This document shows, piece by piece, positions 1-64,000 of a stretch of 64,000 nt of DNA. Within the stretch, counting starts at the first letter, position 1, and the number at the start of each line of letters is the position of its first letter. Source of the stretch: an uncultured Schleiferiaceae bacterium (GTDB lineage: Bacteria > Bacteroidota > Bacteroidia > Flavobacteriales > Schleiferiaceae); NCBI GenBank assembly GCA_963974215.1, contig CAXBBL010000010.1, positions 1 to 64,000 on the forward strand. Reading direction: 5' to 3'. The notes beneath the pieces were generated by a model. The model was not told where the DNA came from. It saw only the letters and a program-made list of their open reading frames with translations, and searched no databases. Both the position numbers and the translations under genes were made by a program.

Positions 1-11288: not shown

Positions 11289-12875
11289 ATGAATAAACTT
11301 CAGTTTATACGCAGCATTAGCCCAGCATTGGCGGGGCTCTTTCTTTTAAGCTCCTGCGGTGGCGATAAAAGTAATGCAACAGGCTGGGCTTACAATGATA
11401 GCGACAATGGGGGCTTCAGCGTAAACACAGATTATGATGGTCAGGAAACTGGCCCAGGACTAGTATTTGTGGAAGGTGGTACTTTCACCATGGGTCGTGT
11501 AGAACAAGACGTATACCAAGATTGGGATAACATTCCCCGTAAGGTTTCGGTGCAATCTTTCTACATCGACGAAAACGAAATTACCAATACAGATTATCGC
11601 GAATACCTTTATTGGATTCGTCGTGTATTTGATATTGACTATTATCCAGAAATCCTTCGTACCGCACTTCCGGACACCCTTGTTTGGAGAACTCAGTTGG
11701 CTTACAATGAAATGTACGTAGAAAATTACTTCCGCCACCCTGCTTATAATTTTTACCCTGTAGTAGGTGTAAGTTGGATTCAAGCGATGAAATTTTGCTC
11801 TTGGAGAACGGATCGTGTGAATGAAGAAATTCTGATCCGTGAAGGAATTTTCAATGAATTTCCAGATCAGTCTGATGCAGATCACTTTAACACAGAAGTT
11901 TATTTATACAAGAGCGGTGAATACGCCCAACAAAACAAAAAAGGTTTAAGAGATAACAACCCGAACAGTGCTTATGGCGATGAAGGTCGTCCGGTTCGAA
12001 TTGAAGATGGTATCCTATTGCCTAAATATCGCCTACCGACTGAAGCGGAATGGGAATATGCGGCCTACGGTAATGCTGGTAACCGAGTTTACAATCGCGT
12101 AGTTGATGCAAATAAATTTACTTGGAATGGCGGTTCCTCTAGAAATCCAGACAAGGATAATAGAGGCGATATGTTAGCCAACTTTAAGCGTGGTAAAGGT
12201 GACTTCATGGGTACAGGTGGATGGTTAAATGACCAAGCGGCCACTACCATGCAAGTGAAGTTTTACCCACCTAATGACTATGGCTTATATGACATGGCAG
12301 GTAATGTGGCCGAATGGGTATTAGATGTTTACCGTCCTCTTTCTTTAGAAGATATGACTGGTTTGAACCCATTCCGTGGAAACGAATTCCAAACTTGGGA
12401 TCAAGATTACCAAGGTTTAGGTGCCTTAGAGGTTTTACAAGAACCACAATATGGTAGCGATTCGAGTTTAGTACGCTTGCCAGGTGAGCTTCCTGTAAGA
12501 GATGTAACGGAAGAAGAAAACTTGAACCGTCGTAACTACAAGAAGTCTGATTACCGTGATTACATCGATGGTGACAAGCAATCTTCACAATATTACGACC
12601 AAGAAACTGAAGAAGGTGAAGCCTTAATGTATGATTACTCTCAAACGACCTTAGTAGGAAATACAACACGCGTTTATAAAGGTGGTAGCTGGAAAGACAA
12701 TGCTTACTGGCTAAGCCCTGGTACCCGTCGCTTCTTAGAAGAGGATCAGGCTACAGACTTTATTGGATTCCGCTGTGCTATGGATCGAGTTGGATTCCAG
12801 AACCAAGATGAAGACCGAGAGAAACGTGGAAGCAAACCGAAGAAAGATAAGTTTAAACGTTATCGTTATAATTAA
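11289..12875 (+). CDS. gldJ: Gliding motility lipoprotein GldJ (FGE/sulfatase-modifying-factor-like fold)
   Basis: 528 aa. Lipobox LLSSCGG. FGE-like motifs (YRLPTEAEWEYAA, GGSWKDNAYWLSPGTRRF, FIGFRCAMD). Immediately followed by murF, as in the Flavobacterium johnsoniae gldJ-murF arrangement. Confidence 0.85.
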   Translation: MNKLQFIRSISPALAGLFLLSSCGGDKSNATGWAYNDSDNGGFSVNTDYDGQETGPGLVFVEGGTFTMGRVEQDVYQDWDNIPRKVSVQSFYIDENEITNTDYREYLYWIRRVFDIDYYPEILRTALPDTLVWRTQLAYNEMYVENYFRHPAYNFYPVVGVSWIQAMKFCSWRTDRVNEEILIREGIFNEFPDQSDADHFNTEVYLYKSGEYAQQNKKGLRDNNPNSAYGDEGRPVRIEDGILLPKYRLPTEAEWEYAAYGNAGNRVYNRVVDANKFTWNGGSSRNPDKDNRGDMLANFKRGKGDFMGTGGWLNDQAATTMQVKFYPPNDYGLYDMAGNVAEWVLDVYRPLSLEDMTGLNPFRGNEFQTWDQDYQGLGALEVLQEPQYGSDSSLVRLPGELPVRDVTEEENLNRRNYKKSDYRDYIDGDKQSSQYYDQETEEGEALMYDYSQTTLVGNTTRVYKGGSWKDNAYWLSPGTRRFLEEDQATDFIGFRCAMDRVGFQNQDEDREKRGSKPKKDKFKRYRYN

Positions 12876-12884
12876 GATATTTGA

Positions 12885-12913
12885 CCCTGACATAAACGTC
12901 AGGGTTTTTTTTT
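12885..12913 (+). terminator. Rho-independent terminator after gldJ, abutting the murF ATG
   Basis: Stem ccctgac (12885-12891) pairs with gtcaggg (12898-12904) around a 6-nt loop, followed by a T9 run at 12905-12913. The murF ATG is at 12914. Confidence 0.8.
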
Positions 12914-14194
12914 ATGAATATTTCGCAAATACATCAATTATTTTTAAAGTCTGAAGGAGTCTCTACAGACACACGCAGTATTGAGGCCGATCAAATTTAC
13001 TTTGCTTTGAAAGGCCCCACTTTCGATGGTAACCAATATTGTAAACAAGCAATCGCTAAGGGAGCTAGCCACTGTGTAATCGATGACCCTAAAGCGCAAT
13101 TAGAAGACCGAACCATTCTTGTTGAAGACGTCTTAGAATGTCTTCAAAGCTTGGCCCTTTTTCATCGTAAATCTTTGACCATTCCTGTAATTGCCCTAAC
13201 GGGTAGCAACGGAAAAACCACCACCAAGGAACTAATTGTTGCTGCCCTCCAACAAAAATATAAAGTTGCCTACACTAAGGGTAATCTAAATAATCATATC
13301 GGGGTGCCATTAAGCCTATTGAGTATTCGTTCCGAGCATGAAATAGCGGTTATAGAAATGGGAGCCAATGCCCAAAAAGAAATCGAATTTTTAAGTTCTC
13401 TAGCCCTACCTGATATAGGCCTAATAACCAATTATGGCAAGGCTCATTTAGAAGGTTTTGGCGGAGTTGAAGGCGTTATAAAAGGTAAAAGCGAACTATA
13501 TGATCATCTGCGTAAGCATAACAAAAAGGCTTTAGTAAACCTCGATGATCCGATACAAATGGAAAAGAGTAAAGGCCTTACTCAAATAACCTTTGGCACA
13601 GTCGAGCAAGCTGACTTTATCATTGAAACTACTTCAAGCAACAACAATTTTATTTGTGCTAGATATTCTGGCTTAGTAATCCATTCACAATTAACTGGGC
13701 AATACAACTTCAATAATATTTCCATCGCTATTAGCCTAGTCTCCTATTTCGGGCTAAGCCCAAAGGCTATCAAAGCAGGAATTGAATCTTATAAACCCAG
13801 TAATAATCGTTCTCAGTTAGATGAAGGAAAAGCAAATCTACTTTTACGTGATTATTACAATGCTAACCCAAGCAGTATGCAGGTTTCGTTAGAAAATTTT
13901 GCTACCCTAAAAACAGAAAACAAGGCGAAATGGGTCATTTTAGGCGACATGTTTGAACTAGGAGTCTATTCTGAAGAAGAACACCAAAGGGCAGCGGACA
14001 AAGCAAGTAAGTTCGATTTTGAAAAAGTACTATTAGTGGGTGAGGCTTTTATGCAGACCGAGTCTGAGGCCCTTCGTTTTTCAAGCACCAACGATTTAAT
14101 TACCTTTCTCAAAGAAAATAAGCCAAGCGGTAAAATGATATTACTTAAAGGGAGCCGAAGCATGCAGCTCGAAAAAGCAGCAGATCTATTGTAA
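12914..14194 (+). CDS. murF: UDP-N-acetylmuramoyl-tripeptide--D-alanyl-D-alanine ligase
   Basis: 426 aa. P-loop ALTGSNGKTTTKE. Mur ligase middle and C-terminal domains are present. Confidence 0.9.
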   Translation: MNISQIHQLFLKSEGVSTDTRSIEADQIYFALKGPTFDGNQYCKQAIAKGASHCVIDDPKAQLEDRTILVEDVLECLQSLALFHRKSLTIPVIALTGSNGKTTTKELIVAALQQKYKVAYTKGNLNNHIGVPLSLLSIRSEHEIAVIEMGANAQKEIEFLSSLALPDIGLITNYGKAHLEGFGGVEGVIKGKSELYDHLRKHNKKALVNLDDPIQMEKSKGLTQITFGTVEQADFIIETTSSNNNFICARYSGLVIHSQLTGQYNFNNISIAISLVSYFGLSPKAIKAGIESYKPSNNRSQLDEGKANLLLRDYYNANPSSMQVSLENFATLKTENKAKWVILGDMFELGVYSEEEHQRAADKASKFDFEKVLLVGEAFMQTESEALRFSSTNDLITFLKENKPSGKMILLKGSRSMQLEKAADLL

Positions 14195-14202
14195 GCCTAT
14201 TT

Positions 14203-14259
14203 AACGTGAACTCGACTATTAACAAAGGGTCTGAGGCCTGATTTTACGTCGAATACACC
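14203..14259. repeat. Mini-palindromic relative of the MITE-like repeat (terminal module only)
   Basis: aacgtgaactcgac followed by the inverted left-end module gggtctgaggcctgattttacgtcgaatacacc. It matches the termini of the full copies at 41733, 48325 and 50554. Confidence 0.55.
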
Positions 14260-14330
14260 TTATTAAATAATGAAAAAAGCGGCCTCATTTTAACATGAAG
14301 ACCGCTTTTCTTATATGGTAAGTACCTCAA

Positions 14331-15473
14331 TTAGTCTGCTAAAACAGCGCGCGAGATAACAATTTTCTGAATTTCAGAAGTACCCTCATAAATCTGGGTA
14401 ATCTTAGCATCACGCATTAAACGCTCAACGTGGTATTCTTTAACGTAACCATAACCACCGTGAACTTGTACTGCTTCTACTGTAGTTTTCATCGCTACGT
14501 CTGAAGCAAAAAGTTTAGCCATAGCGCTTTCTTTATCAAAGTTCTCTCCTTGATCTTTTAACCAAGCCGCTTTTAAACACATTAAGCGGGCCGCCTCAAT
14601 TTCAGTAGCCATATCTGCCAACTTAAAGCCTACTCCTTGATGCATGCCAATTGGCTTACCAAAAGTAACACGTTCTTTAGCATATTTTAAAGCTAATTCA
14701 TACGCTCCACTGGCTATACCTAAAGCTTGAGCGGCAATACCGATTCGTCCACCACTTAATACTTTCATGGCGAATTTAAAACCGAAGCCTTCATCACCAA
14801 GTCTATTTTCCTTGAGAACCTTAACATCTTGAAACATCAAAGAATGCGTATCAGATCCACGAATACCCATTTTATCTTCTTTCTTGCCTACTACGAAACC
14901 TTCCATTCCGCGTTCTACGATAAGACAGTTAATACCATGGTGACCTTTTTCAACATCCGTTTGGGCCATTACTAAATAAACAGAAGCAGAATTTCCATTA
15001 GTAATCCAGTTTTTGTTACCATTTAGTAGGTAATGATCGCCTTTATCAATTGCGGTCGTTTTTTGTGAAGTGGCATCAGAACCGGCTTCGGGCTCAGAAA
15101 GGCAAAACGCACCAATCTTCTCTCCTGCCGCCAAAGGCTTCAAATACTTTTCTTTTTGCTCTTCAGTACCAAATTTCTCTAAACCCCAGCATACTAAACT
15201 GTTGTTTACACTCATCACTACCGAAGCAGAGGCGTCCACCTTGGAAATTTCCTCCATGGCTAATACATATGAGATTGTGTCTAACCCAGCACCATTGTAC
15301 TTAGGATCTACCATCATCCCCATAAAACCGAGCTCTCCCATCTTCTTAATCTGCTCAGCAGGAAATTCTTGTTTGCTGTCGCGCTCAATCACTCCTGGTA
15401 ACAACTCATTTTGGGCAAAATCTCTTGCCGCCTGCTGAATCATCAAATGCTCTTCTGTTAGTTCAAATCTCAT
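14331..15473 (-). CDS. Acyl-CoA dehydrogenase (short/medium-chain type)
   Basis: 380 aa. Acyl-CoA dehydrogenase N-terminal, middle and C-terminal signatures, including the catalytic Glu region YEGTSEIQ near the C-terminus. Confidence 0.9.
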   Translation of the reverse strand: MRFELTEEHLMIQQAARDFAQNELLPGVIERDSKQEFPAEQIKKMGELGFMGMMVDPKYNGAGLDTISYVLAMEEISKVDASASVVMSVNNSLVCWGLEKFGTEEQKEKYLKPLAAGEKIGAFCLSEPEAGSDATSQKTTAIDKGDHYLLNGNKNWITNGNSASVYLVMAQTDVEKGHHGINCLIVERGMEGFVVGKKEDKMGIRGSDTHSLMFQDVKVLKENRLGDEGFGFKFAMKVLSGGRIGIAAQALGIASGAYELALKYAKERVTFGKPIGMHQGVGFKLADMATEIEAARLMCLKAAWLKDQGENFDKESAMAKLFASDVAMKTTVEAVQVHGGYGYVKEYHVERLMRDAKITQIYEGTSEIQKIVISRAVLAD

Positions 15474-15527
15474 AACAAATATTAGTTAATCTTGTAGCTT
15501 ATTGAAAGGACCGCAAAGGTACATTTT

Positions 15528-16601
15528 ATGAGCGAAAAATTTAATAGAAAGCATTTATACAAAGCATTAGGTTTAATGTCTGGAACTTCTTTAGATGGGC
15601 TAGACCTATGTGCTGTAGAATTTTGGCAGGATGAAGCCTGGCACTTTAGAATCAATAAAGCTATGACACTCCCCTATTCTGCCGAGTGGCACGAAAAATT
15701 GCGCTATAAAAAACTATCTGCAGAAGCCTTATTGGCACTCAATCATAACTATGGAACTTATCTGGCGCAAGCCAGTAAAAAGTTTATCGATGACCATCAG
15801 TTGGAAGTCGATTTTATAGCCTCTCACGGACACACTTGGTTTCATCAACCGCACAAAGGAATAACCTACCAGCTTGGCGGTGGCCCAGAAATAGCCGCCT
15901 TAACTGGCATTACCACCGTCGCTGATTTCCGCAGTAGCGATGTAATTTTAGGCGGGCAAGGTGCGCCTTTAGTTCCCATTGGCGATCGAGATCTTTTTGC
16001 CCAACATCAAGCTTGTTTAAACCTAGGAGGCTTTGCTAATATTTCCTTTGACCAAGATGGGCAAAGAATAGCTTTTGACATTTGCCCTTTAAATATTGCA
16101 CTCAATTTTTACTGCCTAAAACTCGGACTACCCTACGATGACGGCGGTATTATTGCCGCCACCTTCCCCTTTGATCAAGATTTAGTAGCCGAACTAGATG
16201 CCTTAGACTTCTACCAAAAAAGCCCTCCTAAAAGTTTGGGTATAGAATGGGTACAAAAAGAAATCTTCCCCTTAATTGCGAAAAGAGCACTAAGCCTAGA
16301 GGTAATCATATCTAGCTTAAGCGAACACAGCGCTAGACAAATAAGCAATTGCCTCATTGCCAATAATATCCAAAATTGCCTTATAAGCGGTGGCGGCGGA
16401 CTGAATGAACATTTGATAGACCGTATCCGTTTTTTAAGCAATAAAAAAATAATACTCGCACCAGAGGAAGTTTTAAACTTTAAGGAAGCCCTTATTTTCG
16501 CCTACCTAGGCCTCTTAGCTTTAGAGAATAAGGTAAATATATTGAGCTCTGTAACTGGCGCAAGAAAGGATCACTGTAGTGGACGCATTTTTAAACCATA
16601 G
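15528..16601 (+). CDS. anmK: Anhydro-N-acetylmuramic acid kinase
   Basis: 357 aa. N-terminal GLMSGTSLDGLD motif diagnostic of AnmK. Confidence 0.85.
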   Translation: MSEKFNRKHLYKALGLMSGTSLDGLDLCAVEFWQDEAWHFRINKAMTLPYSAEWHEKLRYKKLSAEALLALNHNYGTYLAQASKKFIDDHQLEVDFIASHGHTWFHQPHKGITYQLGGGPEIAALTGITTVADFRSSDVILGGQGAPLVPIGDRDLFAQHQACLNLGGFANISFDQDGQRIAFDICPLNIALNFYCLKLGLPYDDGGIIAATFPFDQDLVAELDALDFYQKSPPKSLGIEWVQKEIFPLIAKRALSLEVIISSLSEHSARQISNCLIANNIQNCLISGGGGLNEHLIDRIRFLSNKKIILAPEEVLNFKEALIFAYLGLLALENKVNILSSVTGARKDHCSGRIFKP

Positions 16602-16688
16602 TTCGACAGGAAATAAGCTTAATTGCGAAATTCAGATTATAATGGCGATTCTATTTGGTAATTACGTAATAAAAGCCTCCTGATTTTA

Positions 16689-16696
16689 TACTTTTG
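16689..16696 (+). promoter_or_regulatory. Candidate Bacteroidetes -7 box TACTTTTG upstream of the dehydrogenase gene
   Basis: TAnnTTTG match ~20 nt upstream of the ATG at 16716. Motif only. Confidence 0.25.
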
Positions 16697-16715
16697 CGCC
16701 CAATTAAAACAAAGC

Positions 16716-17942
16716 ATGAAAGACTTATTAAAATTATACGAGGCGAAAGCGGCAGAAATTGTTTTTCACTGGCACGATAGCTTAACTACCGCCGAAGGCT
16801 GGGTGGTTATCAATTCTTTGCGTGGTGGAGCAGCTGGCGGTGGAACCCGTATGCGTGAAGGTCTTAATGAACATGAAGTTCTCAGTCTTGCTAAAACCAT
16901 GGAAATCAAGTTTACCGTTGCAGGTCCTGCCATTGGTGGCGCCAAAAGTGGTATAAATTTTAATCCTAACGATCCTCGCAAAGCTGGCGTATTAGAGCGC
17001 TGGTATAAAGCGGTGAAACCCCTATTAAAAAACTATTACGGGACAGGTGGTGATTTAAACGTGGACGAAATTCACGAGGTTATTCCCGTTACCCGAGAAC
17101 TAGGAATTGAACACCCACAAGAAGGTGTCTTAATCGGGCACTTTCAGCCCAATGAAAGCAGTAAAACTCAAAAAATCGCCCAGTTACAAAAAGGCGTTCT
17201 ACTACCCGTAGCTGCTAGCGAACTTACGCCAGGGAAAGCCAATCAATATACGGTAGCCGATTTAATTACGGGTTATGGTACGGCAGAATCTGTACGTCAC
17301 TTCTATACTATTTACGGCGGCCAGCTTAAAAACAAACGGGTTATTATTCAGGGTTGGGGAAATGTAGCTTCAGCAGCCGCATTCTACCTTGCCAAAGAAG
17401 GTGCTAAAATTGTGGGTATCATTGACCGCGTTGGCGGATTAATCAATGAAGCTGGTTTTAGCCTCGAAGAAATTGTAGCCCTATACAATGCACGCGAAGG
17501 AAATTTCCTCGTGAGCGATAATCTTATTCCTTTCGAGGAAATCAATCAGAAAATCTGGAGCATTGGTGCTGAAATCTTTATTCCTGCCGCCGCTTCCAGA
17601 TTGATCTCTAAAAGTAATTTAGATGAAATGGTTGAGCATGGACTGGAAATTATTTCGTCGGGCGCCAATGTGCCTTTTGCAGATAGTGAAATTTTTTACG
17701 GACCTATTGCCGAATATGCCGACCAACAAGTAAACTGTATTCCCGATTTTATTTCCAACTGCGGCATGGCACGTGTTTTCGCCTACTTAATGCAAGATGA
17801 AATAGAGTTAAATGACCAAGCAATTTTTGACGATACCTCTACTGTTATTAAGAAGGCTTTAGAAAACACCTATGCCTTAAAATCCTCTAAACTAGAAATT
17901 ACAAAAACTGCTTACGAAATTGCCTTAAAGCAACTGGTTTAA
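16716..17942 (+). CDS. Glu/Leu/Phe/Val-family amino-acid dehydrogenase (glutamate dehydrogenase-like)
   Basis: 408 aa. Catalytic-lysine region GPAIGGAKSGINF, and a Rossmann NAD(P)-binding segment IQGWGNVA. Confidence 0.75.
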   Translation: MKDLLKLYEAKAAEIVFHWHDSLTTAEGWVVINSLRGGAAGGGTRMREGLNEHEVLSLAKTMEIKFTVAGPAIGGAKSGINFNPNDPRKAGVLERWYKAVKPLLKNYYGTGGDLNVDEIHEVIPVTRELGIEHPQEGVLIGHFQPNESSKTQKIAQLQKGVLLPVAASELTPGKANQYTVADLITGYGTAESVRHFYTIYGGQLKNKRVIIQGWGNVASAAAFYLAKEGAKIVGIIDRVGGLINEAGFSLEEIVALYNAREGNFLVSDNLIPFEEINQKIWSIGAEIFIPAAASRLISKSNLDEMVEHGLEIISSGANVPFADSEIFYGPIAEYADQQVNCIPDFISNCGMARVFAYLMQDEIELNDQAIFDDTSTVIKKALENTYALKSSKLEITKTAYEIALKQLV

Positions 17943-17960
17943 GCCAAAAAAAACTCTTGT

Positions 17961-19367
17961 ATGTACACTTTAATGATTGTGGTTTTTGTCTTAGGCTATC
18001 TAGCAATTGCCTTAGAACATAATATTCATGTTGATAAAGCCGCTTCTGCCCTCATCACGGGTACACTTTGCTGGGCTATTTACGTATTAGGGGCTGAAGG
18101 AATTGTAGACTTTAACGCAATACCACATTTCATTTTAGAAATGTTTGCCGAAGAAAAAGGCATAACCGCTCCGCTAGAAGTCACCCAACATTACGTTACC
18201 GAGTTTCAAATATTAGAACATTTGGGGGAAATTGCCTCCATCCTTTTCTTCTTAATGGGCGCCATGACAATCGTAGAGCTTATCGATGCCCACGAAGGCT
18301 TTAGCGTAATAACCAATCGCATCAAAACCACCAGTCGCTTAAAGCTGATGTGGATTATCTGTATTCTTACCTTCTTCTTCTCTGCTGCTTTAGATAACCT
18401 TACTACTTCCATTGTAATGGTATCCTTACTTAAAAAACTCATCGACGATCAGCAAGATCGTTGGCTTTTTGCTGGGATGGTGGTTATTGCAGCCAATGCA
18501 GGTGGCGCTTGGTCCCCTATTGGAGATGTAACCACAACGATGCTTTGGATCGGTGGACAAATCACCGCATCAGCCGTAATTATTAAACTAATCATTCCCT
18601 CGCTTTTCGCGATTCTCATACCCCTTTTCATTCTCAGCTTTAAAATGAAAGGTAACGTAAAACGTCCTCTGCGTGCCAGCAGTAAAGAACATTTCACTAA
18701 CCCAACCACCGAAAGAGAAAGAAATATTGTCTTCACAGCAGGTGTATTGGGACTACTTTTTGTGCCGATTTTCAAAACCTACACTCACCTTCCTCCTTTC
18801 ATGGGAATGATGATGAGCTTGGGGGTTTTATGGTTGATCACCGAATTAATGCATCATACTAAAAATCGTGAAGCGCGCTACAACCTATCCGTAATAGGGG
18901 TTTTACGCAAGGTAGATACGGCCAGTGTCTTATTCTTCTTAGGAATTTTATTGGCCGTTGCTAGTTTACAATCGGCTGGTCAGCTGGGCGAATTAGCCAA
19001 CACCCTTGACAATAGTATTGGTACCGATACCGAAACTGGGGTTTACTCGGTGAGTCTAATTATAGGCCTTCTTTCGGCCATTGTAGATAATGTACCCTTG
19101 GTAGCCGCGAGTATGGGGATGTATGATATTGAAGCGGCTACGGGCGGTTTGTTTTCACAAGATGGGCTTTTCTGGGAATTCCTTGCTTACTGCGCAGGAA
19201 CAGGTGGAAGTGCCTTAATCATCGGTTCCGCCGCTGGTGTTGCCGTAATGGGCTTAGAAAACATCTCCTTTGGTTGGTATATTCGTCGCATCAGTGCTCT
19301 AGCCGTATTTGGTTATTTAGCCGGTGCAGTAGTGTACATCATTCAAGAAAGTATTTTCCATCTTTAG
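17961..19367 (+). CDS. NhaD/ArsB-family Na+/H+ antiporter (ion transporter superfamily permease)
   Basis: 468 aa. Polytopic membrane protein with the internal repeat typical of the NhaD/arsenite-permease family. Confidence 0.65.
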   Translation: MYTLMIVVFVLGYLAIALEHNIHVDKAASALITGTLCWAIYVLGAEGIVDFNAIPHFILEMFAEEKGITAPLEVTQHYVTEFQILEHLGEIASILFFLMGAMTIVELIDAHEGFSVITNRIKTTSRLKLMWIICILTFFFSAALDNLTTSIVMVSLLKKLIDDQQDRWLFAGMVVIAANAGGAWSPIGDVTTTMLWIGGQITASAVIIKLIIPSLFAILIPLFILSFKMKGNVKRPLRASSKEHFTNPTTERERNIVFTAGVLGLLFVPIFKTYTHLPPFMGMMMSLGVLWLITELMHHTKNREARYNLSVIGVLRKVDTASVLFFLGILLAVASLQSAGQLGELANTLDNSIGTDTETGVYSVSLIIGLLSAIVDNVPLVAASMGMYDIEAATGGLFSQDGLFWEFLAYCAGTGGSALIIGSAAGVAVMGLENISFGWYIRRISALAVFGYLAGAVVYIIQESIFHL

Positions 19368-19536
19368 TAAAAAAAGACAATTTATAAAGCTACGTAAAGA
19401 TTCGCTTTGGCCTATGAAAACCATTTGCCGGAGCGAATCTTTAAGCTTTAAACTTTAATTTGTTAATTTCTCTCTCAGCCTTGTATACGTAGGTGCTTTG
19501 TAGGCCGTTATATTTACGGCATTAACAAGCACATCT

Positions 19537-20235
19537 ATGAAAGTACCTTTTCTTCAAATTAACCTTCCGGCAGAAGAGTCTTTAAGCGAAGAACCCGTTG
19601 AAAAAACCTTAAGCGTTTGGGAACTAGTAAGCAGTGGTGGACCAGGAGGAATCCTGATTATGACCGTGCTTTTTATCCTGTCCATTATTGCAGTATACAT
19701 TTTCATAGAAAGGTGGGGCGCGATTAAGCGGGCCAATAAAATGGATCTTAATTTCATGAATAACATTAAAGAAAATGTTATGAATGGCCGCCTCGACTCT
19801 GCCTTAGCGCAATGCCAATCTGAGAACACCCCCGCGGCACGTATGATTGCCAAAGGCGTTTCACGCATCGGCAAACCTTTAAAAGATATTAGTACCGCCA
19901 TCGAAAATACCGGCAAATTGGAAGTTTCGCTTCTCGAAAAAAACCTTCCTTCCCTTGCCACCATCGCTGGAGCTGCTCCCATGATTGGTTTCTTAGGAAC
20001 CGTAATCGGGATGATTTTAGCCTTCCACGAAATGGCGGCGGCTGGCGGACAAATTGATATTGAAATGCTAGCGGAAGGAATTTATACAGCCATGACAACT
20101 ACCGTGGCAGGTTTAGCGGTGGGAATTATCGCCTATTTAGGCTACAATATCTTAGTAAGTAAGGTGAATCAATCCATTTACAATATGGAAGTGCGAGCCA
20201 CGGAGTTCCTCGATCTACTAAACGAACCCGTTTAA
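19537..20235 (+). CDS. exbB: MotA/TolQ/ExbB proton-channel protein
   Basis: 232 aa. Three C-terminal TM helices with conserved MotA/ExbB signature GAAPMIGFLGTVIGMI. Confidence 0.85.
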   Translation: MKVPFLQINLPAEESLSEEPVEKTLSVWELVSSGGPGGILIMTVLFILSIIAVYIFIERWGAIKRANKMDLNFMNNIKENVMNGRLDSALAQCQSENTPAARMIAKGVSRIGKPLKDISTAIENTGKLEVSLLEKNLPSLATIAGAAPMIGFLGTVIGMILAFHEMAAAGGQIDIEMLAEGIYTAMTTTVAGLAVGIIAYLGYNILVSKVNQSIYNMEVRATEFLDLLNEPV

Positions 20236-20236
20236 T

Positions 20237-20629
20237 ATGGACTTGAATCGCCGAAGCAAGGTAAGCGCCGAATTTAGTATGAGTAGTATGACGGACATTG
20301 TGTTCCTATTACTTATCTTCTTTATGATCGCATCTACCCTAGTGACCACCAGTGCCCTTGATCTCGTTTTACCTAAAAGTGATGCACAATCGGTAAAGCG
20401 CAAAGATGTAGTAGTGAACATATCTGCTGACAAGCAAATTTCCGTAGGCAACACCATCGTAAGCGCGAGTGAATTGCAAAACGAAATTCTCAAGCAAGTC
20501 AAAAACATGGACGAAGCCGTATTATTGCTTCGCGCCGATGGAGCCGTGCCCTACGATATGGTGGTAGATGTTATGGATATCGCCTACCGCAATAAATTGA
20601 AAATAATCGCGGCCACAGACCCTAATTAA
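20237..20629 (+). CDS. exbD: ExbD/TolR biopolymer transport protein
   Basis: 130 aa. Single N-terminal TM followed by a periplasmic domain. Its start lies 1 nt after the exbB stop. Confidence 0.85.
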   Translation: MDLNRRSKVSAEFSMSSMTDIVFLLLIFFMIASTLVTTSALDLVLPKSDAQSVKRKDVVVNISADKQISVGNTIVSASELQNEILKQVKNMDEAVLLLRADGAVPYDMVVDVMDIAYRNKLKIIAATDPN

Positions 20630-20630
20630 G

Positions 20631-21449
20631 ATGAAGCGCTATTTTAAAGATAAAGATCAACGCAATGGACTGATTGGAACCCTAATTTTCCATAGCATCC
20701 TCTTTATTTTATTTCTTTTCCTAGGTCTTAGTTATTACGACCCCAAACCCGAAGCGGGCGTGCTTATTAATTTTGGTTATGCCGAAGACGGTTTTGGCCA
20801 AGAAGCGGTGGTAAGCAACGAAAGTCCCAGCACCACCAGCAGTACTTCCAATGCTGAAGAAAGTGTGCAAACCCAAGATTGGCAGGATGCGCCCAGCATA
20901 AGTGCCAGCGAGGAAAGCCAAAATAAAGAGGAAGAGGACAAGCCGGAAAAAACAGATACTCCCACAGAAACTCAAGAAGAAAAGCCCGTTGAAAAGCCGG
21001 ACCCTAAACCTTCCAATGCCCTTCAAAGTATTTTAGATAATACTAAAAACTCACAATCTGGTGGAGAAGGCGTAACCGAAGGTGGCGGCGATCAAGGTAA
21101 AGAAAATGGCGACCCTCGCTCCAGCAATCGCATTGGCGACGGCGGTGGTGGAGGCAATGGCGACGGAAACTATTTACTGGGAAACCGTCTCGCTTTAGCT
21201 AAACCCAAACCCAATTACCCCTGCAGCGATGAAGGTCGCGTGGTGGTGAAAATCTATGTAAACCAATCCGGAAAAGTTGTCCGAGCTATTGCGGGCGAAC
21301 GAATTCCAGGAGGAGCAGCCTCTACCACAACTAGCAGCTGTTTATACGAGCAGGCTAAAAAAGCCGCTATGCAAACCACCTGGGAAGCAGATGGCAGCGC
21401 ACCCGATCAACAATCTGGTTATATCGTTTATAATTTCAAAAGAACTTGA
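20631..21449 (+). CDS. TonB-family energy transducer (C-terminal TonB domain)
   Basis: 272 aa. N-terminal TM, an acidic/Pro-rich spacer, a Gly-rich segment and a C-terminal TonB_C-like domain (VVVKIYVNQSGKVVRA). Confidence 0.75.
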   Translation: MKRYFKDKDQRNGLIGTLIFHSILFILFLFLGLSYYDPKPEAGVLINFGYAEDGFGQEAVVSNESPSTTSSTSNAEESVQTQDWQDAPSISASEESQNKEEEDKPEKTDTPTETQEEKPVEKPDPKPSNALQSILDNTKNSQSGGEGVTEGGGDQGKENGDPRSSNRIGDGGGGGNGDGNYLLGNRLALAKPKPNYPCSDEGRVVVKIYVNQSGKVVRAIAGERIPGGAASTTTSSCLYEQAKKAAMQTTWEADGSAPDQQSGYIVYNFKRT

Positions 21450-22690
21450 GTCGTTATCAAGAAACGCTGGACTGGTTGTTTCAGCAATTACCCATGTATC
21501 AACGCGTGGGCAAAGTGGCTTACAAAGCCGATCTAAATAATACTATCGCCCTAATGAAACTTTTAGGGGAACCACAAAACTCCTTTAAAAGCATACATGT
21601 GGCGGGCACCAATGGGAAAGGTTCTTCTTCGCACATGTTGGCCGCCATTTTTCAGGCAGCTGGTTATAAAACCGGACTTTATACTTCACCCCATTTAGTA
21701 GATTTCCGAGAACGCATTCGGATAAATGGCGAGTGTATTGCCCCAGAAAAAGTTTGTGATTTTGTAGATAGCTATAAAGACAGTTTTAGTCAATTAGGAC
21801 TTAGCTTTTTTGAAATGACCGTTGGCCTTGCCTTTCATCATTTCCGCGAAGAAAAAGTTGACATTGCCATTATTGAAGTGGGTATGGGTGGTCGATTGGA
21901 TAGCACCAATGTTATTGATCCCCTAATCAGTTTAATCACCAATATTGGCTGCGACCATACTGAGTTTTTAGGTGATACCCTGGAAAAGATAGCAGTAGAA
22001 AAAGCTGGTATTATCAAGGCCAATAGGCCCGTGGTAATCAGTGAAATTCAAGCGGAAACCAAAGAAGTATTTAAGGCCAAAGCATACGAAGTATCGGCCC
22101 CAATTTATTTTGCACTGCAGGAAATCACCTATCAGCAAAGTAAATATAGCAGCGATTTAATTGGCAGATACCAAGCTAAAAACTTGCTGGGTGTCTTAAT
22201 GGTTATCCGTTTAGCTGAAAAACTAGGTTTCAATTTACAAGACCATATTCAAGAAGGATTAAGCTCCGTAACCAAGCTTACTGGTTTGCGCGGTCGCTGG
22301 GATATTATTCAAGAAAACCCATTAACCGTCTGCGATACGGGCCATAACGAAGCCGGAGTGCGCGAACTTATTGACCAAATTAAAAGCAATAGCTTCCGTC
22401 AACTTCATATGGTTTGGGGAATGGTGGGCGATAAGGACAGTAAAACAATTTTAAGTTTACTGCCCAAGAGTGCCATTTACTATTTCTGCGCGGCCTCTAT
22501 TCCTCGTGCGAAAGATGCCGATGCTTTAAAACAAGAAGCCTTAAAGCTTGGCCTTGCGGGCAAGAGCTATTCATCGGTAGAGGAAGCCTATCAGCAAGCG
22601 CAAAAAAACACCCATGCCGACGATTTCATATTTGTGGGAGGAAGCACCTTTGTGGTGGCCGATTTTTTAAAGTCCATCGACCAAATCTAA
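21446..22690 (+). CDS. folC: Bifunctional folylpolyglutamate synthase / dihydrofolate synthase
   Basis: 414 aa. P-loop HVAGTNGKGSS. Mur-ligase fold. The start appears to be TTG at 21446, overlapping the tonB TGA stop, so the start is uncertain. Confidence 0.85.
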   Translation: MSRYQETLDWLFQQLPMYQRVGKVAYKADLNNTIALMKLLGEPQNSFKSIHVAGTNGKGSSSHMLAAIFQAAGYKTGLYTSPHLVDFRERIRINGECIAPEKVCDFVDSYKDSFSQLGLSFFEMTVGLAFHHFREEKVDIAIIEVGMGGRLDSTNVIDPLISLITNIGCDHTEFLGDTLEKIAVEKAGIIKANRPVVISEIQAETKEVFKAKAYEVSAPIYFALQEITYQQSKYSSDLIGRYQAKNLLGVLMVIRLAEKLGFNLQDHIQEGLSSVTKLTGLRGRWDIIQENPLTVCDTGHNEAGVRELIDQIKSNSFRQLHMVWGMVGDKDSKTILSLLPKSAIYYFCAASIPRAKDADALKQEALKLGLAGKSYSSVEEAYQQAQKNTHADDFIFVGGSTFVVADFLKSIDQI

Positions 22691-22691
22691 A

Positions 22692-23384
22692 CTAAGCCAG
22701 GCTAGTCCACAAACGGCCAAATTCATTTTTAAAGCTGCGAATCAAACCTGCATCTTCTAATACTACAATGTTTTCGTAATTGCTGCTTGCCGCAGAACGG
22801 GTCCAATTATAACTGCCCGTTATTAAAAAGGCACTATCGAATAGGGCGAATTTGTGGTGCATATGCACTTTCGTGTGATCGGTTCTGAGCGGAATTCCCT
22901 TTTGATGCAGATAATCCACATCCGAGCCCATATCAAAAGCCTTATCATTATCGGTGATAATCCGCACTCGTAATCCTCGTTGATGCGCCGCCAAAATAGC
23001 CTCACTAATAATATCATCACTAATGGTGAAAACGCAGATATCTACAGAGGTTTTCGCGTTTGCCAGTTGATATAATATCGCATCTCTACACGCGTCGCCT
23101 GGACTAAAATAAGCGCGACCTTTAAATTCTTTACTCTCTCCGTTTGAGCCTAAAACTAATTTAGCTCCTTCGTAAAACCAGCTTAAAAGATGCTGCGATT
23201 CAGTATCAGCACTTGCTTCTAAAGCAAGATCTCTAAATTTACTCAGCAACCAAGAATTATTAGCATCATCAAAGTTTAATTCTTTTAGTAATGCCTTTAA
23301 ATCCCTTCGTTCTTGTCGCGATAAATATTGATCCTCTATCGAGCGCTCCATCTCCTCAAGAAGCTTGGCAATTTCAATTTTCAT
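22692..23384 (-). CDS. Phospholipase D-family protein with a single HKD motif (Nuc-like nuclease/phosphodiesterase)
   Basis: 230 aa. One HxKxxxxD motif (HMHHKFALFD) followed by GSYNWT. It is about half the size of a two-HKD cardiolipin synthase, and has a ~90-aa helical N-terminal extension. Confidence 0.75.
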   Translation of the reverse strand: MKIEIAKLLEEMERSIEDQYLSRQERRDLKALLKELNFDDANNSWLLSKFRDLALEASADTESQHLLSWFYEGAKLVLGSNGESKEFKGRAYFSPGDACRDAILYQLANAKTSVDICVFTISDDIISEAILAAHQRGLRVRIITDNDKAFDMGSDVDYLHQKGIPLRTDHTKVHMHHKFALFDSAFLITGSYNWTRSAASSNYENIVVLEDAGLIRSFKNEFGRLWTSLA

Positions 23385-23393
23385 AAGTCATTT

Positions 23394-24158
23394 TTATTTA
23401 GAAAGCTTCGAGATTTCACTTTTCAGTAGATCGATTTGCTCCTGAAAAGCACCTGCGCTGCTAATATTTTTAGTTATCACTTGCTCTATCTGCCACAAAT
23501 CTACTATCGCAGTGGGCGGGATTTCCTCTTGGTAATAATCACGTGAAGTAGCACTTATGCTTAATAGCTCTTTCTTAAGGCTCGTTAAACGACGTAGTTT
23601 CCAATCTTCAGCAGTTTCAAAAAGATAAATCTTCCCTTGCTCTGCCTTACTTAAGTTAAAGGAAGACTCCTTATAAGCGATTATAATATCACCCGCTCCA
23701 AAACCCACACCCTGCTCTAGCATGCTGTTATCTGCTAATTCAAAGGCCCGGTAATCTCCTCCCTTGGCTAGCGGTAAACTCAGCTGAGCCATTTGCAACA
23801 AGGCCTCACGGTCGGCTAGATATTCTGATTTTAAAAACTGGGTAATTAGCGGAATAGAGCGAAGACTGGGAGGGATTTTACTAGGGCGCAAGTTATGTTT
23901 TGCTCCTTTAATCAAATCCTTACGGAAGATATCGAAATGATAGAGATCATTTACTGACAAGTCCTTCTTTAGTAATTCATCCACCGAAATGCCAAAATGA
24001 TTAGCTATTTCTATAATGGTAGACAATTTCGGTTCCGCCCGACCTTCTTCATAAGCACCAATACTAGCTCTTTTAAGATTAAATAAGTCAGCAAAATCAC
24101 TCTGATTCAACCCTTTAACACCTCTAATCTTCTTAATGTTTTTTCCTATGCTTGACAT
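23394..24158 (-). CDS. HTH-XRE / S24 (LexA/CI-like) peptidase-domain transcriptional repressor
   Basis: 254 aa. N-terminal XRE helix-turn-helix (LNQSDFADLFNLKRASIGAYEEGRAEP). C-terminal S24-like Ser region ADNSMLEQGVGFGAGDIIIA with a downstream Lys. Forms an operon with the PLD gene. Confidence 0.75.
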   Translation of the reverse strand: MSSIGKNIKKIRGVKGLNQSDFADLFNLKRASIGAYEEGRAEPKLSTIIEIANHFGISVDELLKKDLSVNDLYHFDIFRKDLIKGAKHNLRPSKIPPSLRSIPLITQFLKSEYLADREALLQMAQLSLPLAKGGDYRAFELADNSMLEQGVGFGAGDIIIAYKESSFNLSKAEQGKIYLFETAEDWKLRRLTSLKKELLSISATSRDYYQEEIPPTAIVDLWQIEQVITKNISSAGAFQEQIDLLKSEISKLSK

Positions 24159-24187
24159 ATCTGCAAAAATTTATTGCTAATATTTTT

Positions 24188-24232
24188 GGCTAAACTAATT
24201 TTTTTAGTACTTTAGCCTTGTAAAACTAAAAA
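24188..24232. promoter_or_regulatory. Nested dyad symmetries in the divergent promoter region (candidate operator)
   Basis: ggctaaa(24188-94)/tttagcc(24211-17) and TTTTTAGT(24201-08)/ACTAAAAA(24225-32) are inverted repeats, with the palindrome AGTACT at the centre. Confidence 0.35.
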
Positions 24233-24348
24233 TATTATCATGAATTACTACAAAGAAGTTGAAAATCTTCCACCTCCACGGAAATTTGCATTATATTGAA
24301 AGCGTAAAACGCAGGAAAAAGAATACTAAATATTAAAACTTAAAATCA

Positions 24349-24744
24349 ATGACAAGCTATTTCGACAAGGTAAAATCATTTGTTCTAGACCTAGACCTTA
24401 GCATCGTATATCAAAACGAAGAGGAAGAAATTTTAGTAATTGAAGATGAGACTTCAGGTATTAGCAATTTGGTTTTAGCTTGTGCTGATCCGATTCTAAT
24501 TATGGAGCAATTTCTCTTCGAGCTAAAAAGCGACGATAAGGAAATCCTTAAAAACCTCTTAATAAAGAACCGCGACATTGTGCACGGTGCTTTTGCCCTA
24601 GACGAAAGTGGAAATCGCGTTATTTTCCGCGATACTTTACAAATCGAAAACCTTGACGCAAACGAATTAGAAGGGTCTATTAATAGCTTAGGCATGCTCT
24701 TAAGCGAATACTCCGACGAACTCATCAAATTTTCAAAACATTAA
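24349..24744 (+). CDS. YbjN/YjfI(DUF2170)-like small acidic protein
   Basis: 131 aa. Acidic. Sits immediately upstream of the pspA-family gene, as E. coli yjfI does relative to yjfJ. The call rests on size, composition and context, so it is tentative. Confidence 0.4.
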   Translation: MTSYFDKVKSFVLDLDLSIVYQNEEEEILVIEDETSGISNLVLACADPILIMEQFLFELKSDDKEILKNLLIKNRDIVHGAFALDESGNRVIFRDTLQIENLDANELEGSINSLGMLLSEYSDELIKFSKH

Positions 24745-24755
24745 AAAAAACAACA

Positions 24756-25484
24756 ATGAATATTTTAAGAAGACTTTTTAGCATCGGTAAAGCCGAAACC
24801 AATTCAGCTCTAGACAAACTGGAGGACCCTATTAAAATGACGGAGCAGGGTATCCGCGATTTAAAAATGGATTTAGACAAGGCACTGCACGCTTTGGCAG
24901 AAATCAAAGCGCTAAGCATTCGTGCTCGCAATGACCAAAGCAATTTCGAAAGCAAGGCTAAGGACTACGAAAAGAAAGCGATTATGCTGCTAGAACGCGC
25001 CGAAAAAGGCGACATGGAAATGGTGGAAGCAGAACGTCTTGCCAACGAAGCCTTAGTTAAGAAAAACGAAAACAAAGAACAGGCTCAACGCTCTTTAGCA
25101 GATAAAAACAAGTTCGATGGCAACATAAGCACCATGGAGTCGAATATCAAAAAACTTCGTCAGCAAATTAGTCAATACGAAAATGAGCTTAAAACCCTGA
25201 AAGCCAGAGTTAAAGTTAGCTCAGCAACTGTGAATATCAACAAGCAAATGTCTAAGATTGATGGCTCAGGTACCGTTAGCATGCTAGAGCGCATGAAAGA
25301 AAAAGTAGAGCAAGAAGAAGCGCTTGCTGAAAGCTACGGCGATATTGCCAATGAAAGCCGCTCGATTGATGAAGAAATCGACAAAGCCCTTGACGGCGCC
25401 AGCTCTAGCCAGGCCAGCGATGATCTAGCCGCATTAAAAGCACGCTTAGGCATGAACAAAGCCGACGACAGTAAAAGTGAATAA
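24756..25484 (+). CDS. pspA: PspA/IM30/Vipp1-family protein (bacterial ESCRT-III-like)
   Basis: 242 aa. N-terminal MNILRRLFSIGKAETNSALDKLEDPIKMTEQGIRDLKMDL is characteristic of the PspA/IM30 N-terminus. The whole length is coiled coil. Confidence 0.85.
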   Translation: MNILRRLFSIGKAETNSALDKLEDPIKMTEQGIRDLKMDLDKALHALAEIKALSIRARNDQSNFESKAKDYEKKAIMLLERAEKGDMEMVEAERLANEALVKKNENKEQAQRSLADKNKFDGNISTMESNIKKLRQQISQYENELKTLKARVKVSSATVNINKQMSKIDGSGTVSMLERMKEKVEQEEALAESYGDIANESRSIDEEIDKALDGASSSQASDDLAALKARLGMNKADDSKSE

Positions 25485-25494
25485 AAAATAAATC

Positions 25495-26139
25495 ATGAAC
25501 GAATTCCTTAATCTCATTTTCAACGGAGCCAATGCCATCCCCACGGGATTGCTCCTCTTCATCCTCCTTTATTGGATAATAGTAATTATTGGTCTTTTAG
25601 ATACCGAGTTTTTAGATTTCGATATCGACATTGATGGTGAAGCAGATTTTGAGATTGAGGGAGACGTCTCGGGCGATGTGTCTTGGTTAAATAATGTTCT
25701 CGTCTTTTTCAACCTCGGCCGCATCCCCTTTATGATTTGGCTAAGCTTTGTCAGCCTTCCGCTATGGCTGCTAAGCATTAACATCAATAACTTTTTAGGC
25801 ATCGAAAGCTTTATCTTCGGACTACTAAGTTTTATACCTCTGCTCTTTCTGAGCCTATTAATCTCTAAAGTGCTAACCACACCCTTCGTTCGCTTTTTCG
25901 AAAAATTAAATGAAGACAGTAAAAAGAAGGAAATTATTGGCAAAATAGGCACAGTTATCAGCCCTGCTTCCGACCTCAACAAAGGCATGGCCGAAATCAA
26001 CTATCAAGGCAGTTTTTTAAGACTCTATATCCGCAGTCCGAAAAGCCAGCCTGTACTTAAAGGTGAACAAGTGCTTTTTATTGAGAAGCTCGACGAACCA
26101 GGAGTTTACCTGGTAGAACCTCACCTCAGCATTAGCTAA
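25495..26139 (+). CDS. NfeD-like (YqiJ/YuaF-type) membrane protein with C-terminal OB-fold
   Basis: 214 aa. Multi-TM N-terminal half. C-terminal beta-rich segment GKIGTVISPASDLNKGMAEINYQGSFLRLYIRS...GEQVLFIEKLDEPGVYLVEP typical of the NfeD C-terminal domain. Directly precedes the flotillin gene. Confidence 0.65.
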   Translation: MNEFLNLIFNGANAIPTGLLLFILLYWIIVIIGLLDTEFLDFDIDIDGEADFEIEGDVSGDVSWLNNVLVFFNLGRIPFMIWLSFVSLPLWLLSININNFLGIESFIFGLLSFIPLLFLSLLISKVLTTPFVRFFEKLNEDSKKKEIIGKIGTVISPASDLNKGMAEINYQGSFLRLYIRSPKSQPVLKGEQVLFIEKLDEPGVYLVEPHLSIS

Positions 26140-26165
26140 AAACCAATCATTCTTTAATTCTCTTT

Positions 26166-28346
26166 ATGGAAATTTTTCAGCAAACCTACATGGTGATAAT
26201 CATTGTAGCCGTAGTTCTAATTTTCGGGATTATCGCCATGTTCTCCCGCTTCTATTACAAAACCTCCCAAGGCCAAGCTTTAGTTAAAACCGGTGTGGGT
26301 GGTATAAAAGTGTCCTTCAATGGCATGATGGTCATTCCTGTTCTTCACAAAGTGGAGATTATGGACATCTCTTTAAACACCATTACCATCGACCGCAAAG
26401 GCAAAGATGGCCTAGTGTGTAAAGACAACCTACGCGCCGATATAAACGTGGCCTTTTACGTACGCGTTAACGAAATGGTAGACGACGTAAAACGCGTTGC
26501 CCAATCCGTAGGCTGCAGCCGCGCCTCTTCTAAAGAAGCCTTGCGCTTACTTTTTGACGCTAAGTTTTCGGAAGCCTTAAAAACCGTAGGTAAAAAATTC
26601 GACTTCGTTGATTTATACAACCAGCGCGATGAGTTTAGAAGAGAGATTATTGACATTATTGGCACCGACCTAAATGGCTATGTCCTTGACGATGCCGCCA
26701 TCGACTTCCTAGAGCAAACTCCTCTAGAATCTTTGGATCCCAATAATATTTTAGATGCGGAAGGGATTAAAAAGATTACCGAAATCACTGCGAGAGAAGC
26801 GGTTAAAGCCAACTTCATTCAGCGTGATAAGGAAAAGGTAATTAAGCAACAAGATGTTGAAGCCCGCGAAGCAATCTTGGTTTTAGAAAGGCAATTAGCT
26901 GAAAGCGAAGAAAAACAGAAACGCGAAATAGCTAATGTTAAGGCGCGCGAAGAAGCGGAAATTGAAAAAGTAAACCAAGAGGAAAAACTCAAATCGGAAA
27001 GAGCTCGAATTGCTACCGAGGAAGAAATTGAGGTAAGCGAGCAAAATAAAGAGCGCCAAGTAATTGTGGCCGCCAAAAATAAAGAGCGCACCGAAGTTGT
27101 AGAAACGGAAAGAGTTGAAAAAGACCGTCAGCTAGAAGCTACAGAACGCGAACGCATTGTTACGCTTACGCAAATAGAAAAACAAAAAGCGATTGAAACC
27201 GAACAGAAAAACATTCAAGAAGTAATTCGTGAGCGGGTAGCCATTGAGAAAACTGTGGTAGATGAAGAAGAGCGCATCAAAGACACCCGTGCTTTCGCAG
27301 AAGCGGAAAGACTAAAAAGAGTGTCTATTACTAAAGCCGAAGAAGAAGCAGAAGCTTCACTGGTGCAAGAAATTAAAAAGGCGGAAGCCGCTAAATCAGC
27401 CGCTGAGTTTGGTGCCAAGCAGAAAATCATTGATGCCGATGCTGAACAACAAAGCTCGGTGCAAAAAGCAGAAGCCATTAAAGTTTTAGCCGAAGCCGAA
27501 GCCTCTCGTTTTGCCGCAGCAGGATTAGCCGAAGCCCGTGTATTAGAAGCCAAAGCCCAAGCGCGCGAGAAACAAGGGGAAGCAGAAGCTTCTGTTATTG
27601 AAGATCAAGCGATTGCTGAGGCACGCGGTATTGAAGCGAAGAGTTTAGCCCAAGCGGAAGCCGATTTAAGAATTGGTAAATCAGCCGCAGAAGTTAATCA
27701 AGCCACTGGCTTAGCCGAAGCGGAAGTAATTCGCAAGAAAGCGGAAGCGGAAAAAGAAAAAGGTCTAGCCGAAGCGCTAGTGAATTTGGAAAAAGCATCT
27801 GCGGAAGCGGAAGGAATTGACCGCAAAGCTAAAGCCATGAAAACCTTGAATGATGCTGGTAAAGATCACGAAGAGTTTAAACTACGTCTCGATAAAGACA
27901 AATCGGTAGAATTAGCTGGTATTCATATCCAGAAAGATATTGCCGATGCCCAAGCTCAAGTTTTATCAGAAGCATTACGCAGTGCTAAAATTGATATCGT
28001 TGGGGGTGAAAACGTCTTCTTCGACAAGATAGTAGGCGCCATCACTTCTGGAAAATCTATGGACCGTCGCATTGATAACTCGGTCGTATTTACCCAAGTG
28101 AAAGATCAGCTTCTTAATGACCCATCTGGCGCAAGCCTACTAGAAAAAGTACGGGGTATTGTAAAAGAATCGGGCATTAGTACCGAGGACCTTAGAAACC
28201 TTAGTGTGGCTTCTTTCCTTACCCGACTCATTAATAGTACCGACGATAGCAAGAAGCGCAGCGTGCTGGAACAAATGCTGAATTTTGCCAAACAAAACAA
28301 TTTGAGCAATAGCAGCGCTGACGATTTTGGCATCATCGAAGACTAA
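26166..28346 (+). CDS. Flotillin/SPFH (band-7, YqiK-like) protein with an extended Ala/Glu-rich coiled-coil
   Basis: 726 aa. N-terminal TM plus SPFH domain (VKTGVGGIKVSF...VIPVLHKVEIMDISLNTITI), then ~450 aa of AEA/EAE-rich repeats. Antisense ORFs 26456..26665, 26819..27091, 27215..27553 and 28106..28336 are repeat artefacts. Confidence 0.85.
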   Translation: MEIFQQTYMVIIIVAVVLIFGIIAMFSRFYYKTSQGQALVKTGVGGIKVSFNGMMVIPVLHKVEIMDISLNTITIDRKGKDGLVCKDNLRADINVAFYVRVNEMVDDVKRVAQSVGCSRASSKEALRLLFDAKFSEALKTVGKKFDFVDLYNQRDEFRREIIDIIGTDLNGYVLDDAAIDFLEQTPLESLDPNNILDAEGIKKITEITAREAVKANFIQRDKEKVIKQQDVEAREAILVLERQLAESEEKQKREIANVKAREEAEIEKVNQEEKLKSERARIATEEEIEVSEQNKERQVIVAAKNKERTEVVETERVEKDRQLEATERERIVTLTQIEKQKAIETEQKNIQEVIRERVAIEKTVVDEEERIKDTRAFAEAERLKRVSITKAEEEAEASLVQEIKKAEAAKSAAEFGAKQKIIDADAEQQSSVQKAEAIKVLAEAEASRFAAAGLAEARVLEAKAQAREKQGEAEASVIEDQAIAEARGIEAKSLAQAEADLRIGKSAAEVNQATGLAEAEVIRKKAEAEKEKGLAEALVNLEKASAEAEGIDRKAKAMKTLNDAGKDHEEFKLRLDKDKSVELAGIHIQKDIADAQAQVLSEALRSAKIDIVGGENVFFDKIVGAITSGKSMDRRIDNSVVFTQVKDQLLNDPSGASLLEKVRGIVKESGISTEDLRNLSVASFLTRLINSTDDSKKRSVLEQMLNFAKQNNLSNSSADDFGIIED

Positions 28347-28359
28347 ACAAAAGCCAACT

Positions 28360-28389
28360 AGAGCGCGTCTTACGGCGCGCTCTTTCTAA
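28360..28389 (+). terminator. GC-rich hairpin after the flotillin gene (weak T-tract)
   Basis: agagcgcg (28360-67) pairs with cgcgctct (28376-83) around an 8-nt loop, followed by ttct. It may only partly terminate before the 1638-aa gene. Confidence 0.45.
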
Positions 28390-28419
28390 ATAAAATCAAC
28401 CGCTTCAAGCTAATTTTGT

Positions 28420-31400
28420 ATGGCTCAAGAAAATCAAGAAGTAAATATTGAAATAGGTAGTTATGAAGTAATTCGTGACCGATTGCGTAATCATTCTGCC
28501 GATTTACAAGAGCGTTTACAACGCTTAAACGCGGCGCGCAAAGACGTTTTCGGAGCCACCGAAACCAAGCTGAAAGCAACGGAAAGAATTAGCACGGAAA
28601 ACAACTGCCTAGCCCGTGATATTATTCCTATCGGCGACAATTATTTTTGGTTCGGCTATAATGTACACATGGGCCTGAAAAGCGAAACCCATGTAAATGA
28701 TGTTTTTAGCACCTATCAGTTTCAGGAGGAAAGCCAAAACTTTAAGCTCTGTGAATCCACACTGCTTAATAATGAGCAGTTTTTACTAGACTTTGCCAAT
28801 CTATACCAATATTACCGCGAAACGGTTTTTAGCAAATTTGCCCGCATCGGCAATGCCATCTTTATGGTGTTTCGAGTAGGAAAAAGCGCTAATGATATTA
28901 AAACTTTCAAATGGTCGCTTATTGATGGTAAATATCAATACGCCGGCAACCGTAGTGACCATGAATTTAAATACCCTCAACAGCACGAATTCACTTGGGA
29001 AAAGGTCAGCCGCGATATGCATCGCAAAGGTTTACACCCTCACATCTCTATCAAGGATCGCGTTTTTATTGAAACTACCGGTGGCGATCTTACGCTAAAA
29101 ATTGAAGACAATACCGATACGGGTAAAGGCATTTACAGCGAACCCGTTGAAGACAAAGACCAAACGCTAGATGACGCGGAAATTTACTTTGCCATTATTG
29201 GCAACCTCATCGCTCTTAAAGTAAAACCCTACCAAGAAAAGGATTTTCGCTACATAGTATATAATGAGAAAATTCAAGCCTGTGCTCGCATGGACGCCTT
29301 GGAAGATTCTTGTGTTCTACTGCCCGATAACCAGGGGATCATTTTCGCCAAGGGTTATTATATCCAAACGGGGGAAGTGAAGCTCTTCGATATTCAGCTC
29401 AACAATATGCTTTTTGAGCGGAAAATAGCCTCTCAAAATGGCGAGGATTACCTCTATATCTTTTATCAAGCCGAAAGTGGTATTTATATTTTACTGAATT
29501 ATAACATTATAGATCAGAAGGTTGCCACGCCTATAATTTGCAATGGCTATACGCTATTTGAAAGCGGCGAACTTATTTTCTTTAAGGCCGAAGAGGAACA
29601 AAAAAGAGTACATCTCATCCAAATTTGGCAAACCCCCTTCTACTCGCCTAACCACGTGGTCGAAGCCCAAAGCGATTCCTACCTTTATAAAATTGGCAAT
29701 AAGGAAATTGTGCGTTTGATGAGCGAATGCAGTGAACTAATTAAGCTAATTGGCAAAGATGATCGCTACGCAAATTTATACACCGATTTAAGCAAGCAAA
29801 GTACTGGCATTATCGATGCCTACCATTGGATTAACCATGCCGAAGTAGAACAGATCTCCAAACCCATTGAAGCCATAAAAAGCACAGCCACTGCAGCCAT
29901 TGATGAATACGAGAAGGTTCTAAAAATTAAAGCCCATACAGCAGCGGAAAGTGCGAGCGTAATGGGAGAAGCCCATAAAGCCATTTCTAAAATAAAAAAT
30001 AGTCAGGCTAAAAATATTGACGAATACGTTAATCGCCTTGCCCTGCTGAGAGAGAATAAAGGGAAAGTAATTGCCTTAAAAGATCTGCGCTACAGCGACC
30101 TTACCGCCATTGAAGCCTTAGAAACTGAGCTAAGTGCGGTGAACGATCAATTATCGAAAGCCACTCTGAATTACCTTCTTCGCAAGGAAGCGCTAGAACC
30201 TTATGAATTAAAAACGGAAAAACTTAAGCAGGAGCTTGACCAAGCTAAAAAAGTAACAGAGCTTAATCGCTTAGCAGAAGACATTGTCCAAATTTCAGCT
30301 GAGCTCGACCTCTTGATTGAAATCGTAGGTAATTTAAAAATTGACGATGCCACTCAGTCGGTTAAAATCATTGACGCCATTTCTACGCTCTATGCGCAGT
30401 TTAACCGCATCAGCGCTCAGCTTAAAAACCGTAAAAAAGAATTACTTAGTCTCGAAGGCGAAGCAGAGTTTAAGTCACAAATAAAACTCATCAACCAAGG
30501 CCTTACCAATTACCTCAACTTGGCTGATTCAGCCGAAAAGTGCGATGAATACCTCAATAAGTTGATGGTACAGCTGGAGGAATTGGAAGCGAAATTCGCA
30601 GCCTTTGATGAGTTTATAGAAATCATTGCCGAAAAAAGGGAAGAGCTTTACAGTGCTTTTGACTCGAAGAAAGTTCAACTAAATGAAGCCTTAAACAAAC
30701 AAACGCTTAGTCTACAAAAATCGGGCGGTCGCATCATTAACGGCATCCAAAAAAGGCTAGCCAAGCTTAAGAACGAAGGCGAAATGCGCACCTTCTTTGC
30801 TAGCGATTTAATGATTGAAAAAGTACGTGGCATCGCCGAACAACTTTTATCATTAGGCGATTCGGTGAAAGCCGATGACCTTCTTAGTCAGTTAAAAACC
30901 AGCTACGAAGATGCCCTAAGACAAAGCAAAGACAAGCAGGAACTTTTTGTAAAGGGCGAAAATATCATTCAACTGGGCAAGCATCAGTTTAATGTAAACA
31001 CCCAAAGCATCGACCTCAGCATTGTTTATAAAGACGAGAATCTTTACTACCATATTAGTGGCACTAACTTTTTTGAAGCCTTGCAATCTGAGGCCGTTGA
31101 AGCAACCCGCAGCGTGTGGGACCAAAGCCTGAAAAGTGAAAATGCCCAAGTCTATCGCGCTGAGTATTTAGCTTATCACCTTTTTCTGGAAGCTCAACAT
31201 GGCCAGAACGAGGAAGAAACTAAAACTCTGGAAGAATTGCATCTTCTTAATGACAGCGATTTACAGGAATACGTGCAGCTTAAAATGGGCCGTAAATACG
31301 ATGAAGGTTATGTAAAAGGCGTGCACGATAAAGACGCTATGCTCATTTTAAAAGCCTTACTGAAACTTCATTTTAGCATCGGACTTTTACGTTATAGTAG

Positions 31401-33336
31401 CAATGCGAGATGCCTCGCCTACTTATTTTGGAAACGCGAAATATCGAGCGAACTGCGTGAAAAATGGGAAGAGAATATGCGTATTATTCGCAGCATTCTA
31501 AAAATATTTCCTCAAAGTAAAAGCTTCGTAAACAGTATTGCCGAGCTAAAAAATGATATTCAATCCCTTCCGCTTCAGCTAGATTGGGTAGATGACAAAG
31601 CACAAGAAGATGCCGCTCATTACCTATTCCATCTTTTAAGTTCAGAGCAAAAGCTAGCCTTTTCCCTCTCCGCTTGGGATTTAAGTGAGCAGTTTGAATT
31701 ACACCTAAAAAAGAACCGCTGGACCAAAGACTATGAATTGTCTTTGAAAAACGAAAAAGGCAATAAAGGAAAGAGCTTTCAAACGATCCTATCTTGGCTT
31801 AAAGCCTACCAAAACCAAGGGACAAGCAAGCCCTTTTCGGAAGAGGTAATGCGCGAGGCCAGCGTCCTTTTAATGGATAAAACGCTTGCGCTAGATGAGC
31901 ATCAAAAAGTGATACTCTCCGAAAAAATAGAAGGACTAGAAGGAGAGCACCCGTCTCTTGAAAAAGGACAAACAATGCTTCACTACCCGCATTTTATGGA
32001 GAAGCTGCATCGATTTAAAAGCACCACGGTGCAGGATTTTCTGCGCTTTCAAAAATTGAAAAAGGATTTACTAGCAGCCCAGAAAAAGGAATTACGCTTA
32101 CAAGAATTCAAACCCAAGGTGATGAGTTCTTTTGTTCGCAACCAATTATTGGATGAAGTTTATCTGCCTTTAATCGGCGATAACCTTGCCAAGCAAATGG
32201 GCGCTGCGGGTGCCAATAAACGTACCGATCTAATGGGAATGCTTTTACTCATTTCCCCCCCAGGTTATGGTAAGACTACCTTAATGGAATATATCGCCAA
32301 CCGTTTGGGATTGGTTTTTATGAAAATAAACGGTCCTGCTATTGGTCATGAAGTTACCGCTATTGACCCTTCGGTAGCGCCAAATTCTGCAGCACGTGAA
32401 GAACTGGAAAAACTAAACCTCGCATTTGAGATGGGCGATAATGTTATGATCTATATCGATGATATTCAGCATTGTAATCCCGCATTTTTGCAGAAATTTA
32501 TTTCACTCTGCGACGCGCAACGCAAAATAGAAGGCATCTACAAAGGTGTAAGCAAAACTTACGATTTCCGTGGCCGAAAAGTGGCAGTCGTAATGGCGGG
32601 GAACCCCTATACCGAAAGTGGCGATAAGTTTCAAATTCCCGATATGCTATCCAACCGAGCCGATATTTACAACCTCGGAGATATTATAGGCGGCAAGGCC
32701 GAAGCCTTTGAAAATAGCTATTTAGAAAACAGCCTGAGCAGTAATCCTAGCATTGCAAAACTGAAAGATCAAAACAGCAAAGACTTCAAAATATTGGTCC
32801 AAGCGATTGAAAGTGGCGACACCAGTCAGATAAGTTTAGAAGGAAAGCACAGTGGAGAAGAAATAAAAGAATACCTTCAGATTTTGCAGAAAATGCTAAG
32901 ATTGAGAGCGGTAATTTTAAAAGTAAACAAACAGTACATTCTTTCGGCTGGACAAGCGGAAGAGTATAGAACGGAACCTCCATTTAAACTGCAAGGCTCT
33001 TACCGCGATATGAATAAAATGGTAGAGAAACTGAGTCCGATAATGAATGAAGAAGAGTTAGAAACCTTAATCCTTTCGCATTATGAAAACGAATCGCAAA
33101 GTTTAAGCTCGGCGGCAGAATTCAATTTCTTAAAACTGAAGGAACTCTTGGATTTAATGAGCGAAGACGAGAAAAAAAGAAAAGAAGAAATCCTTGCAGT
33201 GTTTAGCCGACAACAAAAAATGAAGAGTTTCGGTGGTAATCAAATTGCACCGATTATAGAACAAATGGAGCGAGCAGGAATTGCCTTAGATGAATTAGTA
33301 AAGATTTTTCAAGGACCCACAAACCTGCCTAAATAA
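28420..33336 (+). CDS. Giant three-part protein: N-terminal globular region, ~600-aa coiled coil, C-terminal MoxR-type AAA+ ATPase
   Basis: 1638 aa. Walker A LLISPPGYGKTTLMEYIANRLG. Walker B, sensor and arginine region VMIYIDDIQHCNPAFLQKFISLCDAQ ... VAVVMAGNPYTESGDKFQIPDMLSNRAD. These match the MoxR/AAA_3-AAA_5 pattern (GPPGxGKT; DEINRAxPxxQSALLEAM; ATQNP...P.AxLDRF). Residues ~470-1100 are heptad-rich helical. Small nested ORFs such as 28801..29022 and 30916..31149 are spurious. Confidence 0.85.
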   Translation: MAQENQEVNIEIGSYEVIRDRLRNHSADLQERLQRLNAARKDVFGATETKLKATERISTENNCLARDIIPIGDNYFWFGYNVHMGLKSETHVNDVFSTYQFQEESQNFKLCESTLLNNEQFLLDFANLYQYYRETVFSKFARIGNAIFMVFRVGKSANDIKTFKWSLIDGKYQYAGNRSDHEFKYPQQHEFTWEKVSRDMHRKGLHPHISIKDRVFIETTGGDLTLKIEDNTDTGKGIYSEPVEDKDQTLDDAEIYFAIIGNLIALKVKPYQEKDFRYIVYNEKIQACARMDALEDSCVLLPDNQGIIFAKGYYIQTGEVKLFDIQLNNMLFERKIASQNGEDYLYIFYQAESGIYILLNYNIIDQKVATPIICNGYTLFESGELIFFKAEEEQKRVHLIQIWQTPFYSPNHVVEAQSDSYLYKIGNKEIVRLMSECSELIKLIGKDDRYANLYTDLSKQSTGIIDAYHWINHAEVEQISKPIEAIKSTATAAIDEYEKVLKIKAHTAAESASVMGEAHKAISKIKNSQAKNIDEYVNRLALLRENKGKVIALKDLRYSDLTAIEALETELSAVNDQLSKATLNYLLRKEALEPYELKTEKLKQELDQAKKVTELNRLAEDIVQISAELDLLIEIVGNLKIDDATQSVKIIDAISTLYAQFNRISAQLKNRKKELLSLEGEAEFKSQIKLINQGLTNYLNLADSAEKCDEYLNKLMVQLEELEAKFAAFDEFIEIIAEKREELYSAFDSKKVQLNEALNKQTLSLQKSGGRIINGIQKRLAKLKNEGEMRTFFASDLMIEKVRGIAEQLLSLGDSVKADDLLSQLKTSYEDALRQSKDKQELFVKGENIIQLGKHQFNVNTQSIDLSIVYKDENLYYHISGTNFFEALQSEAVEATRSVWDQSLKSENAQVYRAEYLAYHLFLEAQHGQNEEETKTLEELHLLNDSDLQEYVQLKMGRKYDEGYVKGVHDKDAMLILKALLKLHFSIGLLRYSSNARCLAYLFWKREISSELREKWEENMRIIRSILKIFPQSKSFVNSIAELKNDIQSLPLQLDWVDDKAQEDAAHYLFHLLSSEQKLAFSLSAWDLSEQFELHLKKNRWTKDYELSLKNEKGNKGKSFQTILSWLKAYQNQGTSKPFSEEVMREASVLLMDKTLALDEHQKVILSEKIEGLEGEHPSLEKGQTMLHYPHFMEKLHRFKSTTVQDFLRFQKLKKDLLAAQKKELRLQEFKPKVMSSFVRNQLLDEVYLPLIGDNLAKQMGAAGANKRTDLMGMLLLISPPGYGKTTLMEYIANRLGLVFMKINGPAIGHEVTAIDPSVAPNSAAREELEKLNLAFEMGDNVMIYIDDIQHCNPAFLQKFISLCDAQRKIEGIYKGVSKTYDFRGRKVAVVMAGNPYTESGDKFQIPDMLSNRADIYNLGDIIGGKAEAFENSYLENSLSSNPSIAKLKDQNSKDFKILVQAIESGDTSQISLEGKHSGEEIKEYLQILQKMLRLRAVILKVNKQYILSAGQAEEYRTEPPFKLQGSYRDMNKMVEKLSPIMNEEELETLILSHYENESQSLSSAAEFNFLKLKELLDLMSEDEKKRKEEILAVFSRQQKMKSFGGNQIAPIIEQMERAGIALDELVKIFQGPTNLPK

Positions 33337-33347
33337 AGAATATTTAG

Positions 33348-33926
33348 ATGGAGAATCAATTTTACCAAACTGAAGAATCGGTAGCAGAGTACATTGCAGC
33401 GGCCCAAGATATTAATGGGAGAAGCCTAATTGAAAAATTAAAAAAGCATCTCCCGCAAGGATCTTTGTTGCTTGAAATTGGCTCAGGCCCTGGTAGCGAT
33501 TTTCAAATTTTAAAAGAAGTGTACCGCTCGGTCGGCTCAGATTTTTCCGTTGAATTCATACGCCTGCTCAAGCTTCGCTTTCCCCAAGATGAATTTTTAA
33601 ACTTGAATGCGGTAAGTTTGGACACTACGCGTAAATTCCAAGGCCTTTACTCCAATAAGGTTCTGCATCATCTGCACGAAGAAGAGCTAAAAAAGTCCAT
33701 CTTGCGACAAGCAGATTTACTGGAATCAGACGGAATTATCTGCCATTCTTTTTGGAAAGGCGAAGGGAATGAGAACTTTAAGGGGCTGCTTGTGAGCTAC
33801 TATAGTGCTGAAAATCTAACGCTTCTTTTTCAAGATCACTTTAAAATCATTACGCTAGAGGAATATGAAGAATTTGAAACTGGAGATTCACTTTTACTAA
33901 TTGCTAAGAAAAAAGACCAGTCCTGA
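33348..33926 (+). CDS. Class I SAM-dependent methyltransferase (small)
   Basis: 192 aa. Motif I LLEIGSGPGSDF. Motif post-I/II pattern with acidic residues downstream. Confidence 0.7.
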   Translation: MENQFYQTEESVAEYIAAAQDINGRSLIEKLKKHLPQGSLLLEIGSGPGSDFQILKEVYRSVGSDFSVEFIRLLKLRFPQDEFLNLNAVSLDTTRKFQGLYSNKVLHHLHEEELKKSILRQADLLESDGIICHSFWKGEGNENFKGLLVSYYSAENLTLLFQDHFKIITLEEYEEFETGDSLLLIAKKKDQS

Positions 33927-33974
33927 TCGCCTGGCTAACTAAATTACTTGAAAACTTAAAAACGAAAACATAAA

Positions 33975-34523
33975 ATGAGTCTATTTAAAAATCTTTTTGG
34001 TAAAAAAGAAGAAGAACCAAAACCCTTCAGTCGCACCGTTCTAGACCTAAGCATGGGTTATATTTTCGAATATGATTTACGCACTTGGGAAGTTACTGGC
34101 GAATACGAATACGACTGGGGCGATGAAGAATTTAGCAAAGAATACAAGGTTTCCGATGGTAAGGACAGCTTTTACCTTTCGGTAGATGAGGACGACGAAA
34201 TAGAATTGCTCTGGTGTGAAAAAGTACCTATGCGCAAACTAGGAGCGGAAATCGCCAAAAATATAAGCGATGGCTCAGCCCCACCCGAAACCATAATTTA
34301 CAAGGGTAAAAGCTATTTCCTAGATGAAGAATCGCCGGGCTATTTTAACGACATGACCAAAAGTAAAAACGACGATTGGCAAGAATTCATCGCTTGGGAC
34401 TACTATAACGAAGATGAAACTTTAAATTTGACCATTGAACAATGGGGCGAACGTTCCTTCGAGGCATCTTGGGGGAAGGTAATCTCCGAATTCGAAATTT
34501 CTGATATTCTTCCAAGAAAATAA
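33975..34523 (+). CDS. DUF4178-like protein
   Basis: 182 aa, soluble, acidic and Trp/Tyr-rich (YIFEYDLRTWEVTGEYEYDWGDEEF...FYLSVDEDDEIELLW). Fits my recollection of the DUF4178 family, which is often clustered with DUF350 and spermidine-synthase-like genes. Assigned from memory without an HMM. Confidence 0.45.
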   Translation: MSLFKNLFGKKEEEPKPFSRTVLDLSMGYIFEYDLRTWEVTGEYEYDWGDEEFSKEYKVSDGKDSFYLSVDEDDEIELLWCEKVPMRKLGAEIAKNISDGSAPPETIIYKGKSYFLDEESPGYFNDMTKSKNDDWQEFIAWDYYNEDETLNLTIEQWGERSFEASWGKVISEFEISDILPRK

Positions 34524-34528
34524 GAACC

Positions 34529-35296
34529 ATGCGCATCTATCATTATCTCAGTCTTTTAGCAAGCTTATTTTTAATTAGCGCTTGCGGACCTAATACCCCG
34601 GTTTACGAGAAAAACCCCATCGACGATTTAGTAAAAAAAATGACTGAAGTGCCGAACTACAGCATTATGCTTTACGACATGAACTACGATGAGAGTAGCG
34701 AAAAGTATTTGCATCAGTATCGCATCTTAAAAGAAGACAGCTTCAACGACACCTTAGTTTCAGAAACTACCGATTGGCTGCAAGTGAGCGACAGCTATTT
34801 CAATAGCAATATCGACAATATGGGCATGGCGCTTATCACTAAAGTAGATGGGAAAGTGGAAAAGAAAGTAGCACCTCCTGGTTATAATAATTATGTTGGC
34901 AACGAGAAGTACGGAAAATGGAACCAAGGTTCGGATGGCAATAGCTTTTGGGAATTCTACGGCAAATACGCCATGCTGCGTTCCGTTTTAGGTTACGGTA
35001 TGTCCCCTATTTACCGTGGCGGCTGGAACGATTATCGTCGCAATTATTATCCCTCGGGCAGAACCTATTACGGTAATAACTCCAACGGTGGCACTCGCTT
35101 TGGCACTAATGGCAGCCACACCAGCAATCGGAGCAGTCGCTCTACTTGGAACAGCAAACCCACTACCTTCAAACAAAATGTGCGCAGCAAAGTACAACGC
35201 AGTAGCAGCCGTACAAGCAGCAGAAACTCACGTTCCTCTTCACGCTATCGCAGCAGTTCTAGCAGTCGAGGACGCGGATTTGGTGGTGGAAAATAA
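34529..35296 (+). CDS. Lipoprotein with C-terminal Arg/Ser/Gly-rich low-complexity tail
   Basis: 255 aa. Lipobox LISACG. The last ~90 aa are NRSSRSTWNSK...RSSSRTSSRNSRSSSRYRSSSSSRGRGFGGGK. Overlapping ORFs 34988..35197(-) and 35016..35300(+) are codon-repeat artefacts. Confidence 0.7.
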   Translation: MRIYHYLSLLASLFLISACGPNTPVYEKNPIDDLVKKMTEVPNYSIMLYDMNYDESSEKYLHQYRILKEDSFNDTLVSETTDWLQVSDSYFNSNIDNMGMALITKVDGKVEKKVAPPGYNNYVGNEKYGKWNQGSDGNSFWEFYGKYAMLRSVLGYGMSPIYRGGWNDYRRNYYPSGRTYYGNNSNGGTRFGTNGSHTSNRSSRSTWNSKPTTFKQNVRSKVQRSSSRTSSRNSRSSSRYRSSSSSRGRGFGGGK

Positions 35297-35316
35297 TTAA
35301 GCAAAACAATAGCAAT

Positions 35317-36198
35317 ATGACAACCGAACTTGTAGCAAACGAATGGCTTAACTCCTTTTTGCTTTTTCTCATTTACCTTAGTAGCTCCCTTATTTTACTC
35401 TTTATTGGAAAGTGGGCCTTTAAGCTGCGCAAGAGTAAAATTAACTTTAGCCATGAACTGGTTGAAAAAGATAACCTCGCTTTCAGCTTTGCCTATGTAG
35501 GTTATTTCGCTGGACTAATCCTAGCGGTAGGTAGCGCCATTTACGGCGAGTCAAATGGACTGATAGTTGACTTGGTGGATATGGGAATTTTTGGCTTGCT
35601 CGCCATTATCCTTTTGAACCTTTCCTCTACCATCATGGATAAAATTACCCTTTCTAAATTTTCGATTTGGAAGGAAATTACCGAAGACCGCAATGCCGGG
35701 ATGGGCATTATCGAAGGCGCCAATTATCTGGGCTCGGGATTAATCATTTTCGGCGCTATTACTGGTGAAAGTGGCAACTTGCTTTTTGGCATTTATACCG
35801 CCCTACTCTACTGGGTTTTGGGCCAAGTTCTAATTTTAATTAGCACCGCCCTTTACAACAAATTAGTACCCTACGATATTCACGAGGAAATTGAAAAAGA
35901 CAATGTGGCCGCGGGCATTGCCTATGCGGGACTAATTATCGCAATGGGTAATTTAATTCGCAATGGCCTGATGGGTAATTTCGATAACTGGGTGGATACG
36001 CTAATGGAAGTGGGCTACGAAGCAGGTATTGGTATTATCATTTTACCGCTTATTCGCACTTTGGTAGATAAGATTTTATTGCCGGGACAGAATTTAAGTG
36101 ATGAAATCGCGAATCAAGAAACCCCAAATTCGGGCGCAGCACTAATAGAGGCCTTAGGCTATATTGGCGGATCTATGCTTATAATTTGGTGTATCTAA
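35317..36198 (+). CDS. Membrane protein with two DUF350-like repeats (YjfL-like)
   Basis: 293 aa. Two repeated modules of DN(L/V)A...(A)Y(V/A)G...(I/L) in TM helices, DNLAFSFAYVGYFAGLILAVG and DNVAAGIAYAGLIIAMG. E. coli YjfL is the single-DUF350 counterpart. Confidence 0.5.
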   Translation: MTTELVANEWLNSFLLFLIYLSSSLILLFIGKWAFKLRKSKINFSHELVEKDNLAFSFAYVGYFAGLILAVGSAIYGESNGLIVDLVDMGIFGLLAIILLNLSSTIMDKITLSKFSIWKEITEDRNAGMGIIEGANYLGSGLIIFGAITGESGNLLFGIYTALLYWVLGQVLILISTALYNKLVPYDIHEEIEKDNVAAGIAYAGLIIAMGNLIRNGLMGNFDNWVDTLMEVGYEAGIGIIILPLIRTLVDKILLPGQNLSDEIANQETPNSGAALIEALGYIGGSMLIIWCI

Positions 36199-36199
36199 A

Positions 36200-37744
36200 T
36201 TGAAACTTTCACGCTCTCCCGTCTTAAAACTTGCGCTCTTTGCCACAGGACTTTCTGGCATTGTAGCGGAATACATCCTGTCTACCCTCGCCACCTATTT
36301 TATTGGTGATTCGGCCACACAATGGTCGCTCATCGTTTCGGTAATGCTCTTCTCCATGGGATTGGGTAGCAGGTTTAGCAAGTACTTTAACGAAAACCTT
36401 TTAGTTAAATTCATCGCCATTGAATTTAGCCTCAGTATTCTGGTTTCATTCGCCAGCCTCTTCGCTTATACCGCGGCAGGTTACACCGAATACGTGGGCT
36501 TTATTATTTACGGACTGAGCATTCTCATTGGGATTTTAATCGGTCTCGAAATCCCCTTGGTAATCCGCCTCAACGAAGAGTTCGAATCGCTGCGCATCAA
36601 TGTAGCCAGCGTTATGGAAAAAGATTATTTAGGTTCGCTCGTGGGCGGATTGTTTTTCGCCTTTGTCGGTTTACCGATCTTAGGTTTAACCTACACCCCT
36701 TTTATACTGGGAATGGTAAACTTTGTAGTAGCCATCCTCTTGTTTTTAGTGGTTAAAGACGCTTTAAAAATTAAGGCTAAAAGCCTGATAAGTTTGGCTG
36801 CCGTTATCGTCTTCGCAATGATTAGCACCGGTGCCTATTATGCGAGCCCCATTATCCTACAAGGCGAACAAGCCCGTTACAAAGACAAAGTGGTTTTTGA
36901 GAAGCAGAGCAAATACCAACGCATTGTAATTACCCAGTGGAAAAACGACTATTGGCTTTACATTAATGGAAACCAACAACTTAGCACCATTGACGAAGAC
37001 AAATATCACGAACCATTAATCCATCCAGCGCTAAATATTATTCAAGAGCGTAAGCATATTTTAGTGCTCGGTGGCGGTGATGGATGTGCGGTAAGAGAGA
37101 TTCTAAAATACCCTGACGTAGAGAAAATCACCTTGGTAGATTTAGACTCGGTAATGACCAATATGGGAAAATACAACCCCATTTTACACGAACTAAACGA
37201 AGGTGCTTTTCACCATCCTAAATTAGAAATCATCAATACCGATGCATTCAATTTTATGGAAAAGGGCGAGAACTATTACGATGCGATAATTGTCGATTTA
37301 CCCGATCCTCGCTCGGTCGAATTAAACCGTTTGTACACCTTGCAATTTTACCAGCTTTGTCACTTAAAACTAAAAAAACACGGGGTTTTATTAACCCAAG
37401 CCGGCAGTCCCTATTATGCGACCAAAGCCTTCTTATGCATCGACAAAACCATGGCCGCAGCGGGGTTCACCACTCAAAAAATGCATAACCAAGTAATAAC
37501 ACTAGGCGAATGGGGCTGGGTGATGGGAGTAAAATCTTGGCCCGAAGAAAAAGATTTAAAAGGTACTTTAGAGCAAATGGAGTTTACGATTCCCACGCGT
37601 TGGTTAAATCAAGATGCGATGTTAATGATGTGTAATTTCGGCAAGAACATTTACGAAGCCACGCACGATAGCATTGCGATAAACCAAATTCAAAACCCTG
37701 TTTTGTACCGTTATTACCTGAAAGGCAATTGGGATTTATATTAA
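36200..37744 (+). CDS. Membrane-anchored spermidine-synthase-like aminopropyltransferase
   Basis: 514 aa. Roughly 7 N-terminal TM helices. The C-terminal domain carries the spermidine synthase signature HILVLGGGDGCAVREILKYPDVEKITLVDLD...AIIVDLPDP. Confidence 0.85.
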   Translation: MKLSRSPVLKLALFATGLSGIVAEYILSTLATYFIGDSATQWSLIVSVMLFSMGLGSRFSKYFNENLLVKFIAIEFSLSILVSFASLFAYTAAGYTEYVGFIIYGLSILIGILIGLEIPLVIRLNEEFESLRINVASVMEKDYLGSLVGGLFFAFVGLPILGLTYTPFILGMVNFVVAILLFLVVKDALKIKAKSLISLAAVIVFAMISTGAYYASPIILQGEQARYKDKVVFEKQSKYQRIVITQWKNDYWLYINGNQQLSTIDEDKYHEPLIHPALNIIQERKHILVLGGGDGCAVREILKYPDVEKITLVDLDSVMTNMGKYNPILHELNEGAFHHPKLEIINTDAFNFMEKGENYYDAIIVDLPDPRSVELNRLYTLQFYQLCHLKLKKHGVLLTQAGSPYYATKAFLCIDKTMAAAGFTTQKMHNQVITLGEWGWVMGVKSWPEEKDLKGTLEQMEFTIPTRWLNQDAMLMMCNFGKNIYEATHDSIAINQIQNPVLYRYYLKGNWDLY

Positions 37745-37750
37745 AGGAAA

Positions 37751-38071
37751 ATGGTAAAAACTAGCATTTACAATTTACGCTTTTGGCTTTTGGAAACGAA
37801 TGCCAGTCTATTAAAAGAGCATTTGCATAAATTCTTGAGCGAGGCGGGCTATGGCATTGTAGGCTTTAGCGAGCATCAGTTTCAACCGCAAGGTTATACT
37901 GCCATTTGGTTGCTTAGCGAAAGTCATTTAGCCCTGCACACCTATCCCGAAGATGAACGGTCCTACATAGAGTTGAGCGGCTGCTCCAAAGATATGAACG
38001 AGCGCTTTAAATCGCTTTGCCATCAACAATGGCCCGATAAAATTAAGCAGGAAGAATTGGCCATTTTGTAA
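37751..38071 (+). CDS. speH: S-adenosylmethionine decarboxylase proenzyme, class 1 (pyruvoyl-dependent, small form)
   Basis: 106 aa. HQFQPQGYTAIWLLSESHLALHTYPE aligns with B. subtilis SpeD [26 protein letters not shown]. The E-S self-cleavage site is conserved. Confidence 0.85.
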   Translation: MVKTSIYNLRFWLLETNASLLKEHLHKFLSEAGYGIVGFSEHQFQPQGYTAIWLLSESHLALHTYPEDERSYIELSGCSKDMNERFKSLCHQQWPDKIKQEELAIL

Positions 38072-38151
38072 AGGTCCTATTTCTTGACAGTCAAGCATTT
38101 ATGAAGTATTAAAAAGCTATATTCGCACATCAAATTTCGATAGAACACCCT

Positions 38152-39138
38152 ATGTTGCGAATTATTTTTGCTCTGCTAATTAGCCTAAACCTTCAGGCCC
38201 AAACCGAAAACTATCAGATTATCATCCACGGTGGAGCGGGTAATGGCCTTAAAGCAGAAAACTATTCTGAGGCACAAATAGCCGCTTTTCATCATTCTTT
38301 ACGCCAAGCTATTGCTATTGGCGATAGTGCCTTGCAAAAGGGCACAGCCACAATTGAAGTAGTAAGCCTCGTTATCCAACAGCTCGAAAACGACAGTCTT
38401 TTTAATGCCGGCAAAGGAGCGGTTTTAACTTATGAAGGCCGCGCTTCTTTAGACGCTTCTATTATGGATGGCGAAAACGGTAATGCGGGAGCCGTTGCCG
38501 GACTTAGCTGCATCAAAAATCCAATTACCGCTGCCTTAGCGGTGCTAAACAACTCGCCACATGTTTTACTCAGTGGCGCTGGCGCAGATACCTTCAGTCT
38601 GCAAAATGGGCTTACTCAAGTAGATCCCTCCTATTTCATCACCCAGCGTATGAAAGGCATCCACGAAAGTATAAAGGGTCATCAAGGCGCCTTGGATAGT
38701 ATCCGCGACTTTAAAATGGGCACGGTGGGTTGCGTAGTAAGAGATCGTCAAGGCAATATCGCAGCAGGTACTTCTACTGGTGGTATGATGAATAAGCGAT
38801 ATGGTCGCGTTGGCGATTCACCTATCATTGGCGCTGGCACTTTTGCCTCCAATGCTACGGTGGGAATTAGTTGCACCGGGCACGGCGAGTACTTCATCCG
38901 TCATGCAGTAGCTTATCAAATTAGCGCGCGTTACGAATTTCAAGGCCTTAGCAGTCAGAAAGCCGCCGACACGGTACTACATGAGGTTCTAAAACCTGGC
39001 GCGGGTGACGGCGGAGTAATTGGCATCGATAAGGACGGGAATTTCATTATATCCTTTAATACAGCTGGAATGCTACGGGCTTTCAAACAAGAAGGAGAAG
39101 CTATTCAAAGCTATATTTTCGGGGAAGGAGAAAAATAA
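38152..39138 (+). CDS. Isoaspartyl peptidase / L-asparaginase (Ntn-hydrolase, plant-type asparaginase family)
   Basis: 328 aa. Signal peptide. Autoproteolytic GTVGCVVRD motif, where Thr is the Ntn nucleophile. Confidence 0.8.
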   Translation: MLRIIFALLISLNLQAQTENYQIIIHGGAGNGLKAENYSEAQIAAFHHSLRQAIAIGDSALQKGTATIEVVSLVIQQLENDSLFNAGKGAVLTYEGRASLDASIMDGENGNAGAVAGLSCIKNPITAALAVLNNSPHVLLSGAGADTFSLQNGLTQVDPSYFITQRMKGIHESIKGHQGALDSIRDFKMGTVGCVVRDRQGNIAAGTSTGGMMNKRYGRVGDSPIIGAGTFASNATVGISCTGHGEYFIRHAVAYQISARYEFQGLSSQKAADTVLHEVLKPGAGDGGVIGIDKDGNFIISFNTAGMLRAFKQEGEAIQSYIFGEGEK

Positions 39139-39238
39139 TTCCCTTAAAAACAATGTCTTAGAAATTTATTTTATTTTTCTTGGTTACTGCTATAGCAAAA
39201 TCGAAAAACCCTCTTATATTTGCACTCCCAAAACAACG

Positions 39239-39313
39239 GGGCGATTAGCTCAGCTGGTTCAGAGCACCTGCCTTACAAGCAGGGGGTCACTGGTTCGAAC
39301 CCAGTATCGCCCA
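39239..39313 (+). tRNA. tRNA-Val (anticodon TAC)
   Basis: Cloverleaf with acceptor stem GGGCGAT/ATCGCCC, D-arm GCTCAGCTGGTTCAGAGC and anticodon stem CCTGC/GCAGG. The anticodon loop is CTTACAA, giving UAC. T-arm ACTGG-TTCGAAC-CCAGT, discriminator A. CCA is not encoded. Confidence 0.9.
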
Positions 39314-39320
39314 CAAAAAA

Positions 39321-39351
39321 ATCCGGAGATGAAAATCTACCGGATTTTTTT
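39321..39351 (+). terminator. Rho-independent terminator after tRNA-Val
   Basis: atccgg...ccggat hairpin (39321-39345) followed by T7. Confidence 0.75.
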
Positions 39352-39830
39352 ATGTCTTTTTGTTGGAGGATAACGATAGATTATGCGCAAAAAAATCTAA
39401 TGTACCACGAGATAAATCCCGTGGCTATCAATATTAGACCTTTCTTAATTTTGGATCTTAATCCCAAAAATGATAGCTTAGATAAATATCAACCATGTCG
39501 AAACCCCGCAGGATTGACATGATTGGCTGAATACACAAACCCGAAATCACCCTTTTTGAAGCATATGAAAAAAACAGTAATAATTGGCTCTTTAAATTTA
39601 TCCTGAGCTTTCTAATCTTAAGTCACTGGCTTAGTGGAGTAGATTTCTTAGGTCTATTACTAAGGTCTATACTAATCACCTTGATCGTTGTTTTTGTTGA
39701 AATTATTACTGTTAGCACATAGGAAAAGCTAAAGTAAAGCTGAAACCATATTAATCCTAACTTGCCCTTGAAGCTTTAATACGTCAAATCCCCAATAGAG
39801 GCTTCGCTAAAAAATCATTAATCCTCTGTC

Positions 39831-40775
39831 CTAGGCATTTGACCCTTTCCTTAATACGCTATAAAATTGCTCCATCACTACCGAATGCGGCAATGTGAGA
39901 GCTGAAATACTAATAAAAATAATCAAAGTCCCGCTCATAGGCAGAAAGGTATAGTAAGACAGTAGTAGCAGAGAACATATACCCAAGAGGCTTAAAATCG
40001 TATAAGGCATCAGTAACCTTACAAAAGAAAGAAAGTTGAAATTGGACAACTTAGATTTTAAAAAGGAAAACTCCTCCTGCAGCACCTCCATAGAATGGAG
40101 CGTCGCAAAATATATACTAAAACCTATCAAGATAGATTGTGTACAAAAAGACAAATGAATCAGGCCTAAGACGAAGAGCTCAACAGCAACATTCTGGAAG
40201 CCGATTCTTCCTGCGAATCGAGTAAAGAAAAGCAGAAAGCAGAGAGTACTAAAAAGGAGTAGGAGTTTAAATACGGGCGACTGAAAAACCACCAACAGCT
40301 GCAATAAATCTTTACTCGCACCACAAATATGGAAAATCTCGACCTGATTATAAACCACAAGTGCCGACAAGATAGAACTGCCCCACAAGAAATAAAGGAG
40401 GGCTTTCATTAAAGCAGGAATACTATTATAAGAGCTTAGTTGAGATTGCCCAAAATGATAGGCAGATAAAATTAAAAACAAAACTAGACCCACTTTCGGG
40501 AACAACAGCCAGATAAAAACAATCAAGATTATCAATGCGAGGTAGAATCCATAAAAGAACAAAGGACTTGCTTTGGTATTCTTAACAAATAAAACATGAT
40601 CAATGGCCCCATGCGGAATACCGACCAGCGCAATTAAAAAAGCAGCCAAAGACACTTGCATCCACGTAGGTATATCTCCTATAATAAGCTGCAAAAGCCA
40701 ATGGAAAACGTTTAAGAAAACAAAAATGGATCTTGGTTTGAGCATAAAAAAAAAGGGGCTACTAGACAGCAGCAC
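39831..40775 (-). CDS. blh: Brp/Blh-family beta-carotene 15,15'-dioxygenase (retinal synthesis)
   Basis: 314 aa. Polytopic membrane protein with His-containing helices (GIPHGAIDH). Sits immediately downstream of the rhodopsin gene, the canonical PR-blh pairing. Confidence 0.7.
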   Translation of the reverse strand: MLLSSSPFFFMLKPRSIFVFLNVFHWLLQLIIGDIPTWMQVSLAAFLIALVGIPHGAIDHVLFVKNTKASPLFFYGFYLALIILIVFIWLLFPKVGLVLFLILSAYHFGQSQLSSYNSIPALMKALLYFLWGSSILSALVVYNQVEIFHICGASKDLLQLLVVFQSPVFKLLLLFSTLCFLLFFTRFAGRIGFQNVAVELFVLGLIHLSFCTQSILIGFSIYFATLHSMEVLQEEFSFLKSKLSNFNFLSFVRLLMPYTILSLLGICSLLLLSYYTFLPMSGTLIIFISISALTLPHSVVMEQFYSVLRKGSNA

Positions 40776-40809
40776 CCCTAATTAGTTTTGTAACTATTTT
40801 AAGACGTGC

Positions 40810-41556
40810 TTATGCTGCCACCTTTTTCTTAGAAGAAACGGCAATGGAATAAACCACTAGGCCAAAACCAATTTTATTTATCGCATCTGCGATATTGTAA
40901 AATAAGTCCACGTTGCTAGACTCCCAGCCTAAACCAGTGTTTAACCAGCCTCCAGGCATACACATATATCCAATCGGATAGATGGCCCAACCTACTAGAA
41001 CAAACCAACCTAAAGTCCGCACACCTGTCTTCACAGATTCGTTGCCACTTTTAGCCGCCAACTTTGCTACTTCACCATACCAGGCTGTATACAAAATGTA
41101 TAAATAGCCCAATGTTGACAGGAAGCCCCACAATACGGAGTGACTTGTGCTACCACCTTCTGGGTTGAAAGCTTCCCCTATGTAGCCAGTTACCAGCATC
41201 CACACTGATGCGAAAATCAGCTTCCATAATAAGCCGAGTTTGGCTCCCGCGGCTTTGGTCAGCAAATAAAATTCAACGCACATTAACGGAACCGTAAGAG
41301 TCCAGTCTATGTAACGCAATGCCGTTGGATTTTCGCCTGTAGCAACGTAATAGTCCCTCATATAATAATAATGGACTGCAGCGATGCCGGTGATTAACCC
41401 CGATACTAGGAGAGAAAGCTTCCACTTTTCATCTACACTACCACGCTCAAAAAAGAAAAAGACTGAGGCCGCTAACATTGCCATATACCCCGTAAAAAAG
41501 GTAAAAGCGATAGGATCGTCCTTTGGAATAACGAGTACATCTAACAACATAGTCAA
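40810..41556 (-). CDS. Proteorhodopsin (light-driven proton pump, DTE motif, Met at tuning position 105)
   Basis: 248 aa. Seven TM helices. RYIDWTLTVPLMCVEFY corresponds to PR RYIDWLLTVPLLICEFY: the D97 acceptor and E108 donor are conserved, and position 105 is M, as in green-absorbing flavobacterial PRs. The retinal Lys lies in ADAINKIGFG. Confidence 0.9.
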   Translation of the reverse strand: MTMLLDVLVIPKDDPIAFTFFTGYMAMLAASVFFFFERGSVDEKWKLSLLVSGLITGIAAVHYYYMRDYYVATGENPTALRYIDWTLTVPLMCVEFYLLTKAAGAKLGLLWKLIFASVWMLVTGYIGEAFNPEGGSTSHSVLWGFLSTLGYLYILYTAWYGEVAKLAAKSGNESVKTGVRTLGWFVLVGWAIYPIGYMCMPGGWLNTGLGWESSNVDLFYNIADAINKIGFGLVVYSIAVSSKKKVAA

Positions 41557-41732
41557 TCAATTTTAATGTTAATTTATTGTTAAACATGACTTAAATGGTT
41601 TTGTTTAAGTTTTACTCAAGAATATTAAACAAAAACTTGTGAAAGAATTTCCAAAGCCCGCAAACCCCTCACTCCGGCTCGAAAAGAGCCGATTTGCTGT
41701 CTCAACATTTTTCCTAGTATTTTCAGTAAATT

Positions 41733-41921
41733 AACGTGAGTTCGACGTAAAGTTAGGCCTCAGACCTCTAGTAAATAGTGGGTTTCAAGCCGAAGCAGGG
41801 AAGCAATAGCGGGCTATTGTGAGCTGCTGAGGCGTGGAAAACCGCTTTTTAGAAGGGGCCTAAACGGATTTTCCAATAAAAATGAAAATCTGAGGCTCTA
41901 ATTTATTGTCGAATTCACGTT
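41733..41921 (+). repeat. MITE-like repeat, copy A (189 bp, ~35-bp imperfect TIRs)
   Basis: Begins aacgtgagttcgacgtaaagttaggcctcagacc and ends gaggctctaatttattgtcgaattcacgtt. The internal hairpin CAATAGC-GG-GCTATTG is conserved. Near-identical to the copies at 48325 and 50554. Confidence 0.8.
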
Positions 41922-42265
41922 AAATTATTACTAATCCACAATTACACTTGGCTGCTTTAGAAAAAATAGAAGCTGTTCTACAGAGCACACGGCTTGACAA
42001 GGGCTAGTCACCAGGAGTGAGCTTGTTTTCCATTTCATTCTTATACCTCCTTACATCCGCTGGTTTTCTAGCCAGTACTTTATCGGCATTTACCAACAAT
42101 TAAATGGAGGCGGTTTTTCGCAAATATTCTTACTTAGTTTTCGATTTTAGCATTTCGCCCTTGCTAAAAATTAGGCTTTACGCGATAATGCTTGGCGTTT
42201 ACATATTGCTGCTAGGTCTTGAGCCATTTTTGGACATCTTGAGCCAAATCTGAAAAACATACCCT

Positions 42266-43237
42266 ATGAAAAAGATGAAAATCTTGAGCTTTAGCGTCCT
42301 AATTCTAAGCCTAGTTGTTTCTGCTTGCACACCAGAAGATGAAACAAAAATTGAGGTGAATTCTGTAAACCCGCCTAACTCAGCAGAAGAGCTAAACAAT
42401 TTTTTTAAAGCAGGACGTAAAGCCTTGCAGACCTATACTTTTGAAGCGAACCAAGCCCAGGAAATTAGAGGTGATGCTGGTACCGTACTTAAAATTCCGG
42501 CGAACGCCTTTGTGCATCCTAGTGGGCAAGCCATTAGTGGCACGGTAGAATTAAGCTTGCGTGAAATGTATAACCCGTCTGCTTTAATTTTCAATAATGC
42601 TCCTACTGTTGCTAACGGCCAAATTTTAAGTAGCGGAGGTTCTTTTGAATTGCAAGTACAGCAAAATGGCGCAGACTTGCGTTTGGCCAATGGCGCCAAG
42701 ATTGGCGTAGAGGTCCCAACCGACAGCTTAGACCCCAACATGGAGCTTTTTGCGACGAATAGCCGTGATACGAACAACCAAGTAGCTTGGCAAGCGCAAA
42801 ACGTAACCGTGATTGATACAACCATTGATACATCTGGTGTAAACCAACGGGTTGACTCGCTTTATGGCTTTCAGCTACGAAGACTTTTCCGTTTTATTAA
42901 TTGCGATTATTTTTATAATGACCCTAGGCCCTTAACCGAGGTTACGATAAGGGTGGGTCCAAACATGACTTTTCAAAATACGCGTGTTTTGGTTTATTTA
43001 CCTAGTATAAATGCAATGGTTCCGGTAAACAACTTTCAATCACCTGATTTTCTTATAAATGGCGGCTACCAAATGCCCGTGGGAATAAATGCCATTTTTA
43101 TTGCTATAAATATTGATAACATGGGCAATTACAATTACGCTATTCAGCAGAATACGATCAGCCAAAATCACTTAGAAGTGATGAACTTTCAGACCATAAC
43201 CCAAGCGCAGCTTACCCAATTACTTAATAATTTATAA
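42266..43237 (+). CDS. Hypothetical lipoprotein
   Basis: 323 aa. Lipobox VVSACTP. No recognisable catalytic motif. Confidence 0.6.
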   Translation: MKKMKILSFSVLILSLVVSACTPEDETKIEVNSVNPPNSAEELNNFFKAGRKALQTYTFEANQAQEIRGDAGTVLKIPANAFVHPSGQAISGTVELSLREMYNPSALIFNNAPTVANGQILSSGGSFELQVQQNGADLRLANGAKIGVEVPTDSLDPNMELFATNSRDTNNQVAWQAQNVTVIDTTIDTSGVNQRVDSLYGFQLRRLFRFINCDYFYNDPRPLTEVTIRVGPNMTFQNTRVLVYLPSINAMVPVNNFQSPDFLINGGYQMPVGINAIFIAINIDNMGNYNYAIQQNTISQNHLEVMNFQTITQAQLTQLLNNL

Positions 43238-43506
43238 GCAAAACACTTGCGCTAATAAAACATAGTTTTACTGCCGATTTACTTACGCAAAAATGGTGCT
43301 TAGCTCATTGCTGATTATCAAATATTTTCCTTCCTATTTTAAACTATAGCGGGCCGCCTTTTCAAAGGTGGCCTGACTTATTTTTACCTCTGGACTATTG
43401 CACGCGATTCTTAGTATCGTACCCAATGTACCTCACTACGGGTAAAAGAATAACTACAATACAATTTGAATAGTCTCGTTAGTAAAATAATTTAAGCCAC
43501 CATTTC

Positions 43507-44295
43507 ATGCAAAAAACTATCTTCACCATGGCGCTTATTCTGAGCGCATTTGGCATCAGCAATTTAACAGCCCAAAACACCGATGACTTTGTGAAATTCA
43601 ACCCCAATTTATGGGTAGCGAAATACGAAGTGAGCAATGAGGATTATAAGGAATTCCTTGGCGATTGGCTGAAAAAGCATGGTCGAGAAGAAACACAAAA
43701 GCTCAAACCCGACTCCGCCCAATGGCGGACGAAACTGGCAAAATCACATAATGAACCGATGTTTGAAAAGTACCACAACCACCCCGCGTACAATAATTAT
43801 CCTGTGGTAAATATTAGCGAAGACGCAGCTGAAAGTTACTGTAAGTGGCTCACCGAAAAATACAACAGCAGCAAAAAGCGCGAATTTAAAAAAGTAATCT
43901 TCCGCTTGCCGACCGAAAAGGAATGGCAATCTTTTTCATCCCCACTCATTGGCAACCGTTTACCTTGGTATGGAAACTTTCCTTACCTCAGCAATGAAAA
44001 CGGACAAATGGACTGCATGCTTACCAATATAAAAATGATAGATTATACTTCTGGAAAATTCCACCACGCGGCCGATGGAGGTTTTTACACAACCAAGATT
44101 GGCGTATACAAAAGCAATAATTTGGGGCTTTTCGACATTATAGGCAATGCCGCCGAAATGACTGGTGACGCTAAAATAAAAGGTGGCAGCTGGGACAACA
44201 CCCTTGAAGAATGCTACATCGACCTTAGCCAAAATTATTCCGCCCCTGACCCTAGGGTAGGCTTTAGGTTGGTAATGGAAGTTATTGAAGCTTAA
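43507..44295 (+). CDS. FGE/SUMF1-domain protein (GldJ-like paralog)
   Basis: 262 aa. Signal peptide. YNNYPVVNIS, RLPTEKEWQ and GNAAEMTGDAKIKGGSWDN are formylglycine-generating-enzyme-fold motifs shared with GldJ. Confidence 0.65.
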   Translation: MQKTIFTMALILSAFGISNLTAQNTDDFVKFNPNLWVAKYEVSNEDYKEFLGDWLKKHGREETQKLKPDSAQWRTKLAKSHNEPMFEKYHNHPAYNNYPVVNISEDAAESYCKWLTEKYNSSKKREFKKVIFRLPTEKEWQSFSSPLIGNRLPWYGNFPYLSNENGQMDCMLTNIKMIDYTSGKFHHAADGGFYTTKIGVYKSNNLGLFDIIGNAAEMTGDAKIKGGSWDNTLEECYIDLSQNYSAPDPRVGFRLVMEVIEA

Positions 44296-44383
44296 CTGGA
44301 AATATAAATTTCCGCCATTGATACCTTTCCCCTTTTCCAAATTAAGGTGATATGGACAATAATTACAACCTGAAATCGATTTA

Positions 44384-44463
44384 AAACTAGGCCTCAGACC
44401 TCTTATTATTTGGGGTTCTTTAGCCGAAGTGGTGAAGCAAGAGCGGGCCATATGACCGAAGCA
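44384..44463 (+). repeat. Degenerate internal fragment of the MITE-like repeat (no TIRs)
   Basis: aaaactaggcctcagacctctt...tagccgaagtggtgaagcaagagcgggccatatgaccgaagc aligns with the interior of copies A-C. Confidence 0.5.
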
Positions 44464-44540
44464 ACACTTTGCTATCTTCAACTAGGAACTTTTCCACTCT
44501 ATAACTCTTAACTAAAGTAATTTAAAAAATAGTCTGAATA

Positions 44541-44571
44541 AAAAAAATGGCCTTAAGAAGAGGCCTTTTTT
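44541..44571. terminator. Bidirectional terminator-like hairpin (A-run / GGCCT-loop-AGGCC / T-run)
   Basis: aaaaaaatggccttaagaagaggcctttttt. Confidence 0.5.
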
Positions 44572-44720
44572 CATGCTTAAGACTTAGTATAAAATCCAAA
44601 ATCGGCATAGAGAAAATGAAGGAAATATACAAGTATTTTCGTTTAAATTATAACATTTAAGAGCGATTTTTACCTTATATTTGAAAATAACCTAATTAAA
44701 ATACATAAAACATCAAAACC

Positions 44721-44993
44721 ATGAGCACCACGAAAGTATTAGCAGGAATTGCAGCAGGCCTAGGTCTAGGTGCAGCAATAGGAGTTTTATTCGCTCCCGA
44801 CAAAGGATCTGAGACTAGATCTAAAATCGCCAACAAAAGCAACGACACCCTCAATGATTTAAAAACGAAATTTTCAAATCTAATGGATGAAATTGCTAGC
44901 ACCATTGAGAAGGAGACAGACGAAGTAAGTCAAGCCTACGACAAAGCCAAATCGAAGGTAAAGGAAATAAGCCAAGAAAAACCTTTAGATTAA
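44721..44993 (+). CDS. YtxH-domain (DUF948-like) small membrane-associated protein
   Basis: 90 aa. N-terminal Gly/Ala hydrophobic helix AGIAAGLGLGAAIGVLFAPDKGSETR followed by a charged helical tail. A TAtaTTTG box at 44676-44683 may be its promoter. Confidence 0.6.
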   Translation: MSTTKVLAGIAAGLGLGAAIGVLFAPDKGSETRSKIANKSNDTLNDLKTKFSNLMDEIASTIEKETDEVSQAYDKAKSKVKEISQEKPLD

Positions 44994-45069
44994 TAAACTA
45001 ATACAAGGCACATTAATTTACCTGATTCACCTCAGCTAGATTAATGTGCTTTTTTTTTGAAATTTTGAA

Positions 45070-45411
45070 ATGGAAAATAACGCCTTCGGATTAGAACCTT
45101 TATTTGAAAAAGCGGAGAATTACGCAAAGACCAATTTTGAACTTTACCGCCTAAAAACAGTTAGTAAAACCGCAAGTATTTCGTCTGCATTAGCTTCACG
45201 TGCTTTAGCTATAATTCTATTCAGCACATTTATAAGCCTCTTGAATATTGGCATTTCTTTGTGGCTAGGAGATTTGCTCGGCAAACTCTATTACGGCTTT
45301 TTCTTCATGGCGGGCTTTTATGGGCTCTGCGGTGGAATCGTTTATTTATTCTTTCACCGATCCCTTAAAAAGCGTATTAGCAATTCTATTATTTCAAGTC
45401 TCTTAAGATAA
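45070..45411 (+). CDS. Small membrane protein (2 TM), conserved partner of YtxH-like genes
   Basis: 113 aa, two hydrophobic helices. The terminator-like hairpin at 45011-45061 lies upstream. Confidence 0.45.
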   Translation: MENNAFGLEPLFEKAENYAKTNFELYRLKTVSKTASISSALASRALAIILFSTFISLLNIGISLWLGDLLGKLYYGFFFMAGFYGLCGGIVYLFFHRSLKKRISNSIISSLLR

Positions 45412-45417
45412 GCTACT

Positions 45418-45810
45418 ATGAAGACAGTTGACGAAACAGAGAAGCTTCAAGCAGCGATCGCCCTTCTAGAAGAAATAAAAAAAGAAGAGGAAGAGCAACT
45501 TAAAGTGCAATTTAAAATAGTTGCAGAAAACTTTAAACCGCTTAACCTAGTAAAAAGTACAATAGATGAAATAATTCATCAACCCAATCTGAAAGAAGAC
45601 GGTCTCGATACCATTATCGGCTTGATAACTGGCTACTTTTCTAAAAAAATATTTTTCGGCTCTACTCACAATCCTTTCAAGCAAATTTTTGGCAGTATTA
45701 TGCAGATGGGAATTGCCAACGTAATTTCAAAAAATGCCGAAGCTATAAGAGTCTTTTTAGGCAGTTTTATTAAAGAGGTTTGGCCTGACAAGAGTAAAGG
45801 TCAATCCTAA
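45418..45810 (+). CDS. Hypothetical protein
   Basis: 130 aa. N-terminal coiled coil, then a hydrophobic segment. Confidence 0.45.
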   Translation: MKTVDETEKLQAAIALLEEIKKEEEEQLKVQFKIVAENFKPLNLVKSTIDEIIHQPNLKEDGLDTIIGLITGYFSKKIFFGSTHNPFKQIFGSIMQMGIANVISKNAEAIRVFLGSFIKEVWPDKSKGQS

Positions 45811-45950
45811 ACAGCACTTTCCTTTAACTTCATCGAGGAAAAAATACAGTTCATCGATTCAACGTAGAAATCTTTTCGTTCATCGATTATTTCTCTTAAT
45901 TCATTGCTCAATTTCGACTTTTGATCCATCGAAACGAAATAATCAATCAG

Positions 45951-47975
45951 ATGAAATACAGAATTCCCACCTTAATAGCCGCTAGTTTTTTAGCCTTCTC
46001 TTGTGCTAAAGATCAAGACCAATCTCCCCTTAGTAACAGCCATACTAATCTCAGTGATGATATCGCTAGTCTGGTGGTTCCGAAAAATTTCTCATTTAAT
46101 ACCGCCCAAGAAATTGAGGCCTCAATTTCTATTAAAAACCTTAAAGATCAACCACTTGCTGGTACTCGTGTTAGTTTTTACACGAATCGCCCTGATCAAG
46201 GTGGTAAATTTTTAGCTGCAGGCATTAGCGATGCAGATGGTATGGTAGAAATGCCCATTCGCATTCCCGCTTATCAAGAAGAGGTATTTGTGCAAGTACA
46301 CAGTATTGGCTTCAACAATCAAGCATTAGTACCTTCCAACCAAAATATCAATTTAAACTTCGGCGGCACTCCAGCAGCACGCAATTTAAACTTTGGTAAA
46401 ACCAGCAGCAGCTCTCCCATCGCTATAAGCGAAAACTACTATTACATGGGTGGTTTTAGCTCTGGCATAAGCTCTGGTCTTCCCAGCTATTTAGAAGCAG
46501 ACCAAGACCCCATTAGTCAAGGCTTATTAAATGATATTAATGCAACATTACCTGAAGGTACTTCTATCCCTAACAGTAACCCCAATCTACTAACTACAGG
46601 CAATGAGTTAGATGTTGTTCTCACAGGAACTAGCGATGTTTGGGTGACCTTTTTAGGAGAAGGGGCGGAATACAGAAACGCTCTGGCCTACTATGTTTTC
46701 GACAGCAACAACCCTCCCGCTAGTCAAAGCGATATCGACTCAATCTTTATCATTCTTCCCAATGCTTCATTAGACGGATCAAAGGGGAAATTACAAGCTG
46801 GTGATAAAGTAAAACTTGGCACTTTCCCTGCTGGAAAAACCATCAGCTGGGTACTATTTCAAAATGCTTTTACTGGTACTAATGTAAATGTAAATGCTAC
46901 AAAATACTTTTCACGTATTGACTTCAACACCATGGAAACCAATGCTAGCTTGCGTCAGCACTCGGTGCAGTTTGTTGATTATTCCCGTGAGCTTTTAATT
47001 AATGGCTTTGAAGACCAAACGCGTTCTGGTCATAGCGACAACGATTTTAACGACCTTATTTTCTACGCCACCGCTAATCCTTGGACTAACGTAGACGTGA
47101 CGGGCGTTCCCCCTATCACTCCTAAGAAAGACTGCGATAACGATGGTGTATCTGATGATGCTGATGACTTCCCCTGTGACGCTAGCCGCGCGATTCGCAA
47201 CACTTACACTGGAACTCTAGCTTACGAAGATCTATGGCCTTCACAAGGAGACTACGACTTTAACGACATGGTAATTGACTATGAAGTTGACCACATCTTA
47301 GACGGAAATAACAAACTGGTATCCGTTGAAGCAGATTGGACCGTAAGAGCAGTTGGTGCAGGTTTTAAAAATGGCTTTGGCTTTGAATTCGAAAACTTAG
47401 CATCTAATGCAATTAACACCGTTAGTGGCCAAGATTTACAAGAAGCGCTAATCAGCCTTAATGGCAATGGCACCGAACAAGGTCAAACCAACGCGACCAT
47501 TATTGCTTTTGACAATGTATTTAATGTAATGCCAAATCAAGGCACTAGATTCATCAATACCATTAAAAACGAAACAACTGTTGCGCCTGCTACCGTGACT
47601 AATGTAATCGACTTTAAAACTCCACAGCTACAAGCTAATATAGGCTTGCCTCCTTATAATGCCTTTATCTTCGCTAATGGCACAAGAGGTCGCGAAATTC
47701 ACTTAGCAGACAAAACTCCTACCGATTTAGCTGATCTAAATCTATTCGGAACCGAAGCCGACGCAAGTGACGCAGGCAGCGAATATTACTACAAAACAGC
47801 AAACGGTTTACCATGGGCAATTAACATTGCTGAAAGCTTTGCCTACCCTGTGGAATACAGCCCGATAAACGATGCTTACAGCTACTTTTCTACTTGGGCC
47901 GTATCTGGCGGCAGCCTTAATACAAACTGGTTTACTGACGAAGCCGGCAACCGTGAAAGCAAATTTATTTACTAG
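45951..47975 (+). CDS. Secreted lipoprotein with Ca-binding Asp-rich repeats (LruC-domain-like)
   Basis: The ORF-track start at 45921 is trimmed to MKYRIPTLIAASFLAFSCAK (lipobox). It contains DCDNDGVSDDADDFPCD and DYDFNDMVIDYEVDH motifs. The terminator at 47999-48035 follows. Confidence 0.55.
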   Translation: MKYRIPTLIAASFLAFSCAKDQDQSPLSNSHTNLSDDIASLVVPKNFSFNTAQEIEASISIKNLKDQPLAGTRVSFYTNRPDQGGKFLAAGISDADGMVEMPIRIPAYQEEVFVQVHSIGFNNQALVPSNQNINLNFGGTPAARNLNFGKTSSSSPIAISENYYYMGGFSSGISSGLPSYLEADQDPISQGLLNDINATLPEGTSIPNSNPNLLTTGNELDVVLTGTSDVWVTFLGEGAEYRNALAYYVFDSNNPPASQSDIDSIFIILPNASLDGSKGKLQAGDKVKLGTFPAGKTISWVLFQNAFTGTNVNVNATKYFSRIDFNTMETNASLRQHSVQFVDYSRELLINGFEDQTRSGHSDNDFNDLIFYATANPWTNVDVTGVPPITPKKDCDNDGVSDDADDFPCDASRAIRNTYTGTLAYEDLWPSQGDYDFNDMVIDYEVDHILDGNNKLVSVEADWTVRAVGAGFKNGFGFEFENLASNAINTVSGQDLQEALISLNGNGTEQGQTNATIIAFDNVFNVMPNQGTRFINTIKNETTVAPATVTNVIDFKTPQLQANIGLPPYNAFIFANGTRGREIHLADKTPTDLADLNLFGTEADASDAGSEYYYKTANGLPWAINIAESFAYPVEYSPINDAYSYFSTWAVSGGSLNTNWFTDEAGNRESKFIY

Positions 47976-47998
47976 AAAAAATTATTTCGATTGATTAG

Positions 47999-48035
47999 AA
48001 GAGCCCAGTGTTATGATTGCACTGGGCTCTTTGCT
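47999..48035 (+). terminator. Rho-independent-like terminator (12-bp stem)
   Basis: aagagcccagtg-ttatgattg-cactgggctctt. Confidence 0.6.
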
Positions 48036-48293
48036 TTAGGTGCTTTCGCAAGATGGCGTAGAAAACCACTGTTTTCAAAAAACAATTTATAGGTGCTTCA
48101 TGCTAAATCTCCGATAACAATTCATCTTTGAATTGATCTTAAATGTCAGACCTACTCTTAAACGAACACATTCGGCCCTTAATCGAATTTAAAAGGATAA
48201 GCCCTTAAATTGAAAGATATTTGAGCATCGAAAAAGGGAAAACCTTTAAGGTAAGCAACATGTCCCTATCTATACCCCTCTATACAGAGAAAG

Positions 48294-48322
48294 ATCCTCG
48301 CCCAAAAGCGAGGATTTTTTTT
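48294..48322 (+). terminator. Orphan rho-independent terminator with no annotated gene upstream
   Basis: atcctcgc-ccaaaa-gcgaggat followed by T7. It sits 2 bp before MITE copy B. The preceding ~260 bp contain no ORF longer than 23 codons. Confidence 0.6.
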
Positions 48323-48324
48323 AC

Positions 48325-48513
48325 AACGTGAGTTCGACGTAAAATTAGGCATCAGACCTCTTGTAAATAGTGGGTTTCAAGCCGAAGCATTGAAGCAATA
48401 GCGGGCTATTGTGAGCTGCGGAGGCGTGGAAAGTCGCTTTTCAGAAGGGGCCTCAACGGATTTTCCAATAAAAATGAAAATCTAAGGCTCTAATTTATTG
48501 TCGAATTCACGTT
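48325..48513 (+). repeat. MITE-like repeat, copy B (189 bp)
   Basis: Same TIRs (aacgtgagttcgac ... gtcgaattcacgtt). Roughly 90% identical to copy A by eye. Confidence 0.8.
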
Positions 48514-48617
48514 TACACAAAATGGGACCTAAAAACTTGTCCCTCTTATTTTGTATGCATTAGTTTCACTGTTAAGAGCATTAAAGCGTAACTTTAATCC
48601 CTCAATGCAATGCAACA

Positions 48618-49913
48618 ATGCTCAACAAAGCCTTGCTCAACAAGCTAATTGGAAGTAACAAAGAGCTACCGATTGAAAGCCGCCTTCTAAACGGCATTAG
48701 TCTCTTCTCTAGTCTGGCCATGCTTATATTATGTATCAGTATTTTTATCTATGGCAATAACAAATTGGCACTAGGCCTGCTTACTTCTTCCTTAATTTTT
48801 GCCACTAGCTACTATTTAGGTTTCAGAAGAGGAGAAAATCTATACAGTCAATGGGTCTTTATACTATCGGTTAGTTTCACTGCAAATCTTAGCTTTAGTT
48901 ACTTTAATGGGATAAGCAGTCCGGGCTTTTACGGTCTCATTATAGGTTTTTTTGTAGCCCAACTTTGCGCTCCTAGTCAACGTTGGAAATTAATCTACTA
49001 CCTATTTTTCACCCTTTTAGGTATTTATTTCATCTTTCTGAAAAGCGAAGAAATAACTGCACTGCACTTTATTTACTTCATTGGCTATCTGCTATTTACG
49101 GCAGTGTTGTTTTTTGGTCTCAGCTTATTAATGGCCGCCTATCGCTCTATGGCAGATAAGGCTTCCGCAGAAGGTGAAGAATTAAAAAAGAGCAATCTTC
49201 TAATACATGAACAGCTGCAGGAAATGCGTGATTTAAATGAGCAAAAAGACCGACTGTTCTCCATTATTGGTCACGATTTACGCAATCCTCTGAATGCCAT
49301 TGAGGGCTTTATGAGTGTGCTTGAGCAAGATGAAATTAGTGCCGATATTCAAAAAGAATTACAAAAGGAATTATTAAAGCTAACGCGCGGCAGTCGCACA
49401 CTGCTCGATAATTTGTTAGAATGGTCGCGTCGCGAAGCCAAAGCTTATACCATTGAGGGAGTAAATATTAAAGAAATTGCCGATCGCGTAAACGACACGA
49501 TGGAAAGTCTTGCAAAAGCAAAGCAAATTAACATCCATATTCTAGTTAATAATCAGGATCCAAAAGTTTTAGCCGATAAGCAAGTTTTGGAACTTACCCT
49601 GCGCAATCTTATTGGCAACGCGATAAAATTTAGTCCTCAACATGGCTGGGTAAAACTGCGATCGTACGAGTTTCAAGAGTCCATTCATATTGAAATAGAA
49701 GACAATGGCTTAGGCATGGATCAAAGGCAAATTGAGCGACTCTTTACCAAAGGCCGTGAAATTAAGGAGGGCACGGCAAAAGAAAAAGGCGTCGGCCTAG
49801 GGCTTCTACTTTGTCAAGAGTTTATTCAGAAAATGAAGGGAGAAATAAGTGTTCGCAGCACCTTAAATAAAGGCAGTTGCTTTACTATTATCCTTCCCAA
49901 AGAAAATCAATAG
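48618..49913 (+). CDS. Sensor histidine kinase (membrane sensor + HisKA + HATPase_c)
   Basis: 431 aa. Roughly 6 N-terminal TM helices. H-box FSIIGHDLRNPLN. N box LIGNAIKFS. G boxes DNGLGMD and GVGLGL. Confidence 0.85.
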   Translation: MLNKALLNKLIGSNKELPIESRLLNGISLFSSLAMLILCISIFIYGNNKLALGLLTSSLIFATSYYLGFRRGENLYSQWVFILSVSFTANLSFSYFNGISSPGFYGLIIGFFVAQLCAPSQRWKLIYYLFFTLLGIYFIFLKSEEITALHFIYFIGYLLFTAVLFFGLSLLMAAYRSMADKASAEGEELKKSNLLIHEQLQEMRDLNEQKDRLFSIIGHDLRNPLNAIEGFMSVLEQDEISADIQKELQKELLKLTRGSRTLLDNLLEWSRREAKAYTIEGVNIKEIADRVNDTMESLAKAKQINIHILVNNQDPKVLADKQVLELTLRNLIGNAIKFSPQHGWVKLRSYEFQESIHIEIEDNGLGMDQRQIERLFTKGREIKEGTAKEKGVGLGLLLCQEFIQKMKGEISVRSTLNKGSCFTIILPKENQ

Positions 49914-50006
49914 ACTAATTGGTTCTTATCATCTCACCTTAAAAGAAGTTCGAGCTAAATTAAGGCATTCGATTTTCAATCAAATTCAGCTTAGTACCTT
50001 AGCACC

Positions 50007-50555
50007 ATGGATGAAAACAAAATCCCTTCAAGCCTTTATGCCGAAGATAATCAGCAAGCTCACCAGCATTGTAAAATTTGCGGGGTAAACCTACTTGAAG
50101 TTGATACCTACGGCATTCAAAAAGTTTATAAAAACTATCCTGATCAAGAGGAAGCTCAGGTTCTTTTTGACTTTGCTCTTTGCATGCCTTGCATGGAAAG
50201 TGCCCGAGCGGAACTTAGCCAAGAATCTCGTCAAAGGATTGATTTGTTTATGCGAGAAAAAATGATGGATTTAGCTCTAGCTGGTATCAGCCCTAGTGAA
50301 AGATACCACAATCACCAGTGTACTTTAAGTGGAAAAGATCTTAATGAAGCCCATGACTATCAAGTTATTGCTATCTGCCAAAGCGATAATTTGGTGGAGA
50401 GCCCTATCTACATAAGTGATGTTATTTTAGATGAAATACAAGAACTACTTTCTGCGAAAAGTAGAGATGAGTTAGACCGCTTTACTGAAAACAATCTCGA
50501 TTGGCCGCCCGAACTAAAAGCTTTGATAAAACAAGGTGACTGGCTGCCTATTTAA
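50007..50555 (+). CDS. Zinc-ribbon (CxxC...CxxC) protein of unknown function
   Basis: 182 aa. CKICGVN...CMPCMESA forms a Cys4 cluster. The stop codon overlaps the first bases of MITE copy C. Confidence 0.5.
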   Translation: MDENKIPSSLYAEDNQQAHQHCKICGVNLLEVDTYGIQKVYKNYPDQEEAQVLFDFALCMPCMESARAELSQESRQRIDLFMREKMMDLALAGISPSERYHNHQCTLSGKDLNEAHDYQVIAICQSDNLVESPIYISDVILDEIQELLSAKSRDELDRFTENNLDWPPELKALIKQGDWLPI

Positions 50556-50816
50556 CGTGAGTTCGACGTAAAATCAGGCCTCAGACCTCTTGTAAATAGT
50601 GGGTTTCAAGCCGAAGCAGCGAAGCAATAGCGGGCTATTGTGAGCTGCTGAGGCGTGGAAAGCCGCTTTTTAGAAGGGGCCTAAACGGATTTTCCAATAA
50701 AAATGAAAATCCTGCATCTAGCTCATTTGCTGTAGCCCGCTACAGCTGCACGATCCAGACTAGTCTTTTCCTTCCATTGAAAATCTGAGGCTCTAATTTA
50801 TTGTCGAATTCACGTT
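50554..50816 (+). repeat. MITE-like repeat, copy C (263 bp, carries a 74-bp internal insertion)
   Basis: Same ends as copies A and B. The extra segment cctgcatctagctcatttgctgtagcccgctacagctgcacg... contains the palindrome gctgtagc-ccg-ctacagc. Confidence 0.8.
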
Positions 50817-50839
50817 ATTTAAGATCGCAATTATGTTGC

Positions 50840-51601
50840 TTAAAGCTTCAAGCTGATGCCATTACTAAGCTTGTAAGTTTGCTGCGGAATATTGGGTAAA
50901 GCCACTGGAAAGGCATCAAAAGCATATTGTACATTAAAAGTAAAGTTTAAAGATTTCCAAATCTTAAAGGACAATTGCCCCTGCAGGGAGACTCGATAAT
51001 CCTCGAATTTATCCACGCGCGGCTGAAAGTAGGCAATGAACAAATAGCTGAAATCTGTGGAAGGATGCCAATTAAGATTGAGATAGGAACTTAATCGTAA
51101 ATCCTGATGCTGAGCCGCAGTTTCTATTTCTTCATCGTATTCTGCCATTAGTAAATGCCCGGTATAAAAGCTCAATTTCTTGCGCTTATGCAGAGAGGCT
51201 CGCAAGCCAGCACCCAGTAAATATCTTTGATTGATCTTAAGTGGAACGTCCATCTGGGCTTGACCGAAATACTCAAAACTCCAATATTTATTAATGCTAT
51301 TTTCAAAACGTAGGTGCAAGAAACCACTGCGTTCAATATCATTATTATTGGTACTGCTAAAACTGAAGTTTGTGAGAAATATGGCCCTGAATTTATTTTG
51401 CTGAAACTGTAATCCCGAGCTATTATTAAAGCTCATTAAGCGTTGGGTATTTTGCAGGAGACCGAAATTGAATTGCTCGTTAAAGCTCCAACGACTGGTA
51501 TCGGCACTACTGCGAAATTGTTCAATATTCACAATCTGCCCTGGCAAAAAGGTGGTAGGCAAACTAAACAACAATATGAGACGTATTACTTTTAAGACCA
51601 T
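50840..51601 (-). CDS. Putative outer-membrane beta-barrel protein (DUF2490-like)
   Basis: 253 aa. Signal peptide. Alternating hydrophobic pattern with a C-terminal aromatic-rich end. Confidence 0.45.
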   Translation of the reverse strand: MVLKVIRLILLFSLPTTFLPGQIVNIEQFRSSADTSRWSFNEQFNFGLLQNTQRLMSFNNSSGLQFQQNKFRAIFLTNFSFSSTNNNDIERSGFLHLRFENSINKYWSFEYFGQAQMDVPLKINQRYLLGAGLRASLHKRKKLSFYTGHLLMAEYDEEIETAAQHQDLRLSSYLNLNWHPSTDFSYLFIAYFQPRVDKFEDYRVSLQGQLSFKIWKSLNFTFNVQYAFDAFPVALPNIPQQTYKLSNGISLKL

Positions 51602-51695
51602 GGGTCAAAAATAAGTTTAAGATTGTGGCTGCCTCTGCTCCCAACAATAAAATATTAATGACCTTTGTTTAAATCAGTAAAAATCAATCTAGCAT

Positions 51696-52307
51696 ATGAG
51701 CTTACGAATAAGCCTTTTAGTTTTCAGCATTTTAGTCTCACTTACTGGCTTCTCCCAAAATACCAAAGCTTTAAGCGATAGTTTAAAAAGTCAAATTAGC
51801 CTATTTGTAAGTAATCATGCCGATAGTCACGAAAAGGATTATCTAAATATTCCTTCCCGAGAAATGGGTGGACTTGAAGATGAGGCCTTTATGTGGAGCG
51901 ATAAATTCCGTTTAGAGAGTAAAGAAGAATTTAAAAACACCTTAGGCTACACCACGGAAAGAAAAATTTACTTCAACTTTTACTTTTACGAGACCGAACT
52001 AGATCGTCAGTACGCACTTAAAAATTGGATGGACAATTTTATTGAGGGGAAAAGTATTCGCGCCGCACGTCCGGTTAGAACCTTTCAGTACGCTACTCCT
52101 ACTATAATTCTGATTAATAAGCAGAATATAATCGTTTGCACCTACGACTGTAAATATTACGATGAGGACAATTATGATTACTGGAAAAAAACTCTGATGA
52201 CTTATTTTGGTGATCGTCGTGAAACCATGCTCATCGAAATTCTTTGCGACGGACCATTGGAGTGGACAAAAAATGCCCCCGACCCTAAAGTCAGAGGCTT
52301 ATTTTAA
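51696..52307 (+). CDS. Hypothetical secreted protein
   Basis: 203 aa. Signal peptide. Confidence 0.45.
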   Translation: MSLRISLLVFSILVSLTGFSQNTKALSDSLKSQISLFVSNHADSHEKDYLNIPSREMGGLEDEAFMWSDKFRLESKEEFKNTLGYTTERKIYFNFYFYETELDRQYALKNWMDNFIEGKSIRAARPVRTFQYATPTIILINKQNIIVCTYDCKYYDEDNYDYWKKTLMTYFGDRRETMLIEILCDGPLEWTKNAPDPKVRGLF

Positions 52308-52903
52308 TTTTCATCCAATTGCGCCAATCTCATTTCTAAAAGATCGGTATACGATTTAAAGGTCTTTTTATTGAGCCACTTAGCGGAGTAATGTGCTATG
52401 GGTGTTATTATTAGTAAGGTCACTAGTAATATCAACCAGATTTCTGGCTTTTCCATGGCTTCGTCCATTCTTCCTGCCTGAGACAAACTAAATACATAGC
52501 CAGCACTCCCAGCAAATGGGTATAATAACAAACCCGCTCTTTCTTCTAAGCGTACCGTCTTATGAATATTTTCTAAATAACCTTGTAACACCTCCTTCAC
52601 GCTCATTTGACTCGGATCAAATGCTTTAGCAATCCGATATTGCCTAATAAAAAAGATCAGGCCTAAAATATGAAACAGACCGATAAAGGTGAATAGGGCT
52701 TTGCCTATGAGTGATGCAACTATGAAAATGGCCAAAAAGTAGAAGGGAGTAAAGATGGCGGTAAAAGCAATTTTCCAAGCCAGTCTTTTATTGAGCTTGC
52801 GAATTACATCTTCTTTTTTAAGATGCATTCCCTTTTTAATATCTCCCTTGAGCAAAAGATTCTCTTCCTTGTCCATTTCTTGCCAAGAGCTCTTAATTTC
52901 CAT
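52304..52903 (-). CDS. Membrane protein downstream of the ECF sigma factor (possible anti-sigma factor)
   Basis: 199 aa. Cytoplasmic N-terminus followed by several TM helices. Overlaps the sigma gene by 11 nt. Confidence 0.45.
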   Translation of the reverse strand: MEIKSSWQEMDKEENLLLKGDIKKGMHLKKEDVIRKLNKRLAWKIAFTAIFTPFYFLAIFIVASLIGKALFTFIGLFHILGLIFFIRQYRIAKAFDPSQMSVKEVLQGYLENIHKTVRLEERAGLLLYPFAGSAGYVFSLSQAGRMDEAMEKPEIWLILLVTLLIITPIAHYSAKWLNKKTFKSYTDLLEMRLAQLDEN

Positions 52904-53381
52904 TAATTTTCTCTTTAAGGTTTAATGCTAATTTTTCTTTAATGCGATGCAGCTTAACAGCCACATGGTTTTTACTAATTCCCGCGATAAGCGCTATGTC
53001 GTCGTTACTATATCCATCTAGGTGAAGCATTATTATTAGTTTCTCTGCATCATTAAACTGACGTATATATTTAATAAGTAACTCCTTTGAATCGCTTAAA
53101 GTGTCGCTATTGCGAATCGCTGTTTGTTCTGGAACTGATCTACGTTTTTCTTCTTTAGCCTTATGTGTTAAGGCTGTGTTCAGAGCAATTTTATAGAGCC
53201 ATGTAGAAAACTTACTCTCTCCCTTAAAACGAGGATAAGAGCGCCAGGCTTGATAGATCACTTCCTGTCGCAGATCTTCAGCATCATCACTATTGTGGGC
53301 GTAAATACGCGTCACTTTATAAATGATACCGGCGTTTTCTTCCAGTAAAGCGACAAATTTTTTCTCCAAATCTTCTTTCAC
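52893..53381 (-). CDS. RNA polymerase ECF-type sigma-70 factor
   Basis: 162 aa. Region 2 (DAEDLRQEVIYQAWRSY) and region 4 HTH (DIALIAGISKNHVAVKLHR). Confidence 0.85.
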   Translation of the reverse strand: MKEDLEKKFVALLEENAGIIYKVTRIYAHNSDDAEDLRQEVIYQAWRSYPRFKGESKFSTWLYKIALNTALTHKAKEEKRRSVPEQTAIRNSDTLSDSKELLIKYIRQFNDAEKLIIMLHLDGYSNDDIALIAGISKNHVAVKLHRIKEKLALNLKEKINGN

Positions 53382-53389
53382 AAGAAAGT

Positions 53390-54268
53390 CTATTTAAGTT
53401 GCAAGGCTTTTAAAGTATAGCCTTCATCTCGCAATAATTTTAGTAAACCTAATTCTCCCGGTAAATGCAGAGCACCAACCGCAATAAAGGTAGAGCCCTC
53501 GGCCAGTAGAGGCTTTAATTTTGGAATCCAATTTTCATTTCTCTCATCTAATAATTTGGTCATGTCACCCATATCTTCTTCGTAATCATTTGAGATATCT
53601 ACCATAGCATCCAAATCCTGTTGGATATAGGCTTGAATAGTATTCTGCGTCATTTCCTGCATTTCCTCTGGCTCCTTAACCATATACATCAGTGCTTCCA
53701 ATTGATCTTCAATTGTTTCACTATTAAATAAAAGCTCCATTTGCTCTAACATAGTTTCCAATGGATGAATGTTTTTATTCTTCTTTTTGGCGTCAGTGGC
53801 AAAAAATTGATCAATGGGCATTCCTTTAAATAAAAAAGTGTCTGGAGTTTCAACATTTGCCATTTGTAAAGTTAGCATGGTGGCTAAAGCCATAGGTTTC
53901 ATATTATCAAGAAGTGCCATAGGTGCACCTACCAAAGGCTCAACCTTTTCCTTTAACAAAAGATAATCCGCAGAATCTAGCATGCCCTTTATCGATTGTT
54001 GCATCATCGAGTATTGCACCATCTGCGGAAGCAGAGCCGAGTCAATAACCGTTTCTACCACAATGTTATTCGCACTACTATAAACTTTGTTTAGGGTTGG
54101 ATTCTCATTTATAAAATCAGACCCCAGTAAGTGGTAAGTCCCAAATAGATAGGAAACTTTTCCTTCCGGACCAGAAATCTCCCACAATAAAGATTTTCTA
54201 TTTTCGCTTTGCGCAGATGCGAACAAAGCAGTAAACAAGAGGACGATAAGTGTAAGTACTTTTTTCAT
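53390..54268 (-). CDS. TraB/GumN-family protein
   Basis: 292 aa. Signal peptide. The conserved GxxH motif is present as GTYHLL, and the family carries GALHL near the C-terminus. Confidence 0.7.
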   Translation of the reverse strand: MKKVLTLIVLLFTALFASAQSENRKSLLWEISGPEGKVSYLFGTYHLLGSDFINENPTLNKVYSSANNIVVETVIDSALLPQMVQYSMMQQSIKGMLDSADYLLLKEKVEPLVGAPMALLDNMKPMALATMLTLQMANVETPDTFLFKGMPIDQFFATDAKKKNKNIHPLETMLEQMELLFNSETIEDQLEALMYMVKEPEEMQEMTQNTIQAYIQQDLDAMVDISNDYEEDMGDMTKLLDERNENWIPKLKPLLAEGSTFIAVGALHLPGELGLLKLLRDEGYTLKALQLK

Positions 54269-54335
54269 GATTTAAATTTACCCTATTGGTAGGATAAAGG
54301 ACACGAAAATTACAAGAACTCAAAAAAAAATTAAA

Positions 54336-55874
54336 TTAATTCACCCAGCTCTCCCTATCTAGGCTTCTATATTGCACCGCTTCCGCTAGATGATTAGGTT
54401 CTATATCCTCACTATTATCAAGATCTGCGATGGTACGAGCCACTTTCAAAATTCGATCATAAGCCCTTCCACTTAAATTTAATTTTTCAATGGCGGCCCG
54501 CAGTAAATCCATTCCTTCTTTAGATAATTCACATACTTGCCTTAATTGTTTAGACTCCATCTGGGCATTGGCATGGATACTTTCCAACTTAGCAAAGCGT
54601 TCATTTTGAATATTCCGTGCTTTAATCACCCTTTCTCTAATTATCACACTTTTCTCGGCTAATTGCTTAGAGGATATTTCTTCAATCCCCACGGGCGTCA
54701 CCTCTACATGTAGGTCGATACGATCTAATAAAGGTCCCGAAATTTTATTTAAATATTTCTGTACCATACCTGGTCCACAAACACATTCTTTGGTAGGATG
54801 ATTATAATAACCACAAGGACAAGGATTCATAGAAGCAACCAGCATGAAGGAAGCAGGAAAATCGACCGACAGGCGAGCACGACTTACGGTTACCTTGCGA
54901 TCTTCCATTGGTTGCCGCATCACTTCTAAAACGGTTCTTTTAAATTCAGGTAATTCATCCAGAAATAAAATACCATTATTCGCTAGTGATATTTCGCCCG
55001 GTTGCGGAAAACTTCCGCCGCCAACAAGGGCGACATCGCTAATAGAATGATGGGGCGAGCGAAAGGGTCTTTGAGCGATAATGCTGCCATTCTTACCAAG
55101 CTTACCCGCTACAGAATGAACCTTGGTTGTTTCTAAAGCCTCACTTAAACTTAAAGGAGGTAATATAGTAGGCATTCTTTTCGCCAACATAGTTTTACCA
55201 GCTCCGGGGGGACCAATTAATAGAACATTATGTCCACCGGCGGCGGCAATCTCTAAAGCTCTTTTAATATTCTCTTGTCCTTTTACCTCAGAAAAATCGA
55301 TAGAAGGGTTTTCTAAATGTACCTCAAACTCTTTACTTGAATCCACTTTAATAGGTGAAAAGGCTTCTTTATTCTTTAGTATCTCAACAGTATCCTTTAA
55401 ATCCTTCGCGGCATAAACGTCTATGCCCTCTACTATCGCTGCTTCCCGTGCATTAACCGCTGGAAGAATCAAAGCCGAATAGCCATCAACTTTGGCTTGT
55501 AAGGCTATCGCTAAAACACCATTTACAGCCATTAAACCACCATCTAATGATAACTCACCTACAATAATAAAAGAATCTAAATCAGGAAAAAACACTTGAT
55601 CAGATGCAGCAAGAATTCCAATTGCAATTGGTAAATCGTAAGCCGATCCCTCTTTTCTTATATCAGCGGGAGCCAGATTTACAGTTATTCTGAACCCTGG
55701 CCAGCGAAAGTCATTGTTTTTCAAAGCGGCTACTATCCTATGTTGACTTTCTTTTATAGCTGAATCCGGTAATCCTACCAAATAAAAGTTTATACCTTGA
55801 TCAATATTTATTTCTACTGTAATCGTCGAAGCATCAACACCATAGACCGCGCTGCCGTAGGTTTTTATTAGCAT
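54336..55874 (-). CDS. comM: YifB/ComM-family Mg-chelatase-like AAA+ ATPase
   Basis: 512 aa. N-terminal Lon-like domain. Walker A LLIGPPGAGKTMLA. The C-terminal Cys cluster CPCGYY...C...C is typical of the family. Confidence 0.85.
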   Translation of the reverse strand: MLIKTYGSAVYGVDASTITVEINIDQGINFYLVGLPDSAIKESQHRIVAALKNNDFRWPGFRITVNLAPADIRKEGSAYDLPIAIGILAASDQVFFPDLDSFIIVGELSLDGGLMAVNGVLAIALQAKVDGYSALILPAVNAREAAIVEGIDVYAAKDLKDTVEILKNKEAFSPIKVDSSKEFEVHLENPSIDFSEVKGQENIKRALEIAAAGGHNVLLIGPPGAGKTMLAKRMPTILPPLSLSEALETTKVHSVAGKLGKNGSIIAQRPFRSPHHSISDVALVGGGSFPQPGEISLANNGILFLDELPEFKRTVLEVMRQPMEDRKVTVSRARLSVDFPASFMLVASMNPCPCGYYNHPTKECVCGPGMVQKYLNKISGPLLDRIDLHVEVTPVGIEEISSKQLAEKSVIIRERVIKARNIQNERFAKLESIHANAQMESKQLRQVCELSKEGMDLLRAAIEKLNLSGRAYDRILKVARTIADLDNSEDIEPNHLAEAVQYRSLDRESWVN

Positions 55875-56020
55875 AATTTTAAGGTTTTTTTACAAAGCTT
55901 GGTTTAATTAATAAAATACTTTACATATTTTATTTAGAATTATTATCGAATTTATATAAATTTGCTCCTGTATTTAAATGGAGAGGGCCATTTAAATATT
56001 TAATTTAATTTCACTTAAAC

Positions 56021-56278
56021 ATGTCTAGAGTACCTAAATCGGCGTACACGCCTAAACAAGTAGCGCAGTATTTAAAGGAACAAATTTCTGTAAGAGGAGA
56101 TCGTGGCCTTAAAACTGCATTTTCAGTTCATTTCTTTTCTCACTTCAGTGGTGAAGAGTTAGAGGACATTACCACTTCATTCCAGGAGGAAATTAGCAAT
56201 CGCTCAACTGCAGAGATTGAAAGACTTCGCGAAATGCTAGAGGCTAAAAGCGGAAAGACTGTAGAGTTGAGAGACTAA
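56021..56278 (+). CDS. Hypothetical small protein
   Basis: 85 aa. Followed by a strong terminator at 56307-56341 (aagacttact/agtaagtctt plus T9). Confidence 0.4.
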   Translation: MSRVPKSAYTPKQVAQYLKEQISVRGDRGLKTAFSVHFFSHFSGEELEDITTSFQEEISNRSTAEIERLREMLEAKSGKTVELRD

Positions 56279-56398
56279 TTTAGTTTCTAAACCGTAATAA
56301 ACGATTAAGACTTACTTTTAAACAAGTAAGTCTTTTTTTTTGAATCAAAGCCGAGGTGGGTTGGCTATATTTGTCCTCCAAAATTTAAGATCCGACAC

Positions 56399-57394
56399 AT
56401 GAGCGACCCGAAAGATGCTAAACTAAAAGCCTTACAACTTACCCTCGACAAACTTGATAAAACCTACGGAAAAGGTGCCGTAATGCGTATGGGGGATTCT
56501 CCCGTTGAAAAAATCGCAACCATCTCTTCCGGCTCATTAGGCCTTGACATCGCTCTAGGCGTGGGTGGTTATCCAAAAGGACGAGTAGTAGAAATATACG
56601 GACCAGAGAGCTCTGGTAAAACGACCCTAACCCTGCACGCTATCGCAGAAGTTCAAAAACAAGGAGGCATCGCCGCCTTTATCGATGCAGAACATGCTTT
56701 CGATAGAACCTATGCCGAAAACTTGGGTATTAATACCGAAGAATTAATCATTTCGCAACCCGATAATGGTGAGCAAGCTTTAGAAATAACTGACAACCTA
56801 ATTCGCTCTGGCGCAATCGACCTAATTATTGTGGATTCTGTAGCCGCTCTTACTCCCAAAAGTGAAATTGAAGGAGAAATGGGTGATAGCAAAATGGGAC
56901 TGCAAGCTCGTTTAATGTCGCAAGCATTGCGTAAATTAACCGGAACTATTAGTAAAACTAATTGCTGCTGTATCTTCATTAACCAATTACGTGAAAAAAT
57001 TGGCGTAGTGTTCGGCAATCCCGAAACAACTACCGGTGGTAATGCCCTTAAGTTTTACTCCTCTGTGCGTTTAGACATTAGAAGAATTTCTCAGATCAAA
57101 GATGCAGATGGTGTAACAGGAAACAGAGCACGTGTTAAAGTAGTTAAAAACAAAGTAGCTCCTCCTTTCCGTCAAGCTGAATTTGACATTGTTTACGGCC
57201 GTGGTATTTCTAAAGTTGGAGAAATCATTGACCTTGGTGTAGAGAAAGAAATTGTTAAAAAAGCGGGTAGCTGGTTTAGCTATGGCGACACCAAACTAGG
57301 ACAAGGTCGCGACGCTGTAAGACAATTACTGGAAGACAACCCCGAACTATCCGACGAAATAGAAGCTAAAATTGTTGCGGCAATAAATAGTTAA
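56399..57394 (+). CDS. recA: Recombinase RecA
   Basis: 331 aa. Walker [10 protein letters not shown]. The L1/L2 loop regions are present. A terminator follows at 57405-57436 (aaccagagtg...cactctggtt plus T6). Confidence 0.95.
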
Positions 57395-57465
57395 GATTTT
57401 GTAAAACCAGAGTGATTCCTCACTCTGGTTTTTTTATACCCCTATCTTTGACCCTAATTGCATTT

Positions 57466-58506
57466 ATGAAAAAAGCGCTAACCCTTCTTGTTCTTGCATT
57501 ATTTACTCTAGCCTGTAACAATCCCGGCACTGATTCCACTGATGAGAGTAAATTGTCTAAAACTAGCGATAGTAGCCAGGTAAAGAGCATCAACAAAGTA
57601 AACCCAGAAGATTCTCTCAATATTATTTTAAAGGCAGAACCTAATAATGTGCGGGCTTTATTAATGCGGGCAAGAATAAATTACAATCAGGGAGATCAGC
57701 GCCAAGCCATCTTTGATTTACAAAGACTAAAAGAAATTGACTCGCTAAACCCAGAGATGCTAGTTTTACTTGGCGACATTCAAATGCTAAAGAACCAAAG
57801 CAGAGCGGCTAAAAATTCGTGGGAACTTTGTGCAAAGGTGGACCCCACCGCCATTGACTGCCGCTTAAAACTGGGGCAAATGTATGCCAGTATTAACGAG
57901 CACGAAAAGGCTTTACGCTATCTAGACGAAGTCTTAAAGATTGATGAGTATAATGCTCCTGCCTATTTTTATAAGGGCATCGTCATCCGCAACTTTAAAC
58001 AAGACACCGCTCTTGCGCTCAACTACTTTCAAAAAGCGACTGAGTTAAAACAAGATTATTTTGAGGCCCTTGATATGATGGGGGTAAGCCTAGCTGCTAT
58101 GGGCGACACTTTAGCCCCTTATTACTATCAGCGCATTTTAGACATCGATCCAAACCGACCCGACATACACTACAAATTGGGCGTTTACTATCAGTCACAA
58201 AACGAAACTAACAAAGCTATAGAAGCTTATACTAAGTCCACGCAAATAGATCCAAAAATGAGTGATAGCTATTACAATTTAGGAGTAATATTTATCGACT
58301 TAAAAGAATACGGTGACGCTCGAAACTATTTTTCACAGGCCATAAAGGCCCAACCTAGAAACAACTACAAAGCTTTCTACGGTAGAGCTTATAGCTTTGA
58401 AATGTTGGGGGATGTTATAAATGCCGAAAAAGATTACCGTAAAGCTCTCGAACAGTTACCGATGTATCAACCAGCCATGGAAGGCCTAGCGCGCGTGAAG
58501 AAATGA
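57466..58506 (+). CDS. TPR-repeat lipoprotein
   Basis: Start moved to MKKALTLLVLALFTLAC (lipobox), because the ORF-track start at 57412 overlaps the recA terminator. Multiple TPR-like Ala/Tyr-spaced repeats. Confidence 0.65.
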   Translation: MKKALTLLVLALFTLACNNPGTDSTDESKLSKTSDSSQVKSINKVNPEDSLNIILKAEPNNVRALLMRARINYNQGDQRQAIFDLQRLKEIDSLNPEMLVLLGDIQMLKNQSRAAKNSWELCAKVDPTAIDCRLKLGQMYASINEHEKALRYLDEVLKIDEYNAPAYFYKGIVIRNFKQDTALALNYFQKATELKQDYFEALDMMGVSLAAMGDTLAPYYYQRILDIDPNRPDIHYKLGVYYQSQNETNKAIEAYTKSTQIDPKMSDSYYNLGVIFIDLKEYGDARNYFSQAIKAQPRNNYKAFYGRAYSFEMLGDVINAEKDYRKALEQLPMYQPAMEGLARVKK

Positions 58507-58817
58507 GCATAAACTGGTATAACCGCAGCGCCTGGAGCGACGAAGCACACATTGACTTTTACAAAAACTACAAGCTCGCACCTAAAGAGGAACAAGAAAA
58601 AGCGCTTATCATACAAGCACGCTTGCTCTCTGAAAACAAAGATGCCACTGTTCTTAAAGCGGCCGAATCACTACTTTTACTTTGGATTGCCAATCATTTC
58701 GATCGAGAAAAAGCTAAAGATGTTTATCAGCTTACCATTAAAGTTTGCAAAAGCATGGGCGACATCGATAGGGCTAATCAGTTTGAGTCTTATCTAAAGA
58801 GCCTAAAGCGCCGATAA
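58503..58817 (+). CDS. Hypothetical protein
   Basis: 104 aa. Start overlaps the upstream stop by 4 nt. The 3' end overlaps the convergent GDPD gene. Confidence 0.4.
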   Translation: MSINWYNRSAWSDEAHIDFYKNYKLAPKEEQEKALIIQARLLSENKDATVLKAAESLLLLWIANHFDREKAKDVYQLTIKVCKSMGDIDRANQFESYLKSLKRR

Positions 58818-59730
58818 GCTTGGCTGGGTAGTCAGTGATAATTCCATTTACCCCCATATCAATAAGTCGTTTGGCTTCTTCAATTTCATTTACCGTCCAG
58901 GGAATCACTTCTATTCCTTGGCTTTGCAATTGCCTTAGATGATGCTCTTTTAATAGAGGGTAATAGCAACTGTACACATCTGGGTAAAAGCCCAATTCAT
59001 TAATCTGTTCACTAGGGATTTTATCGGCATCTTCCGTAAGGTAAACCAACCTTATTTCTGGATCCTTTGCGTGAATGTACTGCAAGACACGCGGATCAAA
59101 ACTTTGGATACTCACCCTTTCAGCTAATCCTAATTCTTTAATAAAATCTAGCAGTAACTGAGCGTATACCTTATGATCAGGATGAAACTCTCCTTCCCAT
59201 TCTGGTCGAGACTTAATCTCAATATTAAATTTCGGACTGTTTCTATTCAAGTTTAAAGCCCCTTCCTCTACCGCGCTGAGGACATCGATTAAACGTGGCT
59301 TTCCTACCGACTCATTTTCTTGGCCGGGAAAATTTGGGTTGCGTTTAGAGCCGCAATCAATTTCCTTAATCTGTTCCCAATTTAAATGAAAAAGGTTGTT
59401 TTCTAAACTATCCTCATCACTGAAAAGACAAATGGCGTCATTAAAATAGGGTTCATGCGACAGTATGAGGACCGAATCCTTAGTTACAACCACATCCATC
59501 TCTAAAGTATTTACCCCTTCCTGCATAGCTCGCAGCATGGCTGGAATAGTGTTTTCTGGGGCTTCCCCTCTCGCACCGCGATGACCTTGCCAATCGAAGT
59601 TTTCTTGGGCATCATATTTTTGGCAAGAAAAAAGACCTACGAGCAAAAGCATCATAGGTCCTATGTTTAGTAGACTTTTCATTCTATTTTCCTTTTCGAG
59701 TAGCTTCACCAATCCAGTCCCACATTTCAT
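58774..59730 (-). CDS. Glycerophosphodiester phosphodiesterase (GDPD family)
   Basis: 318 aa. Signal peptide. HRGARGEAPENT catalytic motif and E..DV.T.D.V.V.HE pattern. Confidence 0.85.
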   Translation of the reverse strand: MKCGTGLVKLLEKENRMKSLLNIGPMMLLLVGLFSCQKYDAQENFDWQGHRGARGEAPENTIPAMLRAMQEGVNTLEMDVVVTKDSVLILSHEPYFNDAICLFSDEDSLENNLFHLNWEQIKEIDCGSKRNPNFPGQENESVGKPRLIDVLSAVEEGALNLNRNSPKFNIEIKSRPEWEGEFHPDHKVYAQLLLDFIKELGLAERVSIQSFDPRVLQYIHAKDPEIRLVYLTEDADKIPSEQINELGFYPDVYSCYYPLLKEHHLRQLQSQGIEVIPWTVNEIEEAKRLIDMGVNGIITDYPAKLIGALGSLDKTQTD

Positions 59731-60559
59731 CGGGAACAGCTTGTAAAAAGTTTAACTCGCCAGCCCCTAGTAACCACTCTCCGCCGTCAATAGTTACAAT
59801 CTCACCGTTCATATAGGGAGCGAAATCACTCACCAAATAAGCAGCTAGATTAGCAAGCTCTTGCAGATCTCCTGCTCTTTTTAAAGGAATTTGATTTTCC
59901 ACCTTTAGCATATCAGGTATATCACCCGGCATCAAACGACTCCAAGCACCTTCGGTTGGAAATGGCCCTGGGGCAATCGCATTAAAGCGAATTCCATAAC
60001 GCGCCCACTCCACGGCTAAAGATCTAGTCATAGCGGAAACGCCCGCTTTTGCCATAGCTGATGGCACCACAAAAGCAGAGCCTGTATTGGCATAGGTGGT
60101 AGTGATGCTTAATACCACTTTATCTCTCTGTTCTTTGCTAATCCAATCCTTTGCAAAAGCAAGGGTACAGTTTTTAGTCCCCTTCAAAACAATATCAATT
60201 ACCGCGTCAAAAGCTCCTGGAGACAAACGTTCGGTGGGGCTAATAAAATTGCCCGCCGCATTATTTAATAATACATCTACCCGCGAGTATTTTTCTAGAA
60301 CAGCATCGCGGAAAGCTTCCACCTCATCGTATTTACGAACATCGCAAGTCTTGTAAAACACCTCGCCACCTTTGGCTGCCACCATTTCTTCGGACGCTTT
60401 CGCTAGAACCTCTTCTCGTCTGCCGCAAATCGCCAACTTGGCTCCCAACTCTAAAAAATACTCTCCCATGGCACGACCCAAACCCGTACCTCCACCAGTA
60501 ATCACAATCACCTTACCAGCTAATGCATCATCGCGCAGCATTCCTTTTGTATAAGTCAT
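59684..60559 (-). CDS. SDR-family oxidoreductase (2,4-dienoyl-CoA reductase-like)
   Basis: The start is taken at the internal Met (MTYTKGMLRDDALAGKVIVITGGGTGLGRAM, Rossmann motif), not the ORF-track 60712. The longer form would overlap the divergent opdB gene and would add a non-conserved leader. Confidence 0.75.
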   Translation of the reverse strand: MTYTKGMLRDDALAGKVIVITGGGTGLGRAMGEYFLELGAKLAICGRREEVLAKASEEMVAAKGGEVFYKTCDVRKYDEVEAFRDAVLEKYSRVDVLLNNAAGNFISPTERLSPGAFDAVIDIVLKGTKNCTLAFAKDWISKEQRDKVVLSITTTYANTGSAFVVPSAMAKAGVSAMTRSLAVEWARYGIRFNAIAPGPFPTEGAWSRLMPGDIPDMLKVENQIPLKRAGDLQELANLAAYLVSDFAPYMNGEIVTIDGGEWLLGAGELNFLQAVPDEMWDWIGEATRKGK

Positions 60560-60651
60560 AATCGGTTGTTTTAATCTTTCAGCGCAATATAAGTAAATAT
60601 GCGCCTTAAGTATTTCCTTCTCTGTAGTTTTGCCTAAATTTAAATACAAAG

Positions 60652-62721
60652 ATGTCTTCACTAAAAAGCAGAGCTCCTCAAGCGGCAAAAATACCTCATC
60701 CACTTCTTGCACATGGCGATGAACGAGAGGACCATTACTATTGGTTAAGAGATAAAGAAAAGGCAGAAACCATTGCCTACCTAGAAGAAGAAAACGCCTA
60801 TCATAAAGCGTTCATGCAGGTTACAGAAGATTTACAAGAAACCTTATTTCAAGAAATTAAAGGCCGCATAAAAGAAGACGATCAATCTGTTCCTTACCAA
60901 AAACATGGTTATTGGTATTATATCCGTTACAACAAAGGGCAAGAACACCCACTTTACTGTCGTAAAAAAGGTAGCCTAAAAGGCGAAGAGGAAATTCTTA
61001 TTGATGCCAATATCGAAGCCGCCAAGCACAGTTTTTATCAAATTGGCGGCTTAAGCATTAGCCCCGACAACCAATGGTTGGCTTATGGAGTGGATACCTT
61101 GAGCCGCAGGATTTACACCATACATTTTAAAAACCTAGCCACAGGTGAGGTTTTAAAACGAGAAATTAAAGAAACCACCGGCTCTTGCACTTGGTCTGCG
61201 GATAGCTCTTTTATTTTTTACACGACCAAAGATGAAACACTGCGACCCAATAAAGTTTTTCGTCATCACTTCATCAGTAAGAGTGACGGCCCCTTTGAAG
61301 ACGTCGAAATTTTTCATGAAGAAGACCCCACTTTTGTTTGTAGCGTTTACAAATCGAAAAGTGAAGACTTCATTTTAATCGGTTGCTATAGCACTTTATC
61401 GAATGAATTCCGCTTTATAAAATCGGATCAGCCCGAGAACGATTTCAGCATTATTCAACCTCGTAAGCAGGACCTAGAATACATGGTAGCTCATTTTGGC
61501 GAACATTGGTATATCCGCACTAATTACCAGCAGGCGGATAATTTTAAACTGATGCGCTGCCCCATTTACAAAAGCCTCTGCGAAAACTGGGAAGAAGTAA
61601 TTCCCCACCGCGAAGACATATTTTTAGAAGGTATTGAGCTATTTAGAAATTACCTAGTAATTGAAGAGCGTAAAGAAGGTCTCACTAAAATTCGAGTAAA
61701 ACGTTGGGACGGAAGCCTCGATTACTACATGGATTTTGGCAGTGAAACTTATACCGCAGGCTGTGGCATTAACCCCGATTTTGATAGCGAAAACCTACGC
61801 TACTCCTACTCTTCCCTCACAAGCCCTAATGCGGTGATGGAAATAAACATGCAGACACAAGAAAAGCAGCTCTTAAAACAGCAGGAAGTAGTGGGCGGCT
61901 ATGATGAAAACCTCTACCAGTCGGAACGTATTTGGGCCGAGGGGCATGATGGCACTAAGATTCCTATGTCACTAGTTTACCGCAAAGATTGCTTTAAAAA
62001 AGGACAGCCTCAAAAAACATTGCTTTACGCCTATGGCTCATATGGTCATACCATCGAACCCAATTTCTCTTCCACTCGTTTAAGCTTATTAGACCGCGGA
62101 TTCATCTTTGTCATTGCCCATGTGCGCGGCGGACAGTACCTCGGTCGCAAATGGTATGAAGAGGGTAAAATGCTTAAAAAGCGTAATACTTTCTACGATT
62201 ATATCGCTTGCGCAGAACACCTTATCAAAGAAAAATACACCAGTCCAAAATTATTAAGCGGCTTAGGCGGAAGCGCCGGCGGACTGCTTATTGGCGCGGT
62301 AATAAACCTCAAACCCGAGCTTTTCCACGCCATGATTGCGGCGGTGCCTTTTGTTGATGTGGTAACCACCATGCTCGACGAAAGTATTCCTTTGACTACG
62401 GGGGAGTACGACGAATGGGGTAACCCCAATAATGACGAGTATTATCAATACATGAAATCCTATTCGCCTTACGATAATGTGAAAGCGCAAAACTATCCTG
62501 CCTTGCTCATTACCACCGGCTTACACGATTCGCAGGTTCAATACTGGGAACCCGCTAAATGGTGCGCAAAATTGCGAGAAACAAAAACAGACACCAATCC
62601 GCTTTTACTCTATACCAATATGAAAACCGGGCATGGTGGTGCGAGCGGTCGTTTTGAGGCTCTGCGCGAAACCGCCATGGAATACGCCTTCTTAATTCAT
62701 CTCTTAAATGAAGAAGCTTAG
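60652..62721 (+). CDS. ptrB: Oligopeptidase B / prolyl-oligopeptidase-family S9 serine protease
   Basis: 689 aa. N-terminal beta-propeller. C-terminal catalytic Ser in GGSAGGLL, with Asp and His (TGLHDSQV, KTGHGG) in order. Confidence 0.85.
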   Translation: MSSLKSRAPQAAKIPHPLLAHGDEREDHYYWLRDKEKAETIAYLEEENAYHKAFMQVTEDLQETLFQEIKGRIKEDDQSVPYQKHGYWYYIRYNKGQEHPLYCRKKGSLKGEEEILIDANIEAAKHSFYQIGGLSISPDNQWLAYGVDTLSRRIYTIHFKNLATGEVLKREIKETTGSCTWSADSSFIFYTTKDETLRPNKVFRHHFISKSDGPFEDVEIFHEEDPTFVCSVYKSKSEDFILIGCYSTLSNEFRFIKSDQPENDFSIIQPRKQDLEYMVAHFGEHWYIRTNYQQADNFKLMRCPIYKSLCENWEEVIPHREDIFLEGIELFRNYLVIEERKEGLTKIRVKRWDGSLDYYMDFGSETYTAGCGINPDFDSENLRYSYSSLTSPNAVMEINMQTQEKQLLKQQEVVGGYDENLYQSERIWAEGHDGTKIPMSLVYRKDCFKKGQPQKTLLYAYGSYGHTIEPNFSSTRLSLLDRGFIFVIAHVRGGQYLGRKWYEEGKMLKKRNTFYDYIACAEHLIKEKYTSPKLLSGLGGSAGGLLIGAVINLKPELFHAMIAAVPFVDVVTTMLDESIPLTTGEYDEWGNPNNDEYYQYMKSYSPYDNVKAQNYPALLITTGLHDSQVQYWEPAKWCAKLRETKTDTNPLLLYTNMKTGHGGASGRFEALRETAMEYAFLIHLLNEEA

Positions 62722-64000
62722 TCTCCCTCAAAATAAGATCGCGCAGGCTTTTATCCTTGTGGTGGCGGCTTGTACTATTTTTTGGCAGTACCCACAGTTG
62801 CAGTTTACGCATGATGAACTAAGTGCATTGCATAGAACTGAGTTTTCTAACTTCAGCGAACTGATCGAAAAAGGTGTTCTCATTGAAGGACATCCCGCTG
62901 GGGTGCAAACTTTTCTATACTATTATGCACCCCTCGTAAATTACAGTCTTTGGGGACTTAAACTTCCCTTTAGTCTGCTCGCTCTTGCTTCCATTTTACT
63001 GGTTTTCGCTATTGCAAAAACAATTAATCAAGTAGAGGCCGGTATTTACACTGGGGCGATAATGGCGGTTAGTCAGTACTTTATTTATTATGGCCAAATT
63101 ATTCGTCCTTACGAAGTGGGCCTGTTTTTCTGCTTATTAAGTGCTTGGTTTTGGATGCGTTACTTTTATAAAGAGGCTCATTTTAAATACTTAATAGGCT
63201 TTGCGTTGGCAGCGGCCGGTGCGGCTTATACCCATCAATTTGCACTTTTAATGGTGGCCATAATGGGTTTACACGCCCTCTTTATCGCTCGCGGTCGGTC
63301 GCTGTTGGAGTGGATATTTTGTGGCTTACTAACCTTTTTACTCTACCTACCGCATCTTGGAATTTTCTTCCACCAACTTTCTTTGGGCGGCGTTGGATCT
63401 TGGCTAGCCAAGCCGAGTGATACCTTTATTTTAGAATACGGCGCTTATATATTCCACTTCTCTTACCTCTTTATCGCAGCTATTTTCATCGCCCTTCTCC
63501 TCCCTTCTTGGAAGATCAAAAAGCTTAAACATTGGGAAGGAGTCATTTGGTTTAGCGCTACTTTTTTAATTGGCTTCATTTACTCACGCGCCGTAAATCC
63601 GGTGATCCAATATTCCACCCTCATTTTTGCAGCCCCTCTTTTATTGCTTTCACTTTTCGCTCTTCGGCAGATGCGCTTGCAATGGGTTTCTCTGCTTCTA
63701 CTAATGTCTACCGGTCTTTATTCGCTTTACGCAGGTAGAGAACATTACCCTTTAACTTATCAAAGCACATTTAAATATCCCCGCGAATATGTAAGCCATC
63801 GAGGTCTGGATAATTCGGCCTTAATCTTACAATTAAACAAGGAAAAATGGGACTTTTACGCCCAACTCGACGGATATGAGAGTGCCCAAAACTACCACTA
63901 TCAAAATCCGCTGAACCTGATAAAATATCTGAAAGATTTCCCAAGCCAAGAAATCGTGCTGGCAAGTGATCATACTAGCCCCTTATTTTTAGGAAGCTTA
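62708..64000 (+). CDS. Polytopic membrane protein, likely GT39/ArnT-like glycosyltransferase (3' end beyond window)
   Basis: Open frame from the ATG at 62708 (MKKLSLPQNKIAQAFILVVAA...) that overlaps the opdB stop. Strongly hydrophobic. I translated only the first ~100 codons by hand; the continuation to the window end is inferred from the absence of a listed stop-bounded ORF there. Confidence 0.45.
   Translation, partial: MKKLSLPQNKIAQAFILVVAACTIFWQYPQLQFTHDELSALHRTEFSNFSELIEKGVLIEGHPAGVQTFLYYYAPLVNYSLWGLKLPFSLLALASILLVFAIAKTINQVEAGIYTGAIMAVSQYFIYYGQIIRPYEVGLFFCLLSAWFWMRYFYKEAHFKYLIGFALAAAGAAYTHQFALLMVAIMGLHALFIARGRSLLEWIFCGLLTFLLYLPHLGIFFHQLSLGGVGSWLAKPSDTFILEYGAYIFHFSYLFIAAIFIALLLPSWKIKKLKHWEGVIWFSATFLIGFIYSRAVNPVIQYSTLIFAAPLLLLSLFALRQMRLQWVSLLLLMSTGLYSLYAGREHYPLTYQSTFKYPREYVSHRGLDNSALILQLNKEKWDFYAQLDGYESAQNYHYQNPLNLIKYLKDFPSQEIVLASDHTSPLFLGSL

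Follow-up and report, generated by a model that had tools for sequence, protein, structure and literature searches.

Organization of the locus

The window analysed here, a stretch of 64,000 nucleotides, carries a minus-strand gene pair encoding a transcriptional regulator (hereafter REG) and a single-HKD PLD-family protein (hereafter PLD), which faces a plus-strand gene cluster across a short AT-rich control region (Table 1). Both open reading frames lie where the earlier note on this DNA had placed them, and the pair is opposed, as described there, to a cluster beginning at 24349. The proposed co-transcription also holds, with REG and PLD likely forming a two-gene operon: the gap between them is 9 nt, and PLD starts downstream of the REG stop codon. 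On the other side of the control region, ten closely spaced genes make up the presumed target operon. Its CesT-like, PspA, YqiJ-like, long flotillin-like and DUF3686 AAA+ genes, together with the HKD gene, correspond to the CesT/Tir-PspA-band-7/flotillin-AAA+-YqiJ operon type described previously, which includes an HKD hydrolase in some Proteobacteria (PMC11237479). The locus is flanked by housekeeping genes (FolC and TonB/ExbBD), and the same flanks are found in relatives.

Table 1 Features of the REG-PLD locus and the facing gene cluster, in window coordinates.
Feature	Position	Strand	Basis or remark
PLD gene, 230 aa	22692..23384	-	Single-HKD; N-terminal four-helix domain (residues 2-79) and Nuc/Zucchini-type core
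HKD motif H176-x-K178-x4-D183, then G190-S191-x-N193	22836..22859 (HKD)	-	Invariant in 55 homologues
REG gene, 254 aa	23394..24158	-	ORF; XRE HTH, flexible linker, S24-like pseudo-peptidase domain (predicted) and terminal helix
C-terminal alpha helix, residues 237-253	23400..23450	-	AF2 helix H237-253; common to published non-canonical LexA
LexA/CI-type (S24-like) beta domain, residues ~100-228, catalytically degenerate	23475..23861	-	AF2 strands E100-E228; fold matches 3bdn, 2fjr, 3k2z, 1jhf
Arg189 replacing catalytic general-base Lys	23592..23594	-	Family column Arg 137, Lys 8 (of 159)
Ser145 (in DNSM) at nucleophile position	23724..23726	-	In window protein; family column Glu 76, Ala 33, Ser 26, Asp 14 (of 159)
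Ser111-Glu112 at Ala-Gly scissile-bond position	23823..23828	-	Alignment; Ala-Gly in 1/159 family members
XRE/Cro-type helix-turn-helix, residues 8-62	23973..24137	-	Pfam PF01381 1.8e-11
Divergent control region, 190 bp, 25% G+C, AT-rich	24159..24348	.	Between REG and YbjN-like gene
Predicted operator site 2, CCAAAAATATTAG on minus strand (CCAA-N5-TTAG)	24177..24189	.	Start-to-start 18 nt from site 1
Predicted operator site 1, CTAATTTTTTTAG, perfect CTAA-N5-TTAG	24195..24207	.	37-49 nt upstream of REG start codon
Candidate REG promoter box, TAGTTTTAC (TAnnTTTAC)	24220..24228	-	~20 nt upstream of site 1
Operator-like site 3, ATAATATTTTTAG on minus strand, one mismatch	24226..24238	.	31 nt from site 1
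Presumed target operon, ten genes, gaps ≤73 nt	24349..37744	+	Pfam, gene gaps, synteny; type described in PMC11237479
CesT_Tir_1/YbjN-like gene	starts 24349	+	Pfam CesT_Tir_1 4e-54
PspA gene	starts 24756	+	Pfam PspA_IM30 4e-38
YqiJ-like gene	starts 25495	+	Weak YqiJ_N Pfam match
Flotillin-like gene, 726 aa	starts 26166	+	Product without Pfam or PDB sequence match
DUF3686 AAA+ gene	starts 28420	+	Pfam DUF3686 4e-185
Methyltransferase gene	starts 33348	+	
DUF4178 gene	starts 33975	+	
Gene for 255-aa protein	starts 34529	+	
DUF350 gene	starts 35317	+	
Membrane spermine-synthase-like gene	starts 36200	+	

A LexA/CI-like regulator with degenerate cleavage residues

The XRE-type helix-turn-helix (HTH) previously assigned to the regulator was recovered as HTH_3, the sole Pfam match of REG; PF00717 (Peptidase_S24) was absent at E ≤ 0.01, and NCBIfam and PDB sequence searches matched the HTH and nothing beyond. 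Kinship with S24 proteins is visible via homologues, a family profile and the predicted fold: among 881 homologues retrieved some carry PF00717, the REG family profile gave a marginal match to LexA residues 111-182 (E ~0.05), and an AF2 model (pLDDT 86) displays a LexA/signal-peptidase-like beta fold in the C-terminal domain, with lambda CI (3bdn, 2e-7), phage 186 CI (2fjr, 7jvt) and LexA (3k2z, 5e-6; 1jhf, 3e-4) as top Foldseek matches. The S24 domain of the earlier note is thus retained as a predicted S24-like fold with PF00717-carrying homologues, but without a Pfam S24 match or the residues for self-cleavage.

By sequence and model, the XRE HTH, the predicted LexA/lambda-CI-type beta domain and the terminal helix identify REG as a homologue of Bacteroidetes “non-canonical LexA”, which combines the same XRE/CI-type HTH, S24-type beta domain and extra terminal helix (Sanchez-Osuna et al. 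2021, PMC8565304) and, like REG, is found in Bacteroidota only. The C-terminal domain of REG can be aligned with published non-canonical LexA domains (PMC8565304 Data S5) at ~20% identity, the shared stretches being LP..G.YRAFE..xxSM, ..W(Q/E)... and the terminal helix. No entry in Tables S8-S10 of the same study (accessions, sites) was matched to the REG loci. Some members of the REG family carry the RefSeq name “LexA family transcriptional regulator”. The linker of REG contains an invariant motif at N70-D76 (NDLYxFDIF).

The suggestion that the regulator autocleaves on RecA* signalling was not supported when 159 REG family members were aligned to LexA, lambda CI and the C-terminal domains of six published non-canonical LexA proteins. 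In the window protein, Ser111-Glu112 occupies the scissile Ala-Gly position, where Cys-Gly is also absent, and Arg189 replaces the general-base Lys, a position held by Lys in 8/8 reference S24 proteins and by Arg in 86% of the REG family. The combination of Ala-Gly, Ser and Lys occurs in 0/159 family members, whereas the full cleavage set is present in all published non-canonical LexA proteins, for both groups of which Ala-Gly and Ser-Lys are reported as conserved (PMC8565304). Since no family member has the full set, RecA-triggered self-cleavage of REG appears unlikely. Ser145 is nevertheless kept in the window protein's own clade, so that some residual or alternative chemistry is conceivable.

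Predicted operators in the divergent control region

Upstream of its own gene, REG has CTAA-N5-TTAG dyads, as do non-canonical LexA proteins, CCAA and CAAA variants included. For these paralogues CTAA-N5-TTAG was shown by EMSA, CCAA-N5-TTAG variants are listed among the autoregulatory sites, and GGA-N5-TCC is given as an alternative dyad (PMC8565304). Across 78 related intergenic regions, a perfect CT[AC]A-N5-T[GT]AG was present in 65, whereas 200 dinucleotide shuffles averaged 1.3 such regions and never exceeded 5, and a site pair spaced 18 nt apart was found at 27/78 loci vs. 0.04 in shuffles. Measured from the REG start, the sites keep their positions over related loci, and close relatives have a site at the same position as site 1. 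In these close relatives the CTAA-N5-TTAG half-sites do not change although the N5 spacers do, and the TTAG half of site 3 is likewise invariant. Over the entire 190-bp region, column identity with three relatives is 92%, compared with only 69-87% identity between the REG proteins. The inverted repeats previously highlighted here (GGCTAAA/TTTAGCC, TTTTTAGT/ACTAAAAA and AGTACT) are literally present but not kept as dyads in these relatives, and the CTAA-N5-TTAG dyads went unnamed. On this comparative evidence the real operators are probably the tandem CTAA-N5-TTAG dyads, a known non-canonical LexA motif, to which we infer that REG binds.

Protein-DNA covariation is consistent with this assignment. 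REG residues 29 and 31 (Lys29 and Ala31 in the window protein) sit where the recognition helix begins, and their identity tracks the third half-site base: this base is A in 109/110 cases with Lys29 and C in 71/116 cases with Ala29/Pro31, counts that are not phylogenetically independent. The distinction also appears in Hymenobacteraceae, where true LexA uses CTAA-N5-TTAG, whereas the sites of the REG paralogue, with its Ala29/Pro31 recognition helix, are CTCA-N5-TGAG.

The same motif serves as SOS box for non-canonical LexA, which controls mitomycin C-induced SOS genes (umuDC, dinB, recA and others; PMC8565304), and it could accordingly be argued that REG is a functional S24 autoprotease inactivated by RecA* on DNA damage, with the PLD nuclease, perhaps with the cluster, being SOS-inducible. 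This would fit the S24-like predicted fold, the PF00717-carrying homologues, the presence of Ser145, a PLD core whose nearest relatives are the nucleases Nuc, NucT and Zucchini, and the Pfam label of DUF3686, “ATPase involved in DNA repair”. We nonetheless regard it as very unlikely, as REG falls under the Pfam S24 threshold and lacks the scissile bond and general base, the genes conserved next to it are those for PspA and for flotillin-like and YqiJ-like proteins rather than SOS genes, and the dyad motif has 3 matches across the 64-kb window vs. 5.6 expected, none of them upstream of a repair gene.

On the REG side, a TAnnTTTAC box precedes the REG start by 58-72 nt at 43/78 loci. It resembles the Bacteroidetes -7 element and constitutes a candidate REG promoter. 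The PspA-side promoter was not located in the 190-bp region; two candidates picked by eye (24181-24188 and 24281-24288, TTG/TAnnTTTG) were ruled out, being not conserved in relatives. In the window, the sites are closer to REG than to the YbjN-like gene, whose start codon is 110-170 nt away, so the predicted operators could mainly serve autoregulation. Scans for sigma70-type promoters and terminators gave counts at or below shuffle expectation, this promoter type being the wrong one for Bacteroidota, and an Rfam search of the control region returned no match.

The position of the three sites, next to the promoter-like box of REG and well upstream of the YbjN-like gene, is also compatible with upstream activation. 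REG might then be mainly an activator, or a dual regulator, of the PspA-side operon that represses only at its own promoter. Precedents include lambda CI at PRM, ClgR for the actinobacterial psp operon and PspF in Proteobacteria; the strong constraint on the entire 190-bp region would agree with such a role, and activation is left possible for the non-canonical LexA family (PMC8565304). However, an extra site in Hymenobacteraceae, ~30-40 nt before the YbjN-like start codon, is placed as is typical of repressors, and all characterised relatives (LexA, CI at lytic promoters and non-canonical LexA) are chiefly repressors. We thus judge a mainly activating role to be unlikely, and judging from these relatives, repression would be the likelier mode of action.

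A further CTAA-N5-TTAG at 23461-23473, within the REG coding sequence, was considered as a PLD-specific operator. Sites of this kind, at the C-terminal end of the coding sequence, also occur in loci without PLD and overlie a conserved peptide.

Linkage of the regulator to the PspA/flotillin cluster

Among the best 80 REG loci of GTDB species representatives, all of them from Bacteroidota, REG is divergent from CesT/YbjN-PspA in 77, and YqiJ-like, flotillin-like and DUF3686 genes are also present in ~58; these loci span Flavobacteriales, Cytophagales, Hymenobacteraceae and others, and the counts are not phylogenetically independent. Because REG adjoins PspA/flotillin genes across Bacteroidota, it is most likely, judging by gene order, the dedicated regulator of this adjoining cluster. 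The earlier proposal that the regulator controls the divergent YbjN/PspA supercluster has likewise become very probable, given this pairing and the conserved predicted operators in between. No XRE regulator of flavobacterial PspA emerged from a literature search.

To our knowledge, Bacteroidota are without the PspF, LiaRS and ClgR systems known elsewhere. When the PspA/flotillin/AAA+ operons of this phylum were reported in 2024, they were left without an assigned regulator; REG, which is widely conserved, can now be nominated for this role, together with its predicted operator. Having a named regulator and an operator sequence makes envelope-stress sensing in Bacteroidota directly testable. 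Cultivable carriers include Pontibacter, Hymenobacter, Aquimarina and Fulvivirga marina. Taken together, we consider it probable that REG acts as a dedicated, chromosomally encoded transcription factor of the Bacteroidota PspA/flotillin/AAA+ envelope-maintenance supercluster, with PLD as an optional member of the regulon.

PLD as an occasional component of the cluster

The description of PLD as a single-HKD protein was borne out by a PLDc_2 match (1.7e-30) and by intact H-x-K-x4-D and G-S-x-N motifs (Table 1), which together with the predicted PLD fold characterize the single-HKD Nuc/Zucchini clade. PDB sequence searches matched MitoPLD (1.3e-29) and Nuc (3.7e-16), and an AF2 model (pLDDT 88.8) retrieved mZuc (1.5e-14), Nuc (1e-12) and NucT with Foldseek, with TM-scores of 0.80-0.86 vs. 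mZuc and Nuc; the core is 34% identical to mouse PLD6. From sequence and model, PLD is a Nuc/Zucchini-type single-HKD enzyme with a corresponding predicted activity. With Nuc, NucT and Zucchini as best fold matches, the nuclease label is a reasonable one by homology, and as both activities are claimed for homologues, the substrate may be either a cardiolipin-type lipid or nucleic acid. Sequence inspection revealed no signal peptide.

PLD lies downstream of REG in 11 of the best 80 loci, within ~1.5 kb and mostly directly adjacent, and these 11 loci come from several families. All carry the flotillin-like gene (11/58 loci with vs. 0/14 without; one-sided p = 0.075), which is only suggestive. 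A close relative with the same flanks is without both PLD and the YqiJ-like/flotillin-like/AAA+ block. Beyond the REG loci, a 47%-identical full-length PLD orthologue ends a DUF2170-PspA-...-DUF3686 operon in a Burkholderiales MAG, and in 4/5 other sampled genomes PLD is found in unrelated chromosomal contexts. PLD is thus an occasional add-on to the PspA/flotillin cluster, and its recurring association is with the PspA/flotillin/AAA+ membrane system.

The tight coupling of REG and PLD, and the possibility that a cytoplasmic Nuc-like enzyme is toxic, could also suggest a self-contained mobile or defence module, as raised in the earlier note, in which a repressor guards a toxic nuclease and the PspA adjacency is incidental. 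PADLOC did return generic matches, and these alone: weak ones to HTH control proteins and to PLD proteins (DrmC, Mko and DpdK). However, defence models of both PADLOC and NCBIfam stayed far under threshold (NCBIfam DrmC, 27.9 bits vs. a cut-off of 133; DpdK, 24.1 vs. 100), and no DISARM or Dpd genes were found in the neighbourhood. Likewise, no integrase or transposase was found near the locus, tblastn matches to phage were confined to the HTH, the housekeeping flanks recur in relatives, and the locus itself is chromosomal and syntenic across Bacteroidota. The usual partner of REG is CesT-PspA and not PLD, a family that is itself found alone in varied chromosomal contexts. A module of this type is therefore very improbable.

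Proposed mechanism and relation to known systems

In the dedicated-regulator model that we favour, REG would derive from the same stock as Bacteroidetes non-canonical LexA and would have retained the XRE HTH and the CTAA-N5-TTAG operator grammar, its beta domain and terminal helix presumably being kept for dimerisation or oligomerisation only. REG dimers would occupy the tandem dyads at 24177-24238, for which motif and conservation are observed, and this occupancy would control both the REG-PLD transcript and the divergent ten-gene cluster. Relief without autoproteolysis could come from a partner such as PspA or the CesT-like protein, comparable to PspA-PspF, from an antirepressor, comparable to Tum acting on phage 186 CI, or from another protease cutting the flexible linker. 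PLD would act as a cytoplasmic phosphodiesterase of the Nuc/Zucchini/MitoPLD type with a family-specific N-terminal helical domain.

A more speculative extension, unlikely in our estimate, is that REG represents the first LexA-superfamily pseudo-peptidase to transduce envelope stress instead of DNA damage, its dead S24 domain and terminal helix docking PspA, the CesT-like protein, the flotillin or an AAA+ component. Under membrane stress such a component would then capture REG in a partner switch resembling PspA-PspF and free the CTAA-N5-TTAG operators, PLD, active where repair takes place, would remodel cardiolipin or phosphatidic acid, and the locus would encode a membrane-repair unit of bacterial ESCRT-III (PspA), a Vps4-like AAA+ protein and PLD. 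The PLD loci also provide another genomic connection, the second and independent of the first, between Zucchini/MitoPLD-type HKD enzymes and ESCRT-III-like systems of bacteria.

The closest relative, non-canonical LexA, is associated with SOS genes, whereas REG is associated with the PspA/flotillin/AAA+ cluster. As read from the alignments, the non-canonical LexA family would include a large paralogous branch without autoproteolysis, which calls for caution when SOS regulons are predicted from the occurrence of CTAA-N5-TTAG or from the number of LexA homologues. Should non-canonical LexA also bind the dyads described here, the cluster would become indirectly responsive to DNA damage.

LexA and lambda CI (MEROPS S24) share with REG the two-domain architecture and C-terminal fold (3bdn, 3k2z, 1jhf), and by analogy dimer binding to dyad operators and autoregulation may be expected of REG. 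LexA has a winged HTH in place of the XRE HTH and, unlike LexA and lambda CI, REG is without scissile bond and Ser-Lys dyad and is therefore not expected to undergo RecA*-stimulated autocleavage. Phage 186 CI, among the best fold matches of REG, has a LexA-like C-terminal domain that oligomerises, and is inactivated by the antirepressor Tum and not, as far as is known, by self-cleavage. Unlike REG it is a phage immunity repressor with other operators, and no antirepressor gene was identified at the present locus. IrvR of Streptococcus mutans is, like REG, an XRE HTH member of the LexA-like superfamily that has departed from the RecA paradigm. It answers to non-SOS stress, but still autocleaves, belongs to Firmicutes and has unrelated targets (PMC7101444).

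In gene arrangement, REG resembles PspF of Proteobacteria and ClgR of Actinobacteria, whose genes are divergent from or adjacent to pspA with a common control region. ClgR also has a Cro/XRE-type HTH, but is without an S24-like domain, whereas PspF is a sigma54 AAA+ activator restrained by PspA, and neither uses CTAA-N5-TTAG. PLD, for its part, has in common with Nuc, NucT and Zucchini-MitoPLD a single HKD per chain and the invariant motifs. Where Nuc and NucT have a signal peptide and MitoPLD a membrane anchor, the window protein has a conserved, cytoplasmic N-terminal four-helix domain, and, unlike these enzymes, it is recurrently linked with PspA-flotillin-AAA+ operons.

A LexA-like regulator without the cleavage residues

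The 254-aa regulator encoded by the minus-strand gene facing the PspA cluster (REG) is a probably non-cleavable paralogue of the non-canonical LexA of Bacteroidetes, tied to a PspA/flotillin/AAA+ supercluster of which a Zucchini/Nuc-like PLD protein is an occasional passenger. The observation made in the earlier note stood, exceeding chance by a wide margin for the regulator, but its reading as an S24 autoprotease, responsive to RecA* and part of a defence module, was mostly unsupported. Pfam detected an XRE-type HTH alone (PF01381, residues 8-62, 1.8e-11) without reaching Peptidase_S24, and HTH proteins were the sole sequence matches in the PDB. PF00717 is precomputed for many of the 881 REG homologues, and a profile of 79 family sequences matched E. 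coli LexA residues 111-182 marginally (E about 0.05). In the AlphaFold2 model (mean pLDDT 86), five helices form the HTH; a linker of low confidence (residues about 75-99) leads to a beta domain (100-228), after which comes a terminal helix (237-253). The model's top Foldseek match in the PDB was lambda CI (3bdn, 2e-7), ahead of phage 186 CI and a number of LexA structures. Based on this model and ranking, the predicted fold is LexA/CI-like; of the proposed XRE-S24 architecture, the HTH is confirmed by Pfam and an S24-like fold is predicted by modelling, without a Pfam S24 match. Directly after the HTH, residues 66-80 include a linker motif, (E/D)LSVNDLYxFDIF, that is nearly invariant family-wide (N70 invariant; L72, F75, D76, and I77 at least 90%); lying outside both folded domains, it is a candidate protein-protein contact.

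Non-canonical LexA proteins combine an S24 domain with an XRE/CI-type HTH and a terminal helix, target GGA-N5-TCC or CTAA-N5-TTAG, and are stated to conserve Ala-Gly and Ser-Lys in both of their groups (PMC8565304). At about 20% identity, REG can be aligned with them through the entire C-terminal domain; the YRAFE-x-x-x-S-M and W-(Q/E) blocks and the terminal helix all find their counterparts. We aligned 159 family members (REG, 78 database homologues, and 80 genomic homologues) with eight references, namely E. coli LexA, lambda CI, and six published C-terminal domains (PMC8565304, Data S5), all eight of which have the scissile Ala-Gly, the Ser nucleophile, and the Lys general base. At the scissile position REG has Ser111-Glu112, and Ala-Gly is found in 1/159 family members; at the nucleophile position REG has Ser145, and the family has Ser in 26, Glu in 76, Ala in 33, and Asp in 14; at the general-base position REG has Arg189, with Lys in 8 family members and Arg in 137. 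Since none of the 159 combines all three features, the family is, judging by its residues, a paralogue of non-canonical LexA whose catalytic apparatus has degenerated. The central element of the earlier idea, RecA*-stimulated self-cleavage, is supported neither by this result nor by REG's own Ser111-Glu112 and Arg189. Two aligned homologues, P0100 (Reichenbachiella sp.) and P0109 (Rufibacter roseus WP_074988429.1), are named "LexA family transcriptional regulator" by NCBI; with G-S-E-M at the Ser position and R-R at the Lys position, they probably lack the function that this name suggests.

Conserved pairing with the PspA cluster

Alongside domain anatomy and the loss of cleavage residues, these comparisons establish a conserved divergent pairing of REG with the PspA cluster. 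Scanning one genome per GTDB species yielded >551 loci encoding REG relatives, and the best 80 were fetched, spanning Flavobacteriales (Cryomorphaceae, Schleiferiaceae, Aquimarina, Leeuwenhoekiella, Nonlabens, Tenacibaculum), Cytophagales (Cyclobacteriaceae, Roseivirgaceae, Fulvivirga), Hymenobacteraceae (Hymenobacter, Pontibacter, Rufibacter), and further groups. By tblastn with the window's proteins, REG is divergent from CesT/YbjN-like and PspA genes in 77 of these best 80 loci, most of which also contain the YqiJ-like, 726-aa, and DUF3686 genes.

In the window, two minus-strand ORFs do face a plus-strand cluster over 190 bp, as first noticed, and the ten genes of that cluster (24349-37744) have gaps of at most 73 nt throughout (see table). 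The 726-aa protein, a putative band-7/flotillin-like member, had no Pfam-A match at E<=0.01 and no PDB sequence match at E<=1; its orthologues across Bacteroidota are 54-79% identical. The first five genes correspond to the operon type "CesT/Tir-PspA + band-7/flotillin + novel AAA+ + YqiJ/YuaF" in the operon descriptions of a comparative PSP study (PMC11237479). Because the DUF4178, DUF350, and spermine-synthase genes match a second type in those descriptions (CesT-PspA-DUF4178-DUF350-7TM spermine synthase), the two types are fused here into one same-strand array, with a small methyltransferase gene at the junction. No regulator is named in passages of that study describing CesT-PspA operons, neither LexA nor S24 occurs in its text, and the LexA paper (PMC8565304) does not mention PspA.

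Features of the regulator locus and its neighbourhood
Feature	Coordinates	Strand	Description
FolC-like gene	21446..22690	plus	convergent with PLD gene
PLD ORF	22692..23384	minus	230 aa
REG ORF	23394..24158	minus	254 aa
Perfect operator-like sequence in REG	23461-23473		CTAATATTTTTAG
Linker motif	23919-23963		REG residues 66-80
One-mismatch sequence in REG	23992-24004		CCAAAATGATTAG
Divergent intergenic region	24159-24348		190 bp, 25% G+C; plus-strand series begins at 24349
Site 2	24177-24189	minus	CCAA-N5-TTAG; 18 nt from site 1; candidate operator
Site 1	24195-24207		perfect CTAA-N5-TTAG, CTAATTTTTTTAG; candidate operator
TAnnTTTAC box	24220-24228		
Site 3	24226-24238		one mismatch; 31 nt from site 1, opposite side to site 2
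G-rich block	24270-24281	minus	CCGTGGAGGTGG
CesT_Tir_1/YbjN-like		plus	Pfam 4e-54
PspA_IM30		plus	Pfam 4e-38
YqiJ_N		plus	weak Pfam match
726-aa protein	26166-28346	plus	
DUF3686-AAA+ protein		plus	1638 aa; Pfam 4e-185
Methyltransferase	33348-33926	plus	first downstream of DUF3686
DUF4178, 255-aa protein, DUF350, membrane spermine-synthase-like		plus	following in this order

Tandem dyads in the divergent control region

The same loci establish conserved dyads that covary with REG, of an operator type experimentally validated for the paralogous non-canonical LexA. Among the 78 of the best 80 loci with an extractable REG-YbjN spacer, 65 have at least one perfect CT[AC]A-N5-T[GT]AG (mean 1.3, maximum 5 in 200 dinucleotide-preserving shuffles), and 27 have a site pair exactly 18 nt apart (0.04 in shuffles). 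Dyad distances from the REG start codon are fixed, at -49/-31 in the window's relatives, -51/-33 in Hymenobacter, and -92/-60/-18 in Flavobacteriaceae. Compared with three close relatives (L087:2811-3000, L088:2810-3000, and L089:2810-3000; REG 87, 76, and 69% identical), the window's spacer shows 92% per-column identity, so this non-coding DNA is better conserved than the flanking gene; within the dyads, half-sites are invariant and N5 spacers vary. The conserved spacer includes a G-rich block and the 35 nt adjoining the YbjN-like start codon. The inverted repeats reported earlier (GGCTAAA/TTTAGCC, AGTACT, and TTTTTAGT/ACTAAAAA) are literally present but change without compensation in relatives, and look like by-products of the tandem dyads.

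With Lys29 at the start of the recognition helix, the third half-site base is A in 109/110 half-sites, and with Ala29/Pro31 it is C in 71/116, kinship making the loci non-independent in both counts; Hymenobacter has CTCA-N5-TGAG throughout. Such covariation is the pattern to be expected of a cognate protein-operator pair. Hymenobacteraceae possess a large SOS regulon controlled via CTAA-N5-TTAG (PMC8565304), and the paralogue's shift to CTCA/TGAG in this family could provide insulation from cross-talk.

In 43/78 loci, site 1 is preceded by a TAnnTTTAC box, about 20 nt upstream, that is similar to the Bacteroidetes -7 element; should this box be the REG promoter, both site 1 and site 2 would lie in DNA transcribed early, consistent with autorepression. 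No promoter could be assigned to the PspA-side operon, so whether REG would repress or activate that side is a matter of inference. In Hymenobacteraceae (L009-L036 and further Hymenobacter loci) there is an additional site with one mismatch, CTCAAAAAAGTAG or CTCAAAAAAATAG. It lies about 116 nt upstream from the REG start and precedes the YbjN-like start codon by just 30-40 nt or so, where it would be well placed for directly repressing a PspA-side promoter; the window has no equivalent of this site. Inside the REG coding sequence, the perfect operator-like sequence codes T-K-N-I-S, 77 nt upstream of the PLD start codon, and the one-mismatch sequence codes A-N-H-F-G at nt 154, where 25/80 homologues have a perfect site. 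Both sequences may simply reflect conserved peptides, or they may be genuine operators within the gene.

In the mechanism we propose, REG dimers would occupy the dyads and control the transcription units on both sides, most likely as a repressor. Oligomerisation or partner binding could be the role of the degenerate S24 domain and the terminal helix. Induction would depend on a partner, an antirepressor, or a different protease, and not on autocleavage; the closest working analogies would be phage 186 CI, among the best fold matches, and PspA-PspF. The signal would likely be envelope or membrane stress, not DNA damage.

An optional PLD protein

The gene 9 nt from REG encodes a single-HKD PLD-family protein, as first recognized (PLDc_2, Pfam 1.7e-30). 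PLD has an intact HKD signature (H176-x-K178-x4-D183 with G190-S191-x-N193), which does not vary among 55 homologues; nor do D18, E25, and W69 within the first roughly 80 residues. By sequence, the nearest proteins of solved structure are PLD6 from human and mouse (MitoPLD/Zucchini, 1e-29), with Nuc (4e-16) and NucT next; the AlphaFold2 model (pLDDT 88.8), with a four-helix N-terminal domain (residues 2-79) preceding the PLD core, likewise matched mouse Zucchini (1.5e-14, TM 0.80), Nuc (1e-12, TM 0.86), and NucT in Foldseek. Inspection of the sequence revealed no signal peptide or membrane anchor; lipid and nucleic acid are both candidate substrates.

The family counts 5127 matches at E<=1e-10. 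In 11 of the best 80 of >551 loci a member follows REG at a distance of at most about 1.5 kb, mostly directly adjacent. All 11 carry the flotillin-like gene (11/58 vs 0/14; one-sided Fisher p = 0.075). In four other genomes PLD has unrelated neighbourhoods, and a Burkholderiales MAG has a full-length orthologue, 47% identical, as the final gene of a DUF2170(CesT-like)-PspA-...-692 aa-ZnR-DUF3686 operon, matching a remark in PMC11237479 that some proteobacterial operons of the CesT-PspA-flotillin-AAA+ type include an HKD hydrolase. A natural variant of the locus, L088:1-3774 (metagenome contig Ga0306912_1000236; REG 76% identical), shares the FolC/TonB/ExbD flank of the window; DUF4178, a 254-aa gene, and DUF350 come immediately after PspA, and PLD and the YqiJ-like/726-aa/DUF3686/methyltransferase block are jointly absent. 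Based on these varied contexts, we regard PLD as an accessory, and an optional one, of the PspA/flotillin/AAA+ system, probably placed in the window under REG's own promoter.

The suggestion of a mobile or defence-type module found no support. PADLOC returned generic PLD and HTH matches only, NCBIfam scores for DrmC/DpdK-type defence PLDs were far below cut-offs, and REG tblastn against 50,697 phage records gave HTH-length matches covering <=28% of the protein. The flanks are housekeeping genes common to relatives, and none of these four lines revealed a mobile-element mark. The convergent FolC-like and PLD genes end 1 nt apart, a gap too small for a terminator, and no hairpin of terminator type was found there. 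The source is a marine Bacteroidota MAG; metagenome assemblies from Tara and NCBI contain identical protein clusters, labelled "hypothetical protein".

What the first reader, a model, noticed from the sequence alone, without database searches (positions are those of the whole stretch)
33975..38071. Dedicated membrane-anchored aminopropyltransferase + AdoMetDC + DUF350/DUF4178 sub-module
The spermidine-synthase catalytic domain (GGGDGCAVRE...IVDLPDP) is fused to a ~7-TM N-terminal domain. It sits next to a class-1 AdoMet decarboxylase (ESHLALHTYPE), which supplies the decarboxylated AdoMet donor. A double-DUF350 membrane protein, a DUF4178-like protein and a lipoprotein precede them.

The parallel in E. 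coli is yjfL (DUF350) with yjfC (glutathionylspermidine-synthetase-like), next to pspA-like yjfJ. The parallel suggests a conserved link between DUF350 membrane proteins and polyamine modification of an unknown, possibly membrane-bound, acceptor. The DUF4178 and DUF350 calls rest on remembered family signatures and were not run against an HMM.
Basis: partly seen in the sequence, partly recalled or inferred. Interest (0 to 1): 0.75.

Follow-up and report, generated by a model that had tools for sequence, protein, structure and literature searches.

The report
PspA-linked membrane aminopropyltransferase operon
This is a real but already published bacterial gene cluster in which a membrane-anchored spermidine-synthase-like enzyme and its donor-making partner sit inside an envelope-stress (PspA) operon; what the enzyme modifies is unknown, and the neighbouring lipoprotein's always-conserved final lysine is a new, testable candidate.

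Summary
Window 33975-38071 encodes DUF4178, a lipoprotein, a double DUF350 membrane protein, a multi-TM aminopropyltransferase (NF002956, above cut-off) and a class 1b AdoMet decarboxylase with its processing Ser, His and Cys intact. DUF4247 was not hit.

The module is not stand-alone. It is the 3' half of a tightly spaced 11-gene + strand cluster starting at 24349: CesT/Tir, PspA, YqiJ-like, Band-7 coiled coil, DUF3686-AAA+ and a methyltransferase, then the five genes.

The architecture is published. Ravi et al. 2024 (PMC11237479) describe it. By their citation and my recollection, Li et al. 2019 (not held) also noted the DUF350 and YjfC-type link. PMC12803844 cites that work for such fusions being uninvolved in spermidine or spermine synthesis. 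The locus is therefore a new member of a known kind.

New here:
- The lipoprotein family ends in an acid-free Ser/Arg-rich tail with a near-invariant C-terminal Gly-Lys.
- Fusion proteins place DUF4178 in the cytoplasm and this tail outside.
- Gly-Lys forms are followed by DUF350 plus TM-SpeE (4 of 4). Arg-ended variants are not (0 of 6).

Leading hypothesis, about 0.25-0.3: the terminal Lys is the aminopropyl acceptor. Enzyme topology is unresolved.

The parts
22692..23384 (-). PLD-like (HKD) hydrolase. Context gene, divergent from the operon.
   Evidence: Pfam PLDc_2, E 1.7e-30. Ravi et al. note a PLD hydrolase in some related operons.
23394..24158 (-). XRE-type HTH protein with a weak S24-peptidase-like C-terminus. 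Candidate regulator, transcribed divergently.
   Evidence: Pfam HTH_3, E 1.8e-11; Peptidase_S24, E 0.023. The same divergent HTH-then-CesT arrangement occurs in L011, L012, L015, L019 and L042.
24349..24744 (+). CesT/Tir-like chaperone. First gene of the operon.
   Evidence: Pfam CesT_Tir_1, E 4e-54.
24756..25484 (+). PspA/IM30 family protein.
   Evidence: Pfam PspA_IM30, E 3.8e-38, 131.7 bits against a cut-off of 33.9.
25495..26139 (+). YqiJ/YuaF-like small membrane protein. The family assignment is weak.
   Evidence: Pfam YqiJ_N, E 0.0043, 17.7 bits, below the cut-off of 23. Its position matches Ravi et al.'s group 1.
26166..28346 (+). Membrane-anchored SPFH/Band-7 protein with a long coiled coil (flotillin-like).
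   Evidence: The N-terminal 245 aa hit Pfam Band_7, E 1.7e-11, 44.9 bits against a cut-off of 23.6. The full-length protein gives no hit.
28420..33336 (+). 1638-aa protein with DUF3686, DUF7902 and an AAA+ ATPase domain.
   Evidence: Pfam DUF3686, E 3.6e-185; DUF7902, E 4.9e-25; AAA, E 4.6e-07.
33348..33926 (+). Class I SAM-dependent methyltransferase. A lineage-specific insertion.
   Evidence: Pfam Methyltransf_11/12/25. Among the 80 species loci it is present only in L005, plus L001/L002, which are the window's own contigs.
33975..34523 (+). DUF4178 protein, predicted cytoplasmic.
   Evidence: Pfam DUF4178, E 4.6e-27. It has no signal peptide. In natural fusions it lies N-terminal to a TM segment preceded by basic residues.
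34529..35296 (+). Lipoprotein with a beta-rich domain and a disordered, acid-free Ser/Arg-rich tail ending ...RGRGFGGGK-COOH. Candidate aminopropyl acceptor.
   Evidence: Lipobox LISAC. No Pfam hit. AF2: residues 30-145 at pLDDT 75-88, tail disordered. C-terminal GK in 119 of 120 close homologues and 121 of 147 representatives at 50% identity.
35317..36198 (+). Membrane protein with two DUF350 (YjfL family) repeats.
   Evidence: Pfam DUF350, two stretches, E 3e-52. It sits immediately upstream of the enzyme in most of the 66 loci that have it.
36200..37744 (+). Polytopic membrane domain (residues 1-215) fused to an aminopropyltransferase domain (about 228-450) with a conserved C-terminal extension.
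   Evidence: NF002956, 561.9 bits against a cut-off of 472. Pfam Spermine_synth. Foldseek TMt 0.74-0.79 to solved SpeE structures. GGGDG, D366 and D369 are invariant and align with E. coli D158 and D161.
37751..38071 (+). Class 1b S-adenosylmethionine decarboxylase proenzyme (pyruvoyl enzyme), the dcAdoMet supplier.
   Evidence: Pfam AdoMet_dc, E 2.1e-14. Aligns to T. maritima AdoMetDC 1tlu, with the Ser matching the position mutated in 1tmi. E57, S58, H63 and C78 are at least 95% conserved in 36 linked orthologues.
38152..39138 (+). Secreted isoaspartyl peptidase / L-asparaginase. A lineage-specific downstream neighbour, probably not part of the system.
   Evidence: Pfam Asparaginase_2, E 1.9e-98. 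Found downstream only in Schleiferiaceae/Croceimicrobium-type loci.

Best explanation
The region is the downstream half of a PspA-type envelope-stress operon. It belongs to the published class in which a CesT/Tir-PspA dyad is joined to DUF4178, a lipoprotein with a low-complexity tail, an 8-TM DUF350 protein and a multi-TM spermidine-synthase-like enzyme. In this lineage the operon also carries AdoMetDC, and a YqiJ / Band-7 / AAA+ module is inserted between PspA and DUF4178.

Proposed mechanism:
1. SpeD self-processes at Glu57-Ser58 and makes decarboxylated AdoMet in the cytoplasm.
2. The membrane-anchored enzyme, whose dcAdoMet-binding and catalytic residues are intact, transfers the aminopropyl group to an acceptor at the membrane or envelope rather than to bulk putrescine.
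3. The cationic product changes envelope properties. The PspA / flotillin / AAA+ machinery encoded in the same operon monitors or repairs those properties.

The best specific acceptor candidate found here is the epsilon-amine of the invariant C-terminal lysine of the co-encoded lipoprotein tail. A Lys side chain plus an aminopropyl group gives a spermidine-like end group.

Status of each step:
- Shown by computation: domain identities, conserved catalytic residues, synteny across phyla, conservation of the Gly-Lys terminus, the fusion proteins, and co-occurrence of the Gly-Lys terminus with DUF350 plus TM-SpeE.
- Taken from the literature: bacterial membrane-APT fusions are not involved in spermidine or spermine synthesis, and these genes are linked to PspA.
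- Inferred: the identity of the acceptor, the side of the membrane on which catalysis occurs, and the physiological role.
For: Domain calls.

Synteny: CesT-PspA-DUF4178-lipoprotein-DUF350-SpeE(-SpeD) recurs in Bacteroidota. The same genes recur in a split, divergent arrangement in Gemmatimonadota and Latescibacterota. A minimal DUF4178::lipoprotein fusion, DUF350 and SpeE operon occurs in L086.

Catalytic residues: GGGDG, D314, D348, D366 and D369 are invariant in 46 homologues and align to canonical SpeE. SpeD keeps E57, S58, H63 and C78.

Literature: the operon class is described in PMC11237479. PMC12803844, citing Li et al. [quoted passage not shown]

Acceptor candidate:
- All 57 lipoprotein orthologues next to SpeE end in GK.
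- 119 of 120 close homologues and 121 of 147 representatives end in GK.
- The tail is 34% Ser and 21% Arg, with essentially no Asp or Glu.
- L065 keeps only a TM segment and a short ...SRGYGK tail fused to DUF4178.
- Lipoprotein-anchored look-ups of GK forms have DUF350 plus SpeE directly downstream in 4 of 4 cases. Arg-ended forms have it in 0 of 6. My own Fisher exact calculation from these counts gives p about 0.005.
- The Arg-ended forms are scattered among GK forms in a tree built without the tail.

Parallel system: E. coli YjfC and YgiC are peptide-spermidine ligases whose physiological substrate is unknown (PMC11762307). Each is encoded next to a DUF1190 lipoprotein with a conserved Ser/Gly/Arg tail ending in GG.
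Against: Topology is the main problem. The fusions place the GK tail outside the cytoplasmic membrane, whereas dcAdoMet is made inside.
- The positive-inside count favours a 7-TM, N-in, C-out enzyme. Mean K+R per loop runs 1.6 / 0 / 2.4 / 0 / 3.1 / 0 / 2.1. That would put the catalytic domain on the same side as the tail.
- The AF2 model draws hydrophobic segments 5 and 6 as one 54-residue helix. That would give six crossings and a cytoplasmic catalytic domain.
- To my knowledge, neither a periplasmic dcAdoMet-dependent enzyme nor a dcAdoMet exporter has been described.

The E. coli enzymes are soluble and ATP-dependent, hence cytoplasmic, so that analogy has the same topological gap.

The lipoprotein family shows no detectable homology to DUF1190 (hhalign probability 5.8%).

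Eleven SpeE-anchored loci, mostly Cytophagales and Microscillaceae, have no partner genes within 10 kb.

The sample behind the GK/Arg correlation is small, and its phylogenetic independence rests on a rough NJ tree.

SpeD is below the TIGR03330 equivalog cut-off (53.8 against 75.65). Some SpeD homologues are known to be arginine or ornithine decarboxylases (PMC10407285).
Confidence: 0.6

Rival explanations
1. The enzyme is an ordinary, merely membrane-tethered spermidine synthase (or another polyamine synthase). With SpeD it makes the cell's spermidine from putrescine. The neighbouring genes are co-regulated only because polyamines stabilise membranes.
For: All canonical dcAdoMet-binding and catalytic residues are invariant, including the second Asp that anchors the distal amine of putrescine in canonical enzymes (D369, equivalent to E. 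coli D161). NCBIfam names the family 'polyamine aminopropyltransferase' as an equivalog. No other speE or speD lies in the 64-kb window.
Against: PMC12803844, citing Li et al. 2019, says the bacterial membrane-APT fusions were experimentally shown to be uninvolved in Spd/Spm synthesis. The enzyme is lost or kept together with DUF350 and with the Gly-Lys tail. It sits in a minimal three-gene operon without SpeD in L086. SpeD is adjacent in only 35 of 77 loci.
Confidence: 0.08
2. The acceptor is a membrane lipid head-group amine or a small amine. The cytoplasmic catalytic domain aminopropylates it, and the 7-TM domain and/or DUF350 then flips or exports the product. The lipoprotein tail and DUF4178 bind or sense the product rather than being modified.
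For: The membrane domain carries invariant intramembrane acidic residues (E24, E75, E117) and D142 at the start of hydrophobic segment 5, which suits binding a cationic substrate. Ravi et al. call it transporter-like. This reading keeps catalysis where dcAdoMet is made. It agrees with the six-crossing reading of the AF2 model.
Against: No specific acceptor is indicated by any result here. The reading does not by itself explain why the last residue of the lipoprotein is Lys in every locus with the enzyme and Arg in loci without it. The positive-inside count favours an outside catalytic domain.
Confidence: 0.27
3. The terminal lysine is a peptidoglycan-attachment residue, like the C-terminal Lys of Braun's lipoprotein, or simply part of a cationic membrane-binding tail. 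It has no chemical relation to the aminopropyltransferase.
For: A lipoprotein with an invariant C-terminal Lys is the hallmark of Lpp-type covalent attachment (my own knowledge, not tested here). The tail is strongly cationic and disordered.
Against: This does not predict the observed coupling between a Lys terminus and the presence of DUF350 plus TM-SpeE, nor between an Arg terminus and their absence. The family spans phyla with very different envelopes.
Confidence: 0.07

Closest known systems
PspA operon 'second major group' of Ravi et al. 2024 (mSystems; PMC11237479), prototype Shewanella oneidensis SO_3765/SO_3766 region
   Same: The same components are present: CesT/Tir, PspA, DUF4178, a lipoprotein with a low-complexity tail ('LipoSIG+Ctha_1186+Low-comp'), a YjfL/DUF350 multi-TM protein, and TM(s) plus Spermine_synth (compared).
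   Different: The gene order differs. Here it is CesT-PspA first and the enzyme last. No RHH gene was seen. An AdoMetDC gene follows the enzyme. The whole 'first group' module (YqiJ-like, Band-7/flotillin-like, AAA+) plus a methyltransferase is inserted between PspA and DUF4178. Close relatives L011, L012 and L015 lack that insertion.
AdoMetDC plus membrane-protein/SpdSyn-like fusion clusters of Li, Kurihara, Kim, Liang and Michael 2019 (Biochem J 476:2579)
   Same: A class 1b AdoMetDC is encoded with a membrane-domain/aminopropyltransferase fusion and DUF350. The proposed role lies outside polyamine biosynthesis. I know this paper only through citations and my own recollection of its abstract.
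   Different: The paper itself could not be read here. I therefore could not verify whether the tested proteins belong to the same NF002956 subfamily or to the 'fused MFS/spermidine synthase' family NF037959. The window protein scores only 27.5 bits against NF037959, below its cut-off of 40.
E. coli yjfIJKLMC and ygiBC (YjfC and YgiC are peptide-spermidine ligases)
   Same: The layout runs in parallel: a CesT-like protein (YjfI), PspA (YjfJ), a soluble DUF protein (YjfK), DUF350 (YjfL), a lipoprotein with a conserved Ser/Gly/Arg tail (YjfM, YgiB), and a polyamine-attaching enzyme. The physiological substrate is unknown in both systems.
   Different: The chemistry differs: ATP-grasp amide ligation of spermidine to a carboxylate, against dcAdoMet-dependent alkylation of an amine. 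The E. coli enzyme is soluble. DUF2491 and DUF4178 show no detectable similarity, nor do DUF1190 and the window lipoprotein family. The E. coli tails end in Gly-Gly, not Gly-Lys.
Canonical cytosolic SpeE/SpeD (e.g. E. coli b0121/b0120; T. maritima 1INL and 1TLU)
   Same: The catalytic fold and residues match.
   Different: The enzyme has a 215-residue polytopic N-terminal domain and a conserved C-terminal extension ending NPVLYRYYLKGNWDLY. Its genomic context is envelope stress rather than polyamine metabolism. SpeD is 106 aa, class 1b, and below the TIGR03330 cut-off.
Lysine-linked polyamine modifications in eukaryotes (silaffin long-chain polyamines; deoxyhypusine on eIF5A). Chemical precedents, from my own knowledge.
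   Same: A lysine epsilon-amine in a protein carries aminoalkyl units. In silaffins this happens in Ser-rich sequences.
   Different: These belong to a different domain of life and use different enzymes. I know of no bacterial example. No paper in the held library mentions protein lysine aminopropylation under the terms tried.

Membership tests
Polyamine aminopropyltransferase, membrane form (NCBIfam NF002956 / PRK03612) | Full-length HMM match above the curated cut-off | tested here: met
   561.9 bits against a cut-off of 472. Residues 6-511 match model positions 19-518 of 522.
Polyamine aminopropyltransferase, membrane form (NCBIfam NF002956 / PRK03612) | dcAdoMet-binding GGGDG motif and the catalytic D-x-x-D-P motif | tested here: met
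   G291-G295, D366 and D369 are invariant in 46 homologues. They align with E. coli SpeE D158 and D161.
Polyamine aminopropyltransferase, membrane form (NCBIfam NF002956 / PRK03612) | Aminopropyl transfer activity and the identity of the acceptor | not testable with these tools
   Needs enzymology. The literature says related fusions do not make Spd or Spm.
Fused MFS/spermidine synthase (NCBIfam NF037959) | HMM match above the cut-off | tested here: not met
   27.5 bits against a cut-off of 40.
Class 1b S-adenosylmethionine decarboxylase | Pfam AdoMet_dc above the gathering score | tested here: met
   54.2 bits against 25.
Class 1b S-adenosylmethionine decarboxylase | Equivalog-level match (TIGR03330) | tested here: not met
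   53.8 bits against a cut-off of 75.65.
Class 1b S-adenosylmethionine decarboxylase | Glu-Ser self-processing site, with the downstream His and Cys | tested here: met
   By my numbering from the T. maritima alignment, S58, H63 and C78 correspond to S63, H68 and C83. S58 sits at the position that differs between 1tlu and 1tmi. All are at least 95% conserved in 36 linked orthologues.
Class 1b S-adenosylmethionine decarboxylase | Substrate is AdoMet rather than arginine or ornithine | not testable with these tools
   Neofunctionalised SpeD homologues exist (PMC10407285). Adjacency to an aminopropyltransferase argues for AdoMet.
DUF4178 (PF13785) | HMM match above the gathering score | tested here: met
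   95.3 bits against 25.
DUF350 / YjfL (PF03994) | HMM match above the gathering score; two repeats | tested here: met
   176.6 bits, two stretches.
DUF4247 (PF14042), for ORF 34529 | HMM match | tested here: not met
   No Pfam family at E<=1. No precomputed Pfam domain in the 120 listed homologues.
DUF1190 (YjfM/YgiB), for ORF 34529 | Profile-profile homology | tested here: not met
   hhalign probability 5.8%. The resemblance is limited to tail composition and an RGG[FY]G-like motif.
PspA-CesT/Tir spermine-synthase operon (Ravi et al., group 2) | CesT/Tir-PspA dyad in the same operon | tested here: met
   CesT_Tir_1, E 4e-54, and PspA_IM30, E 3.8e-38, on the same strand. Intergenic gaps along the cluster are 1-73 nt.
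PspA-CesT/Tir spermine-synthase operon (Ravi et al., group 2) | DUF4178, a lipoprotein with a low-complexity tail, DUF350 and a multi-TM Spermine_synth protein | tested here: met
   Identity with the authors' 'Ctha_1186' domain could not be tested, because no model is available.
PspA-CesT/Tir spermine-synthase operon (Ravi et al., group 2) | Terminal RHH transcription factor (present 'in some cases') | not tested
   None of the cluster's genes hit an RHH family in the Pfam scans. No dedicated search was made.
PspA band-7 / AAA+ operon (Ravi et al., group 1) | TM plus band-7 plus coiled coil protein; AAA+ ATPase; YqiJ/YuaF-like TM protein | tested here: inconclusive
   Band_7, E 1.7e-11, on the N-terminal 245 aa and AAA with DUF3686 are met. 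YqiJ_N scores only 17.7 bits against a cut-off of 23.

The most novel reading that the evidence does not exclude
The aminopropyltransferase domain faces the periplasm (7 TM, N-in, C-out). It receives dcAdoMet through its own acidic-residue-lined membrane domain and/or through DUF350. It then aminopropylates, once or repeatedly, the epsilon-amine of the invariant C-terminal lysine of the co-encoded lipoprotein tail.

This would be a bacterial protein 'polyamine tag', a post-translational modification not yet described. It would also identify the unknown acceptor of a family with thousands of database members. By analogy, it would nominate the DUF1190 lipoprotein tails as the natural substrates of the E. 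coli peptide-spermidine ligases YjfC and YgiC.

Lineages that lost the enzyme would have replaced the modifiable Lys by a genetically encoded oligo-Arg terminus.
Probability: 0.22. Interest if true: 0.82.

Novelty: new member of a known kind. Interest (0 to 1): 0.42.

Why it matters
The membrane aminopropyltransferase family is very large.

Published work cited here says such fusions are not involved in spermidine or spermine synthesis. No acceptor is named in anything I could read. Later reviews still list the physiological substrate of the parallel E. coli enzymes as unknown.

The locus itself adds little, because the architecture is published. The comparative result does add something. The invariant Gly-Lys terminus, its retention in the minimal fusion and its replacement by Arg wherever the enzyme is missing turn an open question into one mass-spectrometry experiment.

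If the hypothesis is correct, it links PspA-type envelope-stress systems to a covalent polycationic modification of an envelope protein.

Tried and rejected
1. DUF4247 for the lipoprotein: no Pfam hit at E<=1.
2. Homology of the lipoprotein to E. coli DUF1190: hhalign probability 5.8%.
3. Homology of DUF4178 to E. coli YjfK (DUF2491): BLASTP E 0.38, and no cross-hits in Pfam.
4. A hidden TM helix in the lipoprotein (residues about 140-160) that would put the tail in the cytoplasm. Hydropathy reaches only 0.42, and AF2 models part of the segment (139-143) as a beta strand inside the folded domain.
6. A solved structure for DUF4178 or for the Band-7 protein: no significant sequence match.
7. A second speE or speD in the window: none.
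8. Reading Li et al. 2019 and Pederick et al. 2023 directly: neither is held. They are known here only through citing papers and, for Li et al. 2019, my recollection of the abstract.
9. Promoter and terminator scan of 23300-39900: no more sites than in shuffled sequence, so uninformative for operon limits.
10. Fold search against the AlphaFold database: that library was not available.
11. Membrane topology could not be settled.

Full report
**1. What is at the coordinates**

The window carries five consecutive + strand ORFs at 33975-34523, 34529-35296, 35317-36198, 36200-37744 and 37751-38071.

Pfam assigns them as follows:
- ORF 33975: DUF4178, E 4.6e-27.
- ORF 34529: nothing.
- ORF 35317: two DUF350 repeats, E 3e-52.
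- ORF 36200: Spermine_synth on residues 266-446, E 7.7e-39.
- ORF 37751: AdoMet_dc, E 2.1e-14.

NCBIfam places the 514-aa enzyme over its full length in NF002956/PRK03612 'polyamine aminopropyltransferase' (561.9 bits, cut-off 472). It does not place it in the 'fused MFS/spermidine synthase' family (27.5 bits, cut-off 40). SpeD scores below the TIGR03330 equivalog cut-off (53.8 against 75.65).

The second ORF has a lipobox (LISAC) and no Pfam match even at E<=1. The suggested DUF4247 identity is therefore not supported.

**2. The enzymes look active**

The catalytic domain aligns with solved aminopropyltransferases (best E 1e-29) and with E. coli SpeE.
- GGGDG (291-295), D314, D348, D366 and D369 are invariant in 46 homologues of 60-100% identity.
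- D366 and D369 correspond to E. coli D158 and D161.
- An AF2 model (mean pLDDT 85.7) superposes on SpeE structures with TM-scores of 0.74-0.79, normalised to the target.

SpeD aligns to the T. maritima class 1b enzyme. Its Ser58 falls at the position that differs between wild type (1tlu) and the 1tmi variant. His63 and Cys78 are in register. E57, S58, H63 and C78 are at least 95% conserved in 36 SpeD orthologues that sit next to the enzyme.

**3. The real extent of the unit**

The five genes are the 3' half of an eleven-gene + strand cluster with intergenic gaps of 1-73 nt. The upstream half is:
- CesT_Tir_1 at 24349, E 4e-54.
- PspA_IM30 at 24756, E 3.8e-38.
- A weak YqiJ-like membrane protein at 25495.
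- A membrane-anchored SPFH/Band-7 coiled-coil protein at 26166. Band_7 scores E 1.7e-11 when only the N-terminus is scanned.
- A 1638-aa DUF3686-DUF7902-AAA+ protein at 28420.
- A SAM methyltransferase at 33348.

An XRE-type HTH gene and a PLD-like gene lie divergently upstream.

**4. Source and relatives**

The identical enzyme is encoded on TARA Oceans metagenome scaffolds. The nearest genomes are Schleiferiaceae, Croceimicrobium and Owenweeksia MAGs (Flavobacteriales).

I mapped the window's proteins onto 80 species-level loci.
- The order CesT-PspA-DUF4178-lipoprotein-DUF350-SpeE-SpeD occurs in many Bacteroidota, including Marinifilum, Crocinitomicaceae and Salinivirgaceae.
- In Gemmatimonadota and Latescibacterota, lipoprotein-DUF350-SpeE is followed by DUF4178-PspA-CesT encoded on the opposite strand.
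- In the window's own lineage, the YqiJ / Band-7 / AAA+ block is inserted between PspA and DUF4178. Close relatives L011, L012 and L015 lack the insertion.
- The methyltransferase occurs only in L005 and in the window's own contigs.
- SpeD is adjacent in 35 of 77 loci, DUF350 in 66 and the lipoprotein in 57.
- Eleven loci, mostly Cytophagales and Microscillaceae, have the enzyme alone.

**5. It is already described**

Ravi et al. 2024 (PMC11237479; preprint 2020) describe a 'second major group' of PspA operons. [quoted passage not shown]

They also describe a 'first group' with band-7/flotillin, a novel AAA+ ATPase, YqiJ/YuaF and sometimes a PLD hydrolase. A 'third group' is the E. coli-type operon with a glutathionylspermidine-synthetase-like ATP-grasp ligase, DUF350, DUF1190 and DUF2491.

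They cite Li et al. 2019 (Biochem J 476:2579). I could not read that paper. As I recall its abstract, it names DUF350 and the YjfC-homologue link. [quoted passage not shown]

The window combines groups 1 and 2 plus SpeD in one operon.

**6. The E. coli parallel, tested**

RefSeq annotates yjfI (DUF2170), yjfJ (PspA family), yjfK (DUF2491), yjfL (DUF350), yjfM (DUF1190) and yjfC. YjfC is now named 'peptide--spermidine ligase'. The pair ygiB (DUF1190) and ygiC has the same annotation.

The activity comes from Pederick et al. 2023, which is not held. A 2025 review states that the physiological substrate remains unknown (PMC11762307).

The layouts are parallel, but homology could not be shown:
- DUF4178 against YjfK: none.
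- The lipoprotein family against DUF1190: hhalign probability 5.8%.

**7. New observation: the lipoprotein tail**

- All 57 lipoprotein orthologues found beside the enzyme end in a Ser/Arg-rich stretch followed by ...GGFGK...FGGGK or ...GSYGK.
- Among 120 homologues found by searching with the lipoprotein itself, 119 end in Gly-Lys. Their last 45 residues are 34% Ser, 21% Arg and 10% Gly. One hundred of them have no Asp or Glu there.
- An exhaustive profile search finds 908 family representatives. Of the 147 newly listed among the best 150, 121 end in Gly-Lys. Most exceptions look like fragments or misread ends.
- AF2 models residues 30-145 as a beta-rich domain (pLDDT 75-88) and the tail as disordered.
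- E. coli YjfM orthologues likewise keep a conserved tail, SRGG[YF]GRSSSARG[HS]WGG. YgiB ends ...TRGGFGES...SRSMGG.

**8. Fusion proteins fix the tail's side of the membrane**

Seven family representatives are DUF4178-TM-lipoprotein-domain proteins that end in the Gly-Lys tail (P0378, P0399, P0400, P0420, P0428, P0431, P0437). In P0378, whose sequence was inspected, basic residues lie on the DUF4178 side of the TM segment.

Pseudotenacibaculum (L065) has a shorter version: DUF4178, one TM segment and a roughly 40-residue tail ending SRGYGK. It has no separate lipoprotein gene.

Three things follow. DUF4178 is cytoplasmic. The tail is extracytoplasmic. The tail is the part of the lipoprotein retained in this minimal version.

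**9. Tail type tracks the enzyme**

I looked up loci starting from the lipoprotein, not from the enzyme.
- Four independent Gly-Lys proteins (P0378, P0162, P0216, P0474) are each followed directly by DUF350 and the TM-aminopropyltransferase.
- Six proteins whose tails end in oligo-Arg, such as ...SSGGRRR, are followed by unrelated or oppositely oriented genes (P0363, P0368, P0387, P0411, P0415, P0419). In five of the six, DUF4178 lies immediately upstream, and in two of them PspA as well.
- A seventh Arg-ended case sits at a contig end and is uninformative.

A 4/0 against 0/6 table gives p about 0.005 by my own Fisher exact calculation.

In an NJ tree built after removing the last 70 residues, the Arg-ended proteins do not form a clade. 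For eight of ten, the nearest neighbour is a Gly-Lys protein. This suggests several independent switches, although the tree is rough.

The pattern is what one would expect if the Lys needs the enzyme to acquire extra positive charge, and if an encoded Arg run can substitute when the enzyme is lost.

**10. The obstacle: topology**

dcAdoMet is made in the cytoplasm, and SpeD has no signal peptide. The tail is outside.

For the enzyme, mean K+R counts per extramembrane segment across 46 homologues are:

| Segment | Mean K+R |
|---|---|
| N-terminus | 1.57 |
| Loop 1-2 | 0 |
| Loop 2-3 | 2.39 |
| Loop 3-4 | 0 |
| Loop 4-5 | 3.07 |
| Turn 164-167 | 0 |
| Loop 6-7 | 2.09 |

This is the signature of a 7-TM, N-in, C-out protein, which would put the catalytic domain outside.

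The AF2 model instead draws residues 135-188 as a single helix. That implies six crossings and a cytoplasmic catalytic domain. However, 43 consecutive hydrophobic residues containing two Pro and five Gly are unusual for a single span.

The membrane domain has invariant acidic residues inside its hydrophobic segments (E24, E75, E117), plus D142 at the start of segment 5. These are compatible with handling a cation such as dcAdoMet or an amine.

I could not resolve the question. It decides between the lysine model and a model with a lipid or small-molecule acceptor.

**11. Verdict**

- The finding is real, and its interpretation is essentially right.
- The architecture is published, so the locus is a new member of a known kind. 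Here it is a composite of two published operon types.
- Ordinary spermidine synthesis is unlikely on published evidence and on the co-inheritance pattern.
I put this at roughly 0.25-0.3. It can be tested directly by mass spectrometry (+57.058 Da) and by topology mapping.
- No second speE or speD exists in the window. The rest of the genome could not be examined.

Noticed in passing
window 39831-41556 (- strand): A rhodopsin gene (Bac_rhodopsin, E 9.9e-43) lies next to a beta-carotene 15,15'-dioxygenase (BCD/blh, E 1.7e-40). This is a light-driven pump with its retinal supplier, typical of marine Flavobacteriia.
   Followed up: no
window 39239-39314 (+): tRNA-Val (anticodon TAC) lies between the asparaginase-like gene and the blh/rhodopsin pair. 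Long spurious ORFs overlap it in the mechanical ORF list.
   Followed up: no
window 33348-33926 (+): A class I SAM methyltransferase is inserted between the AAA+ gene and DUF4178. Among the species loci it occurs only in L005, and it is absent from L003 and L004 at 96-98% enzyme identity. Whether it acts on the same acceptor, for example by N-methylating aminopropyl units, is unknown.
   Followed up: partly
loci L090, L091, L092, L094, L095, L097: Lipoprotein-family members whose tails end in oligo-Arg (...GGRRR) instead of Gly-Lys. In five of the six the gene follows DUF4178 directly, and in two PspA lies just upstream as well. None has DUF350 or the aminopropyltransferase downstream.
   Followed up: yes
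L065 8314-9048 (Pseudotenacibaculum haliotis); proteins P0378, P0399, P0400, P0420, P0428, P0431, P0437: Natural fusions of DUF4178 through one TM segment to the lipoprotein domain and/or just its Gly-Lys tail.
   Followed up: yes
L100 and L101 (protein P0474): A third architecture: an N-terminal TM segment, about 250 residues with no Pfam match, then the lipoprotein domain with the Gly-Lys tail. Here a K+ channel gene with an RCK domain follows the enzyme. Ravi et al. list such a channel only for the ATP-grasp type operon.
   Followed up: partly
L098 9387-9959 (Salinivirga cyanobacteriivorans): A rhomboid-family protease gene lies directly downstream of the aminopropyltransferase. Any relation to processing of the lipoprotein or its tail was not examined.
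   Followed up: no
L033, L035, L037, L044, L046, L058, L059, L061, L062, L063, L076: 'Orphan' TM-aminopropyltransferase genes, mostly from Cytophagales and Microscillaceae, with no DUF350, lipoprotein, DUF4178, PspA or SpeD within 10 kb. Partners may lie elsewhere in the genome, or these enzymes may work differently.
   Followed up: partly
window 36602-36763 (enzyme residues 135-188): AF2 predicts a single 54-residue helix across two hydrophobic segments joined by the invariant T164-x-T166-P167. This conflicts with the hairpin implied by the charge distribution.
   Followed up: partly
window 26166-28346 (+): The full-length 726-aa protein gives no Pfam hit at all. Its first 245 residues alone hit Band_7 at E 1.7e-11. 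The long Glu/Ala/Lys-rich coiled coil probably suppresses the full-length match.
   Followed up: yes

Follow-up and report, generated by a model that had tools for sequence, protein, structure and literature searches.

The closest described relatives of the repeat family reported here are MITEs of other Bacteroidota. In Porphyromonas gingivalis, the left terminal inverted repeat (TIR) of MITE239 reads ACGTGAGTTCGATATAAAGGAA and the right TIR of MITE700 reads TCGAACTCACGT, with ACGTCAGTTCGA given for ISPg3 (PMC4596501, Table 2). ISPg3 was listed as a member of the IS5 family in the same publication (PMC4596501); it is now named IS195 (PMC5771137), and IS195/ISPg3 has been annotated as belonging to the IS982 family (PMC13305171). 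In Cardinium cOegib, MITECca01, an element of about 240 bp that stems from ISCca4 (IS982 family) and carries no transposase, has inverted repeats very similar to those of IS982-family ISs and is considered to depend on intact parental copies for its maintenance (PMC9769881).

The MITE found in the window, by which we mean the whole stretch of 64,000 nucleotides that was analysed, resembles MITE239 and MITE700 in that it occurs in the same phylum, has a nearly identical terminus, is noncoding and shares with an IS only the TIRs. The hosts differ, being oral Bacteroidales for the P. gingivalis elements and marine Flavobacteriales for the window MITE, and the sizes implied by the names MITE239 and MITE700 are 239 and 700; this comparison is one of termini alone. 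MITECca01, which is likened to the window MITE by its description, is likewise an element of Bacteroidota with IS982-type inverted repeats and without a transposase. It retains short stretches of the parent IS inside its inverted repeats, which supports an origin by deletion, whereas the window MITE matches the IS over only about 18–20 terminal bases; its host is an intracellular symbiont, whereas that of the window MITE is a free-living marine bacterium. Correia elements of Neisseria and RUP elements of Streptococcus pneumoniae are about 100–300 bp in length, possess TIRs as well as target-site duplications (TSDs), and are present in many intergenic copies. MITEs of this type form size classes through internal deletion and have the potential to form long hairpins, and regulatory roles have been shown for Correia elements (promoters, RNase III sites and IHF sites). 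They duplicate TA and are associated with other transposase families, whereas the window MITE has a TSD of 4–5 bp and IS982 termini. A limited literature search revealed no description of this MITE family, or of MITEs in Schleiferiaceae or Owenweeksiaceae. The repeat is thus a new family within a known kind, the IS982-terminus MITE of Bacteroidota.

A BLAST search of the window with the element returned exactly five homologous loci, the number given in a preliminary description of this DNA, with the extents listed in Table 1 except that the match to the smallest copy covered positions 14207–14261. The coordinates and shared ends previously assigned to the three main copies were borne out: all three start with AACGTGAGTTCGAC, finish with GTCGAATTCACGTT and align end to end. 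The TIRs, described earlier as 14–35 bp in length, consist of 14 bp with one mismatch and extend imperfectly to ~35 bp. A search with the 14-mer that allowed up to three mismatches gave 10 matches in the window, compared with 2.66 ± 1.53 (maximum of 7) in shuffled sequences. The small copy downstream of murF, which had been placed at 14203–14259, is present and extends to 14261. The copies are, as had been stated, intergenic and noncoding, but they do not all lie in one orientation, given that this small copy is inverted and belongs to subfamily B. The fragment that had been called TIR-less starts at 44367 and does have a terminus, albeit a decayed one. The three main copies are also flanked by TSDs, which the preliminary description had missed.

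Table 1. Copies of the MITE family in the 64-kb window
Feature	Position	Strand	Remarks
Full-length 263-bp MITE, subfamily A	50554..50816	+	TSD ATTT at 50550–50553 and 50817–50820
189-bp derivative, subfamily A	41733..41921	+	TSD AAATT at 41728–41732 and 41922–41926
189-bp derivative, subfamily A	48325..48513	+	Short 3-bp duplication TAC on each side
59-bp mini-MITE, subfamily B	14203..14261	-	Left ~47 bp joined to the right terminus at ATAGT microhomology; termini slightly decayed
Decayed remnant of a subfamily-A copy, truncated to the left ~85 bp	44367..44451	+	Degenerate terminus AACCTGAAATCGAT

With regard to the surroundings of these copies, the first two bases (AA) of the 263-bp copy finish the TAA stop codon of an upstream ORF of 182 amino acids (50007–50555). 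The 189-bp copy at 41733 is located between divergent genes, at a distance of 177 bp upstream of the start codon of a rhodopsin gene (40810–41556, minus strand) to its left, the product of which is bacteriorhodopsin-like (Pfam PF01036, 146.6 bits). Directly upstream of the 189-bp copy at 48325 is a terminator-like hairpin with a T-run (GATCCTCGCCCAAAAGCGAGGATTTTTTTT, about 48290–48322), which is located downstream of a DUF4842 gene and is conserved in relatives. The 5' portion of a 16S rRNA gene occupies positions 1–946 (minus strand) of the window, the genome being that of a member of the Bacteroidota, and one protein of the window has an identical counterpart encoded on a TARA Oceans scaffold of 338 kb (ERZ2783015 scaffold_56).

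To describe the family beyond the window, we scanned one genome per species with a degenerate pattern built from the first 33 bases of either end. The pattern was found in more than 92 blocks of 8 kb among the matches listed, nearly all of them from MAGs of the Schleiferiaceae/Croceimicrobium type: JAGYKI01 (Schleiferiaceae M30B63), CAXBOS01 (Schleiferiaceae), PZPB01 ("Bacteroidetes bacterium") and CBFHVV01 (Croceimicrobium). NCBI places Croceimicrobium in the Flavobacteriales, family Owenweeksiaceae, and the records of the scanned MAGs are labelled Schleiferiaceae. BLAST identified at least 73 homologous loci in M30B63, at least 20 in PZPB01, at least 13 in CAXBOS01 and at least 4 in CBFHVV01, so that the element occurs at least 110 times in the 8-kb blocks of these four MAGs. 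The 263-bp element gave no match in a search of plasmids, and viral contigs also yielded no match to the element.

Among the 53 copies with both strict termini, the commonest length was 263 bp, with 25 copies being of exactly this length and 36 falling between 261 and 265 bp; shorter classes of 188/189, 158–162 and 59 bp recurred. Given that 263 bp is the most frequent length, the canonical form of the family is that represented by the copy at 50554–50816, and the 189-bp copies of the window are derivatives. The latter have lost 74 bp located between a pair of GAAAATC direct repeats, and the 189-, about 160- and 59-bp forms are internal-deletion derivatives. All of these lengths, from 263 to 59 bp, lie within the range that defines a MITE (about 50–1000 bp, noncoding). 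Subfamily A, the window type, and subfamily B differ by about 15%; the interior of ~230 bp is about 83–85% identical between the two and was found across several genera. Subfamily A contains no ORF of 20 or more amino acids that begins with ATG, and a 37-amino acid ORF in subfamily B is not conserved.

The 59-bp form, which comprises little more than the two termini and about 30 bp, recurs with different flanking sequences in at least two genomes (2799–2857 of block L016, 1722–1780 of L064 and 7049–7107 of L076). Its TSDs are perfect in L064 (AAGTT) and L076 (AAAT) and imperfect in L016 and in the window copy. Because it has TSDs of its own at different sites, the 59-bp form seems able to move by itself and to constitute a very small transposition substrate.

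Insertion of the element left a clear signature. Perfect TSDs of 4–5 bp abutted the termini in 51 of 75 nonredundant copies, compared with 8.2% in a flank-swap control in which the flanks of different copies were paired. A TSD was absent from 15 of the 75 copies, and the window copy at 48325–48513 has only the atypical 3-bp duplication. In the 4-bp class, the base preceding the TSD was T in 33 of 34 copies, the first and last bases of the TSD were A (31/34) and T (29/34), respectively, and the following base was always A (34/34). The target is thus T/AWWT/A for the 4-bp class, with the slashes marking the ends of the duplicated bases; that of the 5-bp class is TA-NNN-TA. Copies 1 and 3 of the window (those at 41733 and 50554, with copy 2 being that at 48325) are situated at T/AAATT/A and T/ATTT/A, respectively. 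These data fit both a 4–5 bp TSD with the termini AACGTG/CACGTT and a 6–7 bp TSD with the termini ACGTG/CACGT.

Orthologous contigs provided a more direct view of the copy at 50554–50816. Gene order is conserved in these contigs, and the histidine kinase they encode is 91% (L179 and L182) or 75% (L183) identical to that of the window; the genes around copies 2 and 3 are also arranged in the same order in a Croceimicrobium MAG. The window reads CCTATTT, then the 263-bp element, then ATTTAAG, whereas the empty site CCTATTTAA is found in two relatives exactly at the place of the insertion. L179, L182 and L183 all lack the insertion and have just one ATTT, bounded by T and A, at this site; the ortholog of the 182-amino acid ORF ends with ...CCTATTTAAA (L179) or ...CCTATTTAAG (L183) and is followed by a short intergenic spacer. 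These orthologous empty sites are direct proof of insertion. The corresponding position for copy 2 in L179 (about 2950–3000) is not a clean empty site: it holds a decayed sequence, AAGCCTGAGTACGATTAAAATCGGGC, that resembles the left end of the MITE, which suggests an older insertion that has since decayed or been replaced. We therefore set this site aside as uninformative.

None of the 50 copies with ORFs on both sides was located inside an ORF of 100 or more amino acids. Many copies abut stop codons, and 20 of the 50 lie between convergent genes. This intergenic distribution with its bias toward the 3' ends of genes is attributable to the frequent coincidence of T/AWWT/A sites with stop codons and gene 3' ends, and intergenic placement is what would be expected from a TA-rich, stop codon–like target together with selection against gene disruption.

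The window itself contains no IS982 transposase. A relaxed search for termini separated by 0.6–4.5 kb identified, in a MAG that also carries the MITE, an element of 797 bp (3933–4729 of L049) with the termini AACGTGAGTTCGAT and AATGTGAGTTCGTT, a TSD of AATT and a frameshifted transposase. The conceptual transposase scored 140.7 bits against the NCBIfam model for IS982 (NF033520), for which the cut-off is 130. This pseudogene was the sole IS copy detected among the MITE-bearing MAG blocks. Two longer candidates for an autonomous element (1030–5371 of L006 and 1436–5571 of L034) were rejected because each proved to consist of separate MITEs with ordinary genes between them.

Intact relatives of the L049 transposase are 298 amino acids in length and 79% identical to it, contain the domains PF01609 and PF13612, and bear the NCBI name IS982 family. 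An intact IS of 1,021 bp with a perfect 18-bp TIR, AACGTGAGTTCGATATAA, is present at positions 1030–2050 of L097 and also in L093. A metagenome scan with the transposase revealed 80 loci with identities of 54–82% in marine, gut, rumen and digester samples. For 74 of 85 IS loci, the two termini were identified at a spacing of 950–1150 bp, and nearly all of them read AACGTGAGTTCGA; in the ISs of L098 and L108, 18 of 18 bases are identical to the left end of the MITE. Perfect TSDs of 4–6 bp were apparent at 25 of 67 distinct IS sites, compared with 13% in the control, and the bases flanking these TSDs were T (22/28) and A (24/28), the same as those that flank the TSDs of the MITE. Contig L095 carries both an intact IS and a MITE segment that is 97% identical to subfamily A. 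Comparison of the MITE interior with the IS revealed no similarity beyond about 18–20 terminal bases. The MITE shares only its termini with the IS and is not visibly derived from it by internal deletion, as opposed to having captured its termini.

Other MITEs with the same type of terminus were detected in two blocks from a Prolixibacteraceae MAG, one of 55 bp (2216–2270 of L018) and one of 150 bp (1180–1329 of L040). Both have AACGTGAGTTCGA-type termini and the same type of TSD, and their interiors are unrelated to that of the window family; we therefore rejected them as members of that family and consider them to be different MITEs with the same terminus. The 150-bp element is flanked by the TSD ATTT, and its insertion point coincides exactly with the stop codon of a long ORF, which ends with TAT ATT TAA. 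Given that the same terminus is combined with unrelated interiors, this IS982 clade has repeatedly acquired nonautonomous partners across Bacteroidota.

We estimate a probability of about 93% that the repeat is a MITE that lacks its own transposase and is mobilised in trans by an IS982-family DDE transposase encoded elsewhere. A nonautonomous element moved by a transposase encoded elsewhere had already been proposed in the preliminary description, and the copy number, TSDs, empty sites and IS982-family IS termini now support this proposal. A low copy number, the lack of TSDs and the lack of a TIR-matching IS had been named as findings that would speak against a MITE. The suggested search of relatives instead uncovered many copies with clear TSDs of 4–5 bp, and the suggested search for a transposase whose IS has a matching TIR led to the IS982-family clade, which shares both the terminal 13–18 bp and the insertion signature of the MITE. 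We infer from these shared features that a transposase of this clade moves the MITE, and the chemistry of the reaction is likewise proposed. The transposase would recognise the terminal 13–18 bp (AACGTGAGTTCGA followed by C or T) common to the MITE and to the ~1.02-kb IS982-family clade of Bacteroidota. Staggered cuts at AT-rich T/AWWT/A sites would then give rise to the 4–5 bp duplication on integration. The 263-bp interior, unrelated to the IS, is predicted to fold as a long hairpin, and the derivatives of 189, about 160 and 59 bp would have arisen by deletion between short direct repeats and then continued to transpose.

The folding of the element raises the question of whether the repeat might instead be a duplicated gene whose product is a small structured RNA, or an RNA element that acts in cis, with the inverted ends serving as a closing helix. 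The predicted folding energy of a 189-bp copy is −84.2 kcal/mol (z = −8.8) and that of the 263-bp copies is about −100 kcal/mol, and at two base pairs both partners differ between subfamilies A and B. Strong folding is nevertheless to be expected, because any long inverted repeat must fold. The covariation term of the consensus fold is just −0.43 kcal/mol, both-sided change affects 5 of 65 pairs, and the two well-populated covarying pairs each reflect a single A/B event. For one 189-bp copy the plus strand folds better than the minus strand (−84 versus −66 kcal/mol), but over 34 full-length copies this asymmetry disappeared (−105.0 versus −97.8 kcal/mol for subfamily A, −98.5 versus −98.0 kcal/mol for subfamily B), and the notion of a strand-specific RNA was therefore rejected. 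Rfam 15 gave no match at the gathering score, and at E ≤ 10 only chance matches to eukaryotic miRNA and lncRNA models. Orientation with respect to neighbouring genes was unbiased, with 8 copies being codirectional, 12 antidirectional, 20 between convergent genes and 10 between divergent genes; a terminator role was likewise discarded, with no orientation bias relative to flanking ORFs and with scans of the consensus for promoters and terminators remaining at background. Given that an RNA gene also leaves the TSDs, the empty sites and the termini shared with an IS unexplained, we regard this reading as very unlikely. The MITE may nonetheless be transcribed, or may have been co-opted at a later stage.

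Two further explanations concern the mode of spread, and we attach next to no weight to either. REPs are imperfect palindromes of about 20–40 bp that lack TSDs and occur in clusters or doublets. REP/BIME-like extragenic palindromes spread by a RAYT (an IS200/IS605-like tyrosine-HUH enzyme) or by recombination would, like the window repeats, be intergenic and palindromic and often be found at the 3' ends of genes. The units described here, however, measure 263 bp and have TIRs of 14–35 bp and TSDs of 4–5 bp, they end in the same termini as a DDE IS, and single insertions are precisely absent from orthologous sites. The preliminary description had offered a REP/BIME-like repeat and a small RNA as its alternatives, and neither gained support. 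An IS630/Tc1-mariner–type transposase that duplicates TA would define the element as ACGTG...CACGT flanked by TA, and window copies 1 and 3 can indeed be read as TA/ACGTG...CACGT/TA. The census of 75 copies instead revealed a variable TSD of 4–5 bp (or 6–7 bp, TNNNNA with the outer A/T), not simply TA, and the ISs with these termini encode transposases of the IS982 rather than the IS630 family. A TA-duplicating IS630-type MITE was thus rejected on the basis of both the TSDs and the identity of the IS.

A second type of mobile element was encountered at the MITE terminus. Nested mobile elements are present at 274–3140 of L094, at 1–2180 of L095 and in L096. There, an IS110-family element interrupts the TIR of a MITE copy at ...TCGAACTCA/GTTCCTCTATGAGCG.... 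The interrupting element contains DEDD_Tnp_IS110 and Transposase_20 ORFs and has in turn been divided by the intact IS982-family IS of 1,021 bp. The junction falls at the same TIR position in two different MITE copies. One of these, in L094, is minus-oriented and 81% identical and has the junction at its "left" end; the other, in L095, is 97% identical and has it at its "right" end. In L094, the element's right junction is not clean. The recurrence of the same position in two copies suggests that the IS110-type element targets the AACGTGAGTTCGA terminus. Two bolder ideas strike us as improbable: that the conserved, hairpin-rich interior of the MITE is a functional module, for example a structured RNA that is transcribed or a sequence with a regulatory or insulating role that is carried to the ends of genes, and, separately, that the MITE/IS terminus is a programmed target of an IS110-family element of the bridge-RNA type.

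The conceptual gain is small, given that same-terminus MITEs of the IS982 type are known in Porphyromonas and that an IS982-derived MITE is known in Cardinium. The analysis does provide an annotation for an abundant and previously unannotated repeat in marine Flavobacteriales of the Schleiferiaceae/Croceimicrobium type, and the repeat accounts for contig breaks and for assembly problems caused by repeats in MAGs of this group. Insertions of the MITE are also strain-level markers. To our knowledge, the chemistry of IS982 transposition is poorly characterised, and the 1,021-bp IS together with substrates of 59–263 bp constitutes a defined transposase-substrate pair for this family, in which the 59-bp mini form with its own TSDs would define a very small sequence that is sufficient for mobility.
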